A stretch of 64,000 nucleotides of DNA. It comes from Marsupella aquatica. Taxonomy: Eukaryota > Plantae > Marchantiophyta. Position 1 is the stretch's first letter. Each line of letters begins with the position of its first letter. Positions 1-64,000 of the stretch are shown in pieces. Below the pieces are notes generated by a model. That model was not told the DNA's origin. It searched no databases and saw nothing but the letters and a program-made list of their open reading frames with translations. The stretch spans positions 832,515 to 896,514 of the forward strand of contig OZ316897.1 of assembly GCA_973895155.1 (NCBI GenBank), read 5' to 3'. The position numbers and the translations under genes are program-made.

Positions 1-2607
1 GGTGAACTACTGTCTCAGCATGGGCGTAGCTCACGCCAGCTAGATCGTTCACCACAAATTTGTTATCTCGCCCTGGGACCTGTTGAAACCACACTGCCCT
101 CAAAGCTAAATCACCCTCGTTAAATTCCTCTCCATACGAGTCCTTGAAACTCTTCTTCACGGTGTGCAAAGTCTGCTCACATTGAAGAATGTAGAAGTCC
201 ACATTCCACTTGTTACCTATCTCAGCCTTCACTGCAAAGAAGTCACCTTGTTGAACCAATTCTCGGGGGTCTCACTATATGGATGCCTCCCCATCACCTG
301 CGACGTTTTTAGGCCTCGGACCCCCTAAAATGTAAGAAAAAAATTTATTTTTTTGACCCCTGTAAAGTTGGAATATTCTCAAAATATTCTAAAATTTTGG
401 TTATAAGGACCCTAATGTTCTTATAAGTCCCAAAATTGGATTTAAAAGACCCTATTGTTCTTCTCAGAAAATTCTTAAGTCTTCCCTTTGAACCAATAAA
501 ATGACCCTATACTTCGTCGCACGTGATATGCCATTTTTGTGGAAGTGAAACCCCCGAGAACCAATTCGGCCAGCAATCCATCCTCCCATTGGTACAGTCC
601 TTCCCCCACTCCCATTTCTTCCACATCAGTTCTCACGTCACTTGGTAGGACTCCTTTCACCATGACGAGCTTAAACTGTCCAGCCCAACTTATATTCTCA
701 CATTGCAAAGGTTCATCATCTAAGCAATGAGGACAAAAACAACAAAGTTCTTTGACTTGAAGGAGAGTTGATAGGCGGTTACTAAATCCATCAAAGCAGT
801 GTAAGGATCGGGAACCTGGGATAGGATCACAGTCCCATTTCTTCTTGCGATTGACAGCTCCCATTGGAATCTCCCAAAATAGGCGTCGAACAAGTTGGAC
901 GTCTCCATACTCCTTTTCTTGGCCCATAGCAAATTTCAATTGTCCTTGCAGAACAAAACCACATCATGGGCATTCTCCAATCGATGTCCATGGATTCCCT
1001 TCAGCTGTTCTCTCTCAATCCCTTGCTTTATGTGGCCTCCAAGGGCATCCTAAAAGCACACACCATAGTACTCATCTCTGGAAATGAAACTTGGATGAAT
1101 CAATATAGAACAACAAATTTACTATAGGGAACTTCAGCTTAAAACACAATCTGGAATGAGCGAACGTACATGTAAAGTAATATTGCAACTTACAGCGACA
1201 CCTTTTCCGTGCCCTGAAGCATGGAAATACCACTTCATTCGTGCACCAAATCTTTTGTAGTATCTGGATACATAATAAAAAGGTCTACAAGCCTTGAACT
1301 GTGAAGCAACCCCATCTGACCAGACCCAATGTTGCTCAAACTGAATTCCTTCCTCCCTCATCCACTGGTTATGAGCATCCATGCAATGTTGGACGAAGAG
1401 AGTGTCGTGACAATTGTCATCACTGATATAAAAATGATAATCTGCAATAATGTCTCGACCACCCTCCTCATCCAATGCCATCCGAACCATACTTCCAACA
1501 GCAGCCTCCAAAGATTCCACACAATCTTCTCTATGCCTATAAGTGACATGAATCAACAAAGTGACCTGTCTATTATCCCAGTGTTGACTCTGTATCTCAT
1601 TTTGGATTTTGAACGTGTAATTTTCAGAGAAATCAATAGATGACAGTATAGTTCCTCTAGGGAAAGTTTTCAAACAAAGTTTGAATTGTTCTGACTGCCA
1701 ACGTGCTCTGAAATTATGCACAATGAATGTCTTCATTGTATTCAAAACCTGACTCTTGAATTCACCCATTGAAGTTCTCTTAAACACCATTCTCAACCGT
1801 TTTGACTTTTTTGTAGCACTCTCGTCTGTTCCTTTTTTCTTCTCTCTCTTTTGCTGGGCTTTCTCATCTAACTCCAAATACTGAAATGTCTCCCACTCAA
1901 TAAATTGCTTGTCAACTGGATCTAAGTTAGATGTACACCAGTCCAACTTGTTGACACCACAATTCTTACAGGAACCCATGATACATTTCTTTCCATGCCA
2001 CTGCTTCCCCTCAGCTCTTGGACAAAGAGCTCCCTCTGTCCAGCCCCGTACAGATGTTATTGTTGTTCTAGAAGCTACACAACTCTACAAAGGAGCATCA
2101 ACTGATGTGCAAATGGGGCAATCACAAGAGCAATACATGAACATGAAAGCTCCTGTACCCTTTTGTAAGCCCTATTTGAATGTCATGGATAATGACAAAT
2201 TAACAAAATCTAACCTGGGTATCCTCCAGCCAATGCAACCCATGCTCCTCGTACACATTTATACTCAATCTTAGTCTAGCCTTGTCCTTGGCGCAAGGAG
2301 AGATTCGAGTATTTGATTCCCAAAACTTTTCCACAATTCTTTGGACTTCAGCTGAAATTTTGTCGCTTCTCACTTTCCTTTCCCCCATTGGAAACCTTAT
2401 CAAACAATTGGAATCTATGGACTTCCTCCTTCTTGAAGCTTTATATATGATTTGCCATTTGATACCCAAAGCCCCAGCCACTGAAGTTTGATACCTATTC
2501 ACTACTGTGGCCTGGCCTGCCAATGCAACTGTCAAGATCTGCTTTGCACCTAGATGGTCTTTCCGCTTTGCAGTCTTCACACAAGGAGGATATGCACAGT
2601 CAGGCAA
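1..2607 (-). pseudogene. Decayed, intron-containing DDD/E transposase, Sola-like; runs off the left window edge
   Basis: ORF 1134-1979 has DFSENY..Q.EIQSQHW..QVTL, ISDD..HD..FV, WSDG.ASQFK and W.F..SGHGKG motifs, preceded by a Cys-rich segment. It continues in ORF 475-939 (CFCPHC) and to the left of the MITE. Stops and frameshifts lie between segments. The superfamily label is from motif recall. Confidence 0.7.
262..558. mobile_element. 297-bp MITE, copy 1 (TIR CTCGGGGG...CCCCCGAG, 8-bp TSD AACCAATT)
   Basis: Begins ctcgggggtctcact and ends agtgaaacccccgag. aaccaatt at 254-261 and 559-566. An inverted near-copy lies at 31627-31923. Confidence 0.95.
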
Positions 2608-2924
2608 ATGGATGTTCCCTATACAGTGTTACTGGGAATCCTCTGCCTGATAACAAAGAAGTTGGGTTTGTGTACAAGTTAGGGAAATGTTACGCACTTT
2701 CCCAGGAATTCCCTAGCTACCTTGGGCTTCCCATGCTTAGTGAAGTTCGATGGTTTCCCGACTACTCTGAGAGTAACATACCTATGTGTATGTTACATCA
2801 CTGATTTCCCTACTCACTTTATATGGGAATAATGTGAAGCACATTCCAGATGGCATACTCAAGCCCATTTGATGGGTGCTCTAAACAACATCGGGCCTTC
2901 CATTGTAGGTTGGGAAATAGACTT

Positions 2925-3435
2925 TCTTCATGTATTCCCGACTTGTTTCCCTATATGTCATTGGCTAGTTACATCGTGTGAAGTCTAGTTAATTAACTCT
3001 TCTCAGGTGGTACTATTTGTACCCTTGGATCATTTTAAGATGATTTGCCATCGACACCATTAGATCTTCGTGGGTTGTGAAGGTGGGGATTACAATTTCC
3101 CGTCTGCTTCCCTACATGGCATTGGCTAGTTGCACTATGTCTAGTCCACCTAGTACTCCCCAGGTGGTACCATTTGTACCCTTGGATCATTTCAAGATGA
3201 TTTGTATCGGCACCATTAGATTTCCATAAGATATGAAGGTGGGGAAAAGGGTTTCCCTGTGTTTTTCCTTACTTGTATTAGCTAGTCACACTGGATCTAG
3301 CCAGTTAGCACACCCCACGTGGTACCATTTGTATCCACGGATCATTTCAAGATTGTTTGCATCGGCACTGCTAGATTTCCATAAGTAGGTAAATCGGGGA
3401 TTCCAATTTTCCCAGTCTATTTCCCTATATGGCAT
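2925..3435. repeat. Degenerate tandem repeat, ~156-bp unit x3
   Basis: ggatcattt(t/c)aagat recurs at ~3027, ~3184 and ~3339 with similar flanks. Confidence 0.75.
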
Positions 3436-3766
3436 TCCCTCAACCGATAAGCTCATTCACATTCAGATCACTTCCTCTTTCCACATGAATTTTATGAAAA
3501 CCCCCGTGAAAACCATTCAACAATACATCGTGTCTAGCTAAACACAATTCATGAGATTGACATAACCATCTGTTCTGAGCATTTAATTAATTCATTAATA
3601 ACCTCATTCGAGTGAACACACAAAAGAAGATTCGCAAAGTAATCGTACATCATTATGGATTAAACCACAATCACACCAGCTGTAACAAAATTGAGCTTCA
3701 CTGCATGATATATGGCATCAAGTCAACCACTGAACCTACATAAATTAGCATGCTATGAAATGTGAA

Positions 3767-6700
3767 TCAAAGTGAAATATTGATATCTGCCTCGCTATTC
3801 TTTACAACATTTTCCGGGAAGAGCCTCTGAATGCCATCCTTGAGGGGGGGCGGGTCTCTAATAATCACTACTTTATGAGCAATACACCATCTAGCCACCA
3901 TGTCGAGCAATTCAGGTGCAGTCTTCCCAGCGTGCTTTGTAAAGGGCTTTGGTGTTTTGTTGGACAGTTTATTTGTTTCACTAATAAATCCCTTCAACTT
4001 GGAATCCACTTCCGAGCACATTATCAATCCCATGGCTCTCATGCAGACCACTTGTTTGGAAGCTTCATTAAGTGCACCCACATCCTGCAAACACAAAATG
4101 AAAAGTTTCTGAGACATTAGCAATTTAGTACATACACTCACATCCTGCAAACGGAAAAAAAGAAGGAACATTTCTAAGACATTAGCAATTTAGTACACCC
4201 ACATCCTCCAAACCAAAAAAAGAGAAACGTTTCTAAGACATTAGCAATTTATTACCATCAAAACATTCACGTACAACATTTTCGTGCAGAGCAAGTCAAC
4301 AAAAATTACTTACTATGTTAACAGCTTCCATTCCCATCAACGTCGTCTCCTTTCTCGTCCTGCTTCCAGATGAAAATTGAATTTTGGCTGCTTTTGCCTA
4401 CGGATGGATGCCGCGGACAGAACAAAACCATGAGACAGAATAGTTCATCAATTAGCTCATCCAACAGATAGTTAGATCATCAAGATAAATTACACAGTTC
4501 TTCAGATTGCCTTACAACCCATATATCAAGCACTTTTCATTCAACGTACAGTACGTTCAGTAGACAACGTACTTACTATAGCAAGACTAAAAGACTATAA
4601 TTATATATAACCTGCCCTTGCTATTTTCTTTTGTTCAGAGAGCCAAAAAGAGAGCCAGCTGCACGTTGAGTCATGTGCGTAGCATACTTAGAGAGCTAAC
4701 AAAGCGGAAGGAAAATTATAGTAGTGAACGAAATTTTTGTTGCTACCATTTTGTTGCCAGTCAACAACTGGGAGCGTGCATCCTCTTGATCCTTTGTTGA
4801 AATAGCAGTAAATGTAGGTACATTTTCTTTGCCTGCATTTGTTCCCTTGCCTCTTCGTGGTCTCCCCAAGGATGAGGTCGAATTGATACCACCTATACTT
4901 GCAAGGACTCCACGGTGTTCCTGGTATTTCTCCATCTTAACCTGTCATGAATTATTGCAATTCAAAGGAAAACATAAAAGAGGAACAAGTGACCATTACT
5001 AACCATTAAACTTTTGCCAGGAAAGCATGTATACACTGAGGACCAGCCACGGCTCAGACATAAAGGTACACGGGTCCACATAAAAACCAGGCATAAACAG
5101 ACTCAAAACGGGCAGAAATCATATACTGATTATTACTAGAGAGGTGCTTGTGTGGACCTATACGTGGACTGATTTCACACACTCTTTTCCCATCAATAAA
5201 TAGTCTTAGAATTATATCTTATAGACATTGGGGATCAAGAAGTAAGAACAGCTATCACTACAAGTAAGACTGCAGAATATGTTAGATGAACTCAGCCCAT
5301 CAATAAATCTAGCTTCAACCTGATTTACAATAATATCGTCATTGTACAATAAATCCCATCACATGTCTACAAAACTAAGCCATTAATATTGATACTTAGC
5401 TAGGAAGAAGCCATCAGAGATTATATATTCCCACTAACGCTTGTGCATAACAGAACTCGGGTGATAGGGACCACCAAACCAGATCGAGCGTCTCTCAAAA
5501 CTAGTAAAGAGCAAGAAAGTTGGAATTAAAGTGGGCTGCTCATATATAGCTCAGATATACAAGAACTATCTCATAGGATAGACTGAATTGATATATTATA
5601 TTCAACATGCAATTAACTGACAAGATGTAAGGCCGCATTAGACAATATGATACCTAGACCAGTCGTAGTTTGTCAGATGCTATTGGTAAAGGAAGCTCCT
5701 CAATCGGTACTGATGGAGTAGGCTCCTCAATCTTCTGTCTCTTTACCTGCCATATAAATAGTAATTAAATGATCGACAATAGATTGAATCCAATTTGAGA
5801 GCAACAATTAATATTTTCAGACATTGATCGATCTTCTAGTACTACCAATGTCCAGTACGGTCGATACAAATTAATTGAGCCACAAACCTGCAAAGGCGCA
5901 TCATCCTCCTTATTGGTAAAAGTATCTGAATCTTGGGTAGAGCGAGATTCAATTGGGCAGCTGGTGTTGTCTCCGTCATTGTTCCTGAACAAATCAAGTG
6001 ACAAGTGACAAGTTTCTGAAGAGGATTCTACTCCTTGGCTGAAATAATCAGGATCCAGGAACTCAGTATTTCTGGAATCCAAAAGTTCATCACTGTCTTG
6101 AGTATCCTGTGTACCAGGGTCCACTTTTGGCTCAATCAACTTCTGAGCTTCTCCAAGGTGTAAAGAATGACATTGGGATGGGATTGGTGATACAAACTCC
6201 AAGCTTCTTTCCCTCTGGCCATTTGATCCTAAAGATTGGCTCTTCTGTGTGTGAGGAGGCTGCAACTGCCCACCATCCGTGGCCTCTTCAGGCCAGCCTC
6301 CTTCAGTCCACGTGCTATAGAAGGTGTGCCATCCTGGCCACACTAGAGTGGCTAGGTTTGGTGACATGGTACAATAGGAACGTGGAATGAAAATGGTCAT
6401 GCCCTGTAATAAACACAAAACGTACATAGATATTCAGGACTATATATAGGGCTAAAATCAAATTCTATAACAAGGGCTGCCCAGAATGTCTACCTAGCTT
6501 GCATGTAGATAGCGGTGACGAACTAAACTGGAACTAGATTTCAAATTCTAATGGAAGATGAGTAGAGAGGAGAGTCGGCCAGTAACCTGATTATATAGTA
6601 CATGGAAAGCCATGCACAGCTGCATACCCAACATATATTGGCTACAATAGATGAACTGGTATGAACAATCATATATATAGCTACGCAAGGGACAAGGGGA

Positions 6701-8494
6701 ATAGACATCACATAGAGTCCTCACCTCTTTTAATTGATGGACTTGGAAATGCTGAAGGCCTGTTAGGGTCATTCCTGGCACCCATAGGGCAGGTCCTTTT
6801 TCTGATGGTTTTGGGATCGAAAATTGAATGAACTTAACCTTGTAACATCTCACAGACTTGATGTCATGGACTGTGTGGATAGTTCCACAGCCAAATACCA
6901 TACCTGCAATGTGGTCATTGACTCGTGGACGGGCTCGTGGATTTCCATCATCTCCTAATTGCAACTGTGACTCTCTAGATTGCAGTTGTGCCAAGTCAGG
7001 TTTCAGAGTATGTGAAACAAATTGAACATAAAACTCTGGGTATTTTTTGCAATATTCAATGCACACAAGCTCATCAGTGTCTAGTTTTGCCAATTTCTCA
7101 AACTCATTGAGCTCTCGGGTCACTATCTCTCGTTTCGGACCACGAGGAATTGCATCTGGAATTGGCAAGGACTGTAAGTTAGATTAGATGAGTCTAGGCT
7201 ACCACTAATATACAATACATGGCATATGAAATGGGGCAAAGTAAAGAACAGATTGAAACACATTAGAGACTAATGATTTTTCAACTCATGAACTGGAACA
7301 TAACCGTACCTTCTTTCTTTTTGCTGACTGTTTTCCTCCATTCATGCTTCCTGTTTAATATCACCTCAAAAAGAAAATCTTCTGTCCAAGGCATCTCATG
7401 CTTAGCTCCTGTGGTGGGACACACAAATGGCAGAGGCACAAGTTCATTCATCTTAGTCTTGGCGTATGCTCTACATCTCTCTTTGACTCGAGTGTCATTT
7501 TTGTAATCTGCATCCATATATGAATAGATCTCTGCATTTGTGGCATATGCAGCAAACCAGCTTCGGACAGTCCTATAATTCTGAAGATGGGCCTTGTGTG
7601 CATCTCCATGTTGAGCCGCTAGCATTTGGCGTCCTCCTGGCTTGAAGATCTCCTCGGGAGCTGGATAAAATCTCTACAAATCCAAATAACAACAACAAAA
7701 TTTAGGGGCGCAACCCAAGTGAGCCATTGATTGAATGTACTATCAAAATGTCGACCCTATGTAACCCAAACATGCTATCGGCATACTCCATATTGAACAA
7801 GAGATATGAGGTCACAAACTGACCTTAGTTGGCGCTGCAACACAGAGTGGATCAGAGGTCGAGCAAGAGGTCGAGGAGCTTTGATCAAATTTCCTAAGAC
7901 TATCTCCAACCTCTGGTTGACTTGGCAGTCTTACATCACTACACTGTGATTTCTGCAATGGTGCTTGCGTCGGTCCTAGCTTTGTGGGTTCTGTGACAAT
8001 GGCGTTCATTCGTTTGCATTCGCCCAACCATTTACTCAACATCATCTTGTGCGGAAATGATTTGATGCCCACACATTCATAGAACATCGTCCACTCAGTG
8101 GGAGTCATCATGTAGAAGAAGCTATCTCCCGAGATGTGGTTGCTGATTATTGCCTCATTGTACATCGTTGTGTTCAGACATATGGCAATGTGGTCACATG
8201 ATTCCTGAGAACTAATGTCGTACCAAGCAGCCATGGTTCCTGTCGAAGAGATTCAGCCTAATGTTGAAGAGCTTTGTAAATCTAGTACTGTCTGCCAAGA
8301 GGGATCGCGGATTGCTTATGGTCGATAAAATGATGTGACAGCACATGGTCCATGTAAGTACCACTAACATAAAAATGCCCAAACTTCTCCCTGCCATAAC
8401 TAACAAAGAAGTTCCCAAACAGAGGAGTGCCCGAACTTCCCCGCCTCAGAATCAATTTCAAAGTCTTTTGAATTTTTTGAATTTTTTTGAACAT
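3767..8494 (-). pseudogene. Probable decayed multi-exon gene(s) of unknown function, possibly TE-borne
   Basis: Co-oriented minus-strand ORFs (8282-8494, 7812-8234, 7281-7625, 6548-7168, 5765-6427, 4696-4935, 3767-4171) with protein-like composition, several bounded by splice-like signals. No domain recognised. Confidence 0.35.
4081..4250. repeat. ~60-bp tandem repeat x3
   Basis: catcct(g/c)caaac...tttct(g/a)agacattagcaattta at ~4081, 4141 and 4202. Confidence 0.85.
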
Positions 8495-8514
8495 GCCGCT
8501 CGGCTCGCGCCCAA

Positions 8515-8750
8515 GAGTCCACAGTGTCCCATGCAGCTATGGGGAAAGGAGCATCTAGGAACCTGACAGGAAGGAACGCTAAAATAATTCATGCCCGACA
8601 ATGATAGAATTTATTTACTACGCTCGATCTTTTGTCTAGAGTCCACAGTGTCCCATGCAGCTCTAGGAAAGAGGAGCACATATCTAGGAACTTGACAAGA
8701 AGGAGCGCTAAAATAATTCACGCCTACAGTGACACGATTTAATTACTATA
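8515..8750. repeat. ~124-bp tandem duplication
   Basis: gagtccacagtgtcccatgcagct...gctaaaataattca at ~8515 and ~8639. Confidence 0.8.
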
Positions 8751-11158
8751 CTGTATATAGCATGTTCGTTCTAAGACAGAGCTATTTTAACTTATTGACA
8801 ATAATGTCAATTGTATCCTATGTAAATATCAAATAGCAATTATAAGCATAGTATTCAAATGCATTAAAACAGGGAATCAAATAAATAAATAGAATAAAAA
8901 TGCACACCTTTAAAGTGAAGAAACTACCGTACTTTTTAGGTGAAAAACAAATACATAACTTATAAGTCAATGTACCTTAGAGGTATAGTATTTTGTGGTT
9001 GACAGAAAAAATGTTAGCTTTATACTCTAGCTTAAGTTTGTACTCTACTTTTAGGCCCTGTTGAAGGCCCTATTGAAAGATTCACTATTTAGGTGACACC
9101 TGTTAGCCTCTAAACCATAAGGGTAGAAAAGTTTTTCACCAATGGACATATAACCTACAGGGCATCTCCGGTTTTTGTACTGGGTGCATCCAGGTGAGTC
9201 TGACCATCTCGTGCAATAGAGGATGAATGGCAGAAAAAAAATCTCATCAAATACATGATAAGCTATCACAATAAAACATATCAAATCAAATGAAATCATA
9301 AACTTAAAATAATTAAAGGGGTTAGATAATTTGTTAAATTCATACCAATACAAAGTGAAATGATACACTAGGCCAGATTTAAAAGAAAATTCAGAACTCA
9401 TATTTCTAATAAGACAAAATAAGGTAGAAGGTGTTCGCCATATAGCAATGTCGGAAAAAATCTAGTTTGTCAATATTTGACCACTACATAATTCACGGCC
9501 TACAGTGACACAGTTTAATTACTATAATATATACCGTCAATCACTGTTCGTACACAATTTTATTTATTTAGTGTTCTCATTTGTCAATATGTGACCACTA
9601 CATCTGACACCACCATCGCAAGCAACTGTGGTGGGGAGGAACAATACAAATTGAGGAATCTGTGGTGGGGGGTATCATAGGAGCCTCTAGGAACGGGGCA
9701 TATTTAGATTTATTTGTTAATTTCCTGGGTAAAATATTAAGATGACTCGTCAGTCACTAGTTGAATTATGAAAGCCACGTACTCTTGTATACTAGCTAAG
9801 TACTCTTGTATATACTAGTACTAGCTCAAGCGTTTCCAGTAGGGTAATATATTTGGAGTGGATATTAATGATCACATTGCTCTTCTCCAGAAGCAAAAGG
9901 GGTTGATTGGAATAATATTTGTGGTCCCTATAAATAGTATTTCCTTGCTAATTTTTCTTATCTTAGTTCTCTGGAAAATAATTTAAAAATCTGGTCTTAT
10001 TTTTCCCTCTATGTGAGACGTCAATCTCTAATTGTGTGCACCTTAAATAACATGTTTTTAAAATCACCAGGTGTAACATATGATATTCAAACATGAGACT
10101 TGCTTTGCAGGTTCCATCAATCTGGCTTTGCAGGTTGTAATAAAAATTATCTTTAGCTTGTAATATATGAGGCTTCTGCGCTTCACTTATTTGGAAATAT
10201 AATGAATCTTGAAGTGTTGAAGACATTAGAGTATATCGCCCAACATTTACAACATTTTGTTTCAATTTTCTGTTTGGCGTTCTAGGCCAAAATTTAATTT
10301 GTATATATGTAAGCGTTTCCAGATTGGAGTGACAAGAATATGGTAAGTTTGCCTAGGGAAATACATTAATGGCACTTGCTACCAATAGCTTGTTTCTTGC
10401 TCCAAATATAAATCAATACTTTGTGTTATTGTTCAAATGATATTAATTAAAATAAGACTGCACAATTTTGGCGCTGGTTAATATGGATTCTTTTGGATTT
10501 TATGCCAAGTGTAATTTCAATAATAACAACAGGTAAGTTGGTGGATGGTAGCTAGGCAATACACATTTGGGACCCCACCACATACAACTGTAGTGGGGAG
10601 GATCATAGAAACCAGCAATGTTACGGGTGCGAAGGATCATAACAGTCTCTAGAAATGTGACGATCGAGAAGGAGGGCTAAAATTCTGGCTACAGTAGACA
10701 ACTTCATTATTGTGCTCTTTTGTCAATGATTTGTGCTAGAATTCTGGCTAAGTTCTTGCTGACTATATAATGGGACAATTCAATTACTGTTTCCTTTTTT
10801 GTCAATGACCTAAGAAACTATGATGGCAAAACTAAAGGCAGCGCAGGATCCATGACCAGAATAAAGGCAAAATGCATGTTGTTGTAAATTCTCTCTTGAA
10901 TTTCCTAGGAAAAATATACACACTTTTCATATACAAAGGGACCAAACAGAGTACAAATGAACAAACAAAAGAGGGCCCAAGTGGACAAAACCAATCGAAA
11001 AAGAAGTGAGCAAAAGGGAACCACTAAACACCAAGAAAGAGGAACTAAAAGTAAGAAATGAACAATAGGGAACCCCTAAAAACCAAGAAAGAGAGAGAGA
11101 CTAAAACTAACCCAAGCGGACCGAGGTCCTCATCATTCCTACCGATTGTGGCAAAAAG

Positions 11159-14100
11159 CTAATGGTCCACATCAAGAGTCAAAACTAGATCGGCAAGTGG
11201 GATTGGAACATCCTCAAGGGGAGCTAGCCGCTGCGGAGGCACACTAGCACCCACTGTAAGAGATCGACGATAGATGGCCTGAGCTTGAGCACGCTGTAAG
11301 GTGACTGAAATGCGTTGGCGAAAGTGCGTGGTCAAAATAGAAAGCGGGGGTCCGGTGGGACCCATTCGGCCATGAACATCCCGGGCAGCTTGCCGAAGAA
11401 GCCCATCAAACTGAGGATGAAGACGCCCAAATAGCTCCACAGCAAGGGGGAGGAAGCTGTCGGATGAAGCTCGTGCAGCATATTTGGCCTCCTTCGTTGT
11501 TGCCGCACGTGACGCTGCTGCCCCTGCCGTAGTTGCCGCTGTCCCAATGATGTCTTGGCGCAATGGGTTTGCCACCACAACATCTGCCAAAGTACGTTGA
11601 CCCTCACGGACCATGGTAAGATCCACCCGTAACCGCTGTGATGGAGGACCAGGTAACTCGAGTACCACCTCCCGCCGCACGCATACCAAAGAGCCAGAGA
11701 GAACCTGAGCAGTCGCATCTCGCACAGCGTCGTGAACAATAATGGTTTCACCTCCCAAACTGCACCGAAGAAGATGGACACCTGTGGCATCACAAGGCTT
11801 CCCACAAGTGCAAGAAGGAGGTAAACCTGCAAGAAGTGGGTGGGGCAGCCCCAGACAAAGACGCATGGCTGTGGAGAACTCCGTTGAAGACATCCGCAAA
11901 TGAGGAATGACTGGATTGGCCTGAAGCCATCCACCTGCGCCCTTCCCTCCGGAAGAAAGAATCCGAGCTCGGTCCGTGTCAGGTGCCTCGGAGAGGATGC
12001 TGGAAAGGGTGAAAGTGTGCATACGCCCAGCGAGGTCTGCCTGAAGACGAACGGGATCCAAGGATAAAAACTCCTGGAAAGAAGGTAACGCGGCGCGAAC
12101 GGGATCTGGTAATGAGGACCGCGCTGCGCGCAAATGAACCTGAAACGGGAGGGAACCCTCCTCTACCTCCATGAGAGATGAAAGTAAAAAAGGGCGATCC
12201 TCAATAAGAAAACGATCGGCCAACAACGAGAAGGCGGCCGCCCATGCACCCAAAAAGGCCAAAGGTGCAAGGCTCTCAATGGAAGTAAGCCCAAAACCAC
12301 CCTGCGAAATAGGAAGACTGAGTTGTCGATGAAGCCACGGAGATGAGAGCAACGTACCCGGACCTAAAAGAGAGGCCAGGGTCTGACGAATGGAGACATC
12401 AAATGCTCGAAGGTGGAGACAAAGATCCTCGGTAGGGGGATGCGTCCTAGCCAGATAAGACGCACGAGGGTGGATGCACCTCAACAACATCCCAAATGCT
12501 GCCTGAGAATCTGCTAACTTAGGGAGCATAGGAGTATGGGCTAAGGCAGCCTGTATAGAGTCAGCGATGAAAGATGAGCAAAAGGAGGCGGTACCGACTG
12601 GGGAGCCAAGGACCCGAAGACCATCGGCTGGACGTAAGAACCCTAGGGGAAGCACAAGATCAGAGGGTAACCTAGCTGGACTCCATGCACGACTCTTCAC
12701 AGGCTGAACTCGTAAACCGAGGCCCATCAAATGGGTGGAAAGAGTGGCGAGGGCAAAAGTAACCGCGGCAGGAGGACCAATGATGTGGGTGTCATCTGAA
12801 AGGGAGGGGAAGATACACTGGGGGTGGGCCATGGCAGCTTCCCGTAAAGCTGTAAAATGGGCAATGGCAAAAAGAGGCCCACCCAAAGGGTCACCCTGAC
12901 GTGTACCTTCTGCAGAGGAAAGAGTGGTATACACACCTGTAGAGGAGTGATGACTATAGAAGAGTGGGGCCTCGAGTCCATAAAAACAACGGACAAAGGG
13001 GATCAGGGACTGGATGTCTGGATCCGCCGCCCTCAAAGCACGAAAATGGCTGCCCGAGAAACCGTATTAAAAGCGTTAGAGACATCAACCTGGAGGACAA
13101 CCCAATCAGGGTGGAGGTCCAATGTAGCTCGAATACCCACAATAACCGTCTCACAACCGCCAGGAACGCCAACTGCAAACTGATGTGGAGAGAGATGATC
13201 CGATAGTGCAGAGCGAAACTGTGAGGAAAGTGTGCGAGACACAAGACGAAGAAAAACCTCCCCAATAGCAATTGGCCGAACACCCGGCGAAGACTTAGCC
13301 ATGGCCAATAAACGAGAAGCACTCAAGAGCCAAGAGACGGGAGGAGGCAAACGACCGGCTGCAATACACTGGCAAAAGGAGAAGAAAACTGGAAAACCAA
13401 ACTGAGGATCCTCAGGGGGGAATAAATCACGAAAATGCTCAAAGACATAGCCGGAGGGGCCACCAGCAGAACAACGCGGGGCATGGAGGAAGGCATAGGT
13501 GAAGTGGTCCCTACTAAACTGAAGATCCTCCTCAGGCTCAAAATCCTCGACAAGCAAAGGGAGCTGATCATGGGGCTGCGGATGGAGATCCTGAAGGGCC
13601 AACGAGGTGACCTCGCCAGGGGGGGCTGGTGTGGTGGGAGAAAGGGCCTGGACAGCCCGACGATATTCACCAGCCTGGGCTAAACGACAAGAGCGACGAA
13701 GACGTCTATGCTCAGGGGGATGAGAGTGGCGAGCTGGGTCAGACAAAGCACGGGCGGTAAAAGACCGGGCGCGAAGAAAGTACTCTTCCTGAAGCTGCTC
13801 CCAATCTCCCCGTAAAAAACGATGGATACGAGAGGCAGTCTCACGGTGACCCACACGACCACCATGACTAGGGAGGGTAAGAGTCCACTGTGGAAAAAGC
13901 ATCAGTAAAGACCAATAGGAGACCTCCATAGGATGCGCCAAGATAAGCTGCATGAGTTGCAACAAGGAGGACCGAACTATAGGGCGCAACGCCAGAGGAA
14001 TGTGGTTATAAAGGCGAGGTCTAATGTACCCTGGATGGTAGGCTGGAAGGGGGTCTAGAGTGCGAACCCAACTCCATGCCTGCTCGGGAGCCTCCAAGGA

Positions 14101-14658
14101 GGGAGGGGCAGAGCTAACCGGGTCAATAGGGGGCTGAGGCTGGGATTGTGCTTGCTGGCGACGATGGCACCGGCCCCGCCCGCGATGATGAGGGAGGGAG
14201 ATGCCAACCCATCCACAGTCAGGACAAGTATGCAGGGGACGCTCGTCTGGGGAGGGAGCAGGGAAAGACTGGACAGGAGGTGGGGGTGGAACAGATGTGG
14301 ACGAGGAGGCCGGAGGAGGATGATGAATGGGTGGAGGGGGAATGGGGTGGGGAGAGGAGCCAGGGCGACGATGGGGTGGGCAGTAGACGGGGGGGACTGG
14401 CAGAGCATCGGGCATGGGATCATCACGAAGATGAGAGAGATCCAGTGAAGAAGAGCAAACACGAAGACGGCCACGAGGGGGAGGGGAGGGGAGGACGGGG
14501 GAGAAGTGTGGGGTGGGGCTGGGCGCTTGCCCCGCGCCAACACTCTCAACGTAGACATGACAGGCCGCAACCCGATAAAAGCAAAAACGCATCAAGAAGC
14601 GACAAAAGGCCCAACCGAGGCATGTGAAAAGAAAGGGGAGGCGATGGAGAGAGCCCAC
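11159..14658 (-). pseudogene. CRE-like RT/RLE polyprotein with one frameshift near 13035
   Basis: N-terminal CPDC..H..H finger and Pro-rich linker. RT motifs AGGPSG, GVRPIAIGE..RL, QFAVG..GGCE, DVSNAFN, GTRQGDPLG, LSDD, LGSPVG and LPISQGGFG. CTC..H...C finger, then HDAVRD and RVDL..LADV..KEAKY (PD-D/ExK-like). Confidence 0.88.
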
Positions 14659-14882
14659 CGCATCAGGTCGAGAAACGGCGCCACCGCTAGCCTAGGAAAC
14701 CGTTGAGCAGGTGCAGGAACAGTAAGGAACAAAGCTGAAACGCCCGTCGATCTGTCCGTTGGGGAGTCGACGCGAGTGAAGATCTGCCCTCTAGATTGAG
14801 CGTGCGGCAACAGCTCCCGAAGGCAACAACCAATTGGAGGAGAAGCGATGGCCTAAGCCGATGTGACTCGCTCATACGTTGC

Positions 14883-15880
14883 CCCAAATCGAGTCGTGGA
14901 AACGCCAAGATCGCCAAACGCGCAGCCAATGTGAAAAAACGGCGAAACCTAAATCTGATGAAACTCGCTCAATTGGTGACCGTTTGGGGCGCAATTCATA
15001 TCGATCTTCACCGCCTCGCCAAGATCTTTCCAAAGCCGTCAAGAACACCCAGATCCGAAACTCCTGGAGAAAGTTATGACCCAAATGGAGTCGCGAAATC
15101 GCCAAAATGGTCAAATGCGCAGAAAAAGTGAAAAAACGGCAAAACCTAAATCCGATGTAACTCGTTCATAGGGTGACCGTTTGGGGCGCAAGTCATATCA
15201 ATCTTCATCGCCTCGCCAAGATCTTTCCAAATCCGTCAAGAACTCCCAGATCCGAATCTCCTGGAGAAAGTTACGACCCAAATTGAGTCGCGAAATCGTC
15301 AAATCGCCAAACGCGCAGAAAAAGTGAAAAAATGGCGAAACTTAAATCCGATGTAACTCGCTCATACGGTGACCGTTTGAGGCGCAAGTCGTATTGATCT
15401 TCACCGCCTCGCCAAGATCTTTCCAAAGCCGTCAAGAACTCCCAAATCCGAAACTCCCGGAGAAAGTTACGACCCAAATTGAGTCGCGAAATCGCCCAAA
15501 TCGCCAAACGCACAGAAAAAGTGAAAAATCGACGAAACTTAAATCCGACTTAATGCGCTCATACGGTGACCGTTTGGGGCGCAAGTCGTATCGATCTTCA
15601 CCGCCTCGCCAAGATCTTTCCAAAGCCGTCAAGAACTCACAAATCCGAAAATCGCGGAGAAAATTACAACCCAAATTGAGTCGCGAAATCGCCCAACGCA
15701 CAGAAAAAGTGAAAAAATGGCGAAAATTAAATCTGATGTAACTCGCTCATACGGTGACCGTTTGGGGCGCAATTCATATCGATCTTCACCGCCTCGCCAT
15801 GATCTTTTCAAATCAATCCAGAACTCCCAAATCCGAAACTCCTGGAGAAAGTTATGACACAAATCTAGTCACGAAATCTC
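14883..15880. repeat. ~196-bp tandem repeat x~5 at the 5' end of the non-LTR element
   Basis: ggtgaccgtttg(g/a)ggcgcaa at 14975, 15172, 15368, 15565 and 15753. Confidence 0.92.
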
Positions 15881-17969
15881 AAAACTGTCCCCTTGTCTCT
15901 ATTCTCTCAAACTGCAGAAACCTTTCAAATCTTGAATGAGTTAGAAACAAGATAATTTAAACTGTAGCTAATATAATTTTTTAGTGAAAGATCGCACAGC
16001 TGTATCACATGCAGTTGTACTTAGTGGATAGTATCGGGTGACCACAAACCACATGGGGAACTAATCAAGGAGTCTTCGTGCTCAATCTATCCAATGAGAC
16101 AATCCAATGGTACAAAAATATCCACGTACATAGTAGTTTAATATTTAATTATTCTTATAGTCAAATTTCCCGCTGTCTATCTAGGTTAGGTGAGGAGCCA
16201 CATAGCTAATTCTACGCAAATTGTCTGCCCTCATTCTCGCAAAAATGAGGAGAAGAAGACAAGATGAATGGGCCCATATCTACCCATATCTACCGAAGGC
16301 CAGGCAGTCACATTTCCATCTTTCATTTCAATTCCTGTCTCTGAGTGTTGAGAATAGCATTGAGGTGGAATGCTTCTGACAAGACAGAAGGCGGGACTAA
16401 GCGCTTCACAGCTGGGATCTCAGTTGTTGACTGCATGTAGTCTTACGATCAATTGCTTGTTTCAATTGTAGTCACTTAGAAATAAAACATTGTATCAATC
16501 TTACTAATTCTTTGTGTTTGCCTGACATTGAAAAATGTATGCAAAAATATGAGTACAGGCAGGTGCTCTACAAGATGGAATTGAGCGCAGCCCTTTCCTT
16601 TCCTATTCCTTGCCTAGCCCGCTGCATCCCTTTCCTTGCCTAGCTCGCTGCATCCCTTCCAATCCAACCCCTTCCAAGACCCATCCATTCACGGCTGGCC
16701 AACCACTATAACCTTCTATCCAAACCTTGTTTCTTGACACTTACGCCTATACATGTATCGAGGTATGATATCGAATCTATGAGTGCTCAATTTTGCTACT
16801 TGTTTTATTTTAATTTGTCTCCATGTAATCAGATTGTTAATGAGCTCCATTCCCGAATGGCGCAGATCATATATTTGGCGCAGATCATTCTTGTTTGCTG
16901 CAAATGGTGATTGTGGAGGCTCTCATAGGTAGTTTACGTTGGCTCAAACTTCAGTGCTCACATGAAGATTGGCTCTCTGCCTGCCCGTTCATGTGCTCAT
17001 AGTTCAACCATTTTGGTCCCCTGGTCTACAAAGGTGAACCTATTGTTTATCAATGGTGTGATCAAACTGGCGCAGCCAGCCGCGCCATCTTTATGAGTAA
17101 TTACGTTGTTGAGATACTACGCATGCATCCCTTGACAATTCCTCTCTAATGACTTACTAATTTGTACATTCGTTCTGCTCTGATTTTTTGTCCACGTACA
17201 GGCTGAATACTCATCAGGCAGGCCGGCAGCTGCACTCCATGCTTACTTGTAAGTTGTGGAGAACTGTACTGTATGTTTTTGTTGTTCTTCATTACTGACT
17301 TGTGCTAACCTTCACCCTCTCTGGTTCTGAGTTGCAGGCTGATCGAGTACCGGGGTTCAGTATGCATACCGGTAGCCTACACTCCGTCCTCGTAAGTTGT
17401 TGAGAACTTTACTTCACGCCTTCAACATTACCTTTTGTTATTGATTTGTACTAACTTTTATACTCTCTGGATTGCAGGACTGGTTGAGTATGTCGATCTT
17501 TCATATTGGAGAATTCATATAATCAATGAACTTGCACATTAAACAATTCACGTCACCTGTACCTGTAATATCATGACTTAAAACCGAATTGATCTGAAGT
17601 CCCATTTGATGTGTCGGGGACACTGCTTTTGTGTGCTGAGTACACTGATCGATTAAACCCGAGCTTGATCTTTATTTTTTCTTCTTCTTAGCTGTACATG
17701 TGGAGCCGCGGATTCACGTGTGCAGTGGTGGGTGTGTTGTTGATCTTTTCTGATTTGTTTGAACCAATTGTCTTGGGACATTTGGGAGGGGCCCTTACCC
17801 AATGTTCCGTGAACTATGATGATTGCCACGTCATGAACCACGCTGCTGATGAAAGCGATTGCGTAATTAATTCATGGTGGCCTGAGTTCTCTTGGTGTGA
17901 AATTGTTTGGTATACAATTGTTTGTTGAAAGCAAATCTTTGAATTGTGTCGACGCCTCCAATCATGCGC

Positions 17970-18410
17970 ACATCCAACACTGAAACACATCCAATGCTGA
18001 ACTAATAGTGAACCCAAACCACACTCTTAATGACCACATCTAATACGGAACCACATCCAATACGGAACCACATCCAATGCTGAACCAATATTTAGTGAAC
18101 CCAAACCACACTCTTAATGACCACATTGAATACAGAACCACATCCAAACCACACTCTTCATGACCATTAATTAAATCTAAACACTACCCGCTGTATCTGA
18201 AAGAATTCGAACCCAGATCATGCACAGTCACTTTATATTAATGACCAGACCCACATCCAACGTTGAACCAATGGTGAACCCAAACCACACTATTAATGAC
18301 CATTCAGACATTCGGTACACCAATATTTAAGCAATGATGCAATCCCATGTATGTAAACGAATTTGAACCCAAATCATGCGCGCGCACTATATATTAATGA
18401 CCAATTCAGA
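17970..18410. repeat. Degenerate short-unit tandem repeat
   Basis: Recurrent gaacccaaaccacactcttaatgacca and cacatccaa blocks. Confidence 0.7.
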
Positions 18411-19499
18411 CAAGCCAAACTATTACGTCCTGTATGAACAATAATTTGGAGGCAGGTGAGTAGAAAATAATGCACACGCATCCCACTCACAGCAATCACA
18501 TTTCTGCATGTGCAATTGCTGCCATGTTTAAAGATAATCAGATCTAAAACTATTAAGGTGCTCTGATTTTACGTACGTAAAACAAATTCCAATCCAATCC
18601 AATCAAATCAAATCCTATTGTGTATACCACACCCTGAACATACCATGGATCCAAATCTGATTTGATCAGAAGAACTGTAGGAACTCCCTAGATCGAGCCC
18701 GTCTCCTTTCATTTGGCTCCCTCCAGGCCCAAAGATCTACCGAATGTACATTGTTTTGTCTAGTCTAGGGAATCCCCATACATAAGCAAGCTACGTACAG
18801 CTTGCATATGGTTGTACGTACTTAGCTTGCTTATGTATGGCTTACGATGAGCAATTCAATTCAAGGGGGTCCTACCTTCAGCCGGGCTTTCAGCACCTAC
18901 ATATAGAGTGCACAGCTCAAAATTTAATCTAGCTAGGGAAGGATGCAGTATTTGTGGGCAGGCAGCCGTAGAGGGATTATAAAAGTTCTTTATTTGACTA
19001 AGTGTTGATAGTGGACTGTTTCCGATGGCCAAAACAGTTTTGTATTCATGTACAGTTTCAACTTCAGTCTATTTACTAGAATAGACAAAAAGAAGCGCAC
19101 ATCATCAGATCAAGAGCGCCTCCTTAAAAAACAAACTAACTGTCTGAGAAATACCAGCAGTACTAGCCTATCGCCCTCTTTTGTTACTAAACTGGATGCC
19201 TGGCTTTCTCTTCCTGCATTTGTGGCAATTGCTATAAATATCTGAACACAGATATCAATTGATGGGGTATCTCAACACATTAGTCCTGGTAGGCTTTAGG
19301 TCGATGGGGGAAGGTGAGACCAGGTCCTGCAAAATTATATTATCGGTAGGGGCATATATATATATTACAATGTTAGTATTCTATCTAGTTAGAGGTGGAA
19401 CAACCTAACCTTTGGAAATTAATATGAGAAAGTATTTTCAGGATATGTTTAGTGCTGGAACCCTGTGTGAAACTTAACCCTTCTTGTACTAACCCTGTC

Positions 19500-20615
19500 T
19501 AAACGTATACATGACAATAAATATGTGCCCCACAACACTAGCTAATGCCCAACTCTCTTGTATGTCTTACTACATGATATATAATTATATGTAATGAAAC
19601 TGGACCTTGGTGACTGGAAGGATTTGACACAATTTTGAGTTGAACCCCCATGATCCCTTACACAAGTACGACTTGACTTTGAATAATGAGTTTCTTGCTT
19701 AATTTAATTATGGGTGCATGTCAAGTACGTAGGCAAATAGAGTTGTTGCTTATAAACGATATCATATTTAGAGAAACCACGACTATCCAAAAATATGTGG
19801 GCCAAGAAATTAGCTAATCAATATAATGTCCAAGTCTTAGGTATATCAAGCTACATGCCTTTAAGCAATGTAGACCTTAGTTTAAAGGATTGATAACTAA
19901 GAAAATAGTTTAACCCCCACACTTTAGACAGCTACAGCTTGACTTTGACTAATTAATTTCAGGGTGCATGCCAAGAAGGTAAATGGAGTGGTTGGTTCTA
20001 AATAACATCCTAGATAAACCATGATTGTCTAGAAATAGGCAGGCCACAAACTAAAACTAGCTAATATATTGTCCTGGCTAGTCTTTTGTGTGTCTGGCTA
20101 CTTACATACATCTAATAATCGAACTGGACCTTAGTGTACACGATTTGATACAATTTTGAGCTATATCCCAACCTTACACAACCTTAACATGACTTTGACT
20201 GATTAATTACAGGATGCATGCCAAGTACGCAAATCCAATGGGTGGTCAATGTCAAACGCATCATACATAAACCCTGACTATCTCGAAATAAGTGGGCCAC
20301 AAAACTAGCTAAGTTCAAAGTTTCTTTTGTATGTATAGCTCCATATATTTAATCAAACTAGAGGGTATACAGGAGTTGATATAATCTTGAGCACCCGGCC
20401 CCATCCCTCACCCAACTACAATGCAACTTTGAATAATTAATTTTGATTAGTGTCCTGGGTTCAGCGTGCATGCAAAGTAGGCCAACAAAGAGGGTCGTTT
20501 TGAATGACATCATATAGACAAACCATGGCTACCTGGAAATGTGTGGGCCAAAAAACCTGCTAATGAGCCCCCGGCCACTCCTCACACAACCACAAGGTGA
20601 CTTTGGCAAATTAAT
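19500..20615. repeat. Old degenerate ~250-bp tandem repeat x~4.5
   Basis: g(g/c)(g/a)tgcatg.caag anchor at ~19712, 19962, 20212 and 20464, each followed by ..gggcca.aa..ctagctaa-like sequence. Confidence 0.7.
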
Positions 20616-20619
20616 CTCT

Positions 20620-22630
20620 GGTGTACTCTAACATGTTTTGGGTACCCAAAACTCCTCTAAACTGTTTTGGGGTATTGTAGGGTACTCTAAGGCATTTGGG
20701 GTACCCTGTCTTAGTGCTGAGGACTCTAGGGTACTTTAAGACAATGGCAGCACCCCTTGGGGCACCCTACTATATATAAATAGTCTAAAGTAATGTCAAG
20801 GGGTACTCCTAATATATGTTGCATATCTTGTGGTAGTCTACATAACTCTGGGGTGCTCTAAGATGTTTTGCGTACCCAAACCTCCTCTAAACTATTTTGG
20901 GGTACATAATCTAGGGGTACTCTAAGGCATTATTTTGGAGTACCCTGTGGTAGTGTTGGGGACTCTGGGGTACTTTAACATAATCCGGGCACCCTCCTAT
21001 AGTCTAAAGTAATGTTAGGGGGTACCCTAAATAACATATGTTGGATATATTGTTGTAGTCTAGAGAACTCTGGGTACTCTAAGATGATTTGGGTACCCAA
21101 ACCTCCTCTGAACTATTTTGGGGGTTATTCTAGAGTACTCTAAGCCATTTGGGGTACCCTATGGTAGTGTTTTCAGGACTCTGGGGTACTTTAAGATACA
21201 TAATGGGGGCACCCTCCTCTAGTCTAAAGTAATGTCACTGGGTACTCTAAATAATATATGTTGGGTAGTGGTAGTCTAGAGAACTCTGGGGTACTCTAAG
21301 ATGTTTTGGGTACGCAAACCTCCTCTGAACTATTTTATGGGTATTCTAGCGTATTCTAGGCATTTCGGGTACCCTGTGGTAGTGTTGGGGACTTTGGAGA
21401 CTCTGGGGTACTTTAAGATAATGGGGCCACCCTAGTATAGCCCGAAATAATGTCACTGGGTACCTACTCTAATACTCTTGGGTATCTTGTGGTACTCTAG
21501 AAAACTCTGGGGTACTCTAAGATGTTTTGGGTACCCAAATCTCCTCTGAACTATTTTTGGGTATTCTAGGGTACTCTAGGCATTTTCGGGTACCCTGTGG
21601 TAGTGTTGGGGACTTTGGGGACTCTGGGGTACTTTAAGATAATGGGGGCACCCTAGTATAGCCCGAAATAATGTCACGGGGTACTCTAATACTTTTGGGT
21701 ATCTTGAGGTACTCTAGAAAACTCTGGGGTACTCTAAGATGTTTTGGGTACCCAAATCTCCTCTGAACTATTTTTGGGTATTCTAGGGTACTCTAGGCAT
21801 TTTGGGTACCCTGTGGTAGTGTTGGGGACTTTGGGGACTCTGGGGTACTTTAAGATAATGGGGGCACCCTAGTATAGCCCGAAATAATGTCACGGGGTAC
21901 TCTAATACTTTTGGGTATCTTGTGGTACTCTAGAAAACTCTGGGGTACTCTGAGATGTTTTGGGTACCCAAATCTCCTCTGAACTATTTTGGGGTATTCT
22001 AAGGTAGTCTTACATTTTTTGTGTATCTTGTGGTAGTCTAGAAAACTGTGGGGTACTTTAAAATGTTTTGGGTACCCAATCCTCCTCTGAACTGTTTTGG
22101 GATATGCTAGGGTACTCTTAGGCATTTGGGGTACCCTATGGTAGTTCGGGGAACTCTTGGGTAATTTAAGATAATGGGGGCAACCTACTATATATAATTA
22201 TTTGAAAGCAATGTCACGGGGTACTCTAGAAAGAAAACTCTGGGGTACTCTAAGATATTTTGGGTACCCAAATCTCCTCTGAACTGTTTTGGGGTATCCT
22301 AGGGTAGTCTTACATTTTTTGTGTATCTTGTGGTACTCTAGAAAACTGTGGGGTACTTTAAATGTGTAGGGTACCCAATCCTCCTCTGAACTGTTTTGGG
22401 GTATTCTAGGGTACTCTTAGGCATTTGGGGTACCCTATGGTAGTGTTGGGGACTCTGGGGTACTTTAAAACAATGTGGGCACCCTACTATGGTCTTAAGT
22501 AATATTGTGGGGTACTCTTATATTTTATGGGTATCGTGTGGTAGTCTAGAAAACTCTAGGGTACTCTATGATGTTTTGGGTACCCTAAACTCCTCTAAAC
22601 TGTTGTAGGATAGTTTGAGATATTCTAGGG
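20620..22630. repeat. Satellite, ~218-bp unit built from GGGTAC(T/C)CT sub-repeats
   Basis: gatgttttgggtacccaaa.ctcctctgaact recurs ~11 times. The central units are nearly identical; half-units occur at the right. Confidence 0.92.
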
Positions 22631-23651
22631 TAGGCCTGAGTCATAGAGCTTTCAATCCACTTAGGCTTCAAATTTTGAAGCCTATGTAGGATGCTCGGGA
22701 GACATTGCATGTGTTATATAAAATGCAAAAGATTAATTTACTTAGGCACATTAAACTAGCATCGTACCCTACAGAACCACTCCGGTTGGTTACCACATTG
22801 GCTGGCTCAAAGAATATGCTAGCCCTGCTACCAAGAAGAGTATCATCCCTCCCGAATTTGCCATCAATGTAGTGTGCCATTCATTCCACACGATATGCAG
22901 CTAGCTGCTAAAATAGGAGAAAATAGAGTGCGCTACAGTCATGGAATGTCCCGTCTAGATATATTACTTTTCCTACTTAAACATAGTGCGCTAGTGATAT
23001 GCAGAGTCACTCATAATCATTGATCATATGATATGAATTTCCATCACGTACTGAATAAATTCATTAGTAGATTACAGTTTCGGAAAAGCGGCAAAAAATA
23101 AGATACTTCAGAACTTGCTCGTTTCATCCATCTAGAATTGGTCTATAACCACAAAATTTTGATATTAACTTGGTCCTTAAGGTAAAACATCTTCACCCAT
23201 TTCAATTATTGAGTCAAAGATAAAGATATATTCTAGAAAGGCTAGACACCAAAGAAATTCCGCATGCGCAAAGGTGTGATGGCTCATAAGCTAAATCACG
23301 CAAGGTGTGAAGTTTCAATAACTACAGCTGGTGGAAATAATAGGCGACTAGCTACTTTTGTCAACTAGTTGGCCAGTGGAAATAATAGGCCACTAGCTAC
23401 TTTTGTCAAATAGTAGGCCCGCTGGCCAAATGTTCGGACAGATATATAGGCACACCTGAGGAGGCTGCTTCTGAGGACATCTTGGATCTTGGATGGAGCT
23501 TGTTAGGCGCTCATTTATGTTAGTCATTTTAAGTCTGCGTACTCTGTGGTATATAGGGTTGAGGAATGAACGAGTGCCTCCATAGCTCACACCACGACGA
23601 GGGCTAGGGTCGAGGAATGAACTGGTGCCTCCATAGCTCACACCGACCACG

Positions 23652-26600
23652 ATGCCTGTTCAAGGGAAAGTAAAATGTACCTGCAAGTACAAATGCTCGC
23701 AATTTGTGCGAGGGTTTGATATGGTGAGTCCAAAAACACTGAAAAGGCATTCAGCACTGGACGCTGAAGGCAAGGTATGTGCAGCTAAGCTTATTGTGGA
23801 GCGTGGTCAATTCAATGGCGGAGGTTGTCAAACAAGCGATGGTGCGAACACATACTTCCCAGGTGTTCAATTGTCGCGACAACAGCAATGGAGGCTTAGG
23901 CAAAAAACTCCGCTGTACAGGGCTCTAACAGGAGGCTATAGTTGTGAGGAATTGACTGCAATTAATGGCCATCCAGAGTATATGGATGTTGATGCAAACG
24001 GTATACCTCCCAGGATGCAATACGGGATCCACATATTGCCTCAATCAAGGCTGGGTCTAGACTAGGCAATTTATCGGGAGACATGGAAACTACAGTCTAT
24101 GCTAGATGAGGCAAAGATGCCTCAGAAATTGCAAGACAACATTTTGAAAATGCTCCATGGGACAAATCAGAAATCTGGAGCAACTGGGAAGCAGACCACA
24201 TCGAATGACTTTGGTGCCCAAGAATTGGGAGAACTCCTCAAACATGCTGGGGTGTCCTGGGATGGAGGGCTGCATGGATCTGCTTCACTGTCATCCTTCA
24301 AGGGCTTGTGCAGCACATTCAAAGCATATGGGATGCCAATGACTCAGCGCTGGAGAATGTGTATAGGATGTAAAAAGAAATGGCATGTTCCGCAGCTGTT
24401 AGGGCCCTCAGATCAAGACGACTATAATGTTTCAACTGGAGTCAAGTGCCAATGTTCAAACCGACTTGAAGATCCCAGAAAAAAGTGGTTGTTGGCCAGG
24501 GATTGTGCCCAATGTTCAGAAATTTGTCCACAAGTAGGTTGCGGCAAGGTTCGGAAGGACATGATTGTGTTTGAATATTTCCCGATTGGACCTGTATTGA
24601 GGAAGCTATGTAGTAGTCGGTCAATTTGTCATGAATTCCAGGCAATGTGGAGGGATAAAGATAAATGGTTCAGAAAGGATTTAGCTTCGAGACCTGTTTA
24701 CACAGAATGGTGGGATGGCAACAGAGCCGCTGAGCTCTCTTACTTTTGGGACTTAAGCAATGAATTTGAGGTCCCAGTGTTGTGCAGAAAATGTTATGCA
24801 TGCTATGCAACTCTTCCCCAAAAATGTCCAGAGTTATTGAACAAGGGCAATTGGGATGAAACGAGCCAGCAATACGACTTCCAATGCAGGGATTGCGGAG
24901 GTAGAGTGACGTCCACTCCAGCTTTTGCTAAGGTGAACTTACTTACTATCAAGAACTTTTAATTTGATTTAGCAACCTAGGTCCAAAATGTGTACTGATA
25001 TGTGATTAGTACTTTGTCATTGATCAGGGTGACCCACGAAACATTGGCCTTATGGCACATTGGGATGGATTTCAGTCCACCACAACTACCCATAAAAGCA
25101 CATGGACTGTGGAAGTTCAAGTGCTAAACTCTGGGTCATCATCCAGAATACCTCCCATCCCTGTGCTCTTCATTCCACCGATCGAAGACGACAATGCTCA
25201 AAAGAAGGCACTAAATTGCTTGGATGCTTTCTTAGAACCATTCATAAGGGAATTGGAAGAGTTGCTTGTGGACGGAATTGAGGTTGATTACAACTATCCT
25301 GTGGAATTAATAGATGAAACTCATGTTCTACTTGATCAGAGATTTGTGCTCAGAGCGAACCTAACAATTTTCACAGGGGATCATCCTGCCCAGTGTAAAT
25401 TTGGGGGTTGGAATACTACTGGTCATTCTGCTTGTAGAAATTGTAAGATGAGTAGTAGATGGATTAAATACAAATCGCCTGTAGACGGAGGTTCAACTAT
25501 CCAATCAACCAGGGCACCCTTCCTAGGAAGGGCAGTGTATGACAACAACAGGCGGCAAATGAGATATTCACCACCTGCCAGACAAATAGAGGAAGTGAAA
25601 GAGGGAGCCAGACGATGGACCAAGGCTTCTTCCAAGCAAGAGAAGAGTGCAATTAGTAGGGAGTTTGGGGTTTCTGGTATGACCCGAGCTTGGAGGCTAC
25701 ACGACCTTACTGGGTTTTGCTTGATGAAGGATCTGGTTTATGACACCATGCATATCCTGGCATTGTGTTTGTTCAAGAAATATTGTGAGCTGTTAATTAG
25801 TAGCATTTCCCGTTCAGATCAAAAGCTTTTTGAAGATGCTTTAGAGGAAGTGACGGCCAGGCGTCCAAAGGGATTTGATGGCAGGTGGCCCAAAAAACCA
25901 TTCGATAGGTTAGGCTATTTTAAAGCTGAGGAGTTCACCAGATTCATAATATATTGTGTGCCACACATTCTTCATGAGGTGGGAATTAGACTTGATTCTC
26001 AACTTGGAATGCTAGGAATCCTTTTGGTAGAGATTGCTTGCTTGTTCTACATCAGGAGCAGGGACGAAGGGTGGACAACAGAGACCTTGAACAAAGGCAG
26101 GTCTCTTTTGGCCTCTTGGCGGGTTAGGTCCGAAGAAGCTTGGGGGCCAACTGGAGCTATTCTAGACCACGTTGCAGGTAAGACAACGCTAGTTACAAGT
26201 TGAAGATTTGGAAGAGAAATTGGATATACAATGTGACTGTGTATCGATCATGTGACTTAAATTTTTAGTCGCTTTCAATGATAATAGTCCAATCTTACAA
26301 TGAGTTGTATATGGGTGATATTGGATCAGGGAGTGGTGAGATCTTTGATGGGATTGAAAGACATGGCCCTCATCATGTTTATTGGTGCTACCGGTTTGAG
26401 AGAATGGTATCTGATTATGGACGCACCAGAACCAATCAAAAAGATCAGGAAGTTACTTACTCCCTCCATTTTGCAAGAAGATTTTTCACTAAAATCTGTA
26501 TCTACATTTGGGAGGATGACGATGGACTGTTCCCCCACCAGAGGGCAGTAGCCAAAGTGCATGCGTCCTTGCGAGTTACTTCTGCACATAAAAGGGAACA

Positions 26601-28348
26601 CATGGCAAGAGACAAGAGAGTGTTTGAATGCCCTGAATGGCACCACCATTGTGTGGCAATAGTTTCCAGCCAATCATTGGCTATAGAGTTATGGGATGGT
26701 ATGATATTGTCAGCGGAATCATATGCCTGCAAACAAATGGTGATCAGCAAAGGGGTTGGCATCGGGTCAACAAGAGTAAAGTTACATCATCAGTTATCAG
26801 TGTTTTCCATCAGTCGACCTGATATCAGTGGCCACGTCATCTTAGAGAGGCCGCCAAGTTGGGGCGCTGAAAAAAAATGCGAAAAAAAAAACTTTTGCGC
26901 ATCTCAGCTGGGGCATCTCAATCTCAGCTGACCTCGCCGAGATTGGCGTAAGGCAAAAAAAAATGAAAAAAAAAATTTTAATTTTTTTCCCAAAAATTCT
27001 TTAAAAAAAAAATTCCCCAAAAATATTTTTTTCACTACGGGTGTCCGTACCGTACGGACACCGCATATCGGCGAGACCCGCCGAGATAGTTCGATGTCCG
27101 TACGGTACGGACACCAAATTTTGTCGGAATTTTTTTAAAGATTTGTTTTTTTTTGAGAATTTTTGAAAAAAAAAATTTAATTTTTTTTCTTCGTTTTTTT
27201 TGTCCTTACGCCGATCTCGGCGAGGTCAGCTGAGATTGACTCAATCTCAGCTGCCCCAGCTGAGATCCTTACGCCGATCTCGGCGAGGTCAGCTAAGATG
27301 CGCGAAAGTGCGAAGGCCCTATCTCAGCTGCTCAGCTGAGATTCAGAAATTTCAAGGCGACCAAACTGATAACTGATGATCCTCGCTACCCCGGTCAACA
27401 AGGAAGAAGTCAGAAAAACTCAGGACCTCAACTTCTCTATCAATAAAGCAATGTTGGACAGATGCTGGAGTTCTCGTAGACGGCAGTGAGCACATGAGTG
27501 ATACTTGCACTCCTTTGCGAGCAGCTGTGTGGAAGAAACAAGTCTACAGGCCAGGAGATCACGTGGTGGTCCTAGTGGATGGGAGTACAGACGTGACACT
27601 TCCAGAGAATTGGAAAGCAATCATTCGGTCAATTTTCATGCATGAATTCATGGGCTGCATGGAAATATTTTTTGAGGCATACGAAGAAGATCAAAGAGGG
27701 AATTCCTTGGCTTGGGCTCGTGATGAGTATTCTCTGTTTACAATTCTGGAACCAAAGTTACTACAATATCCTGGAAATAATTGTCGAATGCTATCTAGAA
27801 TTATACACAAGTTTTTTCCACTCCAAAGGGGCGCTGTTGGTGATGGAGGGGCTAGAGAGATTGTAGCCATGGAGATCGGAGATACTCTACTTAGAGAGCT
27901 TCCAGTCAATCTTGCAAATTGTCCTCCTTTCCCAGAAGTGGGAGACATAATGACCGTAAGAGTAAGAACAGCCCTTGATGTACAGAAAGAGGCCGGAAAA
28001 GAGACCAAGCTCTGTGTCATCAGGGAGGTCATCCTTCCATCTGAGGTGGAAACTACAACAGAAGCTGAAGCAATTCACGCTAGTGCACCAGAGGATGCAC
28101 TAGATGAAGTAGAGTTGAGAGATCACATGTTTGAAGAAACACCCAACGACCACCAGTTTCAGAAGGACTTAGGTAGAGTTAAGGTAAGCTGGTTGAATAT
28201 AGTAGGTGCCCGTTCAGAAACTCCAACTTACAAAGCTTCTCCACGAATTGAGGCAGAATTTGGATTTGAGGCACTACTTCAATTGAGGGGAGAGTTTATT
28301 TGCATTCAACAATGGCATGGTTATCCTGTGAGGTGGCAAATAGTATAA
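23652..28348 (+). pseudogene. CACTA/EnSpm (TnpD/Tnp2-type) transposase pseudogene
   Basis: Motifs CTC..KC, WWDG, GDPRNIGL..HWDGFQ, FLEPFIRELEEL..DGI, LRA.L..FTGDHPAQCK..G, C..C, YDTMH.L.L, FKAEE and GP....WCYRFER. Introns 24933-25027 and 26178-26329 (GT-AG). In-frame TAG at 24063-24065. Interrupted by the insertion at 26788-27378. Confidence 0.88.
26788..27378. mobile_element. ~591-bp non-autonomous foldback/MITE-like insertion, apparent 2-bp AT TSD
   Basis: Ends catcagttatcagt and actgataactgatg, flanked by AT on both sides. Long internal inverted arms and ggtgtccgtaccgtacggacacc palindromes. Interrupts the CACTA coding sequence. Confidence 0.85.
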
Positions 28349-29482
28349 GTCTGTAGCCCCATCAGTACGTAGAATCGAGCGTAGAATGTAGTCTACCTTA
28401 TAGGCATGCAGTCATAATAAATTTTCATTTAGATTGATCGAGAGTTGAAGCAGTCATGATCTTCTACTGTGAATTGAAGTGAATCAGAACATCAATCTAG
28501 ACACATGTCAAGAAGTGAGAGACACAATTTCTCCAGTCTACACAGGACTTGTCAGGGCTTAGGGCTTGGTTAATTAGAGCAGATGGAGGACAATTCACTC
28601 CATTGACGGAAATGGTTCCATTTAATTTCAATTCGATTGATCATTTCAAACCAAATGGATAAATAAATACTTTAATCTGTAGTGAACTTCAGAAGTAAGA
28701 GTTTACTAATTATATTGTTGCAAGTGCCGGTACATGACTGCTTAATGATGTATTTCGTGCATGATGAGACTTGGTCATTCAAACTCCAGTATTATGAAAG
28801 TAAGTAAAGAATAGGTGAATTGTCTGCCGATCTTGTTTCAAGAATAATCCTCAATGCAAGCCAGTATACTTGACCTCCTAAAAGTAGAAATGCACTCTGA
28901 TCAATAATGGGATTTTGTCAAATTAAGAGCTACACTTTGATGGTAAACACTATAGAAGAGAATTATTTGTTGCACAATAAGCTGCAAATGATAACCTGTA
29001 GTGTAGTATAGATCTGTACTTGGCACTCTATATATAATGGTTTGTATAGAAAACTAGAGGACTTTGAATTAGTAGCAAACAGCTCAAATATTATGAACTA
29101 GCTACTCGTTGAAGTTGCAGGTCAAATCGAGTGAGTTCATTCCAAGTCTCAGTTTTAAACTCAATTTACTTAATCGTTCAGAAGTACCTTTCTTTTTAAC
29201 ATCTATGACAGTATAAATGAAGACATGTATTCGTTCGGCTATCTTACCATGTAAAAGATAGAACTGCGCACATATCTGATCGAGACTGTCAACTTAAAAA
29301 GTATATAGCTAAGAAATTGCTTCATCCTGGTTGCCAACAATTGTAATATGGGGATGATCAACAGGATAAATTCGTTGGCATGTCTTCTGGGCTAAGTGAA
29401 GAAAACGCCTGGAGGAAGAGAAATTCAAGTAAGTAGGATCAAGCAACCGGTAGTCAATCAAGCAACAATCAGATCAACCAAC

Positions 29483-30109
29483 ATGTCAATCAACAGGAAG
29501 GTGCAGCTCCAGTCGTCAGATGGTGTTATATTTGAAGTGGACATTTTTGTTTGCAATACTCAGAGACGTTGACAGATATCGTCGACGTCACTGGAAATAA
29601 AAGTACAATTCCTTTGCCCAATGTTCCACTAAATAGTATTGCGCAAATCATTGGCAGTTGGAACAGAGTACGAGGAGAAGCCAGCACCTACAGAGGATGA
29701 AATCAAACAGCGTGATGCTGAATTTCTCCAGGTCGATCACTACACTCTTGTGGGTCTCATCAACGTAAGTTTTACATACTGACGCAAGCTCATTTTTTAT
29801 TCTGAACTTCTTGACGTACTAGGCCGGGTATCTCTCTAAATTACGTATTTTCTTTGACCTCCAGGTTAGTGGGTACTGCTGAGGTTCCTCTATGGTCACT
29901 TTATGATCTCTAATCTTATCTTCTCGCTTCTTGCAGGCAGCCCGATACCTGAATATTCAAAATTTGTTAGAATCGACGTGTCAAAGAGCTGCTGACATTA
30001 TCACAGGCAAGACTCCTGCGGAGATCAAAACAACTTTCGGGATGGTGAACCAATATGATCCCGAAGAAGAGAAGAAATGAGGAGGGGAATCGAGCAGATC
30101 TTCCACTAG
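29483..30109 (+). pseudogene. SKP1: SKP1/ASK-like pseudogene (2 exons, frameshifted)
   Basis: Translates as MSINRKVQLQSSDGVIFEVD..TIPLPNV..DAEFLQVD..TL..LIN | [38 protein letters not shown] intron 29765-29936 at the conserved plant SKP1 position. Frameshifts in exon 1 and near the 3' end. Confidence 0.9.
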
Positions 30110-30311
30110 GTAGCTTCAGATTAAATAGTCTTGATCATTCCAGCCGGCCAGGAACAAACTGTGGAATTTTTGAAGTTGTTGTATGGACTTAGATAGGCCA
30201 GCCCTTGAGTATGGTTGAAATGGTTGAGACCAAAAAGGTTACCTAGGGATGTCACCACATCTTCCTTGGGATGTCACTTCAACTTATGATTGGGGAAATG
30301 GTTCACTACAT

Positions 30312-31626
30312 TCATAGGGAAAACCCCGAGTTAAATGAGTGATTATTTTGCCTATGAGCACATCCAGTACATTCCCTACTTGTCATGAGCATTACTTTCC
30401 CAAGCACTGCATATCCTCCTTGTGTCACTTTTTGCAAGCAATTCTTTAGGTCAGCAACTGCAGCAAGTATCACTACATCTCTTCGATGAGTCCCAAAAAC
30501 TGCAGGGAGGTACTTCTTCAAGGAAGGATGGAGCATAAACTTAGTGAAAAATAGCTACCTTGCAGACAAATTAAATTTGTCCAATCTACTCAGGATGGAT
30601 GTCACCGCCACAGACACCTAAGACTGAACACTTTGTGTTCTCCTATTGGAATTCAATTCATCTTCTAAATCACCAGCAGACCCACATTGCCAAGCCTCTG
30701 TGCGTGTATTACCCTTTTTCTTCCAGTATGCTGCTCGCTTCCTTGGAGCATCTCGTGCTCTAAATTCTGTTGAAGCAGAGGATTGACAATCTGCTTGCCT
30801 CGAAGCTAAACTCTCCCGCTGCAGCTCTGAAGTTTGGCCATGCATGCTCTCACCGAGAAGTTGCCCATCTAAGGACCAAAGATGTGCTTCTTGATGCCCT
30901 ATGCGATTGCGGAGAGTTTGTCTTCTTTGTGTCAATTTGTCACATTGTAATTGTGTAGACTGTAGGATGCTAGTAGCTTGTGTACTTGCATTCATTATGA
31001 TGTCGGCAGCCTCTTGGGAAGCCTCCGCATGAATTCTACTCGCTTCATTCTCAGTAGATGAAATCATTTGCTGACATTTGTTTCGCGCATCTTCCAACAA
31101 ACCCTGTCCAGCCACATCGTTACTATTACCACCATGTGCAATTGATTGTCCATGGGTGATCCGTTGCTGCCTATTACAATAGGACTTGCCTCTGCTAAGG
31201 TTTCACCTTTCTGATCTTTCTCTTGCTAGGGCATCGTGGACTTTAGCAAGACTGGCCATCCGATGTTAGGCACCGCATCAAGTACTAGACAGAACTTGGG
31301 AGGTATTGAGCGGGATGCGGAGCATCTGAGCATTCAGATTCTACCTGATACTAGGCCAATACTTCTAAACTTGCCTACCCATTTGATCCAGTGAGCACCA
31401 TGGCAAAGCTCAACAATCGCCCGAGGTCCACCAGCGCTTCAATCACAGTGCTCCTCCTATGGGCAATCTCCGAGATGCATTGCTGTAAATCAAACTTCCA
31501 CGATGAATCATCAACTCCCGATCCAAAGCTTCAACTATCCAACTATGCCCCATCCCCAACAACTTAGCTCTCACATTGCGTGTGTATGGCGCAAGCTCCT
31601 TCGATGAGTAATCGACCACCATAGCC
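30312..31626 (-). pseudogene. Degenerate coding remnant (coiled-coil segment), probably TE-derived
   Basis: Broken minus-strand ORFs 31443-31626, 30618-31115 and 30312-30536. The MITE is inserted at the putative start and the left end looks truncated. Confidence 0.35.
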
Positions 31627-31923
31627 CTCGGGGGTTTCACTTCCACAAAAATGGCATATCACGTGCGACGAAGGATAGGGTCATTTTATTGGTTCTAAGG
31701 GAAGACTTAAGAATTTTTGTAGAAGAACAATAGGGTCTTTTAAATTCAATTTTGAGACTTATAAGAACATTAGGGCCTTTTTAATCCAATTTTTAGAATA
31801 TTCCAAGAATATTACAACTTTATAGGGGTTAAATTTATTATTATTTTTCTTACATTTTAGGGGGTCTGAGCCCTAAAAACGTCGCAGGCGATGGGGAGGT
31901 CCCCATATAGTGAGACCCCCGAG
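31627..31923. mobile_element. 297-bp MITE, copy 2 (inverted relative to copy 1), 8-bp TSD CCATAGCC
   Basis: ctcgggggtttcact...agtgagacccccgag. ccatagcc at 31619-31626 and 31924-31931. Confidence 0.95.
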
Positions 31924-31955
31924 CCATAGCCATCCCTAACCCCTAAGCCCTTCGC

Positions 31956-34405
31956 TGTTGGTGCATGCCCGTCCCAAGACAATTCAAGCCTAACTTGTGC
32001 TTAGAACAAAATCCGCGATCAATTTCAAACATCGACTATGAGTCCTTGCCCACTGTAGTCCTTGTTGTCAAAAGCATCGACTATGAGTCCTTGTATTCAA
32101 ACACACTGCAAGCCGCAACTTGCTCTATTCAATGTCACGGGATCCAAGGAGAACATTTATACGTCGTCCTTGCTAAAGTCCAAGATAGGAATTATGCATC
32201 TAGACTGTACTTCAACCGGTCCAAATGAATACTTAATGCATTTTTGATTGATATTCAAATCCAGCCTTTGATTTGGTCCTTCTACATCTTGGCCCTTGAG
32301 TGTAACACCCCCCAATTTATTGCAAAATTCATGAGGACTCACTCCTTTTGGTGGAGACTTTGGAGATCCTTTTTATGTACCCCTCAATCATGCTTTCCAC
32401 CACCGCTAACCTTAGCTAAGTACTAACCTGAATTAGCCTAACTGTGGTTAGCTCAAGAGTCACAAGACTAAGAGCAATACCTAACAAACTCCCCCTTGAC
32501 TCTTATCTTGGGGACTGGACTAATTGCTACCATATGGAATCCTCAGCGGGAAGTTCTAGACAATCACCTAAACAGGTCTCCCCCTAAGAACCGCAAGGGT
32601 TAACTAAGGGTTAACTAGAACTAAGTCGTAGCCAAACTGGAATGAGTAATCCATATACAAATAGTCACAACCTTGCTAAATAACTCTACTTGTGCTACAA
32701 CTGCAAAACTTGCAAAGTAGCACGGTGTCTTGAGAAACTCTCCAAAGGAATCACTTTGGTAAAGACATCAGCGGGATTGAGCTTTCCATCAATCTTGACT
32801 AGTTCAAAAGTTTTATCAGACACTGTTTGCCTGATAAAATGGTACTTGATATCAATGTGCTTCACCCTGCTATCCATAACCTGGTTAGCAGCCAAGTGAA
32901 GAGCACTCTGACTATCACAGTTTAGAGATATTTTGTCATGCTCTAAACCCATCTCTGTGATCAACCTGTCCAACCAAATTGCTTCCTTTGCCGCTTCTGC
33001 TGCTGCAACATACTCTACTTCTATAGAGACTGAGAGATACACTTATGCAAGGTAGATTTCCAACTGATACATCATCCTCCAAGAGTAAATACATACCTAG
33101 TTGTAGATCTCCTTGTATACAGACAGCCTCCATAGTCAGAATCTACATAGCCAACCTATGTAGTGGTTCTATCTGATCTGCCATCAAATAGTAATCCATA
33201 GTCCTGTGTTCCCTTAAGATACTTGAGAATCCATTTCACAGCTTCCCAATGCACCTTCCCTGGCTGGATTTGACATGAATCTGCTAACCTTGCCCATTGC
33301 TAGGGCCAAGTCAGGCCTAGTACAAGTCATCAAATACATCAGACTGCCTATTGCCTTCTCATAAGGAATCTTAGCCATCAGACCTTTCTCCACAGCATCC
33401 ATAGGAGAGAAAGCCGATGATAACTTGAAATGTGAAGCCAAATGAATACTCATTGGCTTACAATCCTTCATGTTGAATCGTGCAGTACCTTCCTTGCATA
33501 CTTGCCTTGATTCAAGCACAATTGTCCAGTATCAGAGTTCCTAAAAATCTTCATCCCTAAGATCCTCTTGGCCTTACCAAGATCCTTCATCCTGAATTCA
33601 AAACTCAATTTTGCCTTGAGTCTGTCAACCTCAGATTGATCTTTAGCCACAATTAGCATGTCATCCACATAGAGAACCAGAATGATGAAACCAAACACAT
33701 CATTCTTGACTGATTTTGTATACACACAAGGATCATACACCATCCTTGTAAAATCTTGAGCAAACATGAAATCATCAAACCGCTTGTTCCACTATCTAGG
33801 AGCTTGCTTCAATCCATACAAGGACTTGAGCAATCTACAAACTAAGTTCTCTTGGCCCTTCTTCATAAAGCCTACTGGTTGTGTCATGAAGATCATCTCT
33901 CCCAAGTTGCCATAGAGAAAAGCAGTAACAACGTCCATCTGATTCATCACCAGACCAAAAAACACAACAAGGTGACACAAGATCCGAATTGTGGAATACT
34001 TAGCCACCAGTGAAAAGACCTCATTGTAATCCACTCCTTTCTCTTGAGTGAATCCCTTGGCAACAAGCCTTGCCTTGTAGATCTTGTCTCCACCCTCTGA
34101 AGGACTGTCCTTCAACTTGTAAATCCACTTGCTGTCCACCACTGACTTGCTGACCTCTTGGAAGCTCCACCAACTCCCATGTCTTGTTATCACTCAAAGA
34201 TTGCAACTCCATCTGCATTGTTGCATTCCACTCATGCTTATGCTCTTAAGCACAAGCCTCACTGTATGAAGAAGGCTCTTCTTCTTCCAAGATCAAGCCA
34301 TATCATCATCATCAGGTACAATGTCAATATCATCTAGCTTAGATGAGTCTGCCCATTGACCATACCTGGTAGGAGCTCTAGTAGAACGATTGGAAGTTCT
34401 TCTAG
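31956..34405 (-). mobile_element. 5'-truncated, degenerate Ty1/copia (RT-RNase H, PPT, 3' LTR ~31956-32486)
   Basis: [36 protein letters not shown] and KHIDIKYHF in broken frames. PPT at 32487-32497 next to TGTTAG. The left LTR edge is inferred from tgttg at 31956. Confidence 0.88.
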
Positions 34406-34409
34406 TATC

Positions 34410-34629
34410 GACAAGGCTAGATTCCATGATGGAGTCACAGATCAGTGACAAATGGGTATCAAGCGAGTTGCGATGAAGTGTAGCATTAGTGACTTCTATT
34501 TTTTGGTCTCAACTTTGCAACTCCAAGGTCACAGTCTGGGTTACGTCATGACATTGTGTCACAATACAGTCACATGAGCCAAAAGGAGTCACATATTGCG
34601 GTCTTAGAATAGCTCAATTTCTTCTAGTG
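34410..34629. mobile_element. Isolated CACTA terminus with GTCAC/GTGAC subterminal repeats
   Basis: Ends ttcttctagtg (reverse complement CACTAGAAGAA), preceded by many gtcac/gtgac motifs. Confidence 0.55.
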
Positions 34630-35819
34630 CTTGTTACTAACTTTAAAAAATGATACATTTGACAATACTTTTGATCCCTTAGACTATTATAAAATGTTAA
34701 TTTGAAGGATTATAATTATGCTTCTTTAGTTACATGTTTCTTCAAATCAAAGAAAAACTTCACATGTCACATCGAACAAAATGCTTGCAGCCCAATTTGC
34801 TACATTTTATTAATCACACTCTTTGAGAAGGAAGAATATTAATATATGCATATTTTGCAATATGCATTCATGGCAAGAAGAAGAAGATCTTCTATATGCC
34901 CATTTGGCAACACCATGTCAAGTACATATTGATAGTTGGGCCACTAATATGATGACGTGTGTCACTACCTATTAGAGCCCCCTTCCAAAAATCTAATCCC
35001 GATCAAATATTCAGTACACTACATTACTTACATGTCATTAAAATGCAGGTTGCGTAGTTGTAACTGATTTCTAAAAATTACCTCAAAATGAATAAAAATA
35101 TTAACCCTTGAATCGTTCTCACATCCGACCTGTATTACCTAAGAGTGGGGGCCCAGGGCACGTGCGATCCAAAATAGGTATTTTTTATATAAATTAACTA
35201 AAGTTTTAAAAAGCATAGGAGGCAAAAAAAGGTATTATAAACTCATGTTTTTAGATTATTATCTAATTATATATACCTTTTATAAAGTAAAATAGGTTAT
35301 TAATATTGAAAATGGAGAATATTCTTGAAATGTTTAATTTCTTTATAAAATACGTCTATTTATATTAGGCTAGGATCGCACCTGGTACCCCAAAATATAC
35401 TTTTAGTTAAACCCCCAAGCTCAAAACCTCACTCTCCTCGGTGAAAGCTCAAACAGTTTTAGCTGGGAAATGGCTACTCCGTCCCGCCCAATTTTTGCCG
35501 CCAGACCTGTGCCTCCCCCAGCCAAGAGAATACTGCCCAGCCAAGCTTAGGTATGCTCTGTGGATAGTACATAGACTTAGTTACTCTTTGGGGTCAGACC
35601 GAGAGGATAGTCCGCGCCTGAACCAACAAGTAAGAAAGGAGAAGAAGACGACGCATGGCCCGGACCAGCCTACGCGGATTACGCCTACTCCGCCCAACTC
35701 TAGGCCAGCCTTCCACTCCGGCACCAATTCCCAGTTTGGCCCCGCCCATGCCACATTCCAAGAAGAGACCTGCCCCCTCGGCGTGTCCCCAAGGTCCAAT
35801 GGGAGGCAATCAAGTTTGC

Positions 35820-37190
35820 AACCCATGAGGACTATCTGAAGGAGCACTACTTGGATAAGTTTGCTCACTTAAACTGGCGGTCTACCGCATTTGGGTCATA
35901 AGAGCTTTGGGAGTTCATCGAGAACTTTGACGTTGAGACCCCGGCTACAAAGGTAGCAAGACAAACCCTGTCTCTCACCGACTACCAGTTGGCCCAGATC
36001 TTTGCCCTGCCAGTGGGACCAGTATCGGTGCCCAAGTATGCAACTCCTCTTTTTATAAGGCAAGATTATAATTCCTTATATTAATGACTTTCCTGATCTC
36101 AATTCCTTATAATTGACCATGTGAAGTTTCATTTTACTCTACTAAAATCTTGTACGGTCTCTCAACTCAAGGAACCCAAAGATGTAAATTTGAAAAAAAG
36201 TTGAGCTTGTTTTGGTGTGGAAAAATTTGATCAAAACCAAATTATATGGTTTTTTTTAATATAGGGATCTACAGCCAAACTACCCAGCTTTTTGGGATTT
36301 TTATTAAAATTCTAAAATCCTTTTAATAAAAATTACAACAATTTTAGGAATATTTTTAATATATGTGGAAAAATAAGAAAATCAAACTTTTTATATGACT
36401 TCAAACTTTTTAAAATTCTAAAACCTAAGTTTTTTCAAATTTTCATTTTTCTTATAGCCAACTTTTGAGTCCATATAAAAATGTAGACCGTCCCCTACTT
36501 ATTATACAAGAGTTGTGTACCCGGGTATCAGTGGAGTTGAAAATTCGGGATAAGGAGTATGTGCCCCAACATTTCAACCCAATGGGCAACTGAAGACGAA
36601 CTATGGATACAAGTAAGGGTAGTGTACCAACCTGATCTGTATGGAACAGCAACTCAATTCATAAGATCTACCTTGCACATGATTGAGCCTAGGTCTGAGA
36701 TCTCCCTCTGCACATAGAGCAATGCAGAATCAAAATTGGGCACAATTCTTTGGCAAATTCTTGGGGGAGTTAAAATGGCTAAGACAGGTCTGCACATCAA
36801 AGGGAAGTTCCTCGAGAACCACATCATGATTATCTTTGAGTGGTACGGGCAACAGCGTGAGGCCAAAGGTAAGAATACCGCTACGTCGGCCTCCACCTGC
36901 GCCAACCCTGTCACCACCCCGAGGGACATCCCGGCGGCCCCTAGTCTGCTGCTGCCCCAACTCCCCCAAAACCGCCATGCTTTGAACCGTGGTAGTAAAC
37001 GGTCCCCCGCCACCTCCCCAAATCACCACGCTTTGAACCGTGGTAGTAAACTGTCCCCCACCACCTCCCCCGACTATCGTGACCCCGCTACCCCAGTCAC
37101 AACCACCCCCACCTTTGGACCCCATTCCCTCTCCCGCACAGACTACCAAAGAAGCAATAGTTCGACTCATGAAAACGGGGAGATGTAATC
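35820..37190 (+). pseudogene. Degenerate TE-associated ORF fragments, split by an AT-rich segment (~36050-36450)
   Basis: Fragments LWEFIENFD...LAQIFALP and ..TILWQ..KFLENHIMIIF followed by a Pro-rich tract; many stops. Confidence 0.3.
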
Positions 37191-38934
37191 TGTGCATACC
37201 GAAGACCACAGCAGCGCAACGGAGATAAGGAATTGAGTCTTTATTGGAGCTTTTGCTTTCCCTTTCCCTTTGCCCAGGAAGGCTGTTACTTTCAGAAACT
37301 CGGCATACTTTTTCCGTGTGCGCATAACAATCTTTGCTCCTCCAGTACCGGTTGCAAGAATTTGCATGAAGTAGGGTTTGGGAATTGATGCTTCACGCAA
37401 ATTCTCAGGGTATAGTGCGTCTCCTGCTCATGGGCTGGCCTGGGTAGTTGAACATGGTGGATGAAGGAATGAATTTCTCTAGACGACAACAATGTTGCGA
37501 TTTCTCCTGAATTGCCGACCCGAATCAAACAGATACGTACACTGCATGTGTCGATCCCTTTTGAGGATTGCTGGTATATTGACAAAGAATCGGCTGTAAA
37601 GATTTCAACAAATTCCATCGTGGTGCATTGAGAATGAACAAGATCGAAGGACCAGCCTATGCTTTGTCCCCTTGGCAAGGCTTCCTCTTTCCTAATTTTA
37701 AAAAGGACCGACTAATGAACCAATGAACGACGTCCCCGACTACGGATTTCATGTAGGCAATGAAATCCATAATTAGGTATCGAACACGGCAAAGGCAGAA
37801 GATTTTCGAAGCCAGCTCACCAAGGAACCCCCATGGCTATGGCAGCATAGCAGCTTTCATGCTCACGAATGACTCACAAACCTACGTGACAAATGCATAA
37901 GAGCAAAAAACTTTTTGGCATACTCGCTAACCCAGCACTTATTGAGGAGCCCTCTGGCTGGGGCTGGAACTCGTTTGCCGAGCGTTCCCTGGGCACATGA
38001 GGAGAAAATGAACTGCTCGGGTCTTGGCGCATGCATGTGGTATTTAAATGGACATTTTAAAAGCATACATTTGTGCGCCACATTCAACCAAGACCCATTT
38101 ACTGAACCAGAGCAAATGGAGGAGCAACCTAAAACAGTACAATCATGATGTCCAGAAATGGGAACGCACCTCATCAGCTTGCTCAGTACTTCATTATTGG
38201 TTCTCTCTAGGTAAGTGAGTGCCCGCGCCACTGAAGCAAACGGTATCTCATTCCTTTTGTAGGCCACCAAAGCCGAAATAGGATGTGTGAAACGAGCCTC
38301 AACGCAAGAGAAAGTAACAAAACATTCATATAATAGGTGGAGGCAATATAGATAGCAAAGACAAAGGTCCAGGCTGAGCTAATCACTGTCTTACATGTAC
38401 TCCAACTTATTATGTATGGTTACTGCCTAGCAAGAAGGTTTTCTTACCAGCAAACTAAAGGTCGGGATGTTGGGGTCAAGAGATCATCAGAGCTTTGACT
38501 TTCAAGGCAGGTAAATTTTGAAGTTTGTACGCACGTCTATACCTATCCCTCCTCGCTAGCCTCGATCCCGATGTTGAATCATTCACGTTCAAAACGCACC
38601 GTGCTGTATTGTCCAAGTCTCATGGAAGGTCGACGTCTGCTGAGTTGGTAAGCACGCCATTTATGCCTAAATGAATGTCGTCGACTCCTAGCCGGCCCTA
38701 TTGCCTCGACTGCATATTTTGGTCGTGAACCCGTCCATCCAGCAAGAGTCACTCTAAGTTCCTTGGCGGTCGCCCATTTCACCTCGATACCTTGGTATCT
38801 AACTGGAGAAGGGCTTCTCCATCGCCGATCGTACTGTTTGATCGAGTGAGCACGAAAGCCAGCTCATGACAGGCCATGATAGAAGGGGCTTTCAGCCCCA
38901 TGGACGGTGGGTGATCAGGTGAACTCCCAAATTT

Positions 38935-39583
38935 CTAGTGTCGTGCTTATTATAGGACACTGCGTAGTAGTATTTGTGCGTGCTAGGGTCGCGCTTGGTG
39001 AGATCCACGGTAAGTTACGAAGTTTTGACCGCGGTGGTGATCATCGTTCCCGTCTTCTGGCTTATCTGGTACCACAACGTCGCTTGCTCGAGCGGTTGAT
39101 AGTGAGCTGAGGACTGTAGGGCAAGAGTGTAGTGGAGTCAACGAAGATAGAGCTTCGTAATTAAGCCCCGTCGCTGTTTTAGACGCCTACAATGACATGG
39201 ATGCCGTCGACTCCTGGGTACTTGTAGTTGACAATGCCGACACACAAGAAGTCCGGCACGGGTGTTGTTGCTGAGGGGACCCAGCCACCGGTAGCATCGA
39301 GATCGAAAGCTTGGCCTTTGTTGCATTGCTGCCAGTCACCTTCAAGAGTGACCGACACGTCGTCAAGTGGAACATCAGCGGTCCAGTTCAAGGCGTAAAC
39401 TGCGTTCCATTGGATGGAAATATTGGGGGCGATTCCCTTCGATTGCCAGACTGTGTTGAAGGTTATGGTTCCATCACCCTTGACGACGGATTTGGCGATA
39501 TGGAAGTACATGTTGTTGCTCCCGAGAAATGCACGTTCGTATGCATCCTCAAAGACTTCTATTTCGCGTACCGGGTCTCCCAT
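38935..39583 (-). pseudogene. Intronless beta-rich protein of microbial (fungal/bacterial) appearance, truncated by nonsense mutations
   Basis: ORF 39179-39583. Protein-like sequence continues past the stop with further lesions (..IFVD..L..RWYQ..KTGTMI..VDLT..YYYAVSY). TATA-like TATAAGTA at 39781-39788 on the minus strand. Confidence 0.5.
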
Positions 39584-40414
39584 ATCTAGTTAGTGACTGG
39601 CCGGAATGAGGACAAGCTGCAGAGAGTGAAGTAAAAACTAAAACTTATCGCTCGACTTATCGATCGATTGCTGATCACAGAAAGTCCTGGTAAAGGAAGG
39701 AAAGAGTTGCGATTGAGTAGCCAACTAGTAGCGATGTGGACTGAAGCGGATGGGTGTGCTGGACATTGCACTTCGCGCCCTACTTATAGTTTTTGATCCT
39801 GCGACTCCATACCTATCCATTGTGCATGCAGACTTAGTCGTCGTCAATTGTGAGCACTACTGTAGTGAATACGTTGTGGTATATGTAAGACGGGAAATGA
39901 TTCTTTACTGCTCTGTCAATCATCAACGGTCAAAAGTATGTATAGGGTGGTTTCGTGAAGTAAATTAAAGAACGACCTGATAGCTAGGAATTGAAATATT
40001 GGAACCTAATTTCCTTGCAGTCGTCTCTTCTATCAGAAGAGTCAATTGGTTCACTGGCTCGGATGAGGGGCACTCGGGAAACCATCTTGCTTACAGTAGA
40101 GTCACTGCTTAGATTAAGTTAAAGTTTCAATAGTACGTGCATTGAGTCAATTTAGCTTGTGGTTCGGGAGAAACTGGGATGCAAACCCTACTAACTTGCC
40201 CGACTAGACGTGGCACAGTTGACCATATATGCATTTCATTGAAATATATCAACGAATCTGCAACCAATTGACGCAAAACGCTGAATCATGATAAAATCCT
40301 CAACATTGACGTTCATGCAATCAGGAATTGCCCACACGAGCTAGAAGCCCTTTTAGTTGGCAGCTTAGTTTAATTTCAATGAGCTTGGAAATAGCTCTGC
40401 TGTGGCAAACTCTT

Positions 40415-41121
40415 TGTTGAACTAAGACGTCATTCGTAATGACCATACAACCATGACTCATTCCATGCACACATAGTCGACACAATCTCTACGTGGTTCA
40501 CCTCTTCTCCAAAGCTACGTCCACACGAACACTCAAGCTTTACTTCAAGAGTAGACGAACACTCATGCTCTCTCTCTTTCTCAAGTTGCTCCGTTACAAT
40601 GAGTAAGCATCACACCACCAGCGGCTTACACTAGCCCTGGTATATACAAGGTCACACACGACTAACCTAACCTCAGCTAAGACCCTAACTATGGTTAGCC
40701 TAAGTGCCGTAACCTTTGAGTCACAAGACTAAGAGCAATCTTTAACAAACTCCCCCTTGACTTTAGTCTTGAGGACTGCAATTTCTGCTATCCATATGAG
40801 ATACTCAGCGGGAAATTCTAGACAATCACCTAAAACCATAGGTGTCCCCCTAAAAACCATTTAAGGTTAACTAAGGGTTAACTAGAATTAAGCCGTAGCC
40901 ATAACAGAATTGAGTAACCCATATACAGAAATTACATATTGTTAAGTTACTCTACTTGTGTTGCAAATGCAAAACTTGCAAAGTAGCACGGTGTCTTGAG
41001 TAACTCTCCAAAGGAATCACTTTGGTAAAAACATCAGCTGGGTTGAGCTTTCCATCAATCTTGACTAGCTCAAACATTTTATCAGACACTGCTTGCCTAA
41101 TAAAATGGTACCTGATGTCAA
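40415..41121 (-). mobile_element. 3' end of a Ty1/copia (RNase H C-terminus, PPT, 333-bp LTR 40415-40747), cut by a CACTA insertion
   Basis: DIRYHFIRQ..NPADVFTK. PPT 40748-40758. The LTR U5 resembles the LTR of the intact copia. Confidence 0.88.
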
Positions 41122-42416
41122 CCACTACAACACTACCGACCCCTTTTGCGAACCCCGTCCCATCGCAATTAACAAAGGACCAAATTATGAAATTCCAGCG
41201 TTTGCGAAACGCTACACATCGCAACCCTTTCGCATTCTTTGAAACCCACAGCTTCGCAATCGGACTTTCGCAACCCCTTCGCAACACCTTCGCACACTGC
41301 GAAACTTATTTTATCGCACATAAATCACATTTATGCGATCTCGACAGACTCTTTATCGGTTTGTGACGCGCCCTGGGCCCTCACTCTTACTATATTAAGT
41401 GAACCCCCCTGAGAACAGACACCCCCCGTGTACCCCTTCTTAATATTTTTGTTCACAAAAAAAAATCCCTTGTTAATGTAAAAACATTATTTTTTCCTAT
41501 AAAAAATTATCCTTTTGTAAATTATAACAGAGTTTTTCAAGGAATTAAAAAAACCCTTGAATTTTTAAAAATTGTAAATATCATACTGAAACATAAAAGA
41601 TTCTATTTTGCATAGGGGAATATTATGTTACGCTGATATTCACAGTACATATTTTATATAGATCATAACAAAATTAGTACTAAAGATTTATAGTTCTTCC
41701 TAGAGTATATGACTATAACTGAGGCAACTTGTAGACCTCATAGAGATAAACTGAACTAGTACAAAGGTATTATTATGCTATGCTATATCCTTGGAGGAAT
41801 AATTGCATATATATATATATTACTTATGTAAACTCCAATTGCTAAATTATTCTATCTTGACTAAGAATGGTATGACATCAACCATTAACACCAAATGATA
41901 AGTAGAGTTTTTGACAACTTCTTTCATGCAACCTGACACATCAAACCACACATTAATTAATCATATATATTCTAGACACAAAGTACTAATAATACAAAAA
42001 ATGACTACTGAAAATTGTGGAGAGTAATACCATCAAATCTCCTTTGGCTGAAATTGTTACTTAGACATGGTGGGTAATTTCCTGCCATCTCTACAATCAA
42101 ACAACTGTGAGCACCGGGTACCCCCCCCAACCCAATGATCAAGGGAGTACACCACCCCACACACAAACACACCTGGCCTCATACCTGGCCATTTGATTTG
42201 AGGGAATTCAAAAGTAATCTTGTTTGTCTATGTGGGATTGATTCATGGGTCCCCCATCAATTCCATAACCCCAAACGAGTTGGGCCCCAAAATCCTGGCC
42301 CAACATTTACTTAACTCCCAACTTAACACATGCGGGTAAACAAGTCTACCATGCAAGCCCATGAAACCAAACTTGCCTTAAGAGGATAAATAATTAAATG
42401 TCTAATTTACTATATG

Positions 42417-42837
42417 TGTTAGGTATTTACTCTTATGTCTAGGTTAGGTATGACGTGGTTGGTACAACAACGTGGGTTGGTACAACTATGTGGTTAGGTA
42501 CAACTACGTGATTAGGTACAACTATGTGGTTAGGTACAACTACGTGATTAGGTATAACTATGTGGTTAGGTACAACTAAGTTGCACACTATATCATAAGA
42601 GACATGTGTGCTTGGAGAGGTAGAACCAAGGCTCATTGTTATGGAGCCACTTGAGAGATAGGGAGAGCGTACACTGTAGAGACTCGGTATAGCCGACGGG
42701 CTTAGAGTTCAGTAAAGCTCTCTTGTGTGTTCCCGTGGACGTAGCCTCAAGGAGGTGAACCACGTATCTCTTGTGTCGACTATTGTGCGTTGGATGGTTC
42801 ATGGGCTTGCCGTTGCGATCGTCGTCTATGCTCAACA
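42417..42837 (+). repeat. 5' LTR (421 bp) with an internal 18-bp tandem array
   Basis: Matches 48378-48798 with 6 transitions by my count. ggtacaacta(c/t)gtg(g/a)tta x~7. Confidence 0.97.
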
Positions 42838-42839
42838 AT

Positions 42840-42851
42840 TGGTATCAGAGC
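42840..42851 (+). other. Primer-binding site (tRNA-iMet)
   Basis: TGGTATCAGAGC immediately after the 5' LTR. Confidence 0.95.
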
Positions 42852-43990
42852 ATGCTTGGGAGGTGACGTGTGTTCGTGACGGGATTTCATGACGGTTTTT
42901 CCAGCGTTGAGTGTTGGTGGATTTTCCAGAGTTCCATCGCATGGAACTTGGAGTTTATGGGCTCAACGGATAGATCAGGGCAAGAGCTTTCTAACGGTGT
43001 GAAGAAATCGTTGAACGGAGCTCGTGGTGCAGAGAGATCTAAGTTTTTGTCCTTCTGGATTTTGTGAAGAAAGTTGGCAATCGACTCTGAGGGAGAAGCG
43101 TCAAGTGTTTTGACTCAACGGAGAGATTGAGGCAAGACGATTGTTTTTGAGTCCGGGATTGGCTCTTTGATGCAAAGAGGAAGGCTAAGCAAAATCAATT
43201 ACCTTGTTGGACTTGGTGACGGCACCAAGTGCAATTGATCAACATTCGTTGTTGACAAGGTACCATTTTTTTCTCTTTGAAAAACTGATTCGAAATTGGC
43301 TATGGCAATTGAGAGAAATCTGTCATCTTTACCAATTTTTTTCTCCCTCGTTCTTTCCTCGTTTTGGGTCTTCTTATATCGATCTTCATCGCCTCGGAGT
43401 CTAGTTTCCAAATCTGAAATCGGATCTTGATTTTGTCAAAACCCGAGTGAGATATCTTGCGTTTGGTGTCGAGGGGTACATTCTGCCGTGTGTATTTTCT
43501 GTGCGCGCGACCAGATTTCGACGACGAAAGGTGGTAGGGGGTTTTGGGGGTTCGAGGACACATGTCAGCCCCTCGATTGTTCTTCCAAAATTCCCACAGG
43601 GCCTGTACAAGGGTCATAAAATATTCCAAAAAACCAGAGAGCTATTTTTTGACCATCCGACAAAGATTTCATCCGCCGAACGGTAACTTTTTTGGTTATT
43701 TTTCGGCGAGGTCATAGCCATTGAAGTTGGCAATGCAGCGCACCAATCACATCGCAATTCCGACAACGGGTTGTACTTGGTATTTCGGTTATTCCCTGAG
43801 GTGGTCAAAACGGGGGAGTTTCCCAAGGTTTTACCCACCTCGACCAAAATTTGAATAACTTTTCTGTCAAATTTCGATTTTGATTTCGGTTTTCAGTATT
43901 GGACTCCTAGCTTTGTGGGCTACGCGGCGGTGTTGAGTTTCGAGTTTTTTGAGAAGTTGTGAAAAACAACATTTTTTGTGACTTTCTCAT

Positions 43991-45025
43991 ATGAGTGATT
44001 CGGAGGAGTTTTTTGAAGACGTGGAACTTGAAGCACGAGGATCACCGCGGAGGTTTCAGGGGCAGAGAGAGGAGCAGGAGGAAGAGCACGTGACACCGAT
44101 ACCATCACCGGTGCGGCGTGTGGTGGAGGAAGCAGTACTACTACCGGAGCTCACGGTAAAGAAGAAGATGGGGACTTTCAAGCTTGGGGGACCCAAGTAT
44201 GAAGTGACAAAGTATGATGGGCGCTCTGACTACTTGCTATGGGAGAAGCAGGTGAAGGGAGTGCTTTATGCGTCAGGGATGGGCCAACTGCTGAGCCCTC
44301 GTGAAGACGATGTTGATGAGAAACAATGGGACCGCATGCAGGAGCAGGGAGTGTGGTGTGTTACACTCTATCTCATGCCTCCCATCATCAAGCAGTTGGG
44401 TGCACATAAGGATTGCATGTCCTTGTTTGCGGAATTGCAGAGCAAGTATCACCGCAAGGAGTTGTCAAACCGGCTCTACACTTCCTACAAACTGATGAGT
44501 TTCAGGATGAAGGAATCTGGTACGAAGTTGCAAGACCATGTGGATGCTTTCAACGACATGGTCGTTGACTTGGAAAACCTTGGGGAGACTTTGAATGATG
44601 AGACGAAGGCTCTACAGCTTCTTAGTTCATTGCCTCCATCTTACCAGTCCCTATCACGAGTGTTGTTGCATCGTGATAAGGATACCATTTCATACAATGA
44701 CGTGGTAAGTTCTCTGCTTAGTGATGATCTTCAGCAGAAGATGCACATCACATCACAGCCTTCATCATCTGGTGCTGCCCTCAATGTTAACCGTGGGAGG
44801 AGTATGCAGCGACCAACTGGGGACCGTAGAACCCAGTTTAGATCTAAATCCAGATCTAAATCCAAGGGTAAATCCCCTCAGAGGAGGCAGGTGACATGTT
44901 GGAAGTGCAACCAAGTTGGACACTTCAAGCGAGACTGTAAGGGAAAGGCAGCGGAAACTTCATCGGCAAATGTGGCTAGGGCTGATGGAGAAGCTGATTT
45001 ACTCAATGATGAGTATGTTTTATGA
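43991..45025 (+). CDS. gag: Copia Gag
   Basis: KYDG..Y.LW, LL.SLP.SY and a CWKCNQVGHFKRDC zinc knuckle. Confidence 0.93.
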   Translation: MSDSEEFFEDVELEARGSPRRFQGQREEQEEEHVTPIPSPVRRVVEEAVLLPELTVKKKMGTFKLGGPKYEVTKYDGRSDYLLWEKQVKGVLYASGMGQLLSPREDDVDEKQWDRMQEQGVWCVTLYLMPPIIKQLGAHKDCMSLFAELQSKYHRKELSNRLYTSYKLMSFRMKESGTKLQDHVDAFNDMVVDLENLGETLNDETKALQLLSSLPPSYQSLSRVLLHRDKDTISYNDVVSSLLSDDLQQKMHITSQPSSSGAALNVNRGRSMQRPTGDRRTQFRSKSRSKSKGKSPQRRQVTCWKCNQVGHFKRDCKGKAAETSSANVARADGEADLLNDEYVL

Positions 45026-48000
45026 AGCCGGGGGTATGCCCTGTGCACGTCATCTAGGAGAGCAGATGATGTGTGGATTCTTGATTGTGCTTGCTCTTTT
45101 CATATTTGTTACATTCGTGAGTTTTTCAGTTCTTACTCTGTTTCAAACGGTTCAGTTCTGATGGGAAATGATCACTCCTGTCAAATTGAGGGAATTGGGT
45201 CTGTGAAGATTCAAATGTTTGATGGCGCTGTGCGCACAGTGTCCGGAGTCAGGTATGTACCTGGCATGCGTAAGAATCTGATTTCACTCGGTGTGTTGGA
45301 TTCAAATGGTCATCAATGGAGCGTTATTGATGGTGAACTTCAAGTCAGGTCGGGAGAGACAGTGATTTTGAAGGGGAGTAGACAAAAGAATTTGTATGTG
45401 TTACAGGGCAATACTGTATGTGAAGAGGCCAATGTAACCAAGTCTCACGAGGAGATGACTCAACTGTGGCATTCATGGCTAGGCCACATGAGTGAGAAGG
45501 GTTTGGCTATCTTACGGAAGAATGGACTCATTTCTGATTTGCAATCTTGTAAATTAGAGTTTTGTGAGCATTGCATTCTTGGAAAGCAGCATCGTCGTGC
45601 TTTTGGTGTTGGAACTCATCGTTCCAAAGCGGTTCTTGAGTACATACATAGTGACGTGTGGGGTCCATCCCTGACTCCCTCACACTCTGGAAAGTTGTAC
45701 TATGTATCATTTATTGATGATTACTCAAGATTTGTGTGGATTTATTTCATGACGCATAAGTCTGATGTCTTGTCCATTTTTAAGAAGTGGAAGGCCCAGG
45801 TGGAGAATCAGACTAGAAACACGATCAAGTGTTTAGATACAAGGGTGAAGAGTCTGAGGTCAGACAACGGCGGGGAGTACACTTCAATGGAATTTGAAGA
45901 GTACTGTTCAGAACAGGGGATAACTCGCCATCTCACCACAGTTTATACTCCGCAGCAGAATGGTGTCGCTGAGAGGCTCAATCGGACACTGTTGGAGCGG
46001 TCACGAAGTATGTTGAGCCAATCAGGTTTACCACAAGAATTTTGGGCAGAAGCTGTCAATACCGCAGCTTATTTGGTAAATCTTTCTCCTTCTAGTGCTA
46101 TCAATTTCAAAACGCCGTTTGAGATGCGCTATAAGCGGCAAGCAGACTATCATGGCTTGGTAGTTTTTGGAAGTGATGCATATGCTCTCACACCGAAGCA
46201 GAATAGGACCAAGTTGGATCCTACCTTCAGGAAATGTGTTTTTCTTGGGTACCAGAGTGGTGTGAAAGCCTATAGGCTATGGGATCCTATTGCCTGTAAG
46301 CTCGTTGTCAGTAGGGATGTTTCCTTCAATGAATCCAGATTATTGAAGGAGGGGGAGAATACTCAGGTCTCCCGTACTGACAAAGGAAAATCTCCTATCC
46401 CGGATCTCATTGAGGGGGAGATTGGTTATGAGGTGCATGACCGGAGAGAAGGAGTTGCTCCAATTATGGAGCTGGTTCCTGTGCCAGAGGAACCAGAGGA
46501 GTTTGTTGATGCTGGTGAGCAGCAAGTGGATGCTGTTGAGCTTCAAATTGTACCAGCACACGCAGATCAACCGGAGTCATCGGCTAGAAGAACATCTGGT
46601 CGCACTGTACGCGCTCCACCAAGGTATGGACAGTGGGTTGATTCATCTCAACTGCAAGAGGATGATTTTACAGCTGATGATGAGGGTGATGCGTTAATTT
46701 TGGAAGAAGGGGAACCTTCTTCATTTCATGAGGCAAGTGCTTCAAAGGAGAAGCAGAAGTGGACTGCAGCAATGCAAATGGAGATGCAATCACTAAAGGA
46801 CAACAAAACTTGGGAGCTTGTTAAGCTGCCTAAGGGTCAGCAAGTGATGGACAGCAAGTGGAATTACAAGTTAAAGGATAATTCCATAGGAGGTGGATCG
46901 AAGGTCTACAAGGCTAGATTGGTAGCAAAGGGATTCACACAAGAGAAAGGTGTGGATTACAATGAGGTCTTCTCACCAATTGCTAAGTACTCTACAATAC
47001 GACTATTGTGTGTACTTGTTGTAATATTTGGTCTGCTGCTAGATCAGATGGATGTTGTCACAGCTTTCCTCTATGGCACATTGGAAGAGGTGATCTTCAT
47101 GAGACAACCGCTAGGTTTTGTGAAGAGAGGACAGGAGGAATTGGTTTGCAGATTGCTGAAATCCTTGTATGGGTTGAAGCAGTCACGAAGACAGTGGAAC
47201 AAGCGGTTTGACGATTGGATTCGGTCACAAGGTTTTCACAGAAGTGTATTTGACCCTTGTGTGTATTTGAAACCGGTAAAGAATGTTGTCTTTGGGTTCA
47301 TTGTTTTAGTACTTTATGTGGATGATATGCTAATTGCAGCCAAGGATAGGTCTGAGATTGTTAAGCTCAAGGCACTGCTTAGTGCAGAGTTTAAGATGAA
47401 AGACTTAGGGCCAGCTAAGAGGATTTTGGGTATGGAGATCACTAGGGACTTGGAGGTTGGCAAGCTATGGTTGACGCAGAGCAGTTATGCGAGGAAGGTA
47501 ATTGCAAGGTTCAACATGGGGAATAGCAAGCCAGTAAGTACCCCGTTGGCTCCACACTTCAAGTTATCATCAGCGTTCTGTCCTACGGATGACACAGAGA
47601 AGGGGTTGATGTCAAAGGTTTCGTATGACAAGGCAGTGGGGAGTCTCATGTATTTGATGACTTGCACTAGACCTGATCTTGCCATGGCTATGGGCAAGGT
47701 GAGCAGGTACATGTCGAATCCAGGGAAGGTACACTGGGAAGCAGTGAAGTGGATTATCAGGAGATCAACAACAGGATACGTGTTCACACTTGGCGGTGGA
47801 TGCATAAGTTGGAGGTCTACTTTGCAGAAGTGTATTGCTCAGTCTACTACAGAAGCGGAGTATGTTGCAGCTGCGGAAGCAGCAAAGGAAGCGATTTGGT
47901 TGGATAGACTTATCACTGAAATGGGATTGCCACAGGGGAATGTGAAGCTCCATTGTGATAGTCAAAGTGCGCTCCACCTTGCTGTGAACCAGGTGATGGA

Positions 48001-48187
48001 CAGCAGAGTGAAGCACATTGACGTTAGGTACCATTTTATCAGGCAAGCTGTGTCTGATAATTTGTTTGAGCTAGTCAAGATTGATGGTAAACTCAACCCG
48101 GCTGACGCATTTACCAAAGTGATTCCTTTGGAGAGTTTCTCTAGACACCGTGACGTATTGCAGGTTTTGCAATTGCATCACAAGTAG
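45026..48187 (+). CDS. pol: Copia Pol (PR-IN-RT-RNase H), in frame with gag after a TGA; internal in-frame deletion at the RT/RNase H junction
   Basis: WILDCACSFH; WH..LGH..C..C; HSDVWG, SDNGGEY, NGVAER; YVDDML; CDSQSA. WIIR is joined directly to RSTTGY. Confidence 0.93.
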   Translation, partial: SRGYALCTSSRRADDVWILDCACSFHICYIREFFSSYSVSNGSVLMGNDHSCQIEGIGSVKIQMFDGAVRTVSGVRYVPGMRKNLISLGVLDSNGHQWSVIDGELQVRSGETVILKGSRQKNLYVLQGNTVCEEANVTKSHEEMTQLWHSWLGHMSEKGLAILRKNGLISDLQSCKLEFCEHCILGKQHRRAFGVGTHRSKAVLEYIHSDVWGPSLTPSHSGKLYYVSFIDDYSRFVWIYFMTHKSDVLSIFKKWKAQVENQTRNTIKCLDTRVKSLRSDNGGEYTSMEFEEYCSEQGITRHLTTVYTPQQNGVAERLNRTLLERSRSMLSQSGLPQEFWAEAVNTAAYLVNLSPSSAINFKTPFEMRYKRQADYHGLVVFGSDAYALTPKQNRTKLDPTFRKCVFLGYQSGVKAYRLWDPIACKLVVSRDVSFNESRLLKEGENTQVSRTDKGKSPIPDLIEGEIGYEVHDRREGVAPIMELVPVPEEPEEFVDAGEQQVDAVELQIVPAHADQPESSARRTSGRTVRAPPRYGQWVDSSQLQEDDFTADDEGDALILEEGEPSSFHEASASKEKQKWTAAMQMEMQSLKDNKTWELVKLPKGQQVMDSKWNYKLKDNSIGGGSKVYKARLVAKGFTQEKGVDYNEVFSPIAKYSTIRLLCVLVVIFGLLLDQMDVVTAFLYGTLEEVIFMRQPLGFVKRGQEELVCRLLKSLYGLKQSRRQWNKRFDDWIRSQGFHRSVFDPCVYLKPVKNVVFGFIVLVLYVDDMLIAAKDRSEIVKLKALLSAEFKMKDLGPAKRILGMEITRDLEVGKLWLTQSSYARKVIARFNMGNSKPVSTPLAPHFKLSSAFCPTDDTEKGLMSKVSYDKAVGSLMYLMTCTRPDLAMAMGKVSRYMSNPGKVHWEAVKWIIRRSTTGYVFTLGGGCISWRSTLQKCIAQSTTEAEYVAAAEAAKEAIWLDRLITEMGLPQGNVKLHCDSQSALHLAVNQVMDSRVKHIDVRYHFIRQAVSDNLFELVKIDGKLNPADAFTKVIPLESFSRHRDVLQVLQLHHK

Positions 48188-48377
48188 AGTTTTCTTAACA
48201 TTCATTGTAATTACTGATATATGCTCTTCCTCATTCCTATGTATTAGGCTACGGCTTAGTTCTGGTTTGCTCTAGTTAGAGAGGGAAACCGGTTTGGTTT
48301 TTGTCCAGAACTTCCCGCTGAGGGATCATATACATTGGCAGTATTACTCTCCCCTAGACCAGAGTCAAGGGGAAGAT

Positions 48378-48798
48378 TGTTGGGTATTTACTCTTACGTC
48401 TAGGTTAGGTATGACGTGGTTGGTACAACAACGTGGGTTGGTACAACTATGTGGTTAGGTACAACTACGTGATTAGGTACAACTACGTGGTTAGGTACAA
48501 CTACGTGATTAGGTATAACTATGTGGTTAGGTACAACTAAGTTGCACACTATATCATAAGAGGCATGTGTGCTTGGAGAGGTAGAACCAAGGCTCATTGT
48601 TATGGAGCCACTTGAGAGATAGGGAGAGTGTACACTGTAGAGACTCGATATAGCCGACGGGCTTAGAGTTCAGTAAAGCTCTCTTGTGTGTTCCCGTGGA
48701 CGTAGCCTCAAGGAGGTGAACCACGTATCTCTTGTGTCGACTATTGTGCGTTGGATGGTTCATGGGCTTGCCGTTGCGATCGTCGTCTATGCTCAACA
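48378..48798 (+). repeat. 3' LTR (421 bp), preceded by PPT aaggggaaga
   Basis: Copy of 42417-42837. Confidence 0.97.
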
Positions 48799-51027
48799 AT
48801 ATGGACATGTGTGCCAACCATATAGTGACATGTGTCCTTGGCATTTTAGGTACCCTTGCATAAGATTAATGTGACATGTATTTGATAAGAGCCTTATTAC
48901 TAATATTGTGATGAATGTATATACATGGATGTTGCCTACTTTAAAAAATATTATAAAAATTAGTTTACATTACATTAAAAATACCCTTGCGTTGTTCGCA
49001 CGTCCTCCCTGCATTAGTAACACTGAGGGCCCAGGGGTGACGCGCTCTGAACCATAACTTATTTGCGAAGCTGTTGTCTTGACAATTCCGTTGCCATTCA
49101 TATGGTATCGCATAACTGCGTTAGTCAGGGTGTCACACAATTGCGGAACCAAAAGTATTGCAATGTTCCAATACTCAATGTATGGCAAGTTTGCGATAGT
49201 ATGGCATTCGCATGTGTTTCGCAAGGATAGTTTGAGGGCTGGGTTTTGTATATTTGGGTTCATAATTGGGTTGGGGTCTTATTGCTCCACATGAAGATAC
49301 CAAAGCAAAACTTTATATATGCCAAAAATCCCTGAATGTACAAAAATTAGGGTTTTCTAAAACCCTATGGGGTATCAAATACCAAGACACTGTCCTTTGA
49401 CTAATCCATATGCCATATGGAGTGAACTACATCTGCATCCTCTAGAATGGAGCCCGCCTACTCCTCTTTGCTGGCCTCTTCCCCTTGTCCTTCTTGCTTT
49501 GGGCGGGACGAGCTGGACGGGAGGGGGGTGGTGGTGGTGGTGGCGGTGGTGGTGGTGCCTGCTGCTCCTCCCCATCTGGCTCATCCTCATCATCGTCATC
49601 ATCGTCATCATCATCCTCCTGGTCTCCTGGTGTGCTAGGTGTGGCAGCACTCCCTGCCCCTCTGGACCCACTCGTGGTGGCCCCGGTAGTGTCCCCATCA
49701 TCAGCGCCGCTATCCTCCTCACTGCTATCCTCACTCCCCTCCTGCTCCTCCTTATCCTGCTTCCATGTCACAAGGTTAATTCGGGTTTAGGGTTAATAGG
49801 AAAAATGTATAAACCTTATAAATGGAATGGGTGCGGGTTTAGAAAGGGTACTACAAATCACTCACACTAGCCAACTCTGCATCAACCAACTCAAAGAGAT
49901 GTCTGGCCCCATGCTCTGCCCCTATCTCCATCTCCTTTGTTGTTATCTTGCGGCGGTACCTCTTATACTACCACAAAAAAATGAAACACCAAAACATAAG
50001 GGGCCCGGGTTAGTAACTAAGGGTACTTAAGCAAAAAAGGAATCCTAAAAAGGGTAAAAAGGGTACCCTAACCAGAAAAAAACCCCATTACCCTAACAAA
50101 TATTTGTCACTCGACACTAAACGTTTTTCAAAATGAAACAAGCTTTGCGAAACTCCCACCTTCGCAAATTCAAATATATTTAAGTTTGCGAAATAGACTG
50201 CGAATCGGATTGCTTCGCAATGGCTTCGCAAACCTTACGGGAAAAAGGTTATAATAGAGTTTGCAAAACAATTGCGAGGCAACCCGCTTCGCAATTGTTT
50301 TGCAAACTGTGCTTTTAAAAAAATCCGAGAAATGGCTAAGGCACGCAATGTGTCAGGGTGACCTAAAACGAAAGGGGAGGCCATAAGGGGTAAAGCAGAG
50401 GTCTGCGAGGGGCATTGCAGGCAAGCAAACAACAATTGAAGGCGAAGGAAAAGAAGCAGGGGAGGAGGGGAGAGGACTCACGAAGGTTGCTTTCAGGCCG
50501 GGAAGTCCACCTTGCCCCATCTTGTGTGTGGTCTTGGGGCATTTGCTGACTCGGTCTGCTGCAAGGATGAACTTCTGGGGTGGTGTCCCCACTTCATCCA
50601 CGATGTGCTGCAGCTGAGAGACCTTCTCAGCCAATGCCTTGAGGTCTTTGTCTGACTTCCCGGCCTGAAGTGCCTTGGCCTCCTTCTCCTTCCAGAATTG
50701 GAGGTCCTTGGCTGCTTTCAGCTGCACCTCGACCTTATAGAACGCGTTCCACACATTCTCTAACACAATTTTGGACCGACCGAGAAGTGTGTCGGAGTTC
50801 TCGTTTAGCCCGATCCCATTTTTTTTCTAAGGCAATGCAATGACCGATAAAACTGGCAAAAACTCTCCGAAACGCCACTTTCCTCCATTGCATCGCCGCG
50901 GGAATGCAGGGAGCGATACGTGCATCGGGTTTTACATTCCGTTAGTGAAAAAGTCCAAACTGCGAGTAACTTGGTCCAAACCGCGTAATCCAGGAACGAC
51001 CACGCACTAACCCAGATAAAAGGGAAA

Positions 51028-51080
51028 CTTAACCATGGTTAAGGGGAAATTAACCATGGTTAGAGCATCTCCTATATAAA
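51028..51080 (+). promoter_or_regulatory. Duplicated TTAACCATGGTTA palindromes followed by a TATA box
   Basis: cttaaccatggttaag at 51028-51043, ttaaccatggttag at 51050-51063 and tatataaa at 51073-51080, upstream of the plus-strand cargo ORFs. Confidence 0.45.
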
Positions 51081-51673
51081 GAGGAGCGGGCTGCCCATAA
51101 AACGTTTGCTATCGCCAGAGCAAATATCTCCTGACTGAGAGCGAATACCAAACTCCCATCAAGTCTTACATTCCTCCCAAGCGATTCGACTCTTTCTACC
51201 GAAAACCCGATAAATTTATCGGAACAGCCATTCCTGTTCAAGTTCTCCATGTAAGACTAACTAGTCATTTAGTGTAAAATGTCCAGATCCGAGCGGACTG
51301 CGATAAATTTATCGCATTTTGCATTCCTCTGTTGCAATCATTTGATCCAGTGTTTAGAGAGGTGTTGCCTTCATTCCGATAAATTTATCGGAGTCTCCAT
51401 TCCTTTCATGGAAAGAGGAGTAATTGAGAATCCGATAAATTTATCGGAGTTGTCATTTTTGTGAAAGATTGAATTCAGGGCTTAGGTGTCTGAGGAAGTC
51501 ATATTTTCAATTTGAATGCGGAGTGCGATAAACTTATCGCATCCTCCTGTGAGAATCATTTTCCTTTGTTTTGTTTGGAGACTCATCTTCATCTCTGATG
51601 TCGCAGTGTTGTTGGGTTTAGGAGGCACAACGAAAGGTCGATTGCACTCCGTGGACAACAGGTATTGTGACAA

Positions 51674-52003
51674 ATGGCTGTCTTCCTTGAAAATCGTGTC
51701 AAACGTGCACGCCGGTTGTACAAGAGACTCGTGCGACTCAAAGTTCTCCCCATCGGTATAGGAGCATTGTGGATGGGTGGTACTGATCCTGGAGATAGGC
51801 AGAATCCTCTCCGCATTGAATTCTGCGGAATGAATGATGCAGGAGTTCCAATTCGTTCGAGGTTGATGTTAACGGCGTATTTACATTCTTTGGAGTTTTC
51901 TTGTAACTATTGTTGTCGTCGTCTTGACAACAAGTACCACAAACAGGCTCACTTTTGTTGTAAGATTTGGAACGAAGACCCTTGGGTGAACCTTTCACGA
52001 TGA
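51674..52003 (+). CDS. Small hypothetical cargo protein (109 aa)
   Basis: ATG-initiated, co-oriented with the other cargo ORFs and lying between palindrome clusters. Cys/His-rich C-terminal half. No homology recognised. Confidence 0.3.
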   Translation: MAVFLENRVKRARRLYKRLVRLKVLPIGIGALWMGGTDPGDRQNPLRIEFCGMNDAGVPIRSRLMLTAYLHSLEFSCNYCCRRLDNKYHKQAHFCCKIWNEDPWVNLSR

Positions 52004-52197
52004 GTGTTTTGACCTTTTCATTGAGGCGCGTCTTGGAAGGACATATTTAAATAAACAAGTCCTACCCTTGCGCAGCGAATATAATACGTCACGAGTCCTA
52101 ATCGTTAAACTGTCGTGCAGGGTTGGTACTGTGGATGTGTTCGGTTACACCTGGTGATTGAAGGTATTTTTATTGGTGGTTTTGGTAGCTCTGCTTC

Positions 52198-52746
52198 ATG
52201 GCTGCATCGGAGAATCTAATCGTTGCAAAGATGGGATCCGTTTTAGCCCATGAGCGTAGGAAATATATTCGAGGAAAAGTGCCCGGTGTGGAATGCGGAA
52301 GTTTGTTGAATGGACTTCCCGATGAACTCGTTGAATCTCACATTTGGCCCCTCCTAGCCTTGTCTTGCACACAAGATGAACACCTTGGCCTTGACCTAAA
52401 ACTTCTACCAGAAGAACGACTGACTCGAATGAGAACAATCATTTGTCTTGGAGCCACCTCGAAGAAATGGAACCATCTTGTTGTTGGTACACGATTTTGG
52501 GCGCTATTGAAATATGCAATTCGTGAGATCAATGACATAAACAAAATGCTCGCAAGCATTCCTAATGCCGACCTTCTCTCAAACCTACATATTGCTAGGG
52601 TCTTCCGAGAGGAAACTCATTTCCTCCCTCCCATAGATATGCTTGGGTGCTTTTCGTATGAGCAGTTAGATCAGATTCGTAGAGTTTGGATAAATCTTGG
52701 AGAAAGCGGGAAGCGGACAATTCTTGCATGGCATGGACGAGTCTGA
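52198..52746 (+). CDS. F-box-like protein (182 aa)
   Basis: LLNGLPDELVESHIWPLL...ICLGATSKKWNHLV matches the F-box pattern LP.E/D(L/I)...I...L ... V(S/C)K.W..L, with an insertion. Confidence 0.65.
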   Translation: MAASENLIVAKMGSVLAHERRKYIRGKVPGVECGSLLNGLPDELVESHIWPLLALSCTQDEHLGLDLKLLPEERLTRMRTIICLGATSKKWNHLVVGTRFWALLKYAIREINDINKMLASIPNADLLSNLHIARVFREETHFLPPIDMLGCFSYEQLDQIRRVWINLGESGKRTILAWHGRV

Positions 52747-53038
52747 GTGGATGAGGCATTGCAGCAAACATCCGATAAATTTATTGCACTCCTCATTCCT
52801 CTAGTCGATTTTGGGTGCTTGTAAAGAAACACTTTGAATATAATTGACTCTCCCTCCCCTGACTTCGGGTTGTGTGGTCCAGAGTGTATTTTTTTGCGCC
52901 TCTTCGGACGATTAGCTGACAAGTGCATTGGCTTCACAGCCCGTTATACAAGGTACTGTAAAGTTGGATGACACTTGTAGAATTGTAATTAGTATGTTCT
53001 CCAAAATTTATTCCTGATTTCTATTCGGTGATCAGGCC

Positions 53039-53752
53039 ATGCTCGAGCGACATATTTTTGTACCCTACCCGGATCCTCCAGAATGGGGGAATGGAGCCAT
53101 GCTGGACCAGCTAAGGAGGCTGGATGAGTCACTAATTTTAAAGATATGCAGGCTGGTAGTAAAACCGTTTTACCATAACGCATTTCACTTCTACGTAGAT
53201 CAGGTAGGGGGAGAAATTTATATTCGGTGGGATAGATATGTTGGATTTTCTAGAAGAGTTATCCTACTCTTTCTGAAAACCGGTGCAGTAAGACTTTTTA
53301 TACTCCACTGCTGTCATGTTGTGAAGGGCAATCCTGCTTATGAGCCAAAATTCTATGCCGACAACAGACGTAGAGCATTCGATGAGATTCAGGATGTGAT
53401 TGACGAGCTGGACAATCCTCTTGCCACCGAGTTTTTTATTGACACTGGTGGGAAACTATATTCATACAAGATTCGTCAACTCCCCCACCAGCCGGTCTGT
53501 GGGCTCTTTAACTTGATCTATGTAAGTTGCCTGTGGACGAATGTCCTTGCCAATGGTGAGATCTGTCCATGCTGCACAAATGCTTGTTGTGACATTCCGT
53601 CACACCGGTATTCAGTAGCAGTAGTGAATCCTGAGACTGGTGAAGTTGATTTCCATTGGCTGTGGGCTTATGATCATCGCGTCACTCATATTCCCCAATG
53701 GCCCAAGAAGCGGATCGAACGCTTTGCTCTGGCGAGGTTCAACTATGATTAG
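53039..53752 (+). CDS. Hypothetical cargo protein (237 aa) with a CPCC..CC..H cluster
   Basis: Uninterrupted 237-codon ORF with globular composition, between palindrome copies. Confidence 0.6.
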   Translation: MLERHIFVPYPDPPEWGNGAMLDQLRRLDESLILKICRLVVKPFYHNAFHFYVDQVGGEIYIRWDRYVGFSRRVILLFLKTGAVRLFILHCCHVVKGNPAYEPKFYADNRRRAFDEIQDVIDELDNPLATEFFIDTGGKLYSYKIRQLPHQPVCGLFNLIYVSCLWTNVLANGEICPCCTNACCDIPSHRYSVAVVNPETGEVDFHWLWAYDHRVTHIPQWPKKRIERFALARFNYD

Positions 53753-53790
53753 GGTTTAGGTTTAGGGGTTAAGGTTTTGGATTTAGGGTT
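53750..53790 (+). repeat. Short degenerate plant telomere-like (telo-box) tract
   Basis: tagggtttaggtttaggggttaaggttttggatttagggtt, ~230 bp upstream of the MTase gene. Confidence 0.6.
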
Positions 53791-54017
53791 CCGTAGCTGA
53801 TTCTTCGACCTGTACACTCGGCTGTCAATTTAAAGAAGGCTCACTTTTGCGATAATTTTATCGGTCTCTTTGTCCTTGTGTGATGAGATGTCATGTCCAC
53901 ATGTGCTGTGAGATTGGCGGCAATAATTTTATCGCTCTTTGCATTGGAATTTGTTTATTTGCAGACTTTTCCATGGCTGCTAGTGGATAGAGTGGATCTA
54001 CTAAGGCAGAAAGTCTC

Positions 54018-57000
54018 ATGACAAGCCTCACCAATGCAATTTGGACAAGTGAAGACATTTGTGAAGAGGTCAAGTGTATCAAGAAGTCATGGTACTTCTG
54101 TGACGCCAGATTACAGTCCACGGGTTTCAAAGACTGTGCTACCCCAATCCTTTGGGTCCAGTTGCAAAAATCGGCGAAGGTTAATGTTTCGTATGGCCCT
54201 GTCATTGCCGTTGCCGTCGTCGAGTTCATGGTTGGCCACGGGGAGGGAAAAGTGTTGACAGAGGGCCTTAGTTTCTTGACAATGTGTGGGCGCAAGGGTT
54301 TCACATCTCTCATTGTTACTCTCGATAACTTTGATGAGAAATCGATGGACAGTTATCCAGAAGATCCCCTTGTTGCCGATGTTCGAGCAGCAAGAGAGAT
54401 GAATGTTATGGGTTCGGCTTGGATCGGCCAGTATGTGCAAGATTGTGATGCCATCATGCTTCCAAGGGTGAACGCAGAGTACAAGAGACTTGTGGGTGAA
54501 GAGTTCAAACCTGTCCGCAAAATTGTTTTCAAGAAACCAGGTTCAAGTGGCAGCGGTGGTTCTAATGCCGATAAAATATCGGGGCGGAAAGAACCATTGC
54601 AATCCTCTACACATATTGACGTGGACGAACCTACAACTTCTGGTTGGGTTTCGGGAAGTGGAAAAGGGAAAGGGAGAGGTAGCGGCAGGGGAGATGCCGC
54701 GGGAACCTCTGACGGTGGGAAGAAGAGCCAGGAAACTGGCGGTAGTGGGAGAGGCCGGGGCAACCGTCGAGGACCATCCGTTAAACCAAGCGAAAGTAAA
54801 GGATCCGAGGGATCCGGGCCATCTGGTTCTGGACTTAGCACAAAGAGGAAGAGGATTGGCTGGACTGAGACAGTGGCTGCAGAAGTGGATAGAGCTCCGT
54901 CAATTCCATCAGTTCCAGTCGCGGTTCCTGTGGCGCCATTGGTAAGTACTACGTCGTTGTACTGTTTAACAAACACGAAATCCGATAAAAATCTCGCTGT
55001 TTATTTCCTGAATTGCGGATTGTGGAGTTATGTTGAACAAATGCGAACTCCGATAAAAATCTCGCAGTTTCTTTCCTTAATTGAATTTGCAACACTTTTG
55101 TAGGCTGATCAGGAGGAGGAGACGGCTCTTTCAATGTATGAGACGGACGCGATCAAGGTAGAGCTCAGTCTTCTGATGCAACGAAGGGTGCAAAGGACAA
55201 CTGTGCTTCTGCATGTCGACAATCTCATATTTGATGAGGAGGGGGATTTGTCAACTTTGATTAGACTAGTGGATAGATTGCATGTGGAAAATATCAAGAT
55301 ACTTCTCATGAAAAACCCCACCAACTTCAGTGCCCCGTTCGTGTTGTGTGTGGATCCGAAGGATTGTCCCACAACCATAGATTGGGACATCCTGAAGTCA
55401 AGGGTATGGAAGTATAGAATTATTGGAAGGAATCATGGTGCTCAGGCAAAGTCCGAGTTGTTTAAAATGTACGGGAAGCAAATATATGGTGAGCTGGAAG
55501 CTTGGGTTTACGCTGGGCTTTTAGAGATCCGAGGTCCGAAAGTTAGGCTTCCAGCATAACTATGACCAGGAGTATCGGAAGAACATGACTAAAATTGACC
55601 AAGTTCGCGCTTGTCACAATATTTTCCTTGAAATGGGTGTGGGCTCGACTAAAGATGTCCGCGAAGCATGTTGTCAAGAATGCATGATGGAGTACACGCC
55701 AGGAGTTCGTGACTCCATGGCCAAACATGATCCGGCTTTCCAAATTGCTTTCCGAACAGGTGAAATTTGGGATCTTCAAGAGAAGATTTTCCAGATGTGG
55801 GAGAAAGGTATTGTCTTAGGACAACCCAAAAAAATTGTGGCAACGACGAACGCAAAGGGAAAGGTAAAACCTTTGACGGTAAGGGAGATTAAAATGAATA
55901 AACTTGCTGGTGACCTCAACTTAAATTCATTTCGAGGTCTCCAAGGACTGTCAAATAAGAAGCATGTCAAGCGTCTCTTGAATAGGGTTATCGGGAAGGT
56001 GATCACTTTGGATCAAATGCACAAGGAAGGTGAGAAGTTGAAAAAGCTTGCCAAGGTGAAGAAACTATTTTTGCAGATATCTGGTCAGCCAGATTGGGCA
56101 ACATGCAGAGAAATGTTTCCCAACGAAACAGATGTCTCGGTCCTTGGCATATGGGCGGAGAAATTGAGTGACGCGGTAAGCATTCCTCTCACAGCATGCT
56201 CTATCGTGAGATTTTTATCGGCTTTAGCATTCCTTTGTTGGTTTCTAAGCGATTCCATCTATTGGCTAGCGTGCTCCATCGCGAGATTTTTATCGGCTTT
56301 AGCATTCATCTCACGCTATTCTAACTGTAGATGTGTCTGACATTCTTACAGCTGAAGATTAATTCAAAAAGGAAAAGCAAAGTGGTTCCGGCTGTCACTT
56401 ATAATTCTGCGGGGGAGGTTATTGTTCCCTCAGCTGAAATCCCTTATGTGTTTAAGAATTTTGTGCTTGCTGCAATTGATAAGTACAATCGGCTGAGGTC
56501 CTTAGGCGAGGGCACAGCAGAAGCGTTTGAACAAACATGGAAAAATGCAGACAGGGATTCTTTTCCCTACTATCTCCATGTTGGTGATGTTCAAATTTTG
56601 GATTCTTTTGTTCAGCCAAGGGCTTACAGCCTTGCGGTTGCGGATATTCCGTATGGTTTTAATGCTCCTGGTTCGGAGTTTGATGAAGTGGCCTTCACAG
56701 AAAAGGACATTTTAGACATGTTGACAAGTTTCTCAAAGATGACGACCGCTAAGCAGTGGAGGTTTGTTGTGATCCATTCACTACAACAAACGCATATGGT
56801 GATGTCTGCACTGGAGAGTGTATGCAACTATGGGGTCGAGGCTAGAATCTGGGAGAAGACTAACATTCATGAGCGTCCCGCTGGAGTTCGATTGGCGTGG
56901 GGTTTTGAGAACTGGTCGATAGGTTTCTATAGCGAGGAAGGCATTCGGAACATGAACATGTACAATTTCCAACCGGATGAGTCTCGCGTCAATATCATCA

Positions 57001-57464
57001 AGGTTCCATGTGTAACCAAGAAGTCCATTGATCCGTTGGGATTTGTTGTGAACCCATATCAGAAGCCTGTTGGTTTAGGGGCTTGGTTTGTTTCCCATTT
57101 CTCTGAGAAAGAGGATTGGGTTATTGATCTTTGTTGTGGAACCGGATCGACATTAGCTGCTACGCTCCTCAATTCTCGCCAGGGTTGTGCTGTTGATAAG
57201 AGTTCTGCGCAGATTGGTTTTGTAAAATCCCGGATCATGATTCTGGAGTCAAACTGGAATTTATATGAAGAATCCCAGATTGAAGGGCACGGCGTTGAAG
57301 GTCATGAGATTCAACCACCAATTGCAGGCCAATTGGGTGTACTCGGGACATCGACTTACGTAGTTGAGGTCGTGAAGGAGACCGAAGAGGAACAAGAAGA
57401 AACTGAGGAAGAGCCTCCCAGAACACCAAATGAGGATGATCTCAACGACATGTTATTAGATTAG
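54018..57464 (+). pseudogene. Spliced ParB/Srx-like domain plus beta-class N6A/N4C DNA methyltransferase fusion (~1035 aa), with one +1 frameshift in exon 2
   Basis: Exons 54018-54941, 55104-56175 and 56352-57464; GT-AG introns, both phase 0. Exon 3 has LAVADIPYG (motif IV), WEKTN, NPYQKP and VIDLCCGTGST (motif I) in beta order. Exon 2 has PFVL...YRIIGRNHG..A (ParB-like). An extra C near 55530 shifts the frame. Confidence 0.85.
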
Positions 57465-57790
57465 TTGCGTGTGCTCGTTAGGATAATGTCAATCACCAAT
57501 GAAGTTGTCGATAAATTTATCAACTTCTGTATTCCATGAGGAAGAACCTTTGTCACATTTATTAATGCGATAAATTTATCGGACTTTGCATATATCAGAC
57601 TGTCGCGGTGTTCCTGCTGAGGGAATGGAGTTGTCGATAATCTTATCGGACAGCATTGTATTCTCTAACTGGTTTGTCATTGCAATTATTTAAAAAAAGA
57701 TATCATTATAGCTGCGGAGTACATAGTCCCAGAACGATAACCATTGTACATATTCATGGGAATGATAACCATTATAACTTAAACCTGAAA

Positions 57791-58865
57791 CTAGCTTCGA
57801 CTATTAACGACTACAGTCTCCATTGCATTTTGAATGATTCGTCTTGTTTGTATAGGGAGAGTACTATTTGCCAATAACGCAAAGTTATACGCATAAATGG
57901 CAGTTTCTGATAGGGATAATTCATCCTCCAGTACTTTGCTAGACGAAGCCTCTTTCTCCGGATAATATCTGCCTTCAATTGCAGACTCTTCCTCCGAATC
58001 CATTGCATACCAAGTGATTTTAATCCGCTCCGGGATGTCGTTAATTCTTGTGAGAATCTCAGTCACTTTTGCCATCCAGAATGGTCTTCCCTTGGGATCC
58101 TGATGGGCTGCTACACATATCATTGCAAATTTAGTATTCACCTCTAGATCCTTGAAGTCTCCAATTTCCGTGACTTTTCTTCGACTTTCGGAATACATGA
58201 CTGTCCTCACACCCGCTACTTTATCAACCAAGCTAGGTTCCATTGCTGCTTCCATAGGATTACTCGGAAGTTATCTCTGTACGTTTACCTTGGGCCAACT
58301 CCAATCAAAACTCCATTGTGCAGGTTTCAGGTGGTGCTGAATCACTTCTTTTTGTTTGTCAAAAAAACGACCCCACCATAGACGATCTGCATCGTCAAAG
58401 TAATTGAATCCATCTTCAATTGCTCTTCGATATTTTTGAAGAGTTGACAAATAACTTTGAGCCGCCCGCTCATCTTGTTCCTCAGCATCATTCTCTTGCT
58501 CTTCATTGTCTCCTATCGCTCCCGTGGCCGACTTCAATGCCATTTGTGGTGCGACCCACATTCCAGATGATGGAATGTACCGAACAAAATCCACCGTCTC
58601 CCCCCAATCGATTGTCGTTGAAAGATGTTTGGCATGGAATACGGACCGAGCACTTCCATCTTCGAGTACTCTAGTAATCCAAAATTGTTTTTGAGCACTT
58701 ATGCCGTGGAGAGTACGTAGAACCTGACCATCCATATCCTTGTCATTTGCTTGATCCTTGTCTGACACAAATTTCTTGAAATCGGCAACCTCGTCGACGA
58801 AAAATATCTTTGCCGTAGGATTGTAGGATTCCTCTATGATTGCTGAAAGAGTGTCCAACCGGAAA
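57791..58865 (-). pseudogene. C-terminal part of a Sola1-like (DUF7869-type) transposase with a terminal BAH/Tudor-like segment
   Basis: L..L..II..SYNP....VDEVADFKKF resembles the post-catalytic region of that family; RPFWMAKV..IKITWY near the end. One in-frame TAA at 58271-58273. The 5' part is cut off by the insertion at 58866, so the catalytic residues are not visible. Confidence 0.5.
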
Positions 58866-61800
58866 CTCGGGGGCCTCAGTATATAGAGACCCCCATATCA
58901 CGCTCGACGTTTTGGACCCTTGCACCCCTAACTTATTAAGTAAATTTTTTATTTCCCCTTCCCTATCATACTTAGAAGAATTCCAAATCCTAACATTTTG
59001 ACCCCTAAAAATAGTTAAGTAAAGTTTTGTTGTGAATTAAACACCCCTTAGTAAGAAAAGAAAAGTTCATTCAAATGCGCACCTTATCTGGGTCTTTGTC
59101 AAGCTTATTTGAACCCTAATGTGCTCCTTAGGCATCCATATCTCATGGAAAACTGATAGTATATAGTGTTGATGCTTCCACTAAGAATACCAATTCTAGT
59201 AGAAGCTTCAGCAATATACAGTATGAGTTATTCATATTGCAATCTGCTGTGCTTGTCTGATGTGAAAGGTAGGTATACCAAAAAGGAATTGAGTCAAGAA
59301 TCTGAATGGTGAGTGTCCGTGGCAGAGGGGAATTGAACCCCTGATTGAGCAAGAAGCTCAAGTATCCAAATCTGCCACCCCCTAGCCTATTCCCCTAACC
59401 TATCCCCTATACATACTAAAACCACTACCATGACTATTGATGCATGAAAATCATTCAACTCTAGACATGGTCTCCAAATAAGTATCCAAAGCTTGTTTAT
59501 CAACTCGATCTATCACATACACTAAACCAATCCCTTGTTTCATGGTTAAAGTAACATTAGTCATCACCATTTCTATATCAATCCATTGTAAATCAGTTGT
59601 ATCATAAGTGAATTCAACTTTGCTTGAGCTTGTTGGCTTATACCAATTGAACAAGAACTGACAAATACTCCCTACGTGTCCATGAGGAGGTGTTGGTCTG
59701 TCAAGCAAATCAATAGCAGATCTCACTCTAGTCCATTGTCCTTTAACTTTTTGTCTCATCATCATAATCCGACCAAGCCAAAATTCTTTCTTTGCTTGCA
59801 CTACTGGCTCTTGAATCCTAGATTTACCTCTTCCCTTACCTTTCCCCTTTTTTGATCTTGTAGAAGGGCCTGTATCATTAGCACTTTCAAATGCTACTCC
59901 ACAATCACTCCCAACATCAACAAAACAAGTCACAGTATTCGGATCACATTGTTTCCTCTTACCAAGATTATAGTATGCCACTTGCTTCACCCTTGTCAGC
60001 CTATCTTTAGACAAATGAGGGTTGCCCACTAGTTGACTCACCAAAGTTGATTTGTAAATTGTTCTGCCCTCATATGTAACTGTAGGCAAAACCTTCTTCT
60101 TTTCCTGTAGAGGGCTCTGAAAAGACTGTGTAAACTCAGCTACAACAGAAGACAACACATGACGAACCTCATGCCCCAAAGTATCTACCTCCACAGAATG
60201 AGGTTCTGGTATGTCTAACTCAACCCCATCCTGCAAAACATCATCAGGAATGGTTAGCTCATCTGTCAACCATGCATCAATTCGATTTAGATCTTCCTCA
60301 GGGTCTTCAAATTCATGAAAATCTCCTTCTGGACGAGGTCCAATTGGAGATCTGTGCTCTACATGCTCTTCAGAATCGTCAACAATAACTGCCTCTGCTA
60401 TTATAGCTGAATCTGGCCATGTCTGAACTTCCACATCCCAAGGGTGAGTCCACCATCGCTTTCTTGCTGCTAGCAGATCACTTCTGGGAGACATTTGTAA
60501 CCTTCTAAGAAACTCTCTTGCTTCTTCAAAACCTTCTTTCAAGGCTGCAACCACCAACTCATTAGTTTGCACTTTAGAGTAATCAAAAAGATTAGGTGCA
60601 TCTTCACCTTCAAGTAAAGGATGAAGCTTGGCCCATACATGATCTTGCTTTTTATGTGATCGAGCTACTTTCAAGCCCTCTGGTCCACATTCTAATCCAG
60701 CAAGACGATTTAACCCAACAGCACTGTCCAACAAGGAGCCAAAATCATAATTCCTCTCATGGCCACTCATTCCACCTACTTTGCTGAAAAATATCTCACA
60801 ACAATCAGAACCTAACTCATGAAATGGAATACACAAGTGAGAAAACTTATCACGAAATGCACATATAAGCAATACAATAAATTGACATGACATGTTAACA
60901 TCATGAAAAGCCTGGATTGAAATCATATTTCTCTCTATATGTGAAACAACATTTCCACCTACAGCATGATCACCATACCTCAACCACAACCTCCACAATC
61001 GAAAGAACCAAGAAACTTTGCCTGCCAGCTTCACTCTAGTCCTCAGGTCATGTCTCTGGGAGTAGAAAATGTCAATATAGTCTGCACAAATCTGCAGATA
61101 CAACTCTGTCCCCGAACTTCGTTCATGCAACAGATCAATTCTTCCATGCAGATCTGCTAAACAGTCATGCACCTTTTCTGATGCTATCCTTTGGGGACCA
61201 GCCCAGATTTGACGGTCGGATCTGTTCACATCATCCCAATTCAATCCATGTTGATAGATTGGATAGTTATTGTACACATTACAAACATGAAATAGGGAAG
61301 CATGTTGGTCTCCAAGTGCCATTATTGAGGACACTCGATCTAGTGGGTTAATCAACTTTTTCCCATTGTGAGGCTGGTCTTGATCACCAAAACCATACAG
61401 GTCCCCATTAGGCAATATGGCAACTGAGTAAGGCCATCCTTCCCACCCTACAGAAAACCTAGGGTAAGACCCATTAGCTCCTCTGTAATCTTCTAACATC
61501 AATTTCCTGCGCCTTGCATCACCATCACTAGCATGCCCAAGCAAAGGACCTACAGAGTCTCTGCAATGCAGATCCCAAGATTCTTTCAATTGCTTCCAGT
61601 GCTCTCTAACCCATTATGCCTTGAACTTGTTACATGTTGATATAGCACAGAGGGCCAACTTTGGCATTCCAACATGCAATGGATTCACAATGACAACTCT
61701 AGCATACATTCCCTTGTTAAAATCCTCAAATGTATTTACAATCTTGTTATAGCCATCCTCACCATCACCTACAAGAATTTCTAATCCAAATTCACAGGTA

Positions 61801-64000
61801 TGCCCATCCTTATGGCCACAAAAACCAATCAGAGTGTCATATTTGGCCTCCCACCTGCAGAGAGCCAATTTCAAATGAAAACCAAGTCAATTTCAAAGAA
61901 TTGGTAAAACTATGCATCACAAATAATCTTCACCTTCAATTGCATCATTATGTGCTATAATATGCAAACATACCTTGGGCTTTCCTTGATCCTAGTTTCA
62001 TCCTCTGCAAGCATGACAGGTACATGTCCTTCAATTCCCAACATCTCCTTTGCAGTAGACAGAATTCGAGCCACCTCCTTGAATGTTTCTGGCCTAATTC
62101 CAACACGAAATTGAACAAATTTTGCTCTATCTCGTTTTAGTGTCTTCAGGCTTGGCCCAGCTAAGTTCCTTGCAAAAACATGGGCCACCTGCCGGCCCTC
62201 ATATTGAAACATAGCCTGAGCTATGGCTTTTGTTTTCTGACTATAACGAAACCCCCTTGCACTTCTCTCCAAATTTCTACCTACATCTTTCAGAAAATCC
62301 CACAGACCTTCTTTTCCACCAAATGCACCATTCCTATGACCATTGACTATACTCCTTAGGAAAAGTCTCAAATCTTTTCTGTCTGCAGCTACTCCTAACA
62401 GTTCTTGCAATTTTCTCTTCCTAGTACTAAGGGCACACACTTTCTGAGTTTGTAATGCCAACAACCATCTCTCTTTTCTTCTCTTGACATTGAGACCATG
62501 CATCTGTGTGGTCAACTCTGGACGTGTCAAGTAGCATGCATTCAAACCACCCTCTGTGCTTCTTTCCCCTCTCTTTGCTAAAGCCTTCGCTTCCTTGTGC
62601 ACCCGCCCACGAAAGTCATCTTCTAGTGTTATAGCATGACATCTACTGCAAGTTAAGTTCAGAAACCCCCCACCATACAAGGACAGCCTACAACATTGTT
62701 TATGCCTAAATAGTCCTTCTATATGTACAATAGAATTTGTATTAGGATTGTAGACATCAACAGAGACTGTGGCATTTACATCCCATACATGTCCTCCATG
62801 CTGATCCTGTAAGATACCCTTCACAACATACTTCACATTCTTCCACTGTACATATTCATCCCATATTCCCCAACAGAGCAAACTTAGGCCCATATCAATG
62901 TCTACAGACCCACCTGTGCCAGAGCTGCTGCTTGCATTGGAAGCATCCTCCTTGAAGAATTTTAAAATTGAATTCTGTGAAGGATGTTGATCCCTCTCAT
63001 CTGGCTTCCTTGGTCTGCCCCTCTTTCCAGATCTCAATGCAAGTTCAGCAGTATTCTCTCTGGCTTCAACTACATCCAGGTGACCCCGACTGACCAAGTG
63101 TGTCCTCAGGTTGTGATCCAAAGTCCCCTTCTTACAAACCAGATCCATGATTGCCCCACAAACCTTACACCTGACCTTATACAGGAACCACTTGTTTGCA
63201 TTATTGGCTAAACCAGGCACAGGGGGCACATGAAATAGCTCATCATCACCTCCACACTCAGCATTCAAATTCTGTACTATCTCTAGGCCAGTTGCTATGG
63301 CCCCCTCATAATCAAACTCAGGCTTTTGTGCAAGATCTGAGGGCTTCACTCCAATCATAGCAATTCCCCTTCTCCTACAGTAATTGTCTTTGTGTTTAGC
63401 AAAGGCAAGGTGCTTGGTCTTAAAATTGCTAAACAGATTAGCAATTGACTTCTTATCTTGGGAATTGTCTGCCCTCCCATAGATAACTCTGCACTCAAGA
63501 CACTCTAAATGGCCTCTCACATCCTGTCCTTCATCCCACGTACGAATTCTCCAATTATGATTTTCATAACCATTCTTTTGAACCCACTTCTCTAGTCTTA
63601 TAAATTCATCATTCCAAACTTTGACAGCTGCCTTAGACATAAGAATAGACTCAAAAGAAGCTCTCACAGGGGGAGCTTCTTGCAGTTGTTCACCTTGGGA
63701 AGAGTCCATTGCAACTGATTGGGTGACAGCAACAGAAACCGATGGGAACTCTGTCCCAACAGTCGGCAAGGATCCAATTTGTTCAATGACAACAACTTTC
63801 CCATCCAATTCAGACAGCTCAGTCATTTTCTCACTCTTGACCTTCATTCGACCAGGAAGCCTATAATCCCAGAAATCAAAATCAAAATCAACCAAATCAG
63901 GAATTCGATTTCGAAAATCAGCTAAAGTTTGACCTTCTTTGAACGCCAACACAGCTATTGGTTCTTCATCTTTCCCATAAGTCACCACATCCCTTTTTTT
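58866..64000 (-). mobile_element. P-element-like DNA transposon (3' terminus and transposase), continuing beyond the window
   Basis: Terminus ctcgggggcctcagtatat is homologous to the MITE end at 262. It interrupts the neighbouring transposase. Confidence 0.8.
59451..63988 (-). pseudogene. P-superfamily-like transposase (~1470 aa), 2 exons, single nonsense codon
   Basis: Intron 61855-61973 joins ..EDETRIKESPR|WEAKYDTLIGFCG. In-frame TAA at 61614-61616. Motifs EDET (D), SDGD (D), DQPHNGKKL.N (D..H) and GSDCCEIFFS (E). N-terminal C2H2-like fingers and an RGRP AT-hook. Confidence 0.78.

Follow-up and report, generated by a model that had tools for sequence, protein, structure and literature searches.

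The 64-kb stretch of Marsupella aquatica DNA analysed here, referred to as the window, carries a transposon in which a gene for a predicted ParB-like/methylase fusion lies among repeated palindromes, and this raises the question of whether such an element could bind and mark its own DNA. The locus is a decayed, dead copy of a high-copy cut-and-paste DNA transposon family of streptophytes, about 10 kb in size here (Table 1). We hold the chances to be even that this family encodes a ParB-like binder which would recruit its fused methylase to the element's own palindromes, thereby marking its own copies.

Table 1 Features of the element copy, in window coordinates.
Feature	Position	Strand	Remarks
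Retained transposon part	50762..58867	.	Left, repeat-family junction; right, end of transposase homology
Six-site palindrome cluster	50914..51539	.	Sites at 50914, 51208, 51301, 51377, 51433, 51526
109-aa ORF	51674..52003	+	Gene status unsupported
182-aa ORF, called F-box-like	52198..52746	+	Unsupported
Palindrome site CGATAAATTTATTG	52773..52786	.	Between ORFs
237-aa Cys-rich ORF	53039..53752	+	Real but narrow protein family
Two palindrome sites	53850..53934	.	Directly upstream of exon 1; L001 has six sites at the same position
Exon 1	54018..54941	+	Conserved N-terminal domain of unknown fold, then Gly/Ser/Arg-rich linker
Intron 1	54942..55103	+	GTAAGT...AG; two CGATAAAAATCTCG variant sites at 54983, 55051
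Exon 2	55104..56175	+	Predicted ParB-like N-domain and HTH; frameshifted; 54-58% identity to intact L001 1457-2437
Intron 2	56176..56330	+	GTAAGC...AG; two variant sites, opposite orientation, at 56207, 56282
Exon 3	56331..57464	+	Beta-class DNA amino-methyltransferase domain; reading frame open
Three palindrome sites	57509..57648	.	Between convergent 3' ends; same position as L001 3918-4259
C-terminal remnant of DUF7869-type (Sola1-like) transposase	57791..58867	-	In-frame stop 58271-58273

The left end of the element lies at 50761/50762, and not at 50771 where an earlier note on this DNA had placed it, since contigs of the public runs X1, X2 and X4 track the window to 50761 and diverge beyond. 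Joints from 51546 to 50762 and from 55817 to 50762 were also found in the runs. On the right, where the element's own end is missing from the window, homology to the transposase of the related locus L001 stops at 58867, and an unrelated P-like element adjoins. Contig pieces numbering 485-2015 per run, with identities of 85-100%, together cover all of 50762-56299, and deletion derivatives joining 51334 to 52758, which remove the 109-aa ORF, are present in all four runs. The copy had been described as mutated, and we observe, relative to sister copies, a frameshift in exon 2 at a run of T (55519-55523); an in-frame Ser codon stands at this position in most X2 and X3 sister copies, and an in-frame TAG in the main copy of X1. 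Apart from the left end and the gene status of the F-box-like and 109-aa ORFs, the parts described earlier are all present at their coordinates.

The three-exon gene (54018-57464) has canonical splice sites and would encode a conserved N-terminal domain, then a ParB-like N-domain with HTH, and lastly a beta-class DNA amino-methyltransferase; in the intact relative L001, a separate ORF corresponds to each of these exons. Exon 1 shares 33% identity across 195 residues with L001 472-1050, and searches with its N-terminal domain, including Pfam, returned no family. The methylase gene shows pN of 0.20-0.32 against a saturated pS of 0.71-0.86, with similar values for the transposase, suggesting that the accessory gene is maintained in the family under purifying selection.

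The transposase on the opposite strand is labelled Sola1-like by analogy with an element of the brown alga Ectocarpus (PMC12477816). The L001 transposase scores 172 bits on PF25273, and the relatives keep the DUF7869 core motifs DGMDQxKT, LDNTxxENKN and GHTHxxIDQ, whereas the window retains nothing but what follows the core, namely the C-terminal non-catalytic two-thirds (54% identity to residues 164-515 of the L001 transposase), the catalytic core and N-terminal exon being gone. The structure model of the transposase, with a pLDDT of 33, is too low in confidence for assignment of an RNase H fold. The sole inverted repeat detected is a weak candidate in Riccia L002 (2882-2906 / 13790-13814, 80%). 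Linkage of the two genes in other copies, one of the conditions on which the earlier proposal was to stand or fall, was found in all seven related loci with enough flank. The genes are convergent in the window, L001 and L005-L008, and divergent in L002 and L003; the convergence noted earlier thus stands, but it is directed at a C-terminal remnant with an in-frame stop. In its layout, the window gene is a transposon accessory gene of the algal type, a ParB-like/methylase fusion opposite the transposase, and the transposon-borne fusion proposed earlier is upheld by a predicted ParB fold, methylase motifs and this linkage. Since the window copy is unable to encode either protein, any activity would need intact sister copies.

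The ParB-like part was identified with Foldseek on the predicted structure of L001 1457-2437 (pLDDT 80.5). The best matches are ParB 6sdk_A (E 5e-6), Noc 7nfu_B (TM 0.54), ParB 6t1f_B (0.57) and KorB 8qa9_A, which span about 280 columns corresponding to the N-domain and HTH, and sulfiredoxins rank after them. The L001 model is therefore predicted to adopt the ParB/Srx superfamily fold, N-domain then HTH, probably shared by exon 2 of the window given its identity to L001. This assignment rests on predicted structure, because the sequence profiles of Pfam, NCBIfam and PDB all miss the ParB-like part: ParBc of Pfam matches neither the window nor L001, HTH_ParB reaches E 0.038 and 14.6 bits, below its cut-off of 22.6, and a profile of 19 relatives found no ParB in the PDB. 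There is also a weak sequence match to the part of Spo0J lying after the HTH.

The CTP boxes differ from those of ParB, GERRxRA (box II) being replaced by GGNHxxxAK and ENLQR (box III) by HNxDxxxR in the family consensus. Both Arg residues of GERR are missing, the His is invariant in the family, and the window copy has GRNH where its relatives have GGNH. With the CTP-dependent clamp motifs absent from the sequence, clamp loading and sliding appear doubtful, and the change from GERR to GGNH means that parS-like loading and spreading should not be assumed. A homodimer model joined via the N-domains scored 0.53, while the highest of three controls scored 0.00, with at least 67% of contacts agreeing between runs and a partner pLDDT of at least 74. 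Among microbial proteins, 21 of 30 that were solved as pairs of one chain reached that mark, and none of 23 solved as single chains did; in eukaryotes, the counts were 17 of 29 pairs of one chain and none of 30 single chains. The score may nevertheless reflect ParB dimers that the model had memorised. The predicted N-domain, HTH and N-domain dimer resemble those of bacterial ParB, Noc and KorB, which act at parS, NBS and OB palindromes, as do the multi-copy, cognate-looking 14-16-bp palindromes of the present family. Unlike bacterial ParB, the present protein has a methylase instead of the C-terminal dimerisation domain, has no ParA partner, lacks a Pfam ParBc match, carries the altered boxes and is encoded by a eukaryotic, spliced gene.

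Exon 3 contains motif IV (ADIPYGF) followed by motif I (DLCCGTGST), the order found in the beta class, with a non-canonical DIPY in which the first Pro is replaced. Pfam N6_N4_Mtase (PF01555) matches L001 above the cut-off of 26.7 bits (E 2.2e-8, 34.8 bits) and the window below it (E 5.4e-5, 23.7 bits), and the L001 methylase matches phrog_67, a phage DNA methyltransferase, with E 2.6e-14. The domain shares with beta-class N6-adenine methyltransferases (phrog_67; CcrM, M.RsrI) the IV-then-I order, an Asp-type motif IV and an FxGxG-type SAM motif, but has DIPY rather than DPPY, and its similarity to solved enzymes is very low (M.RsrI, E about 0.2). Every homologue covering motif IV has Asp in it, and the Ser-type motif (SPPY/TSPPY) of N4-cytosine writers is absent. 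MpDN4MT1 has TSPPY at this position (10.1101/2021.02.12.428880). The Asp-type motif makes N6-methyladenine (6mA) more likely than N4-methylcytosine (4mC) as the predicted product. MpDN4MT1a/b of Marchantia and N4CMT of bdelloid rotifers are likewise prokaryote-derived beta-class amino-methyltransferases in eukaryotes, but they have (T)SPPY (10.1101/2021.02.12.428880) and are host genes without ParB module or transposon context.

The missing proline in motif IV and Pfam scores near or under the cut-off could also indicate that the palindromes are bound but the methylase domain is non-catalytic, the protein serving as a DNA-bound adaptor, either in VANC-like anti-silencing, in bridging or partition, or as a transposition assembly factor; the red-algal PAG3, in which ParB is fused to a different enzyme, would fit such a role. 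We consider this improbable, given that DxPYGF is kept in 21 of 26 methylase homologues (DILYGF in one, the remainder being fragments without the region) and D-L-C-x-G-T-G-S in 15 of 26 despite identities of only 46-68%, that non-synonymous constraint equals that of the transposase, and that distant members match adenine-specific CcrM-type models.

The presumed address of the protein is the 14-bp palindrome CGATAAATTTATCG, which with its variants occurs at 16 sites in the element and nowhere else in the 64-kb window, so that, as far as the window extends, it is confined to this element. At up to two mismatches, CGATAAATTTATCG has 11 matches, all within 51208-57648, against 0.14 expected, and the frame CGAT-N6-ATCG has 9 against 0.25 expected. 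All 16 sites, including the intron variants CGATAAAAATCTCG, are non-coding, although non-coding DNA makes up 28% of the element, which confirms the earlier description of a palindrome family marking the intergenic gaps and both methylase introns. The sites are embedded in longer repeat units of 37-72 bp, and CATTCC lies 7 nt after most sites of the six-site cluster.

We compared nine related loci, whose motifs occupy the same non-coding places as those of the window. Close relatives retain the CGA(T/G)A arms with a changed centre, while Riccia and one further relative have palindromes unrelated to CGATAAATTTATCG. The motifs are CGATACCGGTATCG in L001 (22 sites against 0.01 expected), CGATGTTTTGATCG in L005 and L009, CGAGACCGGTATCG in L006-L008, GTATGCGCGCATAC in Riccia L002 (22 sites at up to three mismatches) and TCAAGCCAGCTTGA in L011. 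Such lineage-specific palindromes in the same non-coding places fit an element-encoded, sequence-specific binder. A tentative correspondence linking GHxR-helix residues to the centre of the palindrome did not survive a prediction test.

The binder might instead be the transposase, as with the repeats of CACTA, Mutator and hAT elements, the ParB-like/methylase gene being cargo that acts elsewhere or at least not at these sites. Family-specific short repeats for the transposase are common in DNA transposons, the N-terminal transposase exon is conserved and Cys-rich, and elsewhere in the window a CACTA element carries, beside its Transposase_21 ORFs, an array of the palindrome GGGTACCC spanning 2 kb, so that having private repeats does not by itself single out ParB carriers. 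This reading is nonetheless unlikely in our view, with sites not limited to the ends but lying also in both methylase introns, in an intron of the transposase and in the gap between the 3' ends, with ParB, Noc and KorB being dedicated palindrome binders, and with L005 showing one motif type on the methylase side and another on the 5' side of the transposase. In addition, ParB-like genes accompany inverted-repeat arrays in red-algal Plavaka elements too, whose transposase is different (10.1101/2025.02.11.637652), suggesting that the repeats are tied to ParB and not to the kind of transposase. That the repeats have no protein partner and spread by slippage or recombination in non-coding DNA, lineage differences being drift, is very unlikely: the sites do lie within repeat units, at which the break points of the deletion derivatives also fall, but drift would not preserve palindromy, and dyad symmetry and the CGA(T/G)A...T(A/C)TCG arms are kept despite saturated synonymous sites, with unrelated lineages showing different perfect palindromes of 14-16 bp at these places.

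Under the preferred reading, a self-targeted methylase, the ParB-like part would bind, as a dimer, the element's own 14-bp palindromes in all non-coding segments, namely the upstream regions, both introns and the gap between the 3' ends, thereby recruiting the fused methylase to the family's own copies. That enzyme would then write an amino-methyl mark, N6-methyladenine more probably than N4-methylcytosine, which could serve the element by countering host silencing or by distinguishing replicated from unreplicated copies. Dam methylation tells replicated from unreplicated IS10 copies in this way. That intact members are active self-targeted DNA adenine methyltransferases, leaving a family-wide 6mA (or 4mC) mark which the host otherwise lacks, is a tentative extension, possible but on the unlikely side; it would give land plants an epigenetic layer owned by a transposon, countering 5mC silencing or timing transposition to replication. 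The VANC proteins of Arabidopsis VANDAL elements may be analogous in function, as transposon proteins recognising motifs in their own non-coding DNA, but have no homology to the present protein, no ParB fold and no methylase, and cause 5mC loss without writing a mark.

Systems of this kind are already known, and the novelty claimed earlier went too far: this module, together with the idea of self-modification, was published in 2025 for algal transposons (PMC12477816; 10.1101/2025.02.11.637652), to which the present locus adds a land-plant example. Ectocarpus Sola1-1_Ec32 is a large DNA transposon with a ParB-like/methylase gene on the strand opposite the transposase, and its authors proposed that the accessory protein binds and epigenetically modifies its own element (Genome Biol 2025, PMC12477816). 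It belongs to a brown alga, whereas the present family occurs in streptophytes (Chara, Riccia, Ginkgo and the present genome), it measures 21.5 kb with no palindromes reported (PMC12477816), in contrast to the shorter, palindrome-bearing element here, and the two proteins are likened by description, not by sequence homology. In the red algae Bostrychia and Chondrus, the Plavaka accessory genes PAG2/PAG3 join a transposon-borne ParB-like domain to an enzyme that modifies nucleic acids, with inverted-repeat arrays beside the ParB-like gene, a self-binding idea and a separate N6A-methylase accessory gene (10.1101/2025.02.11.637652). There, however, the fusion partner of ParB is a 2OG oxygenase and that of the methylase a SET domain, the transposase is of a different superfamily (Plavaka/CMC) than the DUF7869 type, and the repeats adjoin the gene, while the present palindromes are also spread through introns.

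Should the module work as proposed, plant and algal transposons would own a sequence-addressed DNA-marking device, combining a bacterial partition protein with a methylase of phage type, whose palindromic address changes between lineages. This would open a new layer in the contest of transposons with host silencing, and would constitute natural programmable site-directed DNA methylation in eukaryotes. The locus being a dead copy and the idea in print since 2025, the surprise is limited; the idea is directly testable, as several lineages have defined palindromes, cognate and non-cognate, and naturally intact relatives exist.

The upstream ORFs contribute less to the cassette than the earlier note had supposed. 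The F-box cargo falls away, as the 182-aa ORF matches Pfam F-box-like only at profile positions 18-42 (E 0.061; 13.5 bits, the cut-off being 24.3) and has no homologue among 5.8 billion proteins, and the 109-aa ORF, which has no Pfam match and no counterpart in related loci, is not retained as a cassette gene. The 237-aa ORF holds in part: it has no Pfam match and is missing from L001-L008, but three homologues with 47-68% identity were found in Logan assemblies.

The arrangement described in the earlier note was confirmed, and its interpretation, that the element marks its own copies with a base modification guided by palindromes, is partly supported. Three plus-strand ORFs in 54018-57464 can be connected via canonical splice sites with compatible codon phases, and each of the resulting exons has its own counterpart in L001, a metagenome contig carrying an intact relative. 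The searches were done exon by exon, and separately for the two pieces flanking the frameshift; the N-terminal domain encoded by exon 1 gave no usable match in the Atlas search. The window content is eukaryotic and plant-like, with a Copia polyprotein (45071-48187), a CACTA transposase, and spliced genes. The stretch 59320-59345 has the look of a tRNA, which was dismissed since a tRNA search there found none.

Coordinates of the splice sites, exon counterparts, and transposase ORFs
Feature	Position	Strand	Remark
Intron 1 splice sites	GTAAGT at 54942, AG at 55102-55103	+	canonical
Intron 2 splice sites	GTAAGC at 56176, AG at 56329-56330	+	canonical
Exon 1 counterpart	L001 472-1050		33% identity
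Exon 2 counterpart	L001 1436-2512		53-58% identity
Exon 3 counterpart	L001 2749-3849		58% identity
Transposase ORFs	58271-58858 and 57791-58255	-	one shared frame, stop 58271-58273 between them

The L001 transposase, with a DUF7869 score of 172 bits, aligns to these ORFs over its residues 164-515. The similarity stops at 58867, and the window lacks both the catalytic core (DGMDQxKT, LDNTxxENKN, GHTHxxIDQ) and the conserved N-terminal exon. A structure predicted from a 5-sequence alignment was unusable (pLDDT 33), and the transposase profile found nothing in the PDB beyond a chance match. By the earlier note's own test, its reading would fall if the methylase and the transposase were unlinked elsewhere in the family, but they are linked: a DUF7869 gene adjoins the methylase gene in every related locus with enough flank. 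The two genes are convergent in L001, L005, L006, L007, and L008, as in the window, and divergent in Riccia sorocarpa (L002) and in metagenome contig L003.

L002 (CM100795.1) has a second DUF7869 gene at 18543-21752. It lies downstream of the ParB-methylase gene, at a distance of 5 kb and outside the range covered by the palindromic sites (GTATGCGCGCATAC), and probably represents a distinct copy of a related element. The window copy, which lacks its right end, yielded no terminal inverted repeats, and a weak candidate occurs in L002 only. Directly adjoining the truncated end of the DUF7869 gene is a neighbouring element, whose 58868-64000 stretch contains two long minus-strand ORFs (712 and 677 aa) without Pfam match. 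These large ORFs, at 59451-63988, show no similarity to the DUF7869 transposase and belong to a different element.

In exon 3, motif IV (ADIPYGF) precedes motif I (DLCCGTGST), which is the order typical of beta-class amino-methyltransferases. The Pfam model N6_N4_Mtase gives 23.7 bits for the window exon, just under the cut-off, and 34.8 bits for L001, over the cut-off, and the phage family phrog_67 matches L001 across both motifs (E 2.6e-14). Among the 26 methylase homologues (46-68% identity), 21 have D-[IV]-P-Y-G-F and one has DILYGF, the region being absent in the rest; the SAM motif is seen in 15 of the 26. More distant fusion proteins retain DxPYGF, and distant members show weak matches to adenine-specific CcrM-type models. 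Together, the Asp in motif IV and these weak matches point to N6-adenine as the likelier target base. Kinship with the Marchantia 4mC writers, which have a TSPPY motif (10.1101/2021.02.12.428880), was rejected because motif IV is of the Asp type here. Between lineages, pN of the methylase gene is 0.20-0.32 and pS is 0.71-0.86, with synonymous sites saturated, and the transposase behaves in the same way. This low pN relative to saturated pS, shared by both genes, indicates that selection has maintained the accessory gene for the same span as the transposase.

For the ParB-like part, encoded by exon 2, nothing significant was found in Pfam, NCBIfam, or PHROGs, with phmmer, or with a 19-sequence profile against the PDB; the sole sequence trace is a weak match of GDLNMGHWRALQGL... 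to the Spo0J segment after the HTH (E 0.22). Compared with the PDB, an AlphaFold model made from 19 relatives (pLDDT 80.5) came closest to CTP-bound ParB, Noc, and KorB, with alignments of about 280 columns that take in both the N-domain and the HTH. Sulfiredoxins rank next, matching the N-domain alone. The ParB-like assignment made from the sequence is thus upheld by the predicted fold, but the CTP box is not kept, as GGNH stands in place of GERR, and HNxDxxxR in place of ENLQR, in the family. An exhaustive HMMER search returned 143 relatives of this part, the named ones coming from Chara braunii, Riccia sorocarpa, and Ginkgo biloba. The methylase sits at the C-terminus in several of the 143, so the fusion is old and streptophyte-wide.

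When two copies were modeled together, the N-domains were paired with a score of 0.53, compared to 0.00 for the best of three controls, with at least 67% contact agreement between runs and a partner pLDDT of at least 74. Among microbial proteins, this score was reached by 21 of 30 whose structures were solved as pairs of one chain and by none of the 23 solved as single chains; in the eukaryotic set, the corresponding figures were 17 of 29 and 0 of 30. The dimer score may mirror the model's memory of ParB dimers.

The palindrome CGATAAATTTATCG, allowing at most 2 mismatches, occurs 11 times in the window, always inside 51208-57648 (0.14 expected), and CGAT-N6-ATCG occurs 9 times (0.25 expected). 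As first described, one palindrome family occupies the gaps and both methylase introns: all 16 sites lie in the non-coding part, which represents 28% of the element, and the variant CGATAAAAATCTCG is present in both introns, in opposite orientations. CATTCC follows 7 nt after the palindrome at about ten sites (within 50914-57648), and the site at 50914 is flanked on either side (GGAATG-N7-palindrome-N7-CATTCC). With this two-sided flank, what functions as a unit may span about 40 bp or consist of two parts.

The window has a second element with a palindromic repeat of its own, of the CACTA type. It has four plus-strand ORFs (24099-28348), one of which matches Transposase_21 (CACTA/EnSpm), and upstream of them a 108/216-bp tandem array (20616-22600) in which GGGTACCC (core TTTGGGTACCCAAA) occurs 17 times; the array forms one subterminal block instead of being dispersed.

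In L001, CGATACCGGTATCG occurs 22 times (0.01 expected): ahead of the methylase gene, in each of its two introns, in the gap separating the 3' ends, and within and upstream of the transposase. CGATGTTTTGATCG occurs in L005 and L009, and CGAGACCGGTATCG in L006-L008; the arms CGA(T/G)A...T(A/C)TCG are common to the close relatives, and the centres are lineage-specific. In the more distant element from Riccia, GTATGCGCGCATAC occurs 22 times (at most 3 mismatches) at 3247-13531. With palindromy and placement kept while the sequence changes, the palindromes behave as expected for candidate sites of an element-encoded dimeric binder.

We also considered whether the palindrome centre co-varies with the helix matching GHxRxL of ParB, where GHW is common to relatives with a CCGG centre, NSF is found in the window (AATT), and TNW in L005 (GTTTTG). 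This was rejected, because P0032 (LGHWRG) was predicted to be of the CCGG type, but its contig, L009, is of the CGATCAAAACATCG type. Contig L011, derived from the same sample as L009, carries the near-palindrome TCAAGCCAGCTTGA five times (positions 250-1622 and 4285) upstream of a distant ParB-like gene, P0047 (654 aa). Two motif types occur on the single contig L005: the methylase gene and the 3' part of the transposase are surrounded by CGATGTTTTGATCG (5-5123), and CGATAC(C/T)(A/C)GTATCG is found close to the 5' part of the transposase (6355-7302). This may reflect a recombinant element or an adjacent copy.

We found no paper that mentions DUF7869, nor any on ParB-methylase transposons in land plants, and no such land-plant clade is among those given in a 2016 survey of eukaryotic adenine methylases. 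In Ectocarpus, a 1104-aa ParB-like/DNA-methyltransferase protein lies opposite the transposase of the 21.5-kb Sola1-1_Ec32, as in the window element, and such proteins were proposed to bind and epigenetically modify their own element (PMC12477816). In the Bostrychia genome, Plavaka accessory genes include a ParB-like/2OG-oxygenase fusion, with inverted-repeat arrays adjacent (10.1101/2025.02.11.637652). This kind of module was therefore already published, in both cases in 2025. Added here are a streptophyte family of the module, catalytic motifs that are conserved and under selection, and the dispersed intronic and intergenic placement of sites that change lineage by lineage.

Sister copies were drawn from contigs of four public sequencing runs (X1-X4) from two organisms. 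The region 50762-56299 is covered by 485-2015 contig pieces per run, at 85-100% identity, and the transposon family, including the cargo region, is therefore high-copy. Contigs following the left flank agree with the window up to 50761, and there are joints from internal positions to 50762, which places the left end of the element at 50761/50762. This copy is indeed mutated, as the earlier note stated. The T-run 55519-55523 is in frame in the main copies from X2 and X3 (CTT TCG AGA), which encode Ser there as L001 does (AGLSKRE); the main copy of X1 has an in-frame TAG, and the window copy has one extra base, in addition to the stop in its transposase remnant. What the window contains is a decayed copy from a family that also has intact relatives.

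None of the proposed cargo ORFs (109-aa, F-box-like, and 237-aa) was found in L001-L008. The F-box-like ORF falls under the Pfam threshold and is without homologues, and the 109-aa ORF found no support as a gene. With three homologues (47-68% identity), the Cys-rich 237-aa ORF is probably a genuine gene. In all four runs, there are deletion derivatives in which 51334 is fused to 52758, the junction falling between two motif units, and which lack the 109-aa and F-box-like ORFs; either the two ORFs were inserted later, or deletions are promoted by the motif units. The left flank (50337-50761), including a 137-aa ORF (50353-50766, minus strand), is itself repetitive in these runs (contig depth 363-616), and what follows it differs in other copies, so the element lies inside another repeat.
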